From assembly GCA_003568945.1 (NCBI GenBank), contig BDIP01000034.1, positions 4,808 to 40,273 on the forward strand: 35,466 nt of DNA. The letters are read 5' to 3'. Positions 1 to 35,466 of this stretch are shown here, in pieces; within the stretch, counting starts at the first letter, position 1; every line of letters starts with the position of its first letter. The notes below the pieces were generated by a model that saw nothing but the letters and a program-made list of their open reading frames with translations, made no database searches and had not been told where the DNA came from. A program made the translations under genes and the position numbers. Origin of the DNA: Kipferlia bialata (lineage: Eukaryota).

Positions 1-11
1 GGAGAGGGGGG

Positions 12-46
<35 letters not shown>

Positions 47-129
47 GTGGCAGACTACTGAATATTGGTTTGGTTACACTGATACATACATACAGCTGAT
101 TGACGTACCACTCTCGATCACGCCCTCAG

Positions 130-416
130 AGTGCCTACTGAAGAGAGAGCAGTGGATAACCCTCTGAGACAAGTCAGCCAACTGATGGTCAACCAAGTGT
201 GGGCTGGTCAAATGCCCCTTGGCTGCCACTCTGGCGGTAATAATGTATACACACCGTCAATACCTAGTGATATTAAGAACCACTGTATGCTGAAGGGATA
301 TGCCGTCATACTCAGGTTGGAGAGAGGCCTATTGTCTGGTTGCTAGGCCACACTCATTGACACTGTGTCAATATGCAACGACCGGACGTTTGACCGTTCT
401 GAAAAGGGTGCTGTGA
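130..416 (+). CDS. Possible last two exons (130-236, 316-416) of an upstream hypothetical gene
   Basis: CCCTCAG acceptor at 129, open frame to G|GTAATA, then ATACTCAG acceptor in matching phase 1 and a TGA at 414-416. No recognisable domain. Confidence 0.3.
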
Positions 417-484
417 GACAAAAAGATTGGTGTCCTGATTCAGCTTCTCTCCTTCTTACCCTTCTCTCCTCACATATCAATAGG

Positions 485-1393
485 ATGAGCATCACTGTCA
501 TTGGATCTGACTGGTGCCCTGACTGCCGTCGCACCAACGCTCTGCTCAACAGGCTGGGGGTCCCCTTTACATACGACAATGAGGTACGAGTTCTTAACAT
601 GTATTGGCATCACTGTATGTATATCTGTTATGCTGACATAGTACTCAGTGTTGCAGCAGAGTAAGTGTTTGTAATATGGAGGAATTTGAGAATCACACCT
701 AGGTTAATCTTGGTGGTATCATTGCTAGGATAGTGGATCTGATACAGTTCAATACTATAAAGATAGAGTGGGGGCGGGGGATTCAGTTGCTTCCATGCTA
801 TTTCTGTTTATCACGCCTCGCACACACACTGTCTGTGACATATATTTTACTCTTCTAGATATATTCTTGTACCTACCTTGTATATAGATAGATTGATTCT
901 AATGCCTAGGGCGACACCAAGTCCAAGGCCAGGGCTGTCTGTGTCACATATATTATACTAGTCTACTAGCTATATATATATATATACATATTTGTATTTA
1001 TTATATTCTAACTATCAGGGCGACACCAAGACCAAGGCCAGGGCAGTGTGTGACATATACATTTCCCATATGTATGTATATACTCTGTATTTACTACATG
1101 TACTACTTATACAATTATACTTACAATCAGGGCGACACCAAGGCCAAGGCCAGGGCTGTCTGTGGCAAGAACAGGATCCCCTGTGTGTGTCTGCCAGATG
1201 GGTCATTCATCACAGGTTACTATATATACTAAATAATATTATATCACTTCATCACATGTCACTTATAGGATGGATATTAAGTAGTATGTAATCGATAGTA
1301 TTAGCTACACTAAGATAACATGGCAACCTCATCACAGAGCCATCAGACAGAGAGCTGGAGGCCAAGCTGAGGGCACTCAAGTTGGTTAAGTAG
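485..1393 (+). CDS. Glutaredoxin/NrdH/mycoredoxin-like redoxin, 79 aa; exons 485-583, 1131-1215, 1338-1393
   Basis: Spliced product MSITVIGSDWCPDCRRTNALLNRLGVPFTYDNE|GDTKAKARAVCGKNRIPCVCLPDGSFIT|EPSDRELEAKLRALKLVK*. It has the WCPDC active site, the RIP cis-Pro motif and a PDGS...EPS tail. Both introns are GT-AG with consistent phases. Confidence 0.88.
910..1052 (+). repeat. Two intronic echoes of the glutaredoxin exon 2 start (910-943, 1019-1052)
   Basis: AG|GGCGACACCAAG(T/A)CCAAGGCCAGGGC.GT.TGTG repeated ahead of the real exon at 1131, separated by TA-rich DNA. Confidence 0.95.
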
Positions 1394-1432
1394 ATCAAAC
1401 TTGCTGAGGGATAGATTGGCTATATACTTTAG

Positions 1433-1526
1433 GTGTCTCCCAGATGGGTCATTCATCACTGAGCCCAGTGATAGGGAGCTGGAGGCCAAGCTGAGGACAC
1501 TCAACCTGGTTAAGTAGATCAAACTA
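1433..1526 (+). pseudogene. Intron-less duplicate of the glutaredoxin 3' end (remnant or alternative terminal exon)
   Basis: Encodes CLPDGSFITEPSDRELEAKLRTLNLVK* (stop 1515-1517) straight across the exon 2/3 junction. It is preceded by TTTAG and followed by the same ATCAAACT as the main copy. Confidence 0.75.
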
Positions 1527-1958
1527 CCTATTCAGTTTTCCGAAGAATAGATTGGATATACCATGAGTGTCTGCCAGTGCTATGTAGGGGGAACTAACAA
1601 TTCGCGTAAGATCATGTACTGAACCCTGTTGAAACACTGTGTCACACAAATGCTCACTTTTCTCAGCAGTTCTCTCTGGACTCCTCTTAGACTTCCCCCT
1701 CGCAAACATACTGAGAATGTCCGTGGACAGGTGTGTGTTCGCTCTCTTTGTTGATGTGCAAGGCCACTTCTTCACTGGTGTGCAATATATTGAGTGTTGC
1801 TTAAAGTGTATACTTTCATCATGTACACTCCCCCCCCCCCCCCCCTCCCTCTTTTTTTTTTTTTTTTTTTCTGTCTAGGTTTTTTGATATCTCTCCCCCC
1901 CCCCCCCCCCCCCTCCCCCATCTCAATCAAACAATTCATACCCCCTCTGACAATGTAG

Positions 1959-4900
1959 CTAGATCTCGGCAACATGCACATAGGGATGGAGGGAGCAGAG
2001 GCCCTGGTCTCAGTTCTACCCCTGATGCAGGGCGTCGCTAGGGTGAGTCCCCCCCTCCCTTCCTCTCCATATTCAACTCTCTAACTCTTATTGACATGCA
2101 TTCATAGTCTATCTTGCCCTCTGCCATTCTTATTAGATCTCTCAGATACACACTGTATTTCTGATTCCCAGCTTGACCTGAGCAAGAACGACCTCGACGC
2201 TGCATGTATATCCCACCTGGCTGAGGGTCTAGGCCAGATGACATCGCTGAGGGAGGTGGGTATGGGATTGAGTGACACATTTGTGGTATCGCCCTAGATA
2301 CCTTTCGTATATATGCATCATGACCCCAGCTGGACCTCAACTGCAACCCCCTCAAGGGTGCAGGACACACTACTCTGGCCGAGAGTGTTCTACCAAACAT
2401 GCCACAGCTGAGGAAGGTACATGCAATGGGTACTCTATGTATTCACCTGTCATTGCCAATACTTGTTTGTGTCTTGATATACTTGTTCATGACACCAATT
2501 CCAGCTTGTCTTCTGGCACACTGGGATGGACTGCACTGGTGCCCTGGCTCTTGCTGGAGCCCTTCCCTCTCTCAAGAAACTCTTGACGGTGAGGCAGAAA
2601 GAGATATGTATTCTACCAGTGTATCATCTGTCTCTGAGGCCTGTCTCACTTCCAGCTGGACCTGGATAACAACTTCATCAAGGGTGCTAGTGCTGCTGCC
2701 CTTTGTGAGGCCCTGACGTCATTCAGTTTTGCCGGGCAGGTACGGTCCACCGGTTAACTGTATTTCTCTCATATCCGTCACTGTTTTAGTATCATAGTGT
2801 ATGCATCACTGACACTCAGCTGTGTTTGCAGAATAACTCGATAGGGGATGAGGGTGCAGTGGCACTGGCCAAGAGGCTGGTGGGGGACAGACCAGAGATC
2901 ACTGAGGTATGTTTGTACCAAGCAGAGACATACCTGTATCTGACGCCACTGTGTGTATAGATGGGTATTGACCAACTCAAATGGTTGATATGATACATAA
3001 CACACTATACAAGAAACATGACAGTGTCTATAACGATCAGATTGCCCTAGCCTCCAACAAGATTGGACCTGTTGGCATGTCTGCCCTGGCTGGTGTCCTG
3101 CCTACCCTGACCAACCTGGTGTCGGTAAGGGGCACATATGTTCATGTGGATATAGAGTGTCCAGTATATGCAGTATTCTCTGGTCCCTCATGCTCAGGTA
3201 GACCTGGGTTCCAACAGTATTGGCCCAGAGGGAGCAGCTGCTCTGATAGAAGTCCTTCCATCCTTGACCAAGCTCAGAAGGGTGAGTCACACCGCTCAGA
3301 ACGCTATTGAGATAGTATCACATGCGAAATTCTGTGTTACAGATGTGATACTCCCGTTATACTATACACGTCCAATAACCATTCACCTTCCATAACCCCC
3401 AGATTGACCTCTCCTCCAATGACATTGGACCAGACGGTGTGACGTCCCTGTGTCGAGCCGTATCCTCTCTCCCCAGGCTCAGGGAGGTGAGTAGACGCCT
3501 ATTGGTCGGTGTCTTCAGTTGTTAACGTGAGATGTTCATTCACCGACCATGCGTATCGTGGTAGTTCCTGGCCAATGGAGATCGGGGGTCATTTACTGAT
3601 ATATATATATCTTCTTACCCTCAGCTCGACCTCCACTCCAACGGCATGGACGATGAGGGGGCAACACGTCTGGCCAAGGGTCTTCCCAAGATGAAGGCTC
3701 TGAGAGAGGTTGGACACTGTTGTATCTGTGGATATACGGTCATACGGTATCCACATATATTAGAATAGTGTCACTGCCACCCGCTCCCTCATCCCCCAGA
3801 TATACCTATTCTCCAGCCGTATCAGTGACGAGGGGGCAGTGGCCATTGCGAATGCTCTAGAGAAGACACCCACACTGAGAGTGGTACGTACAGACGTGTT
3901 AATATGCCTAGGTGCTCTCCCATTGCTGCTGTGATTAATGTTATTGAAAGATCAATGTGACGTCTTGGCATGGCTATCTGATACTAGCTGGAGTTGAATA
4001 GCAACAGGATGATGGACACAGGTGCCGCAGCTCTTGCCCAGGCCCTACCGGGGTCAGGGCTGATTCAGGTGAGTGGCTCACATACAATTCAAGAGGATCG
4101 ATGCATTATGAATTTGTAGCGTTTACCTGTATCTACTTACCTATACATCTGACGACAGTTGAGTCTGAGTGCCAACTCCATTGGCGAGTCTGGGCTGGCA
4201 GAACTAGAGGCAGCGGCACTCCAGATGCCAAACCTGAATGTGCGGCTTCTACTTATGATATGTATACAAATATACCATCTACAATGCTATTGTATACAAT
4301 CTGTTGGTAGCCCTATACAACCCTACAAAGTCGGAGTATCATTCGTCATGCAGTTCACATGCTTAGGTGATGACTAACCCCAGCTAGAGGTCGGTGAGAA
4401 CCCAGGGAACGCACCTCCAGAGGTTGAGGAAGAGTCAAGTGACGACGGGATCCCCTTCTCACAGAGTGTGTTCCTGAATGCAAGTGCTTATTCACCAAGA
4501 AAGAGCGTGGTAGTGAGAGAGACTGAACCTGTGGCAGAGAGAGACCCAGACCTCCTGGACATAGCCGACTTGGAGGCAGATGCCCCTCAGATGCCGGAGA
4601 TGACGGTGGGTGGAGGGTGTATAGTGTCGACACAAAGATTATGGTTATGTACTTGTCTTATCCCAGCTTGACCTGGATGAGAAGGCAGAGGATACTGTCC
4701 AAGCTGATGAAACACAGACTGGTACTGAGACTCCAGATACAGAGGTACCCCTTCCCGCAGAGGGTGAGGTAGTGGAAGAGGGTGAGGCCTCGCCTGCAGA
4801 GAGTGAAGTAGTAGATGAGTGTGTGGACTCTCCAACTGAGGCTGAGTCACTTGCAGATGCCGAGGCTGAGGCGCTGAGAGAGAGTGAGAGAGATCGGGTA

Positions 4901-6133
4901 CGTACCATGCTCATGGACTCACTAGGAGTACTCTCCCACCCTCTGGAGGGTGTGTCTAGCGACATGCCTCTGATGGACCTTGCCACCTTGTGGGGTGTAG
5001 CAGCAGGGGCAGCCCCACCCCCTCTCAGCCAGGTGTCTGTAGCATCAGTTGAAGAGTCTCTAGCGACAACTCAGTCCCTCCTAGTTAGGGTCAAGGAGTG
5101 TGCCCCAGGTGTTCAGTCCCACATGGACTATCTGACCAAGGCAGCGGAGCTTGTGGGTGCTCAGATGACAGAGCTCTGTGCATTCATTACGCAACACCCG
5201 GAGGATAAGGTATGTCATTCATTTGGGTTGAGCATACTGTGACTATATCAATATATCATATATCAAAGATGTAGTGGCAGTCGCCAATACCTCACCCCAG
5301 CTTGAGACCTGGGACTGTGCCTCCCTCCACTCTGACCTAGAACCACTATGCATGGCTATGGATAGCTGCTGCACAGAAGTGGCATCTCTAGATGGTAGCC
5401 AGGAGGCCAGTGTACTGGCGCTGCAGGAGGCTGTTGCAGTGCGTAATGCCCTGGATGATATCAACCCCATCCCCCTGCCTCAGGATACCAACGCCCTGAC
5501 CCTGGAGGAGAAGGCGCTCTACTGTAAGGTACACTCTTTGCATGACTACAGATTCAATTGTCTACCTATTATGCACGTGAAGCCATCCCTCAGCCTCCAT
5601 CCCCAACCCCTCTAACGCAGGCTGAGGCCCACAACCTATCTGTCAGAGAAGTGTTTGAGGCTGCCGCTCCACTGATAGAGGTGGGAGACAGCATCAACCA
5701 TCTGCTAGGAGAGTCCATCCCCTCCCTATCAGAGTGCAGAGATGTCCTGACCACTGGGCAGTCTCTCCTTCTCTCACTCAGCACACTGGCACCCAGACAG
5801 GTAGAGGCAAGGCGGCTGCTACTGGAGCTGGAGGCCCTGCCCGCTGTCGCTGTAGATGGGGGTGAGGCCAAGGTGGCTGAGCATGAGAAGGTGTCTGTGG
5901 CTATGTTGGGTCTCGATGACCCCTCTCTCTCTGCACAGGAGATGGCCAGTCAGATACAGGCCATACCTGACACAGAGACACCCACACCCACAGACAAGAG
6001 TGGGGAGACAGAGCGTGCTCGCATCACCCAGGAGCTCCAGGGGTACCTCAACTTCCCAGAGGTGGCAGAGGCCCTTGGGGTACCCGTGGTGCCACGGAGT
6101 GGGGAGGAGGCGGATGAAGTTGGAAACGAGTAA
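1959..6133 (+). CDS. Ribonuclease-inhibitor-like LRR protein with acidic linker and helical C-terminal region; start codon unresolved
   Basis: LRR exons at 1959-2042, 2172-2255, 2330-2416, 2505-2588, 2656-2739, 2820-2906, 3041-3124, 3198-3281, 3403-3486, 3625-3708, 3800-3883, 3988-4068 and 4159-4239, of pattern LxLxxNxIGxxGAxALAxxL. Then 4384-4605, 4667-5209, 5301-5528 and 5621-6133. All introns are phase 0 GT-AG. Confidence 0.9.
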
Positions 6134-7085
6134 TCGCTGGAAATGATGGGATATTGACGAGTCAATAGATTGTACTATAAATACCCAAGTTCTAAATAAG
6201 AACAACAGTTGTCCGCTGTTCAATTAGAACTTCCAATTTGTGAGCAGAGTCTTGAGTATCATAATCCTATTGACCTTGATACTAATATTTGTCCGACTCT
6301 AAAACAAAGAATCTCAGACCCATGAGTTGTGGATGGGTCAGCGGCCACTGCAGTGTTGCTCACTATTACTGACCGATACCAATTCCTGAATGCTTCCGGT
6401 ACCGCTTAGAACCTATTCTCAATATACAGTATGAACGACTTGAAAACTGCATAAATATGTCACATGACGTATCTAACCTTCACTCATTAAGATCAACTCA
6501 GATTCCTACATACTCTTCTTAGATCATATCCTCAGTCACTCTCATATTCTTGACGTAAGACTGGGATGCCATTACTATCGGTGTCGGCTACAATTGAATA
6601 TGGGTTTCGCCGAGGAGATTACCCCACGTCTCAGCATAGACCAATAGACGGGCGTCAACAAGCAAGAGAGCGTGGCTGTCACATGGGCATTTGTGGCCGA
6701 TAATGGGTCACAACTAATATGAAGGTGAAATGCTTAATTGTGTGATGGTCAGCTCCGAAGCATATCTATAGCAAATTGAGAAATTGCTGTTACACGCTTG
6801 ACATAACCCGATAATCACCATCAGAGAGATCCGGGGTCATAAATCTTAGCAAAATTGCATAGTACACATGCTGAAACAGAAGCCACATTGACTGAAGAAG
6901 TACCAAATTCGGCTTGTGGTCTCTTCCAAAACTTGTTATTGTACTGGTTGGCAATAGGGCAGAGAATGTAGGTAGCAGTAAGAGGTCGCCAACAAAACAC
7001 ATACTGTCTATTATCTATTCTTCTAGCAGTTAGCATTGTAACGTAGGGACGATTTGCAAACATACATTCAATACACGAGAGGTCT

Positions 7086-10000
7086 TCACCGATAATGATT
7101 GCCAAGACCCTTCTGCCACCATCAGTTTGGAGACAGGACAAGCCTACACGCCCAGCTAACATGTACCTGACCCACGCTTATCTCTACACGACCCTCATGG
7201 CCTCGTATACAGGTACACTGATACTGAAGCTCATGGTGCTCACCCGGGGGTCCACGGAGAGTAATGGTTGACCCCCTCCTAGTGACTGTCACTGTACCAG
7301 CTGAGTGATGGAGAAGACACTTGCAGGGGGAGTAAGTGCTGAGATACACGCTGTCACTTGCCGTGAGAGTCCATGACCTGGACTCCTCTGGAACAGGAGG
7401 CACAATGAGAACAAGACGAGCAGAAACACCCCAGTCAGTGTCATCCCGTTTCATAGCACGTGGCTGGGCGACAGTGTCGGTTACACCCGGAGCCACTTCG
7501 AACCTAGCCACGCCCCTTGTCACAGCCTGTGCACCACCGAGTAGGAGTGTCGCAGATGGATGATCCTCCCGCTCTCTGTTTCTCTCCTCAGCAATGGGAT
7601 AGTGGACCATTGCTATGTGCCTAGCACTGGGACTAGACCTCTGTTCGTAGGTGAGTATGGAGTCACGGCTAAAGGGGCACATGTGGGAGTTCTGTTCCCA
7701 GTGCACCTTGGGGGTGTACACCCACTCATCACTACAGGGACGGTACTCCATCATGATACAATGCAGATCCTTGGCCAGCACCCTACCCCCAGTAAGCGCA
7801 CAAGAGTCAACACCATATTCATGCACTGCCAGACCCTCTCTCCACTCAGCCTTCTTTGGGTCGTATGCTAGGTGGACCTGGGGATAGGATCCAACTGGGT
7901 CCGACTCCCTTTCGTGTACATTGACTGCAGCCTTGTGTGCCACGGCATGTCCCTCCCCCTCAGTCACAAACACTGATGTCACACGTAGTAGGGGGTCACA
8001 GGGGAGCCTACTCCACTGAGGCTCACCAAATGGGGGTGTTGGAAGGTATCTGAGTTAGAACGACAAGGTCTGTGTAGAAATACCACACAAAACGATAGAA
8101 CTCACAGTCACAATCCCACCTGTGGAACTCAGTGTGCCACTCGACGTCTTCTGCGTCCCACCCAGCAATATCCCTCAGATCAACCACACCCTGTCCATTC
8201 TTCACTATGGGTACCGATAGCAAGACATACATGGCCCCGCCTAGTGCAAAGGCCCTTACGGTGACTGCCCAGAATGGAGCGTAGTTCCTCCTCCCATCAT
8301 ACCCTGTGAATCTCATGTCCCTCCTTGGGAACCCATCTGCCCTCCCCATCTCCCTCCATCCATGTGTGTCTAAGGACATAGAGTACATCCTGAATACACT
8401 GGAGGATGCCTCTACAGCTGCACCGTGAGAGTGTGTCCTGGTCCCCATAGTCTTGTTGTTACTCCTACGTGACCCATAGTCTGGGACCAGTCCAAACACA
8501 TACAGAGCCCCGTCTATCACACAAGACCCCCTGGGGCCTTCTGTCTCCAACTCGATAGGGCACTGGATCCTATCTATGAGCAGGCCCCGGTCACTGTCGT
8601 GGGTGACCATGTAGCACCCGTCCATGCATATGTCCATGTGCCTGGGCTGCTTGCCCTTGTACTTCCACCCTAACGCCTTCTCTGTCTCTAGATGTACCAT
8701 GTCGAACAAACAGGGGTAGGCCCCCTTCTGCTTGTATCTACCAGTACTAGGCTGTCTTACAAAGGTAGGAGGGGTCACGAGGGCAGGGGCAGGAGTGGGG
8801 GGACTAGTAGGGGGTGGGGTCTGTTGGGCCTTGGGGTGGTGGCACTGACGCCAGCTGCGGTGTTAGTGATGCAAAAGCGTAGGACTAAGAGATGACGATA
8901 GCAACTACGAGAAACTCCGTACAGATACAGAAGCATTGGGTTGGATATTCGTGACGCCTACCTCAGACTCTTTAGTGACACACGCTCCCCATCATAGCAA
9001 AGTGGCAGGGTGCACAGGAACCTACCAACAAGGGACTCCACTGGGGGTAAATATGAAACACTGTTTATACCACTACAACACAGACCATCGCTATTCTACT
9101 ATATATAACGTACCGTCGTCCTTGTTGACTCTCCAACTACGTCCACATGATCTAGCCAGTACTGTAACTAGGGTGTATTCGGATGCATACACCCTGACCC
9201 CTCCCCTCTTATCTAACCACAGGGACAGGGGGAGGTCTAGCTCAGGGGTAACTGAGAGGGCATCGACCGAGAAACACTGACGCATGTGGGCCTCAAACTC
9301 ACTATCGCTCAGTGACTCAGCCCACTCCTTCAGATAGGTACAGGCTAGGGGCATATTTTCATCACAGTAGGCGGACCAAACCTTGCCCAGAGCACTCCCT
9401 TCTACGTGCATGATGAGGCTACCCAAGGCATCAGTTGCAGCCTCATTATCTGGATCATAGGTGTCCATGACCTGACGTGTTAGATGGGTATAAGGCAAGT
9501 TGACATGAAAACACACTTCAGTCTTGCTATCAGTACATAGTACACACCTGCAAGAACAGCTCTTTCGACATGGAAGCCAGGCCCACGTTGGACAGACTCT
9601 TCACCCTGCGTCCATCTGATAGGTACACATCGTCCCTCAATAGGGCCTCCCGGTGGCATAGGGGACACGGTGGGACATACTCCCCAGAGAGAGCAGGGTT
9701 GATGGTCATATCTGTGTTCAGCAACGGTATATAGGATCTGGAGGTATACAATGCAATTCGATGGCAGATGTTTCCCCACCTGGCATTGTGGGGTGCTGCA
9801 GTATCCTCTCCCTGAGAAGGTCCTGGGGGATGAGCTCCTTCATCTCTTGTTCAAACAGAGATAGCTGCCTGGGGCCTGTGCTGGGTAGGGATGCCCACAG
9901 AGAGCAACACGTCGGGGAAAGAGAGTTGGCAGTAACCGCGTGGTGGGAGGTGCTGATGGTTAGAGGGGCAATGAGAGACTACACTGGAAGACACTCTCAT

Positions 10001-13000
10001 TCAAAACATAACCACAGTCTCTCTCTCTTCCCTACCTGTCTTCCTTGTATACCACTGACATTGGTTTCACAACTCCTGCATCCACATCCGTTGCCAATTC
10101 CTACAGTCAGTGGACATGGGCTAGATGTATGCCACACTAACATATATACCAGTACCTGTACCAGCTCTTCCATACCAATCTGGACCATACTGTTGCCTTG
10201 CAGATTCAGCAACTTCACTGGAGTGAGAATAGACACAACCATCCACTCGACGAAGACTCTAGTGGTACAGAGACTGTATCTACACGACAGTATATCCCCG
10301 CACCGTTGGGGAAGCACCGGTGCAGCATAGCCAGCCTGGCCCCTGCCAGTCCGTCAGTAGAGATGGCATTGCCACTCAGGTCAACCTCAGTCACACAGTC
10401 GAAGAGGGCCGGCTGGGGTGAGCTTAGGCATGGATACATATAGGCATATAGACCACTCCCCCTCACCTCCTTCTGTGTGATACTCTCCACCTCGGCCACC
10501 AGGCTAGCAAACCCCTCTGCCCTCAGCGGTCTGTCGAGGCCCTTAAGGGACAGCCTCTCCCTCAGACCCCTTCTGGCTACATGGGCCTGGATGGATGGCA
10601 GATCCTTCAGTAGGTTGGTGGTCTGCAGCACGTCCTTCTGTTGCTCCCTGCACTTCTCAACACACTCCTCCAGTCTCTGACTCCAATCCTGTGACATGCA
10701 AACACCACCCTGTTGGGAAGCACGGGAGGGGTAGAACACCCGAAGGTTCTCTCTCTCCAGCATAACGGCTGGGGAGTTGTGGTATCTCTCTACCGATACG
10801 TGGGCAGGAACGTGACCGGTGGAGAGAAGACGCTTACTGAGTATGAGGGGTAGGACATGGTTGGTACTGTGAAATAGGACACTGACACACTTCCATACCA
10901 TATATAGGGACAGTGGTCTCCTGTGTGTGCCACATGTTCATCATCAAGGGTCTTTACAACACCCTCTAGCCTAGCCAGGTACTCCTCTCTCTAAGGTTAG
11001 CATAATTACTCAGATACGATAACTGACGGGATATTACAATATCACTATCCGAAACTGACAAGTCGTCACTGGCAACGATACATCGTACACATACCGTCTC
11101 TTTCCTCTCAGGGGAATAGGCTGTAGCATCAGGTCCCACAGTAGAGTCTCCCTCTGTTGCATCTGCACACACTATGCTCTTGGCACACTCTGCCCAGTCT
11201 GAGGGTAATGCACAGGCCCTGACCCTATCTGCCCTACCGTAGAGCCGTGACACCCTGCTGTCCAGTCTAGTCAGGTGGTCTCTGGCCTATGGTGTCAGGA
11301 TATATATGTATATATATATAGACAGTCTAATGGTTGGGTATTCATCATTCACTGCGGACCATTATGGAGTATTGATGCGTTGACGCATAATGACACTTGC
11401 ACAACCGTACCATCTGTGCCTTTATGTCGTCTATCCACTGTAGCAGATCAGTGCAGGTAGGGCGCTGGGTGGGGTCCACCTATAGTGAGATTCTATGTTT
11501 GTATCCATATATAGATGTCTGGTGGCCTTTTCTGTCATTTGAAGTGTAGTGGAACCCGAGAGAGAGCAAAGTGAACGTGGTAGTGGCACAAAAACTCCTA
11601 ATACTACCACAGTGTCTCCTACAATAGCTCTTACAGAGATGCACATTGGCTATACCTTCAGCATCGAGTTGACCAACTCAGGCAGCTCAGGTATAGCGGT
11701 GTGTGTCTTGTCGATCTTGCTGTGGTTGGTCCAGTGTATCGACTGATGAAAACACACGCTTTGTACTCTACTATTGTATACAACCTACTGTACTATATAT
11801 GTATGTCTATACCCTCACCCACAGTCCATCGTCAGCATGTGCTTGAGTGTATGCTCAGAGATGCCCTTGAAGACCCAGTCCCTCGCCAACATCTATGGTG
11901 GGGTGGATGTGATTTAAACGGTGGGAGTGTATGGTACCTAATAGCATGGACAGAGCCACTACAGTGTGTTTCACGTATCCATAAATATATGTGGTGCATT
12001 GACTGACATTCGATAGTGTACTCACCTGGGAGAACACCAGCCCCATAGCCCATATGTCACTGGGCAAGGCATATTCCTGGTACATCCAACACTCTGGGGC
12101 GTTGTACAGTATGGCACCCGGGGCACAAGGCATGCCCCTCTGCATACGGGTGAGGGCGGCAGCCTGGGTCTAAGGAGGATAATACATAGAATGTAGTGAC
12201 TGGTATTCCAAAAGAACAGGATTCAATCACAATACCTGTGGATTCTCCCCCTCGGATAGACTGTCAGATGCCTCAGACAGTACAGAGGTGTCTGAGCACT
12301 CAGAGTCACTGTACTCTGACTCACTACTCTCTTCGCCCTCCCCCTCTGTGTCCACCACCCGCCTTGACACACCTAGGTCCACCCATGTGGCCTGGGTGCA
12401 GGAAGGGACACGGGGCAGCTCCTCTCCAACCTGGCAGTCAGGGAGAGATACAATAGAATACACTATATGGCTAGAGCAGTGTCTGCCCCCTATACATACC
12501 CACCTGCGTCTCCAACTGGGGTCTGATGTCACAGGGGGGGCGCATGTGCACCATGATGTTGTCGGGCTGCGGGTTATCTTGTGTTTACATGTCGTGCAGG
12601 TATTAATACTATCCTCGATGTCTCTGCAAATTCACTGTGCAGCCCTCTGCTATACTCCCGATACCTTGATGTCTCTGTGCATGATGCCTGCACTGTGTAG
12701 GTCAGACAGACCCCGGATGGCCTGGGGGGAGAGGGGAGGGTATTCATAGATAGAAACATACATATCAATACTGGTATCTGGTATTTGGTAGGTGATAGAT
12801 GGATGTGTCGGAATACAAACTACATATGTATATATTGTAAATATAGTATATATACATGTAAGGTCTGTACCTGCTCCATGATGGACAGTGTGTGTGGTAT
12901 GGGCATGCCCCTCTCCGTATGGGTCTGGATCATGTGCTGCAGGGTATGGCCTGGGGTGGGAGGGGGGGGTGCATAGGTAGTGTACAGCGTGTATAGTAAG

Positions 13001-13696
13001 GTATAGAATCAATGCCCTTCATACCCTCCAGGAAGTCCATCACCACCACCAACCACCCTTCAAAGGGGTTGGACAGTAGGTGGCCTGGTTGAGACTCCAC
13101 AGCCCACAGGGGGTCAGAGTACCTATATCAGAGAGGGGATCATAGTCTATACAGAGGGGTATGCATAGCACCACGTGCATCTTCAGGGTACCCACCTCTC
13201 TGTGTCCGAGTTGATGAAGGCGCGGAGGGAGGGGGAACTGGGGTAAGACACACGACACACATTGGGAGAGAGGACTGCGACGCGATAGGTATAAAAATAT
13301 TGAGATATGCATACCTTAGAGACTGGTCCGATGTGGTGTCAGGTCTGGAGGGTAGGGCACTCTCAACGGAGCTGAGGGAGTAAGGACAGGTTGAGGCAAA
13401 ACATAGATATATAACAGAATGTAGATATATAACGGAATATAACGGAATATAGATATATGACGGAAGAACAGAGAAATAGCATGTAGTGGCGATGGGGGGG
13501 GGTTGGAGAGAGCGACAAAGAGAGAACTACGGAGAGAATGAGGGAGAGAGACAGGATGTGCCAGCAGCATGTACACACACCCCACTATGAAAGGGGACCC
13601 CAGTGCGTCTCTGACTTGCAGGTTGGCCAACTCTCTCTGCAGGTTCTTGTGTCTGTCTCTCTCCTCCTGCTTCCTCTTCCTATCAACATATGGATC
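7086..13696 (-). CDS. Multidomain Ser/Thr protein kinase with LRR-like and Kelch-like regions; 25 exons, at least 1455 aa, 5' end in gap
   Basis: Exons: 13696-13581, 13371-13315, 13237-13196, 13122-13025, 12950-12871, 12721-12665, 12566-12504, 12430-12236, 12169-12026, 11892-11819, 11719-11656, 11479-11411, 11286-11095, 10990-10899, 10836-10467, 10412-10304, 10217-10156, 10100-10036, 9952-9780, 9711-9548, 9471-9114, 9040-8962, 8854-8120, 8049-7167, 7112-7086. All phases match. Kinase motifs: QRELANL..SPFIV, VVMDFLEG, HRDIKPDN, DLG, YNAPE, SDIWAMG, DPTQRPT. Later motifs: VDLSGNAI, LLNLQGNSM, VIDGALYVFG. The kinase call is firm; single-transcript linkage and the last exon are less certain. Confidence 0.8.
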
Positions 13697-13704
13697 CTGA
13701 GGGT

Positions 13705-13738
<34 letters not shown>

Positions 13739-13755
13739 AAAAGAAAAGGGGGGGA

Positions 13756-14012
13756 NNNNNNNNNNNNNNNNNNNNNNNNNNNNNNNNNNNNNNNNNNNNN
13801 NNNNNNNNNNNNNNNNNNNNNNNNNNNNNNNNNNNNNNNNNNNNNNNNNNNNNNNNNNNNNNNNNNNNNNNNNNNNNNNNNNNNNNNNNNNNNNNNNNNN
13901 NNNNNNNNNNNNNNNNNNNNNNNNNNNNNNNNNNNNNNNNNNNNNNNNNNNNNNNNNNNNNNNNNNNNNNNNNNNNNNNNNNNNNNNNNNNNNNNNNNNN
14001 NNNNNNNNNNNN
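13756..14012. other. Assembly gap (257 N) with homopolymer-rich flanks
   Basis: Run of N flanked by poly-G and poly-C. Confidence 0.99.
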
Positions 14013-14071
14013 AGAGTAGTTTCTCCCTATCTTTCCCCCCCCCCCCCCCCCTCCCTCTCTTACCCCTCTAG

Positions 14072-14456
14072 GGTTGGCCTGCACGCACTGCACAGGGCAG
14101 CTGTCAGGGCAGGGAGGTAGGGAGAGCATCAAGGGTGTCATGATATATGGTTACACATACATCTGCGTGTATATCGAGTCATAGGGCAAGGCTGTCAGGG
14201 CAGGGAGTGACTCACTCCCGGAGTGAGTATGCATCTGTGTGTGTAGACTTACTGTGAATAGCCCTCTCTACCCCCACCCCCAGGACGGATGACGAGATAG
14301 CACAGGCATGGGCCCAGTGGAACAGGTACATATAGACATAACTTCACGTCATATATACTGGATGTGTATATATGTGCTATCACAGATCACTCAGTATCCC
14401 CCATAATAACATACTGTATCCATCTACTCCAAGCACCACCAGGCTATACATCTGTG

Positions 14457-14495
<39 letters not shown>

Positions 14496-15531
14496 ATCCC
14501 CCCCACCCCAGGCACCAGCAGACTACTTATATACTTATGTATATATACACTCTATCCCCCTCCCCCCAGGCACCAGCAGATCAAGGAGCAGGAGAGGCAT
14601 GACAGACTGAATGCCATGGAGGCACAGAGGCAGATCAGGCTGAGGGAGGAGGTATATAGATACACACTTGTATATATATATATACAGAGAGAGGGAGAGA
14701 GAGAGGTGTCCCCTTGACCCCAGGCTGCCAGAAGGGAGATTGAGCGGCACGAGAGAATGGCTAGACAGAGGGAGGAAAGGATAGCAAGAGAGGCCGAGAG
14801 ACAGGTATGGGAGAGATGTGATCTATCACTCTTCGCGTTGTATGTCATCATGCCATTAGTCTGCATCGACATCTTCTCCCTCACCCCCCAGATCCCCTCC
14901 CTCCACAAGGCCAGTCCTGTCCATACCCAGGGGGATAGACCAGGGAGGGCACAGGAGCCTAGGAGACAGAGGGGCAAGAGCGGAAAGGCTAGATACAAGA
15001 GGTATTGCAGTCTCTTCCTGTGCCTATCTGCACATATGTGTATCTGTAACCCCTCACCCCAGCCCCCTGTCCGAGCATGGCTTTGTGCCCTCCTCCTCGC
15101 CCTGTGTTGACATGGAGTCAGGGTACGGGGCTGGGGTGGATGTCTCAGTGTACTCAGCAGAGGATGTGGCCAGGGTGGCACGGGAGACACTGGCAGGGGG
15201 AGAGGGAGGGGGGACAGAGAGCACCCACCCCCCCTCTGACTCTGCCTCCAGTGCCCTGTGGGTGGGTGTACCTGCCACATCTCTCCTGTCCACCCACGAG
15301 ACCAGGGCCAGGAGTGCCCTCAGGGCTAGGGCCAAGAGTGTGTGGGGGAAGAAGGGCAAGGGGAAGAAGGGGAAGAAGGGGGGGAAGGGAGAGAGTCATA
15401 CTGAGGCAGAGGCAGAGGCAGGTGTGACCATCTCTCAGCCCAAGGATGAGGAGCCGGCTGTGTTATTCACAGAACAGCAGGGCGGAGAGGGAGAGGGAGA
15501 GAAGAAGGAGGGAGTGGAGGAGAGTAAGTGA
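14072..15531 (+). CDS. Hypothetical protein, 3' part; charged coiled coil plus Lys/Gly-rich tail
   Basis: Phase-consistent exons 14072-14116, 14284-14325, 14570-14651, 14724-14804, 14892-15001 and 15063-15531, reading ...RHQQIKEQERHDRLNAMEAQRQIRLREEAARREIERHERMARQREERIAREAERQ...GKKGKGKKGKKGGKG... Confidence 0.72.
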
Positions 15532-15745
15532 GGAGAAGGGGTAGTGGAGTAGTGTTGAATAGAGAGGGACATTTTTGCATAGAGCTGAAGAGACATGCCC
15601 CACTCATATATAAGAGTATCTCTCTGATACTTACAACAGTATGACCATTCAAACCAAACACAGACCATTCGCTAACGGTACTTTATTGTACTATCCTGCT
15701 GCAACTCTAAGGGGGTGGTATCTAATCCTATGAAAGGGACGCCTC

Positions 15746-16762
15746 TTACTTCTTGAGGGCAACCTCGGCGAACTGGGAGGGGAACCTGGCCATCCAGGCG
15801 CAGGCGTGCTGGAGCTCGATCTTGTGGATCACCTCTCCGCAGGAGTGGGTGTTCTGCTCGGATCCGGCACCGAGGCCAAGCATGGCGGGGTACTTGAAGC
15901 CGGCCACCTCGATCCACCTCTTGTGCTCGGGCACCTCAAAGGCGGTGTGGGTGGTGGGGAGGGGCACGCCCACTCCGTCGGTGGAGAAGATCCACCTGCC
16001 GACGTGGGGCTCGGGCTTGATGTAGTTGTCGAGGGCCTTGTTGTGCTCCTCGGTGATGTTGGGGGTGATCACCTGGGAGTAGGACTGGGTGGCGGCAACG
16101 ATGGCGGGGTGGTCCTCGGGGGTCTCCCAGCCCATGTAGATCTGGTCGTTGTCGGGGTTGTATCCCTTCCAGGACAGCTCGGTGTAGTGGGGCACGGAGA
16201 CAGTCACGGTGAGGCCGGCCTGGCGGGCCTTGGCGATGGCGGGCAGCTTCTCGACCATCTCGACGCACATGGCGGGGGTCTCACCCACGGTCATGCGGCG
16301 GTCGAACCTGAAGGTGAACCTGTCAGGGACGGCACAGTCGGAGGGGGTGTCGAGCTTGGCCCAGGAGGCGGTACGGGTGCCCTTTCCGAGGAAGTCGTGG
16401 TCGAGGATGCCCTCGCCGTTCTCGACCTGCTCGGTGGCCTCCACAAGGATGCGGGAGCCCCACTCGAGGGGGTTCTTGCCCATGTGGGGCATGGATCCGT
16501 GGCAGGAGGAGCCCTGGACCTCAACCTCGATCTGCATGCGACCGCGCTGTCCGCGGTAGATGCCGAGGCCGGAGCGGGTGGAGTCACCGGTTCCCTCAGT
16601 GAAGACAAAGCAGTCGGGGATGAACTCGGCGCCCTTGCCGTTGAGGCCCTTGCGCATGATGTACATGGGGCCGCATCCGTCGTTGTCCTCCTCGGCAACA
16701 GTGCCCACAGAGCGCACAATGACGTTCTTCATGGCTCCCTCAGACTTGAGCTCGAGCATGAT
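15746..16762 (-). CDS. ygeY: M20/DapE-family metallohydrolase, YgeY-like; terminal exon only, N-terminus in gap
   Basis: Motifs GTVAEEDNDG, IYRGQRGRMQIEVEVQGSSCHGSMP, DFLGKGT, CAVPDRFTFRFDRRMTVGET, WIFSTDGV and THSCGE match my recollection of bacterial YgeY. CTCACCCCAG acceptor ends at 16763. Codon usage is strongly C/G-ending. The symbol means family similarity, not proven orthology. Confidence 0.88.
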   Translation of the reverse strand: MMLELKSEGAMKNVIVRSVGTVAEEDNDGCGPMYIMRKGLNGKGAEFIPDCFVFTEGTGDSTRSGLGIYRGQRGRMQIEVEVQGSSCHGSMPHMGKNPLEWGSRILVEATEQVENGEGILDHDFLGKGTRTASWAKLDTPSDCAVPDRFTFRFDRRMTVGETPAMCVEMVEKLPAIAKARQAGLTVTVSVPHYTELSWKGYNPDNDQIYMGWETPEDHPAIVAATQSYSQVITPNITEEHNKALDNYIKPEPHVGRWIFSTDGVGVPLPTTHTAFEVPEHKRWIEVAGFKYPAMLGLGAGSEQNTHSCGEVIHKIELQHACAWMARFPSQFAEVALKK

Positions 16763-16827
16763 CTGGGGTGAGGATTAAGGAGGGGGGGGGGGGCTGAGCA
16801 AGAGAGAGATAGAGTATGGTGACAAGA

Positions 16828-17013
16828 NNNNNNNNNNNNNNNNNNNNNNNNNNNNNNNNNNNNNNNNNNNNNNNNNNNNNNNNNNNNNNNNNNNNNNNNN
16901 NNNNNNNNNNNNNNNNNNNNNNNNNNNNNNNNNNNNNNNNNNNNNNNNNNNNNNNNNNNNNNNNNNNNNNNNNNNNNNNNNNNNNNNNNNNNNNNNNNNN
17001 NNNNNNNNNNNNN
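16828..17013. other. Assembly gap (186 N)
   Basis: Run of N. Confidence 0.99.
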
Positions 17014-17115
17014 CCCCGGGGTTTTGTGGTCCCCCCCCCCCCCCCCCCCCCTATTCCTATCCCCCACCACTTCCCTTCTCTCTCTCAGGGTCTCTCTCTC
17101 TATTCTCATGTCCAG

Positions 17116-17893
17116 GCATTGTGTGCTGCACCTTCCTGAAGGCATGCGAGGACACATCTCAGTATGTACGTGGGAACTTACTCTCTGGGTGTGAGTCTTA
17201 CTCTCTCTCCCTCTCTCACTCTCTCTCGCTTTGATAATGTACTTACACACTCTCTCACTCTCTCTGCTAGGACACGTCCCAGTGTGTATGGGTGTTGGGT
17301 ATAGTCTCCTTATGTGGATAGTACTGGTGTCCTTATACTCCTTCTATCCCAGACTCTCTGTGATACACTGGAGGAATGGGGGGGAGACGCATTAATGCTA
17401 CCTATCCCCGATATCGTATACCCTCTCTCTTTATGTGATTGTCTTCTCTCTCTCTCTCTCTGTATGTCCCTCTTTGTCCCCCCCACCCCCAACGCATTTT
17501 CTGTAGTTACTTAGTTAGTCAATGGATCCCTCATCGTCCTCAATCACTCTTCCAATATCAGGAGAGCTTTTTGCACCGGTATGGCGAGTACCTGCTGAGC
17601 TCTGTGTCCTACTATGGGCACAACTCTCTCTCTCTCTCCAAGATATCAAGGGGAGAGGGAGAGGGAGTCTCTCTCTCTAAGAAGAACCAGTCTCTGGTGC
17701 ATACACTGGTTGAGTATGCACCCATTGAGAGAAAGGGAGAGGGCGAGACAGAGAGAGAGGGTGAGGGAGAGGGAGAGGGAGAGAGACAGCTGTGGGTAGA
17801 GGCACTGGGAGAGAGACTCCCCGATGTGCAGAGAGTGGCATGTCTCAGTGGCATCAGTGTGAGGTACACACACATATATATATATATACACAC

Positions 17894-17936
<43 letters not shown>

Positions 17937-19048
17937 ATTTATGAGTTACTCCGATGTGCAGAGAGTGGCATGTCTCAGTGGCATCAGTCTCAGGTATAGA
18001 GATTCTGTTAATGGATATATATATTCTTGTTTATGTATATATATATATATGTATATATATGTATATAGATACCATTGTATATATATTATATATACTATAT
18101 ATGGCTGATTGCTAATTTTGAATTGTAATTTATATTTAGATTCTATTTCTATGCCTCAGTGGTAATGAACATCACACCCTATATATGTAATCATATATAT
18201 AAATATATATATATATGTATATCACCCTCACCCCAGGGGCTTGTACATCATTCTGCTCAACAATCATTATATCATTTGCAATATCAGATACTCATAGAGA
18301 TTACCATACTCATAGATACTCACCCCAGGGGCGTGTACATCATCCTGCTCAACGTGGCCAGGATCAACACACCCAGGAGAGAAGGGGACGGGGAGGGGGA
18401 GAGAGAGAGAGAGGGTGATGACGTTGGTGCTTGGGTGTCAAGTGACCTGGGGGCACTGGACTGGTTCAGGTATCAATCGTATGTAGTTGTATACTATATA
18501 TAGTCACATATATATGTGTATAGTTCTCTATATATGGCCAGTGACATGGGGGTACTGGACTGGTTCAGGTACATAGTGTATTGTTATGTGTCCTATATGT
18601 AGGTATATATGTACTTACTCTACCTTGGTATGATATCTCTTAGTGTGTATGGGTGCATGGGTATCAAGTGACATGGGGGTAATCCTGTGGTTCAGGTACA
18701 TATATACCTTGCCTATCCCCCCCTCTGCCGCTCTGCACCTGTCGTCACTTTACTATATAATGCTTCCTCTCATTCCAGATCCATCCCCCTCTCTGCCATG
18801 CTGCACCTTGTTCTGACAGAACTGTCCATGGCAGCCCTGGCATCAGTCATGGTGGCTAGACTGACAACACAGGTGTATATATATATATATACATATATAT
18901 ATACATATATATATATACATACATACACACACACACACTATATATATATACACATATATATAGACTGAACTGTCCATGGCAGCACTGGCATCTGTGGCAG
19001 TGGCTATGCTTTCTACGCAGGTAATATGTATGTATACATATATATTTG

Positions 19049-19089
<41 letters not shown>

Positions 19090-22000
19090 CTGTCCATGGC
19101 AGCACTGGCATCAGTCATGGTGGCTAGACTGACTACGGAGGTATAGACATACATACATACTACTGTATATATGTATATATATAGTGATATAACTGTCCAT
19201 GACAGCCTTGGCTTCTGTGTCTGTGGCTAAATTGTCTACGCAAGTATGTAAATGATACTATATTATTTAGTTGTGAGTAATAGCATTCAATTTTGTTAGT
19301 ATTTCTATTTTAGTGACGTGTGTGAGAATTTACATTTATGCATATCCATCTGTCTCTCCAAGAGAGAGTGACAGGAATAGTCAGGGATAGTGGAAGAGAG
19401 AGTTTCAGATCTACGTAATCTAATCATGCGTTGCATCTCTCCCTCTCTCGCCTACATGTTCTCTCACTCCCAGGCATACACTCAGCAGGCCAGTAGCCCC
19501 TCAGATGTGGCTAAGAAGGAGAGTGATGGAGAGAGGGAGACAGCAGGAGAGGGAGAGGGGGAGGTAGAGAAGGAGAGTGCCCCAGAGGAGGTCTCCATCA
19601 GTAGCTATATGCAGAGACACAGGTGTGTATTGAATACAACTATATACGTGGATGTTTGATTGCAAGTTGAATAACCATACCTATGTGGAGAGTTCAGATC
19701 AGACATTATAATCCGTTGTTACACTTGAGTACATTGTCTCTCTCCATTCTTGTCTTATCAGCCCCTCTCACACCAGGCGTGCTGCTGTCCTTGAACCAAT
19801 CCGCTCCTTCTCTCTCTTTCTCTCCATCTCTCTCTCTGTCTCTATAGTCTACCACTCTGACCCTAGGGCCACTGCTGTCCTAAGCCTGATCAGATCCCTC
19901 TCTGTAGTGACCAGTGCCCTCACTGCTCTGCACAATGCACAGACATCAGCAGATGCATCTGTATCATCAGCTGTGCCTACTGGTGTGGTCAGCAGTGTGC
20001 ACAGACTGTACCACCCACTGACACAGGCACTGCTGGAGCACACTAGGTATGTATCCTTCTTAAATATGTATATATATATATCTTCATCCATGACAGAGGC
20101 ACTGCTAGATCACACTACATACTCTATCCACTGACAGAGGCACTGCTGGAGCACACTAGTATGTATCCTTCCTATATATTCTTCTTCCACTGCTGGAGTA
20201 TACTAGGTGATATTTGATTCATTACTGCCTTTCTCTTATAGTATATATACTATTCACTGCTGACTGTACTTCCCACTGACAGAGAGGCACTTGGTATCCT
20301 CCCTATATATATAGACTACCCACTGATAGAGGCACTGCTGGAACACACTGGGTACACACAGTGTCCGCGTGTTACTTATTCCCCCCACCCCCCCCCAACC
20401 ACACCCCATATCTGTCTCACTCCAGTATCATATGCCCTCTGACCCACACAATATGTACATATTATTATCATATTTTACAGGATGTACTATATTTCCATAT
20501 TCTCATTCCTGTTAGAGTTCTTACACTCAGTGTGCTATGCCCCCTGTCCCACTCCTCCAGACACAGTCTGATGAAGAGCATCGCTCTCTCCTCCTCCCTG
20601 CCCCCCTCCCATGCTATGCCCCGGTCCATACAGGCGGCACTTGCTGTCACAGTATTATTCGGTGGGAGGTATGTTTCCTTGATATATTTGAACAGCCATT
20701 GTATACCCTGTTGCACTCGAGTCACTCTAGTGGGTGACTACATATAGTATTGCGTAGGGCTTCTTTGCATGTATATATTGTCTTCCTCACCCCAGGGACG
20801 GCCTTGGCCAGGGCGAGGCCGACTTTGTCTATAGAGAGGATGAGAGACAGAGGATGAGGGAGGTAGCCTGCAACCCCCCAGGGTTTGTGGCGCGTCTCTC
20901 TCTCAGCCGCACCCTGCCTCTCTCCCTCGACACCTCCACCATATCTGGGGTACTCAACACCCTTTATCTAGGCTATGAGGCCTTCATGTGTAAGGAGAGA
21001 GAGAGAGAGGGAGAGAGGAAGGGGGAGAGGGCGTGGCGGCTGGATGTTGTAATCAACCTGGAGAGACTGTGTGTATGTCTGAGAGACTTCGTGGAGACCA
21101 ATGAGGCACTGGGGAGGCTGATAGCCAAGAAGGTCTTCAGCTTCGTGGCATCCTGCATCAACCAGTATGAGGTATGGCTATGTATCTAACTATCGTATCG
21201 TATCGTATCTACTTAGTCACCCCAGGGGAACAGGGTGCAGGGCATGCAGCTGTTGACGGGTCTCCAGTCCCATGTGTCATCCTATAAGGCTGAGTCTGAT
21301 GATCCCTCGGTGTATAGTGTCCCCCCTCTCTCTGTCTCTCTGGCATGGTCAAGGGTGGGTATATTAAGACAATATATATACAGTGTATATATATATATAT
21401 ATATAATTATTATGGTAGCAGCTGTGTCTATAACAATTCATGTCTCCCTGGCATAGTCAAGGGTGGGTACATGGTGATCTCTTTCCTTCTTATGTATGTA
21501 TTATACATATATAACAATATTAGTATCCCCCCAGGTGTTATTGGAGGTTGCGTTGGACTATCTGTCAAATACGTATATCCACTGTTCCTCTATCTCTCTT
21601 TCTCCCCTCAATAATTCCTCTCTCTGTCTCTCTCTCTTCCCACTAGCACTGGATTGTGTTTGGACCTGAACTCTCTCTCTCTCTCTCTCTACACCCTTAT
21701 ACCCCAGATTGTGTTTGGACTGGCATCCTATGCAGAGGCTCCTCTGTCCAGCCTATTCGTAGGTCAGTAGTTGTTGTATATTGATTTCATATTGGTATAT
21801 ATTCTCAGTTGTGTTCTTGAAGGTTGCTGTTGGTAGTTGGTATTTCACTCTCACAATGTTTTCCTAAAGGTCCTATAGTATCTTCACTCAAGTGAGTATA
21901 TATACGTGTGTAACCCCCAGATAGTAAGGTCGCCAGAGGGTGCTACCTTAGACAGAAGAACACACAGAGGGTGAGTCATAAATATTATATAATGTATAAT

Positions 22001-23563
22001 AGATAGAAATATATAATCAGTTTTATGAGTGTTATACTCATTGCCTATCGATAGAATAGATGTCCTTGTCTATCCATGGATATCACCAAATCGTATGTAT
22101 GTGATTTATGGATCGAGTTTCTAAACTATTAGTGCCTGACTCCAGGTGTACCTGGACGAGTACGCCGATCCCATCGATACATGCTACCAGAAGGGAAAGA
22201 CAGAGGTTCACATCCCAAGGGTACGTACCAGTGCCCACTACTTTTCACATACTGCAGTTAGGCTGAGTGGTCTACTCTAATCACTCTGATATGTATAGTA
22301 GAAGTTATGAATGTATAGTGTCATACTAGTATAGTCTATTGAATTTCGATGATATATATATATATATATTGATATATATAGTAATACCAGGATGTGACTG
22401 ACCTCCCTCTCTTCCTGTCCACCCTTGTCTCCATATATGTATATAAGCATTTTAATATATCTTTATATATATTGTATTTATATATCTATATATATACACT
22501 GACACCAGGACGTAACAGACCTCCCTCTCTTCCTGTCCACCCTTGTCGCTGTCCCTGTCTCCCTGTACCCTGCAGACAACAGAGTGCCACAGATACTGGC
22601 AAGGTGCATATCGTCAGGAGAGACAGCAGCCGGGGTCGTAGGTATTGTATAGTGTAATATATATATATATATATGTCTATATATATATATATATATGTCT
22701 ATATATATATATAATATACATACATTTATATATATAAATATATATAAATGTATGGTCTAGATTCATATATGACAGAGTCCAGAGAGACAGCAGCCGGGGT
22801 CGTAGGTATTGTATAGTGTAATGTATTATATATATGTATTCATAGTTGTCTGTACTAGTCTCCTATATAAGACATCTCCCGAGACAGCAGCTGGGGTCGC
22901 AGGAGTATTTAGTCCTTAAATATGAAATAATATTATACTATAATAGTATACTATAATAGTATACTATAATAGTATAGTATAATAGTATAGTACAATATGT
23001 ATTTGTATTCATTTGTATTATGGATGACTAGAACATCCGTTTGGAGTTTGTTGTATGGATGTGTATTCATCCATGATTCACTCCAGGGCTCATTGACGGA
23101 TCTGCAACTGTTCGCCAACCATTCACAAAGAAAGAGGTGAGATGCATAATATATCTTAGGATGATATTTCGGTATACCAGTTAACACCGCGTCGAGAGTG
23201 TTGTTCCACCTCTATATAATATCAAGTATTGCGTATGCCATTGATATTATCGAACACTGTGGGTTCCGTTCTAACTCCAAGGCAGGTATACTATTTTATA
23301 GCTATATTATATACTACGTATACTATTCTATAGTATTCTGCATTCTAACTCCTAGCATATGTTATACTATGTATTGTATATCTATACATTGTAACCCCTA
23401 GGCAGATAGGATGCAGGAGAGGGAGAACTACGTGCCTCGCATCTATGAGGAGGTCACTGAGAGAGACGAGAACAGACAGAGACTCATGGTGACTGGCGAT
23501 GTCTACAAGCACTGTGCCACAGTGGACTTTGACAGAGCGAGGGCAGGTGGGCTTGTAGCACAC

Positions 23564-23603
<40 letters not shown>

Positions 23604-24447
23604 GTGTGTGTAATTCTCTAGTCTCTCTTGTATCCTTACACCCAGGCGAGAAAATTGAGTTGACCTTTGTCATATTGTATATTAATGATCCATATTCATA
23701 TCGATACGTATTGTTCTTTAGTCCGTTTAGTATCTCACCCTCAGGGGAGAAGATTGAGCTTACCTTTGTGCGTGACTGTGACATTCTTGGACTGCACATC
23801 GGGAGGGGCACGCGGGGAGTGCTAGTGGGTACGTAACACACTATTAGTATATTAGTATACTAGTGTATTGTATATTGAGTGTATGTGCTATTGGGTGGGC
23901 CACGATGGGTGTGCACACATAGTAGTGGTGTAGTATATATGTGTATGAGGTATTGGGTGGGGCGCGATGGAAGTGCTAGTGGGTACGTATCAAACAATAC
24001 TTGTATAGGATTTATATTGTATGTTGTTGTATGTGTCTCGTTTCTTGTTATATGTATGTTGTTACTGTTGTATTGTTATGAGCGGAGTGCTAGTGGGACA
24101 TGTGTAGAGTCATTCAGTGCATTTAGCACTGAGAACCCGCATGTTGTGGTTACTCACTCTTCAGGATACATGGGATATGACCCTCGTCTATCTGGTGTGG
24201 AGTCCCCTATTGTCAGTGAGGCAGAAGGCACGGGACAGATCTCCTCGGACGGTGACATTCAGATGAGAGACATGATTGTGGAGGTCTCCTGCTTCAGAAC
24301 CAACCTCTCCATGTCCATCCTGTCCACACTCTACCAGGTACTGTCTCTATATCGATTTATACAGATATATATTGATATCTATATGTACATATGTGGATGT
24401 TCACACTCTACCAGGTCATCAGTCTCTTTTGATATCGATATCTGTAG

Positions 24448-24496
<49 letters not shown>

Positions 24497-27400
24497 GTTG
24501 TGTGTATCATGCTCCCATTAAGTGTTTCCTCCACGTGTATGCATGATAGTGTGTATACTAGTGTTGCGTTCGTATTTGGATCCTTATACCCAGCCACTTC
24601 TCTGGATGAGGTATGGTCCAGAGGTGTTGGCTGCTCAGACAGAGACTGAGGCCTCAAAGAGCACTGACGACACTTCAGTTGGTGAAGCCAAGAAGTCAGA
24701 GGGTGGTGCTGACCCAACCCCCAGTGCCAACCCCTTGGCATCTGAGTCTAAGGACAGACAGATCATGGCTAGACTGCAGCAGAGTACGGACATGGACAGG
24801 TACTATTCCAATATATATATAATGACAATATTTATATATCTACACGATTCCAATGGGTATCTAGACTATTCCAACGTGTATCTACACGATGTCCCATGTA
24901 TCTCTCTCTAATCGCGTAGACAGAACAGGGCCGCTAGGGCCATAGAGCAGGAGCTGAAGGCAGGTCTCAAGGACCCAGATGCCAACATGCCCACTCTGCT
25001 GGATGTCATCAGGAGGAGGTATGTATATATATATACATATATATATATACTTGTACATGTGTGTGTATGTGTGTATTTCATATACGTATTATGTCGATGA
25101 GCCTCTACTATATTACATTTGGTCAAGACATCAATGCACCAACATGTTGTCTTCGTATGATAACCTTTCATTAGTCTTACCACCAGGGAGAGGCGTGCCG
25201 AGGTTGTGCCTCTGAGTGCCCAGCAGGTACAGAGGGTGCATGACCATGCTGCATATGGGCAGTGGCTCTACTCACAGGTACAAGCCCCCTACACACAGCT
25301 AGATATATAGTGTTTACTGTTGTATTGAATAACATTTCACGTAAGTCTCATCCTAGGTTGGAGACATAGTCGATGGGCGTATCTGTGACGACATTCCCGT
25401 GGGGATGGGTGCTAATCAGGGCAAGACTGTGGAGGGAGAGAGAGAGAGGACATCCCACAAGGCACCATCTACATCCACTGTACCACACCGTAGCGGCTAC
25501 TGCTCTGCTGTGCGTATAGTCAGGAAGAGGGAGATGGGATCTGGCAGAGAGGCAAGGCGCAGGAGGCGGGTAACCCTTGGAGACGTTGCCCCTAAGGCTG
25601 GTGGTGTGTCTGGTGGTACCACATCAGGTGATGATGAGAGAGATGTCGTGCTCTTCCCCCTGCAGCGTGTATATCCATCTGACAGAGAGAGGGGGAGAGA
25701 TGCGGAGGAGGGGGAGAAGTCGGATGCCCTTCCTCCTGTACCTCCTACGGCCCCAGGTAGTGAGACATCTACCACCAAGGGCACTGCCTTGGGTGGTATG
25801 TGGCCTCTAGACAGTAAGAGCGGGGGTGACAGAGACATACCTGACAGCTTCGTCGCAGATCACGGTCTGGCCCTTCCCCCACTTGGGGAGACACTCGTGA
25901 GGTCAGTGTATAAGTTGATTGTTTTGTTGTTATCTAGACATCTAACGATTATTCCTGTGTTTCTTCTGTCCTCGTACCCTACCTTCTAACGAATAGGATT
26001 CAGCACAGTTTCCACCTCGTTGCAAAGCTCCTGGAGCACCCACCCGTTCCCCTGGTCACTCCCAACATGAGACTAGCCATAGACCTAGGTACACAGTAAC
26101 ATGTATACAACCCATTTCCGTCACATCTTCCCAGCATGCGGCTAGACATATACCTGTGTATAGTGAATATCACATACACCGTAGAGACTCTCGTCGTTCT
26201 TACCATCAGGCATTATGTGTGCCTTCACAAGTGTGCTCTACTACCGTGCACACTTCAGCACCCCTGACCTAGCACCCTCAAATCCATCTGAAGGTCTTCC
26301 GGAGTTGCCACTCTCTGAGTACCTTCCCCCACTCCGTGTGGTTGTCCAGGCCGTGCGGGCCTCCCACCCGACAATGCCAGCTTACATGGCACACGCACCG
26401 TTCAGAGATGCTATAGTCTGTGGGTACAGAGTTGTGGAGGTTGAGGATGAGTGGCCATCTATACCCTCCAGAGAGGATAGACGTAATGAGATCAGAGCCA
26501 TGTGCCTCGAGATCATGACGCGGTACCCCTTCTACTTCACCTCTGTACCTGCCCTTGTGCCTGCACAGGATGGTGACTCTACACTAGCCACAGTCGGGGA
26601 GAGGACCCGGAAGACATCTGTGGAGACATGGGAGCTGGCCTTTAGGACGGCTGTTGCACACGTGTCACGGTCTCTCCCTAATAGGGCGGGAACTCGTCAG
26701 TATGTCCCTTCCCCTTTCACAGACATGTCTGTTGTATCTCCCCACACACCAGCTGGGTGTGTTCAACTTATCAACGGAGACTCTGCAGTCACAGGTGGGA
26801 CTTATTGTACTTCACTCTCTTCAATAGCGATTAGTACCATTTACCAATGTCGTATATTACTTACGTTTCAATAATATATCACTATTCTATCATATTACTA
26901 TCATATTTCATTGTATTTCTTTCTCTTTCTGACCCCTAGCTCATGCTGCCTACCTCTGCCACTCACTGATGATCACCCTGCAGAGTAGGTCCAAGGGCCA
27001 GAGGACTAGACCCAGCAGAGGCCAGGCATACTCTCTAGAGGCTGCATCTGATGATGAGACAGAGGGTGGAGAAGCTGCACCCTCCACACCTAGAGGCACT
27101 AAGGCTGGCTCAGAGGATGTAGTGGTAGAGAAGCCATGGCTGTCCGCTGCTGATGTTAACCTCCTCTGGGTACTGGTCACACTGAGCAGGTATACCTAAT
27201 AGTTGCAAATATATATCTTATATACATTTATATATGGATTTCGTATTGTTAACACTCAGTGACCTCCCCTGTCGCCTGAGCGCCCTTCGCTCTCTCTGTC
27301 ACGTTGGTGCGCTGTCTCGCTGTGCCTCTAGCACTGGTCCCACATGCACTGATTGTGATGGTACACCCTTCACTGTGGGTGGTGTACCCATGCCTAGTGT

Positions 27401-30400
27401 GGCGGTCCAGAGGGCCATAGTCAACCACCCGGTCTTCGGCATTATATCCGTACAGGTCAGTCTGGTTGTGTAATGTATGTACAAGGCGTGATACTGGCTT
27501 GTTAAGGAAGTGAGTATTCTATCCTCACACCAGAGCAAGTTCCCTGTACTCCTCCTCCTCTCCCACATACTCAGTGGAGAGAGACTGAGAGGTGGACAGA
27601 CACACAGACCAGAGGGAGAGAGAATGGCAGGGGAGAGAGAGCGCAACATGCTACGGTCGCCAGGTACTATGTCATATATGAATGTTTTCTTTCTCTAATA
27701 TCAACACAATTGTGTGGATTTTCACTATTCTCATTGTAGGTATGTCCCCTGGTATCTTTGGCTTCGACCCCCTCTTGTCCGATACCCCCAGTGCCTTAGG
27801 GGCACCTACCGTGTCTGCTGCCTCTCCTTTGAGGCTACCCAGCCTAGACTGCCAGGAGCAGAGAGAGAGAGAGAGAGAGAAGAGTGTCATCATTGACGCA
27901 ATGTGCCACGTCGCCTTCCATGTGCTCAAGATATCAGTATCGTCACTGGCCATGGCCAGTCCCGTTGCCTCTCCGTCTACCTCTCGCGCCTCCCCCGCTA
28001 AGCGCAACCTCACCCTATCCCTGTCAGACCCCATTGGGCCTAGGGCATACCTGGCTCTCTCTCTGGCACTGGTACAGGTACACCTCTGTTCGTCTCATGT
28101 ATATCATGTATATCATGTATATCATGTATATCATGTTTTGTACTATGATGTATTGTGTCTGGGTTTTGGTGTATCCTTATACTCACATCAGGTGTTCTCC
28201 TCCCCCACAAGGTCCCCCCTGCGCCGTGGCACTGCCACCTACTCCATCCCATTGGCACTCACAACCCGCCGTGACCTGTTATTCCTAGCCAATGCCTTAC
28301 TACACTCATCCAACGGTAACTCCTCGATAGGAGACGCGGAGGGGGAGAGGCTGACATCCGTAGAGGCTGGGCAGGGTGAAGGGAGTGACATGTTCACATC
28401 ATCCACTACCACAGCAACTAGACTCAGGTACATGCATGTGTGTATGCTCAGCTTTATCATAGTACTATATATACATATGGGTGCTAGAATATATAGGATG
28501 CAGTGTATCCTTATTGTACTGGTTGAATACACGGATTATACTCATCAATATTTTGTTGACCCTTAGGAGGTATGCAACCTTCACTGCCGCCTGCCACCTA
28601 GTAAGAGCGGCCTTCTCGATCGAGAGGGAGAGGGGGCAGGGGAGGGAGAAGGAGAGACAGCGCCAGAGAGAGAAGGTACAGTGCAGTACAATATCAGTAC
28701 GTTTGTGTCTTCTGACTCCTAGGTTCTTGACTCCCTGTCTGTGAGTGTGCTGACTGGCCTGGCCCATGCGAGAGTGACTCTCTCCATCTCCCTCCTCTTC
28801 TCGCACTGTCTGACAGTCGAGGGGGAGGATGGGACTAACGGGAGTGGTGAGAGAGACACTGCTTCCAAGTCTTCTAACGCAGCTTCCGAGGAGGTTGGAG
28901 ACTCCTCTGATTCCTCCCTGCACTCTCTCTCTCCACCTGGTAGTGGAGATAGTCTACTAGAGGGTGTCAAGCAGGAGGAGGAGCAGGGGAAGGGTGATGC
29001 TGAGGGTGGATGGATGGACAGCTCCCTCAGTACCGATAGTGTGGCAGTGGACACAGAGAGGAGAGCGGTGGAGTATGTCAGAAGAGGATACCTCACGGAG
29101 ACAGGGTCTGTGTTTGGCCTCGGTAGAGTATATACAGTGACTATGCCCTCATTAGTGCCTAGCGATGTGGTGCCTGCACAGACAGAGCAGGACGGTGATA
29201 GTGCAGACAAGATGGAGAGAGACATACTCGCCCTGTCTTCATGGAGACAGATGGAGCTCGCGCAGGCTGCTAGTGCCCTAGGATTCCACAGGTATATACA
29301 TTGATACATATGTGTAGTTCTAAATGATGTATACATAAGTATTGTCTCAATTATACTGCATACCACTCTTGAGGGTTGTATGTTTCCAGAGAACTATCTG
29401 ACTCTCAGTGATGGAGACCAGGCAGGCGCCTTCCCCAGATCCTCCGCCCTTCTCACTCCCACTGAGAGGCAGGAGCTCTCCTTCCACCCCATGTTCTCCC
29501 TGGCCTCTGTCCCGGACATATACCCCACGCTGGCTGACACTAGGAGGTATGCACGTACACACGTATATATATATATATCCCACACTGGCTGATACTATGG
29601 TATGAGGTATGGTCAGCGATTATAGTATCCTTGTGTCAGTATGTAATATGGTATTGATGTACTCTCTTTCTATCGACTAATATATCCACCTATTTTGCAT
29701 ATACAAATGTATTCATTTACCCACCTCTCATTTGTAGGCGTATGCAGGGAGAGCTTGCAGAGAGGGATGGAGCACCATGTCCCCTCAAGAGAGAGGACAC
29801 ACCCCTGACTGTGGACGGGGCCAGATACGTGGCGGGACAGGTATGTGCATATGCATGTATTAGTGTGTACTCAAATACTCCTACACTCAATTCTATTCGT
29901 TTGCATGAATTCATATTGTATTCGTATTGCATTGTCTTTCACACACACTTCTCACTCCCAGCTCAACACGATGCGTGTACATGTACGCACCCAGTGCAGC
30001 CTGGTCAGAAGCATGTGTCTGCTACTCAGACACACCCAGCTACCCACGCAGCACCTCTACCCAGTGCCTGACACTACCCCTGTCACTGCTACACCTTCTG
30101 TGACAAACTCTGTCACTCCTAGTGTGACAAGCAGCACCCCCATCACCCCGCAGGTGGCTCCTGCTGCCGCATCAACCTCTGCCTCTGCTGCAAAGGGACT
30201 GGCACCAGCATCCCCCACCCCTACCCCGACCGTACCTGTCACTCCTGTTTCACCAGCAGCTACCAAGACCTCCCCCACTACCCTTGCCCCTCGGAGTGCC
30301 TCAGCTAGTGCCGGTAGCGATGTCTTCCAGGGTGTTGTGGCTGATCTGCTGAAGCTCATGCTCTACAGTTACCCCTGCGACACGCACACTGATCTCCACA

Positions 30401-33400
30401 ACACCCTAGGGGAGACGCTTAGACATGTACTGACCCACAACACTGTACCTGCTGTGACAAGTGGGGGTATAGTGCCACGCTTCCTGGCTCTCCCTAGACC
30501 AGATCTGGTGGAGGGGGAGATACTCTTTGAGGCACAGGTCAGTGTTTCTCTATTCTGTACTCTAGCATAGGTCTCATTCTGACATATCGTATTAGTGTTT
30601 TTTTCATTCTCTTTGAGGCATAGGTGGATACTATCGAGGGACGAATACTCTAATACATTCACCAGATATGTATATTAGTATGTATGTATATATACATACT
30701 CCTTGAGGCACAGGTGAGAATAGGTCTATTATGTAATATCATGTCAGTGTATATCAATATTTGTATATAGAGTTGCAGTTATAACCTCAGGTGATATCGC
30801 GCATGAGAGGCACCCGTCAGTATCAGTATCTTCTATTGTGTACATATGTATATATATTGTGTTGTTTTATCGCCAGGTGATATCCCGCATGAGAGGCACA
30901 CTGAGAGCAGAGGGAGAGAGAGAGAGAGAGCTGTCCGAGGATGACACTGGCAACCCTTCTCTTCTCAACCTGTGGTCTGTGGTGGATACAGTCCTCTGGG
31001 TTGCAGCATCACCTGGGTTTGCAGAGGTACGGTATATGTATGTACATGAATATACATATTCCATATATGATACAGTGCTCTGGGTGGCGGCATCACCTGG
31101 GTTTGCCGAGGTATATATGTGGAGACATATGTTAGTACATCTCATTCAAACATGATACACTGTCGTATTTCTTCTATTTATTGTCTCGATAGATGTTCTA
31201 ACTCTCAGAAGCGTTCCCTTGTGATGCCTGGTGTAGCCTTGTCTCTGGTTGAGCTGATGGCTGATATCTACCAGGTATGATGATACTGATACTGATACTG
31301 ATGACTCTTATACTACCATAGTCAGACAGTGATACTATTTTGATATTATTTACTAAGATATACAGATACTCTAAAGATGTTCGGGATATTGCACAATTGA
31401 TTGTTGTAAATTCTCTGACTGACACTGATGCTGGGACCATGGCTACGACCTCTTCCTATAGACAGGATTTATTGTTATTCAGACTTTTACTGCTATTGAT
31501 ACTCATTATTAGGACCACGGTCATGACCTCTTCCTGTAACCCATTATATAATGATATATATCCATACATATATATATATATATAGATATAGATACACTTG
31601 GGTAGTTCGTATTCATAGTTAGGACCACGGCCATGACCTCTTCCTATGGCCCTCGGGTAAAGAGTACCAGGGGGCCAAGTGCCCTGACACCTTCCAGAAG
31701 GCACTCACCACCAAGAACGCGTATGGGGAGAGAGAGGTTGTGGACGAGAGGAGTGTCTGTGAGACATTTGCCAACCCAAGGGCATTCATGACACAGGTAA
31801 CGTTACATACCCAGCATTTATCTTTCACTATCATACATAGATATGCATAGCAATTTTTCCATACATTCACACTATGTTGGCCACCATTGTTAATGAAACT
31901 GGTGGTTGGGTGTCTCTGACCCTGCAGATCACGACCCTCAACGACATTGAGAGGGACAGGCAGATCAGGCAGCAGACATCAGGTACATTGTCACTAAAGT
32001 TCTTTGTATTCTCTGGAGTGTTTTGCTATCCCAACCTCAGGTGCCGACCCCACCCCCTCCGAGGGCGTGGTGGATAGGGTCATTGGGAGGCGCTTTGTCC
32101 TGTTCTTCATGTCCCTACTGGGACACGTGTCACAGGTACCCATTTATATATATACCATCATTCATTAAGGTGTGTTGTGTAGTTGTGTGAGTATTTTGAA
32201 AATACTATTTTCTCTCTTTGGAAACGGACATCAGTTTACTAACATATTGATTGAGAACATCCCCGCCCACGTCCACCGTATGTACACACATGATACATAT
32301 ATATATGATACATATATTTATATATATACATATATGTAGTATTTTCGTCTCTCTCTCTCACCCAGATTGAGAACATCCCCGCCCACATCCACCGTGTGCA
32401 TAGACTCCTAGCCTCTGTGGACAGTGCTGCAGTGTCAGGCATAGATGCAGTCAACATAGTCCAAGGGGTCAAGGCACTCATAGCCATGTACACAAGGTAT
32501 GTGTATGTGTATATCTATATATATGTATATATATATGTATAGTTATCTAGTGCAGGGGGTCAAGGCACTCATAGCCGTGTACACAAGGTGCATATTCATA
32601 TATACACGTCGTTGTTAAGGTGTCTGAGTAAGGGTTCTCTTATTACATTAATAGTTACACTATAATTGTCACTCTCACCGTCTAGGGCTGATTTCTGCCT
32701 TGACGCAGTATCAGTATCCGAACGTATATTTATATGCTTTCCCGGTGTGTATATACCACTGCTTACCCTCCAGGGCTGGTTTCTGCCTTGATGCAGGTGA
32801 CCTCGCCACCCTGAGTCACATCACCAACCACCTTCTGTGTAGGACAGGCACAGAGACACAGACTAAGGGAGAGAGAGAGGGGACTGACAACTCCCTCCTC
32901 TTCCTCCACTCCATTGGCCTTCTGATACTGTCAGTCCTGAGTGTGGAGGTGAGGGGATTGGATATTCAATTGGTGTACTATAGGATACATCATATACATT
33001 ACATATAACTCATCAATACTGACCCAACAGATGCCGCCTGATGCGACTGAGGAGTTGAGTTCCCTTGTATCAGTGGCTGTACAGTTTGTGAGGGTTGCTG
33101 TGGACACCCTCGAGGAGATTGGAGACAGACGCTCTGCATACACAGAGAGGGCCAAGAATAAGGGTGCAGCAGGAGAGGGAGAGAGAGAGGGCATGGCGAG
33201 CCCGTCCGGGGAGGAGGAGGAGGATCAGAGTGAGGAGTACACTGCCTCTAGCACTGGGGGTGTGCTGTGCTGTGACACCCTCCCATGCTGTGAGAGCACT
33301 CTCTCCCCCTTGTACCCCCTTGAGATGTCGCTGTCTCTGTCGCTGTGTGAGGTGACAAGTAAGGTGGGTGGTGCATTTCTTTCTCCTGGTGTATGGGTCT

Positions 33401-33743
33401 CTCTCTCTCTCTCAATATGAAAATTTGTGTGTGTTGGTCTAACATTCAGGTCCTCGACCGCGCCTCTGCCCTCAATGCATCCACAGCCACAGCATCAGAG
33501 ATCGAGGGGCTCAGCTTCAGATTCCTCAACAGGTACTTGTTCAACAATGAGTGCAACAGTTCACAATGAGACATAATCTTCCAATACATTTCTAGTACTC
33601 TTTGTACAGTCATTGTAAATTTCCTGTGCATTTTGTCTTCTCACCATAGGATATCCGTGTCCCTCCAGAACAAGAGTGTTACATCACATGTGGCCGAGAG
33701 CATACAGTCAGCCGCAAAGACACAGCTGCTAAACAGCGAGTGA
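17116..33743 (+). CDS. Very large (about 2700 aa, about 45 exons) mostly alpha-helical protein; tentatively a Nup188-like scaffold nucleoporin; 5' end incomplete
   Basis: Exons chain with consistent phases from about 17507 to the TGA at 33741-33743, for example 18329-18469, 18779-18872, 22146-22220, 23402-23546, 23745-23828, 25358-25902, 26210-26794, 28723-29291, 29962-30537 and 33650-33743. The first exons (17116-17500) are uncertain. The gene is well supported but the family identity is weak. Confidence 0.78.
18964..19245 (+). repeat. Three intronic echoes of the 3' half of exon 18779-18872
   Basis: CTGTCCATG(G/A)CAGC...GTGGCTA...AC.(C/G)A(G/A)|GT at about 18964, 19087 and 19192. Confidence 0.95.
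20088..20354 (+). repeat. About five intronic echoes of the exon end at 20016-20047
   Basis: Variants of CCACTGACAGAGGCACTGCTGGAGCACACTAG at about 20088, 20128, 20188, 20273 and 20320. Confidence 0.92.
24454..24492. repeat. (TA)n microsatellite, representative of many intronic ones (also about 17873-17932, 18876-18961, 22657-22745, 23566-23600)
   Basis: Read directly. Confidence 0.95.
28095..28136 (+). repeat. 9-bp tandem repeat (TCATGTATA)x4.7 inside an intron
   Basis: Read directly; it produces the artefactual YHVYHV translation in the ORF track. Confidence 0.95.
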
Positions 33744-34398
33744 TTACAATAGATACTCTAGAGGGTCAAGATGTCAACAACCCAGTCAGACGTTGAGTCA
33801 CCAATTAGTAGAACAGACCATGCGGTTTGCTCCACTGCATTCTCATATTGCACAACCCGATGTAGCGGTATACTATCAACTATAGTCTATTTCCACCGTA
33901 TTCCATTGACACTACTGCATATATAGGCGCCCTCAGGTCGAGGCATACCGGTTTCCTATCTGGCACACGAATATGTGAAATTAGTCCCCTCGGTCAGTAA
34001 CGATGTATTTGCAGGTGCATTTTGTACCTCGTAGTACAGGAGGGGGTGCTTGAAAATGAAGTGTGTATGTTACACTGTTAATTACAGTCTGTAATCACAC
34101 TACAATACTTTGTAACTATCCAATACAACTGAACAACGGGTGATTACGATATATATGCGGTGGTCATTCCGTAGGATTGTAGTTCGGAGCCAATACTGAA
34201 GGTTTCAAGTTGACAATTTGAAGCCTTCAATTTTAGGGTATGTTTTACTAATACATTTGTGTGGTACGGCAGCAGTTACCTTAGAACCACAACTGATCTT
34301 CTTACCACCATACCAACACAGGATATCCAAACGTCAGGGAGTGACAAATACATGTACTAAACACCAATGTTGACAATATGCCATCCTATTCAATAGCA

Positions 34399-34433
34399 CC
34401 TTGAATGGCCCATTCAAGGCTTGAATGGGCCAT
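34399..34433. repeat. Overlapping inverted repeats
   Basis: CCTTGAATGG-C-CCATTCAAGG (34399-34419) overlaps ATGGCCCATTCAAG-G-CTTGAATGGGCCAT (34405-34433). Confidence 0.9.
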
Positions 34434-35466
34434 CCACTCAAGATATCGGTACACACTTGAATAGTTGCTCTTACTTTTCTATGTCTGATTGGGACAAACA
34501 TATACGGGCATAGAGGCTTCATTGCAGTCTCCAGTCAGTTTCACGGCAGGGTGTTCTGTAGGACATTGCTACTAGCCGTTCTTGACAAATGGCAGTAATC
34601 TCTTGGTACAACAGCTGTAGGGTGGTAGTAGTTCCTTCCCAAACAAGTAGCCCACGTGCTCGCACAACGGTGCTAGGCATTGGTGATAACACATTTCTGG
34701 CTACTTCAGACAATGGGGGAGTAGACAGGTATGCCACGTATACAATATCTACCATAGTAGATACTTAGAATACTACAAATACCTTCTAATTGTTCTACCA
34801 CATACGGTCTAATTTTCTATTTCTGTTACTAGTGCAGCGTGACCCTCCGGGTCACCAGTGTGGCATATATGAATACAAACTCCCCTGGCCAGTACATATG
34901 CATTGATTCATTTATCTCTCCACATCTTATCAAGTGTTATGTGTGGTAGAATGCCAATACCGTCCTTGGACAGTCTACTTAGCGTGAGCAATAACATACC
35001 GTAATATATATAACCATTGCTATGCCTTACAGTATCAACCGGTGTCATAGGTATGTAGTGTGACCCTCTGAGTAGCCAGTATTGATATATATTAATATAT
35101 ATTGGTATAAGGTATACACAGCTCCTAGGAATATACGCTATCTCTACAAATACAGTATATATATACTCATATATATACAGTATATGATATACTCCATCCC
35201 AAGTATTTGCTGAATGTAGGGTCAGTTGTATCCAATGACATTCTGCCAAACGTGACCAATACAATACTAAGAAAGCCTTTCTTAGAAAGGCATATATGTG
35301 CTGATATGTCATGTTCTCTCACAATATCCTAGGGTGGCAGTCCTGACAAAACTGTTATGGATACTTGTCATGTGACATACATCTACAGTTTGGAAACTAC
35401 CTCTGTGAACACTAAACCCTTGCCAAAAACACATGTATATATCAGCCAGTGTTGATTATTGCATCG

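Follow-up and report, generated by a model that had tools for sequence, protein, structure and literature searches.

Partial copies of exon edges with divergent splice flanks recur in the introns of a Kipferlia bialata gene

The long introns of one Kipferlia bialata gene repeatedly carry partial copies of the exon edges that adjoin them, together with splice signals that look functional but have diverged from those of the parent edge. These copies, which we call echoes, are real and pervasive in this gene, an observation made on one window in one sample; the window is the whole stretch of DNA analysed (35,466 nucleotides), an intron-rich eukaryotic draft scaffold with gaps, and all features below lie on its plus strand. 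Local repair duplications are already known, as is a boundary-spanning duplication that made an intron, and the echo pattern is odder than simple duplication. The reason for this oddity lies in the splice flanks, and is different from the silent codon changes that the sequence-only reading had put forward.

The host gene and its exon-edge echoes

The host gene (17507..33743) was modelled by hand and frame-checked as 42 exons with an open frame of 2648 codons that ends at a stop at 33743; its 5' end is missing in an assembly gap. G-GT is found at all 41 donors and the branch-point motif sits 7-10 nt before the AG at acceptors. A contig of 7655 nt from run X2 supports the model: its listed pieces match exons 2-8 with zero differences, its depth per bin agrees with exons 9-11, and its remaining length of 7548 fits the modelled 7591. 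Run X2 is taken here as RNA, a guess supported by this spliced contig, as no record labels any listed run as RNA. A 102-exon model from an automatic gene finder took in echoes and is false; the hand model was used instead. The protein family is unassigned by Pfam, protein and atlas searches: none of 10 exon products matched Pfam, a weak protein search returned no homologue and the atlas hits all scored below 0.9. Another gene of the window, used as a query, likewise gave no match.

To catalogue echoes without selection, every host-gene exon was compared with its two neighbouring introns by masked local alignment. This automatic scan found 35 direct echoes of 13-58 nt, in 17 of the 41 introns and at 23 of the 82 exon edges, where 2.3 would be expected by chance from the 46 matches in 1640 non-adjacent exon-intron pairs. 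The facing exon edge is reached within 6 nt by 34 of the 35 (8% by chance); 24 copy donor edges and lie downstream, 11 copy acceptor edges and lie upstream, whilst inverted copies in the same scan are at chance level (3/82 at threshold). Echo and parent are separated by periods of 55-371 nt, so that copies lie within a few kb of their donor. An echo is present in 16 of the 18 introns longer than 180 nt and in 1 of the 23 shorter ones. Each represents one exon edge, never a whole exon with acceptor and donor, and none in the host gene is continued by the next exon; many 3' echoes terminate in AG-GT. All 27 of the starts given by the sequence-only reading fall on echoes found by the scan (20088 standing for the 20088-20354 cluster), and the existence of the copies is thereby confirmed. 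No host-gene intron (0/41) has a terminal direct repeat of the adjacent exon end longer than 4 nt, and no echo was seen in the 10 introns of an LRR-like gene in the window, the exon borders of which are approximate. Echoes in the host gene appear after intron-like DNA and begin mid-exon, and up to five copies belong to a single exon edge.

At the 5' end of the gene, a 3'-edge echo of exon 1 (17821-17863) lies at 17951..17993, with a 38-nt exact match and its GT kept, and is unbridged by the listed contigs. Exon 2 has a 5'-edge echo at 18237..18261 with branch point and AG, inside the contig 18234-18375, and two 3'-edge echoes within 18535..18695 (18535-18568 and 18652-18695), both with GT and covered by the contig 18427-18863. 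A weak 5' echo of exon 3 at 18715..18740 is without AG and may be due to chance. Three 3'-edge echoes of this exon (18963, 19083 and 19185, within 18963..19243) all have GT; they are diverged by 22%, 7% and 26% in order, and the first and third have variants in common. Exon 5 has an old 5' echo at 19777..19806, with branch point and AG, which fell below threshold after masking and is uncounted, and five 3'-edge echoes at 20085..20349 within the contig 19098-20986, some of which include the parent's intron start and others of which have unrelated flanks. The scan also detected a weak 5' echo of exon 6 (20431..20447), a 3'-edge echo of exon 8 that contains an in-frame stop (21441..21462) and a short 5' echo of exon 9 that has lost its AG (21653..21665).

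Further downstream, the 5'-edge echo of exon 12 (22391..22429) has three silent changes and keeps its AG, and two 3'-edge echoes of this exon were found by the scan at 22777..22902; that at 22777 is a young copy with its own parent's intron start and a 41-nt exact match. Exon 15 is represented by a 5'-edge echo with silent changes only, a variant branch point and AG (23646..23670), and by three 3'-edge echoes (23890, 23952 and 24084, within 23890..24096) with mostly replacement changes. The scan places a 3'-edge echo of exon 16 at 24398..24414 and a weak 3' echo, belonging to exon 21 and situated in a short intron, at 26129..26155; a 3' echo of exon 30 with three silent changes follows at 29573..29597. 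The two 3'-edge echoes of exon 32 (30606..30713) each have GT and differ in their intron starts, and one holds a stop. Exon 33 has a 5'-edge echo with AG present (30791..30813) and a 3'-edge echo with 4 silent changes in 14 codons and GT kept (31069..31110), and two 5'-edge echoes of exon 35 (31435 and 31513, within 31435..31542) were found by the scan. At exon 38, the 5'-edge echo (32250..32289) has a consensus but unrelated branch point and has lost its AG, and the 3'-edge echo (32548..32587) keeps GT before an unrelated intron start. The last, a 5'-edge echo of exon 39 at 32686..32708, has a variant branch point and AG.

Contigs of runs X1 and X2 were placed on 17060-22440. X1 contigs span 18234-18375, 18427-18863 and 19098-20986 without difference, at depths of 336, 396 and 426, the last of which resembles the neighbouring contigs (331-439), and no 30-mer is repeated within the three stretches. 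Since the contigs are difference-free and contain no repeated 30-mer, each echo there is joined to its parent along a single, unambiguous path. Stitching of haplotypes in tandem at TA runs, the event that the sequence-only reading had named as fatal to its claim, is consequently refuted for echoes bridged by single X1 contigs. As an account of the whole set, such an artefact is barely credible: it would be helped by the gaps and long TA runs of a draft assembly, by the 3 of 35 echoes that share at least 30 nt exactly with their parent, and by X1 being possibly the source of the window and hence not an independent sample, but it has to contend with the X1 contigs, with as many as five copies per edge and with echoes that start mid-exon behind intron-like DNA. 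The region 17780-18139 is without contig depth, so the echo at 17951 falls outside the bridged stretches, and for those past 22440 the support is X1's word share of 0.98 across 22100-32000. No second haplotype was seen in the contigs over 17060-22440, although contigs drop variants. The spliced X2 contig skips every echo in 17060-22440, the echo-holding bins are without RNA depth, and X2 holds 0.47 of words, wholly exonic words making up 0.465; the suggestion that echoes are exon parts still used is thus unsupported, with the proviso that rare use could escape the contig because contigs drop rare forms as well as rare variants. Present selection on echoes as alternative, recursive or decoy splice sites is very improbable to us, since, despite the frequently intact GT and AG and the AG-GT ends of many 3' echoes, they are skipped, have a single splice site each and include stops and gaps.

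Splice signals, codons and an intron-less copy

To compare splice signals, we used the 22 edge-anchored donor echoes, the 9 host-gene acceptor echoes no further than 2 nt from the edge (the other 2 of the 11 were dropped) and 2 acceptor echoes of a glutaredoxin-like gene. Together, GT, AG and branch-point bases are kept at 73 of 88 positions, beside free positions that are 38-49% identical. In donor echoes, the GT positions are identical in 38 of 44 cases, compared with 67 of 176 at +3..+10 (P 6e-9); in acceptor echoes, the AG and the T and A of the branch point match at 35 of 44 positions, compared with 43 of 88 free positions (P 7e-4). GT is intact in 17 of the 22 donor echoes and AG in 8 of the 11 acceptor echoes, and the full branch-point motif is present in 8 of the 11, compared with 7% of intron positions. 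The 17 echoes with an in-register GT are identical to the parent at 117 of 136 of the last eight exon bases and at 60 of 136 positions from +3 to +10, where unrelated donors share 33%; 14 of them are at background flank identity and 3 are near identical. Echo donors score 1.05 at +3..+6, close to real donors (1.13) and far from other intronic GT (-0.78), and a G at +5 is found in 4 of 17 echo donors as against 23 of 41 real donors.

Simple duplication does not readily yield such flanks. Simulations of it gave a flank identity of 0.74-0.85, or 0.63-0.76 with heavy indels, and to reach 0.44 the flanks must mutate 5-6 times faster, a rate at which about 25% of echoes would still have GT, compared with the 17 of 22 observed (P 3e-7). 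A copy that is identical to its donor along its whole length at birth and neutral thereafter describes what is seen at 22777 and at no other echo. The spacer is homologous to the echo flank in 6 of 22 cases (Fisher P 5e-5), and this faint homology implies that the units are related, with intron halves much older than exon halves. Kept constrained bases beside scrambled free bases is the pattern that two copies would show if both had been working while they diverged. All of these P values are optimistic, since echoes of one family are not independent.

The codon changes speak less clearly. The sequence-only reading held that differences between echo and exon are mostly synonymous, pointing to five clean cases in which all 15 changed codons are silent; these read as stated, but they were hand-picked, and the ragged end of 23646 adds one replacement codon. 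In the unselected set, the generalisation is not borne out: silent changes make up 61 of 127 base differences (53 of 109 if those in common are counted a single time), and of 104 changed codons 49 are silent. Divergence is 9% at replacement sites and 21-24% at silent sites, and 39 silent differences would be expected at a dN/dS of 1 under the observed mutation spectrum (excess P<1e-4). The effective dN/dS is 0.46 (CI 0.33-0.65; Nei-Gojobori 0.34-0.43), which rejects a ratio of 1; stops occur in 4 of 35 echo alignments and gaps in 2 of 35. Replacements, described as often conservative, are weakly so and not significantly (BLOSUM P 0.09).

The premise that neutral intronic copies should give a dN/dS of 1 is, however, wrong. 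Because a dead copy can change at any site, and silent changes meanwhile go to fixation in the working exon, the null for a dead copy beside a selected parent is (1+omega)/2, or about 0.5-0.6, which the interval around the measured 0.46 overlaps (analytic P 0.36 at a parent omega of 0 and 0.06 at 0.25). Forward simulation through the same detector gave a silent fraction of 0.37-0.43, compared with the observed 0.48, with exceedance P values of 0.08-0.09 at omega 0 and 0.008-0.025 at 0.15, and 0/120 at 0.3. All-silent echoes number 3 where 0.9 are expected (P 0.05), and overdispersion between echoes is not significant (P 0.29). On their own, the codon differences lend modest support to past selection on the echoes.

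The glutaredoxin-like gene (485..1393) has three predicted exons (485-583, 1131-1215 and 1338-1393). Two 5'-edge echoes of its exon 2 (910 and 1019, within 910..1051) have branch point and AG with a differing spacer, and one and three changed codons in 11. By sequence comparison, its last two exons are copied without their intron, through the stop codon, at 1433..1517; this echo, which was noticed and not drawn blind, repeats the last 28 codons after the stop and is the only one in which two exons are joined. Seven of its nine changed codons are silent, and five changed codons, including a TCA/AGT serine pair, cluster at the position of the intron (1216-1337), whose final 9 nt repeat the exon end. 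The broader claim that the echoes stem from once-selected sequence is supported by the splice invariants, by the modest silent excess over simulations and by the intron-less echo, and not by the dN/dS premise.

A possible origin in repair between haplotypes

We tentatively favour, at a little short of an even chance, an origin of the echoes as working exon edges of diverged haplotypes, stranded by homologous repair that was closed with end joining. A broken end no more than about 60 nt from an exon edge would invade the diverged homologue inside the exon, invasion being confined to exons because these would be the only stretches alike enough between diverged haplotypes. Synthesis would then copy through the splice site into the dissimilar intron of the other haplotype and, with less than about 60 nt of exon left for annealing, the ends would be joined instead. 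The edge of one haplotype would remain in use, whilst that of the other, with its own splice signal, would be parked in the intron. Such events would be viable only if they spanned a splice site, and they would be tolerated since a half-exon with one splice site is skipped. From the skipping of echoes in the spliced contig we infer exon definition. Echoes would later decay neutrally and may be re-duplicated on the same molecule, as seen for 22777 and part of the exon-5 cluster. Since each echo adds about 100 nt, the long introns would be accounted for, and the order of the exon-3 echoes, of which the outer two share variants, fits either alternating haplotypes or re-duplication of a block.

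Only slightly less probable is a genome-wide turnover in which repair between deeply diverged haplotypes time and again replaces the exon edge in use by one with a new splice site and leaves its predecessor in the intron. Introns would then lengthen by about 100 nt per event and preserve lost alleles, intron-less alleles among them, as a fossil record. Earlier work provides some context: in the hypervariable fungus Schizophyllum, crossing-over between diverged genotypes is confined to exons (PMC4209137), Ku-type joining is absent in metamonads, with polymerase theta, several Rad52 entries and no Ku70 in a supplementary table for Kipferlia (PMC8516963), and a k-mer profile pointed to diploidy in Kipferlia (PMC5874029). 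The haplotype reading carries an extra assumption, as it demands nearly unrelated introns but far less divergence at silent sites. Also against it, the exon-side dN/dS alone fits a neutral echo beside a selected parent, and echo donors are poor in +5 G.

Duplication within the same molecule across the exon-intron border, either in tandem or templated in the manner of polymerase theta, would be tolerated and would make each copy dead from birth, with silent changes being fixed in the working exon; on this reading, which we regard as the main rival though a less likely one, flank identity was lost through GTA-like microhomology ends or in fast-mutating TA-rich flanks. Much is compatible with it, namely the exon-side dN/dS, the stops and gaps, a replacement divergence about equal to the loss of GT, the 6 of 22 homologous spacers, the clear young tandem copy at 22777, the weak +5 G of echo donors and precedents for repair-mediated local duplication (PMC2671141). 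Against it stands the flank identity, predicted at 0.74-0.85 and observed at 0.38-0.54. Fast flanks would also ruin GT, AG and branch points, and microhomology ends could explain the donor side but not acceptor echoes in which branch point and AG are correctly spaced although the spacer differs. Gapped echoes are also fewer than simulated (2 versus 5-7, P 0.01-0.17), silent changes are more numerous, and inverted copies stay at chance level. The sharp similarity edge would be expected just as well if the donor were a diverged paralogue, a lost subgenome or a cDNA, or if exon halves were refreshed by conversion from the working exon or mRNA, and the intron-less echo at 1433 might represent a processed copy. 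We nevertheless hold these sources to be improbable: echoes carry GT or branch point and AG, which are absent in mRNA, and the next exon does not follow; refreshing would not account for splice invariants retained where flanks are saturated; and no paralogue was found among the listed contig pieces or in a weak protein search.

If repair between haplotypes is indeed the source, one process would drive how long introns become, how splice sites turn over and how introns are gained in this lineage, a single genome would carry dated samples of extinct alleles, and past outcrossing or long allelic divergence would be in evidence without population data. Should duplication on the same molecule prove correct, the gene would still hold an unusually dense record of boundary-spanning duplications. 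Intact competing splice sites that are ignored 55-370 nt from the real ones amount to a natural experiment on exon definition where introns are generally short, and echoes are a trap for gene predictors, by which they are readily taken as exons.

Relation to known duplications

Tandem exon duplication with mutually exclusive splicing places exon-like copies in a neighbouring intron, with a bias towards silent sites. In contrast to such alternative exons, each echo is a half-exon with a single splice site, and the X2 contig skips the echoes; they differ from processed copies in that splice signals are present, and exons are joined at 1433 alone. Gao and Lynch are said to have worked on internal gene duplication, and one-sided invasion, in which one end is repaired by homology and the other by joining, was reportedly treated by Belmaaza and Chartrand in 1994.

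In the literature that was searched in full text, a scope beyond which most subscription papers lie, we found no account of exon edges copied in series with splice signals that have diverged but look functional. One-sided invasion and the exon crossing-over of Schizophyllum (PMC4209137) share parts with our proposal; in the literature covered, neither is reported to leave serial exon-edge fossils in introns. The local repair duplications reported in 2009 (PMC2671141) resemble echoes as short, closely linked copies, including partial exon and intron pieces, and are ascribed to imperfect synthesis-dependent repair. In the human set of that study, 4 of 824 donors were partial exon/intron pieces, copies may be inverted, and the Ka/Ks of a duplicated exon was not different from 1. 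Unlike them, echoes are direct and edge-anchored, affect 23 of the 82 edges of one gene and have diverged splice signals that look functional. In a potato RdRp gene (PMC4974935), an intron end and exon start were duplicated as a unit, as in echoes, but this is a single case that created a new intron, whereas echoes recur and are buried within one longer intron. New introns of Daphnia pulex carry direct repeats, 4-12 bp long, of the exon end next to them (PMC4202315), from which host-gene echoes differ in being longer (13-58 nt) and intron-internal. The glutaredoxin-like intron 1216-1337 is like these Daphnia introns in its 9-nt exon-end repeat, and here the intron-less version survives as an echo.

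Base composition and splice signals in the host gene

Across the interval 17951-32708, we compared each echo, a short direct copy of an exon edge within the neighbouring intron, with its parent, the working exon edge. Among silent differences T was gained by the echoes 21 versus 7, and among replacement differences 23 versus 7, a gain in line with the T-rich introns. Splice signals of the host gene (17507-33743) are highly uniform: the last exon base is G at 41/41 donors, and the distance from AG to branch point is almost constant, at 7-10 nt.

Candidate further exons of the host gene

Upstream of modelled exon 1, a pair of 24-nt repeats at 17145-17288 suggests that additional exons and echoes may lie toward the assembly gap. 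Within intron 8, a good acceptor is followed by an open, exon-like stretch (21535-21650), which is possibly a dead exon or an old echo; contig RNA depth shows no signal in the bin that holds it.

Echoes and introns in other genes

In the intron at 1216-1337 of the glutaredoxin-like gene (485-1393), the final 9 nt repeat the end of the upstream exon, and this repeat provides both the branch point and the AG of the intron. Because of this terminal repeat and the intron-less echo at 1433, a copy of the last two exons through the stop codon, the intron looks recently gained. One unit beyond that echo lies a further piece of the exon-2 end, an exact match of 11 nt (1567-1577).

A third gene (14100-14207, 14511-14580) contains a 17-nt donor-edge echo at 14191 and an acceptor-edge echo at 14511, so the process extends beyond two genes. 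The leucine-rich-repeat-like gene (1963-6131), a series of ~84-nt exons separated by short introns, yielded zero echoes in the 10 introns scanned, its exon bounds being approximate. On the minus strand, a GC-rich gene for an M20 peptidase (15746-16774) has an unbroken frame of 342 codons, in contrast to the intron-rich genes around it.
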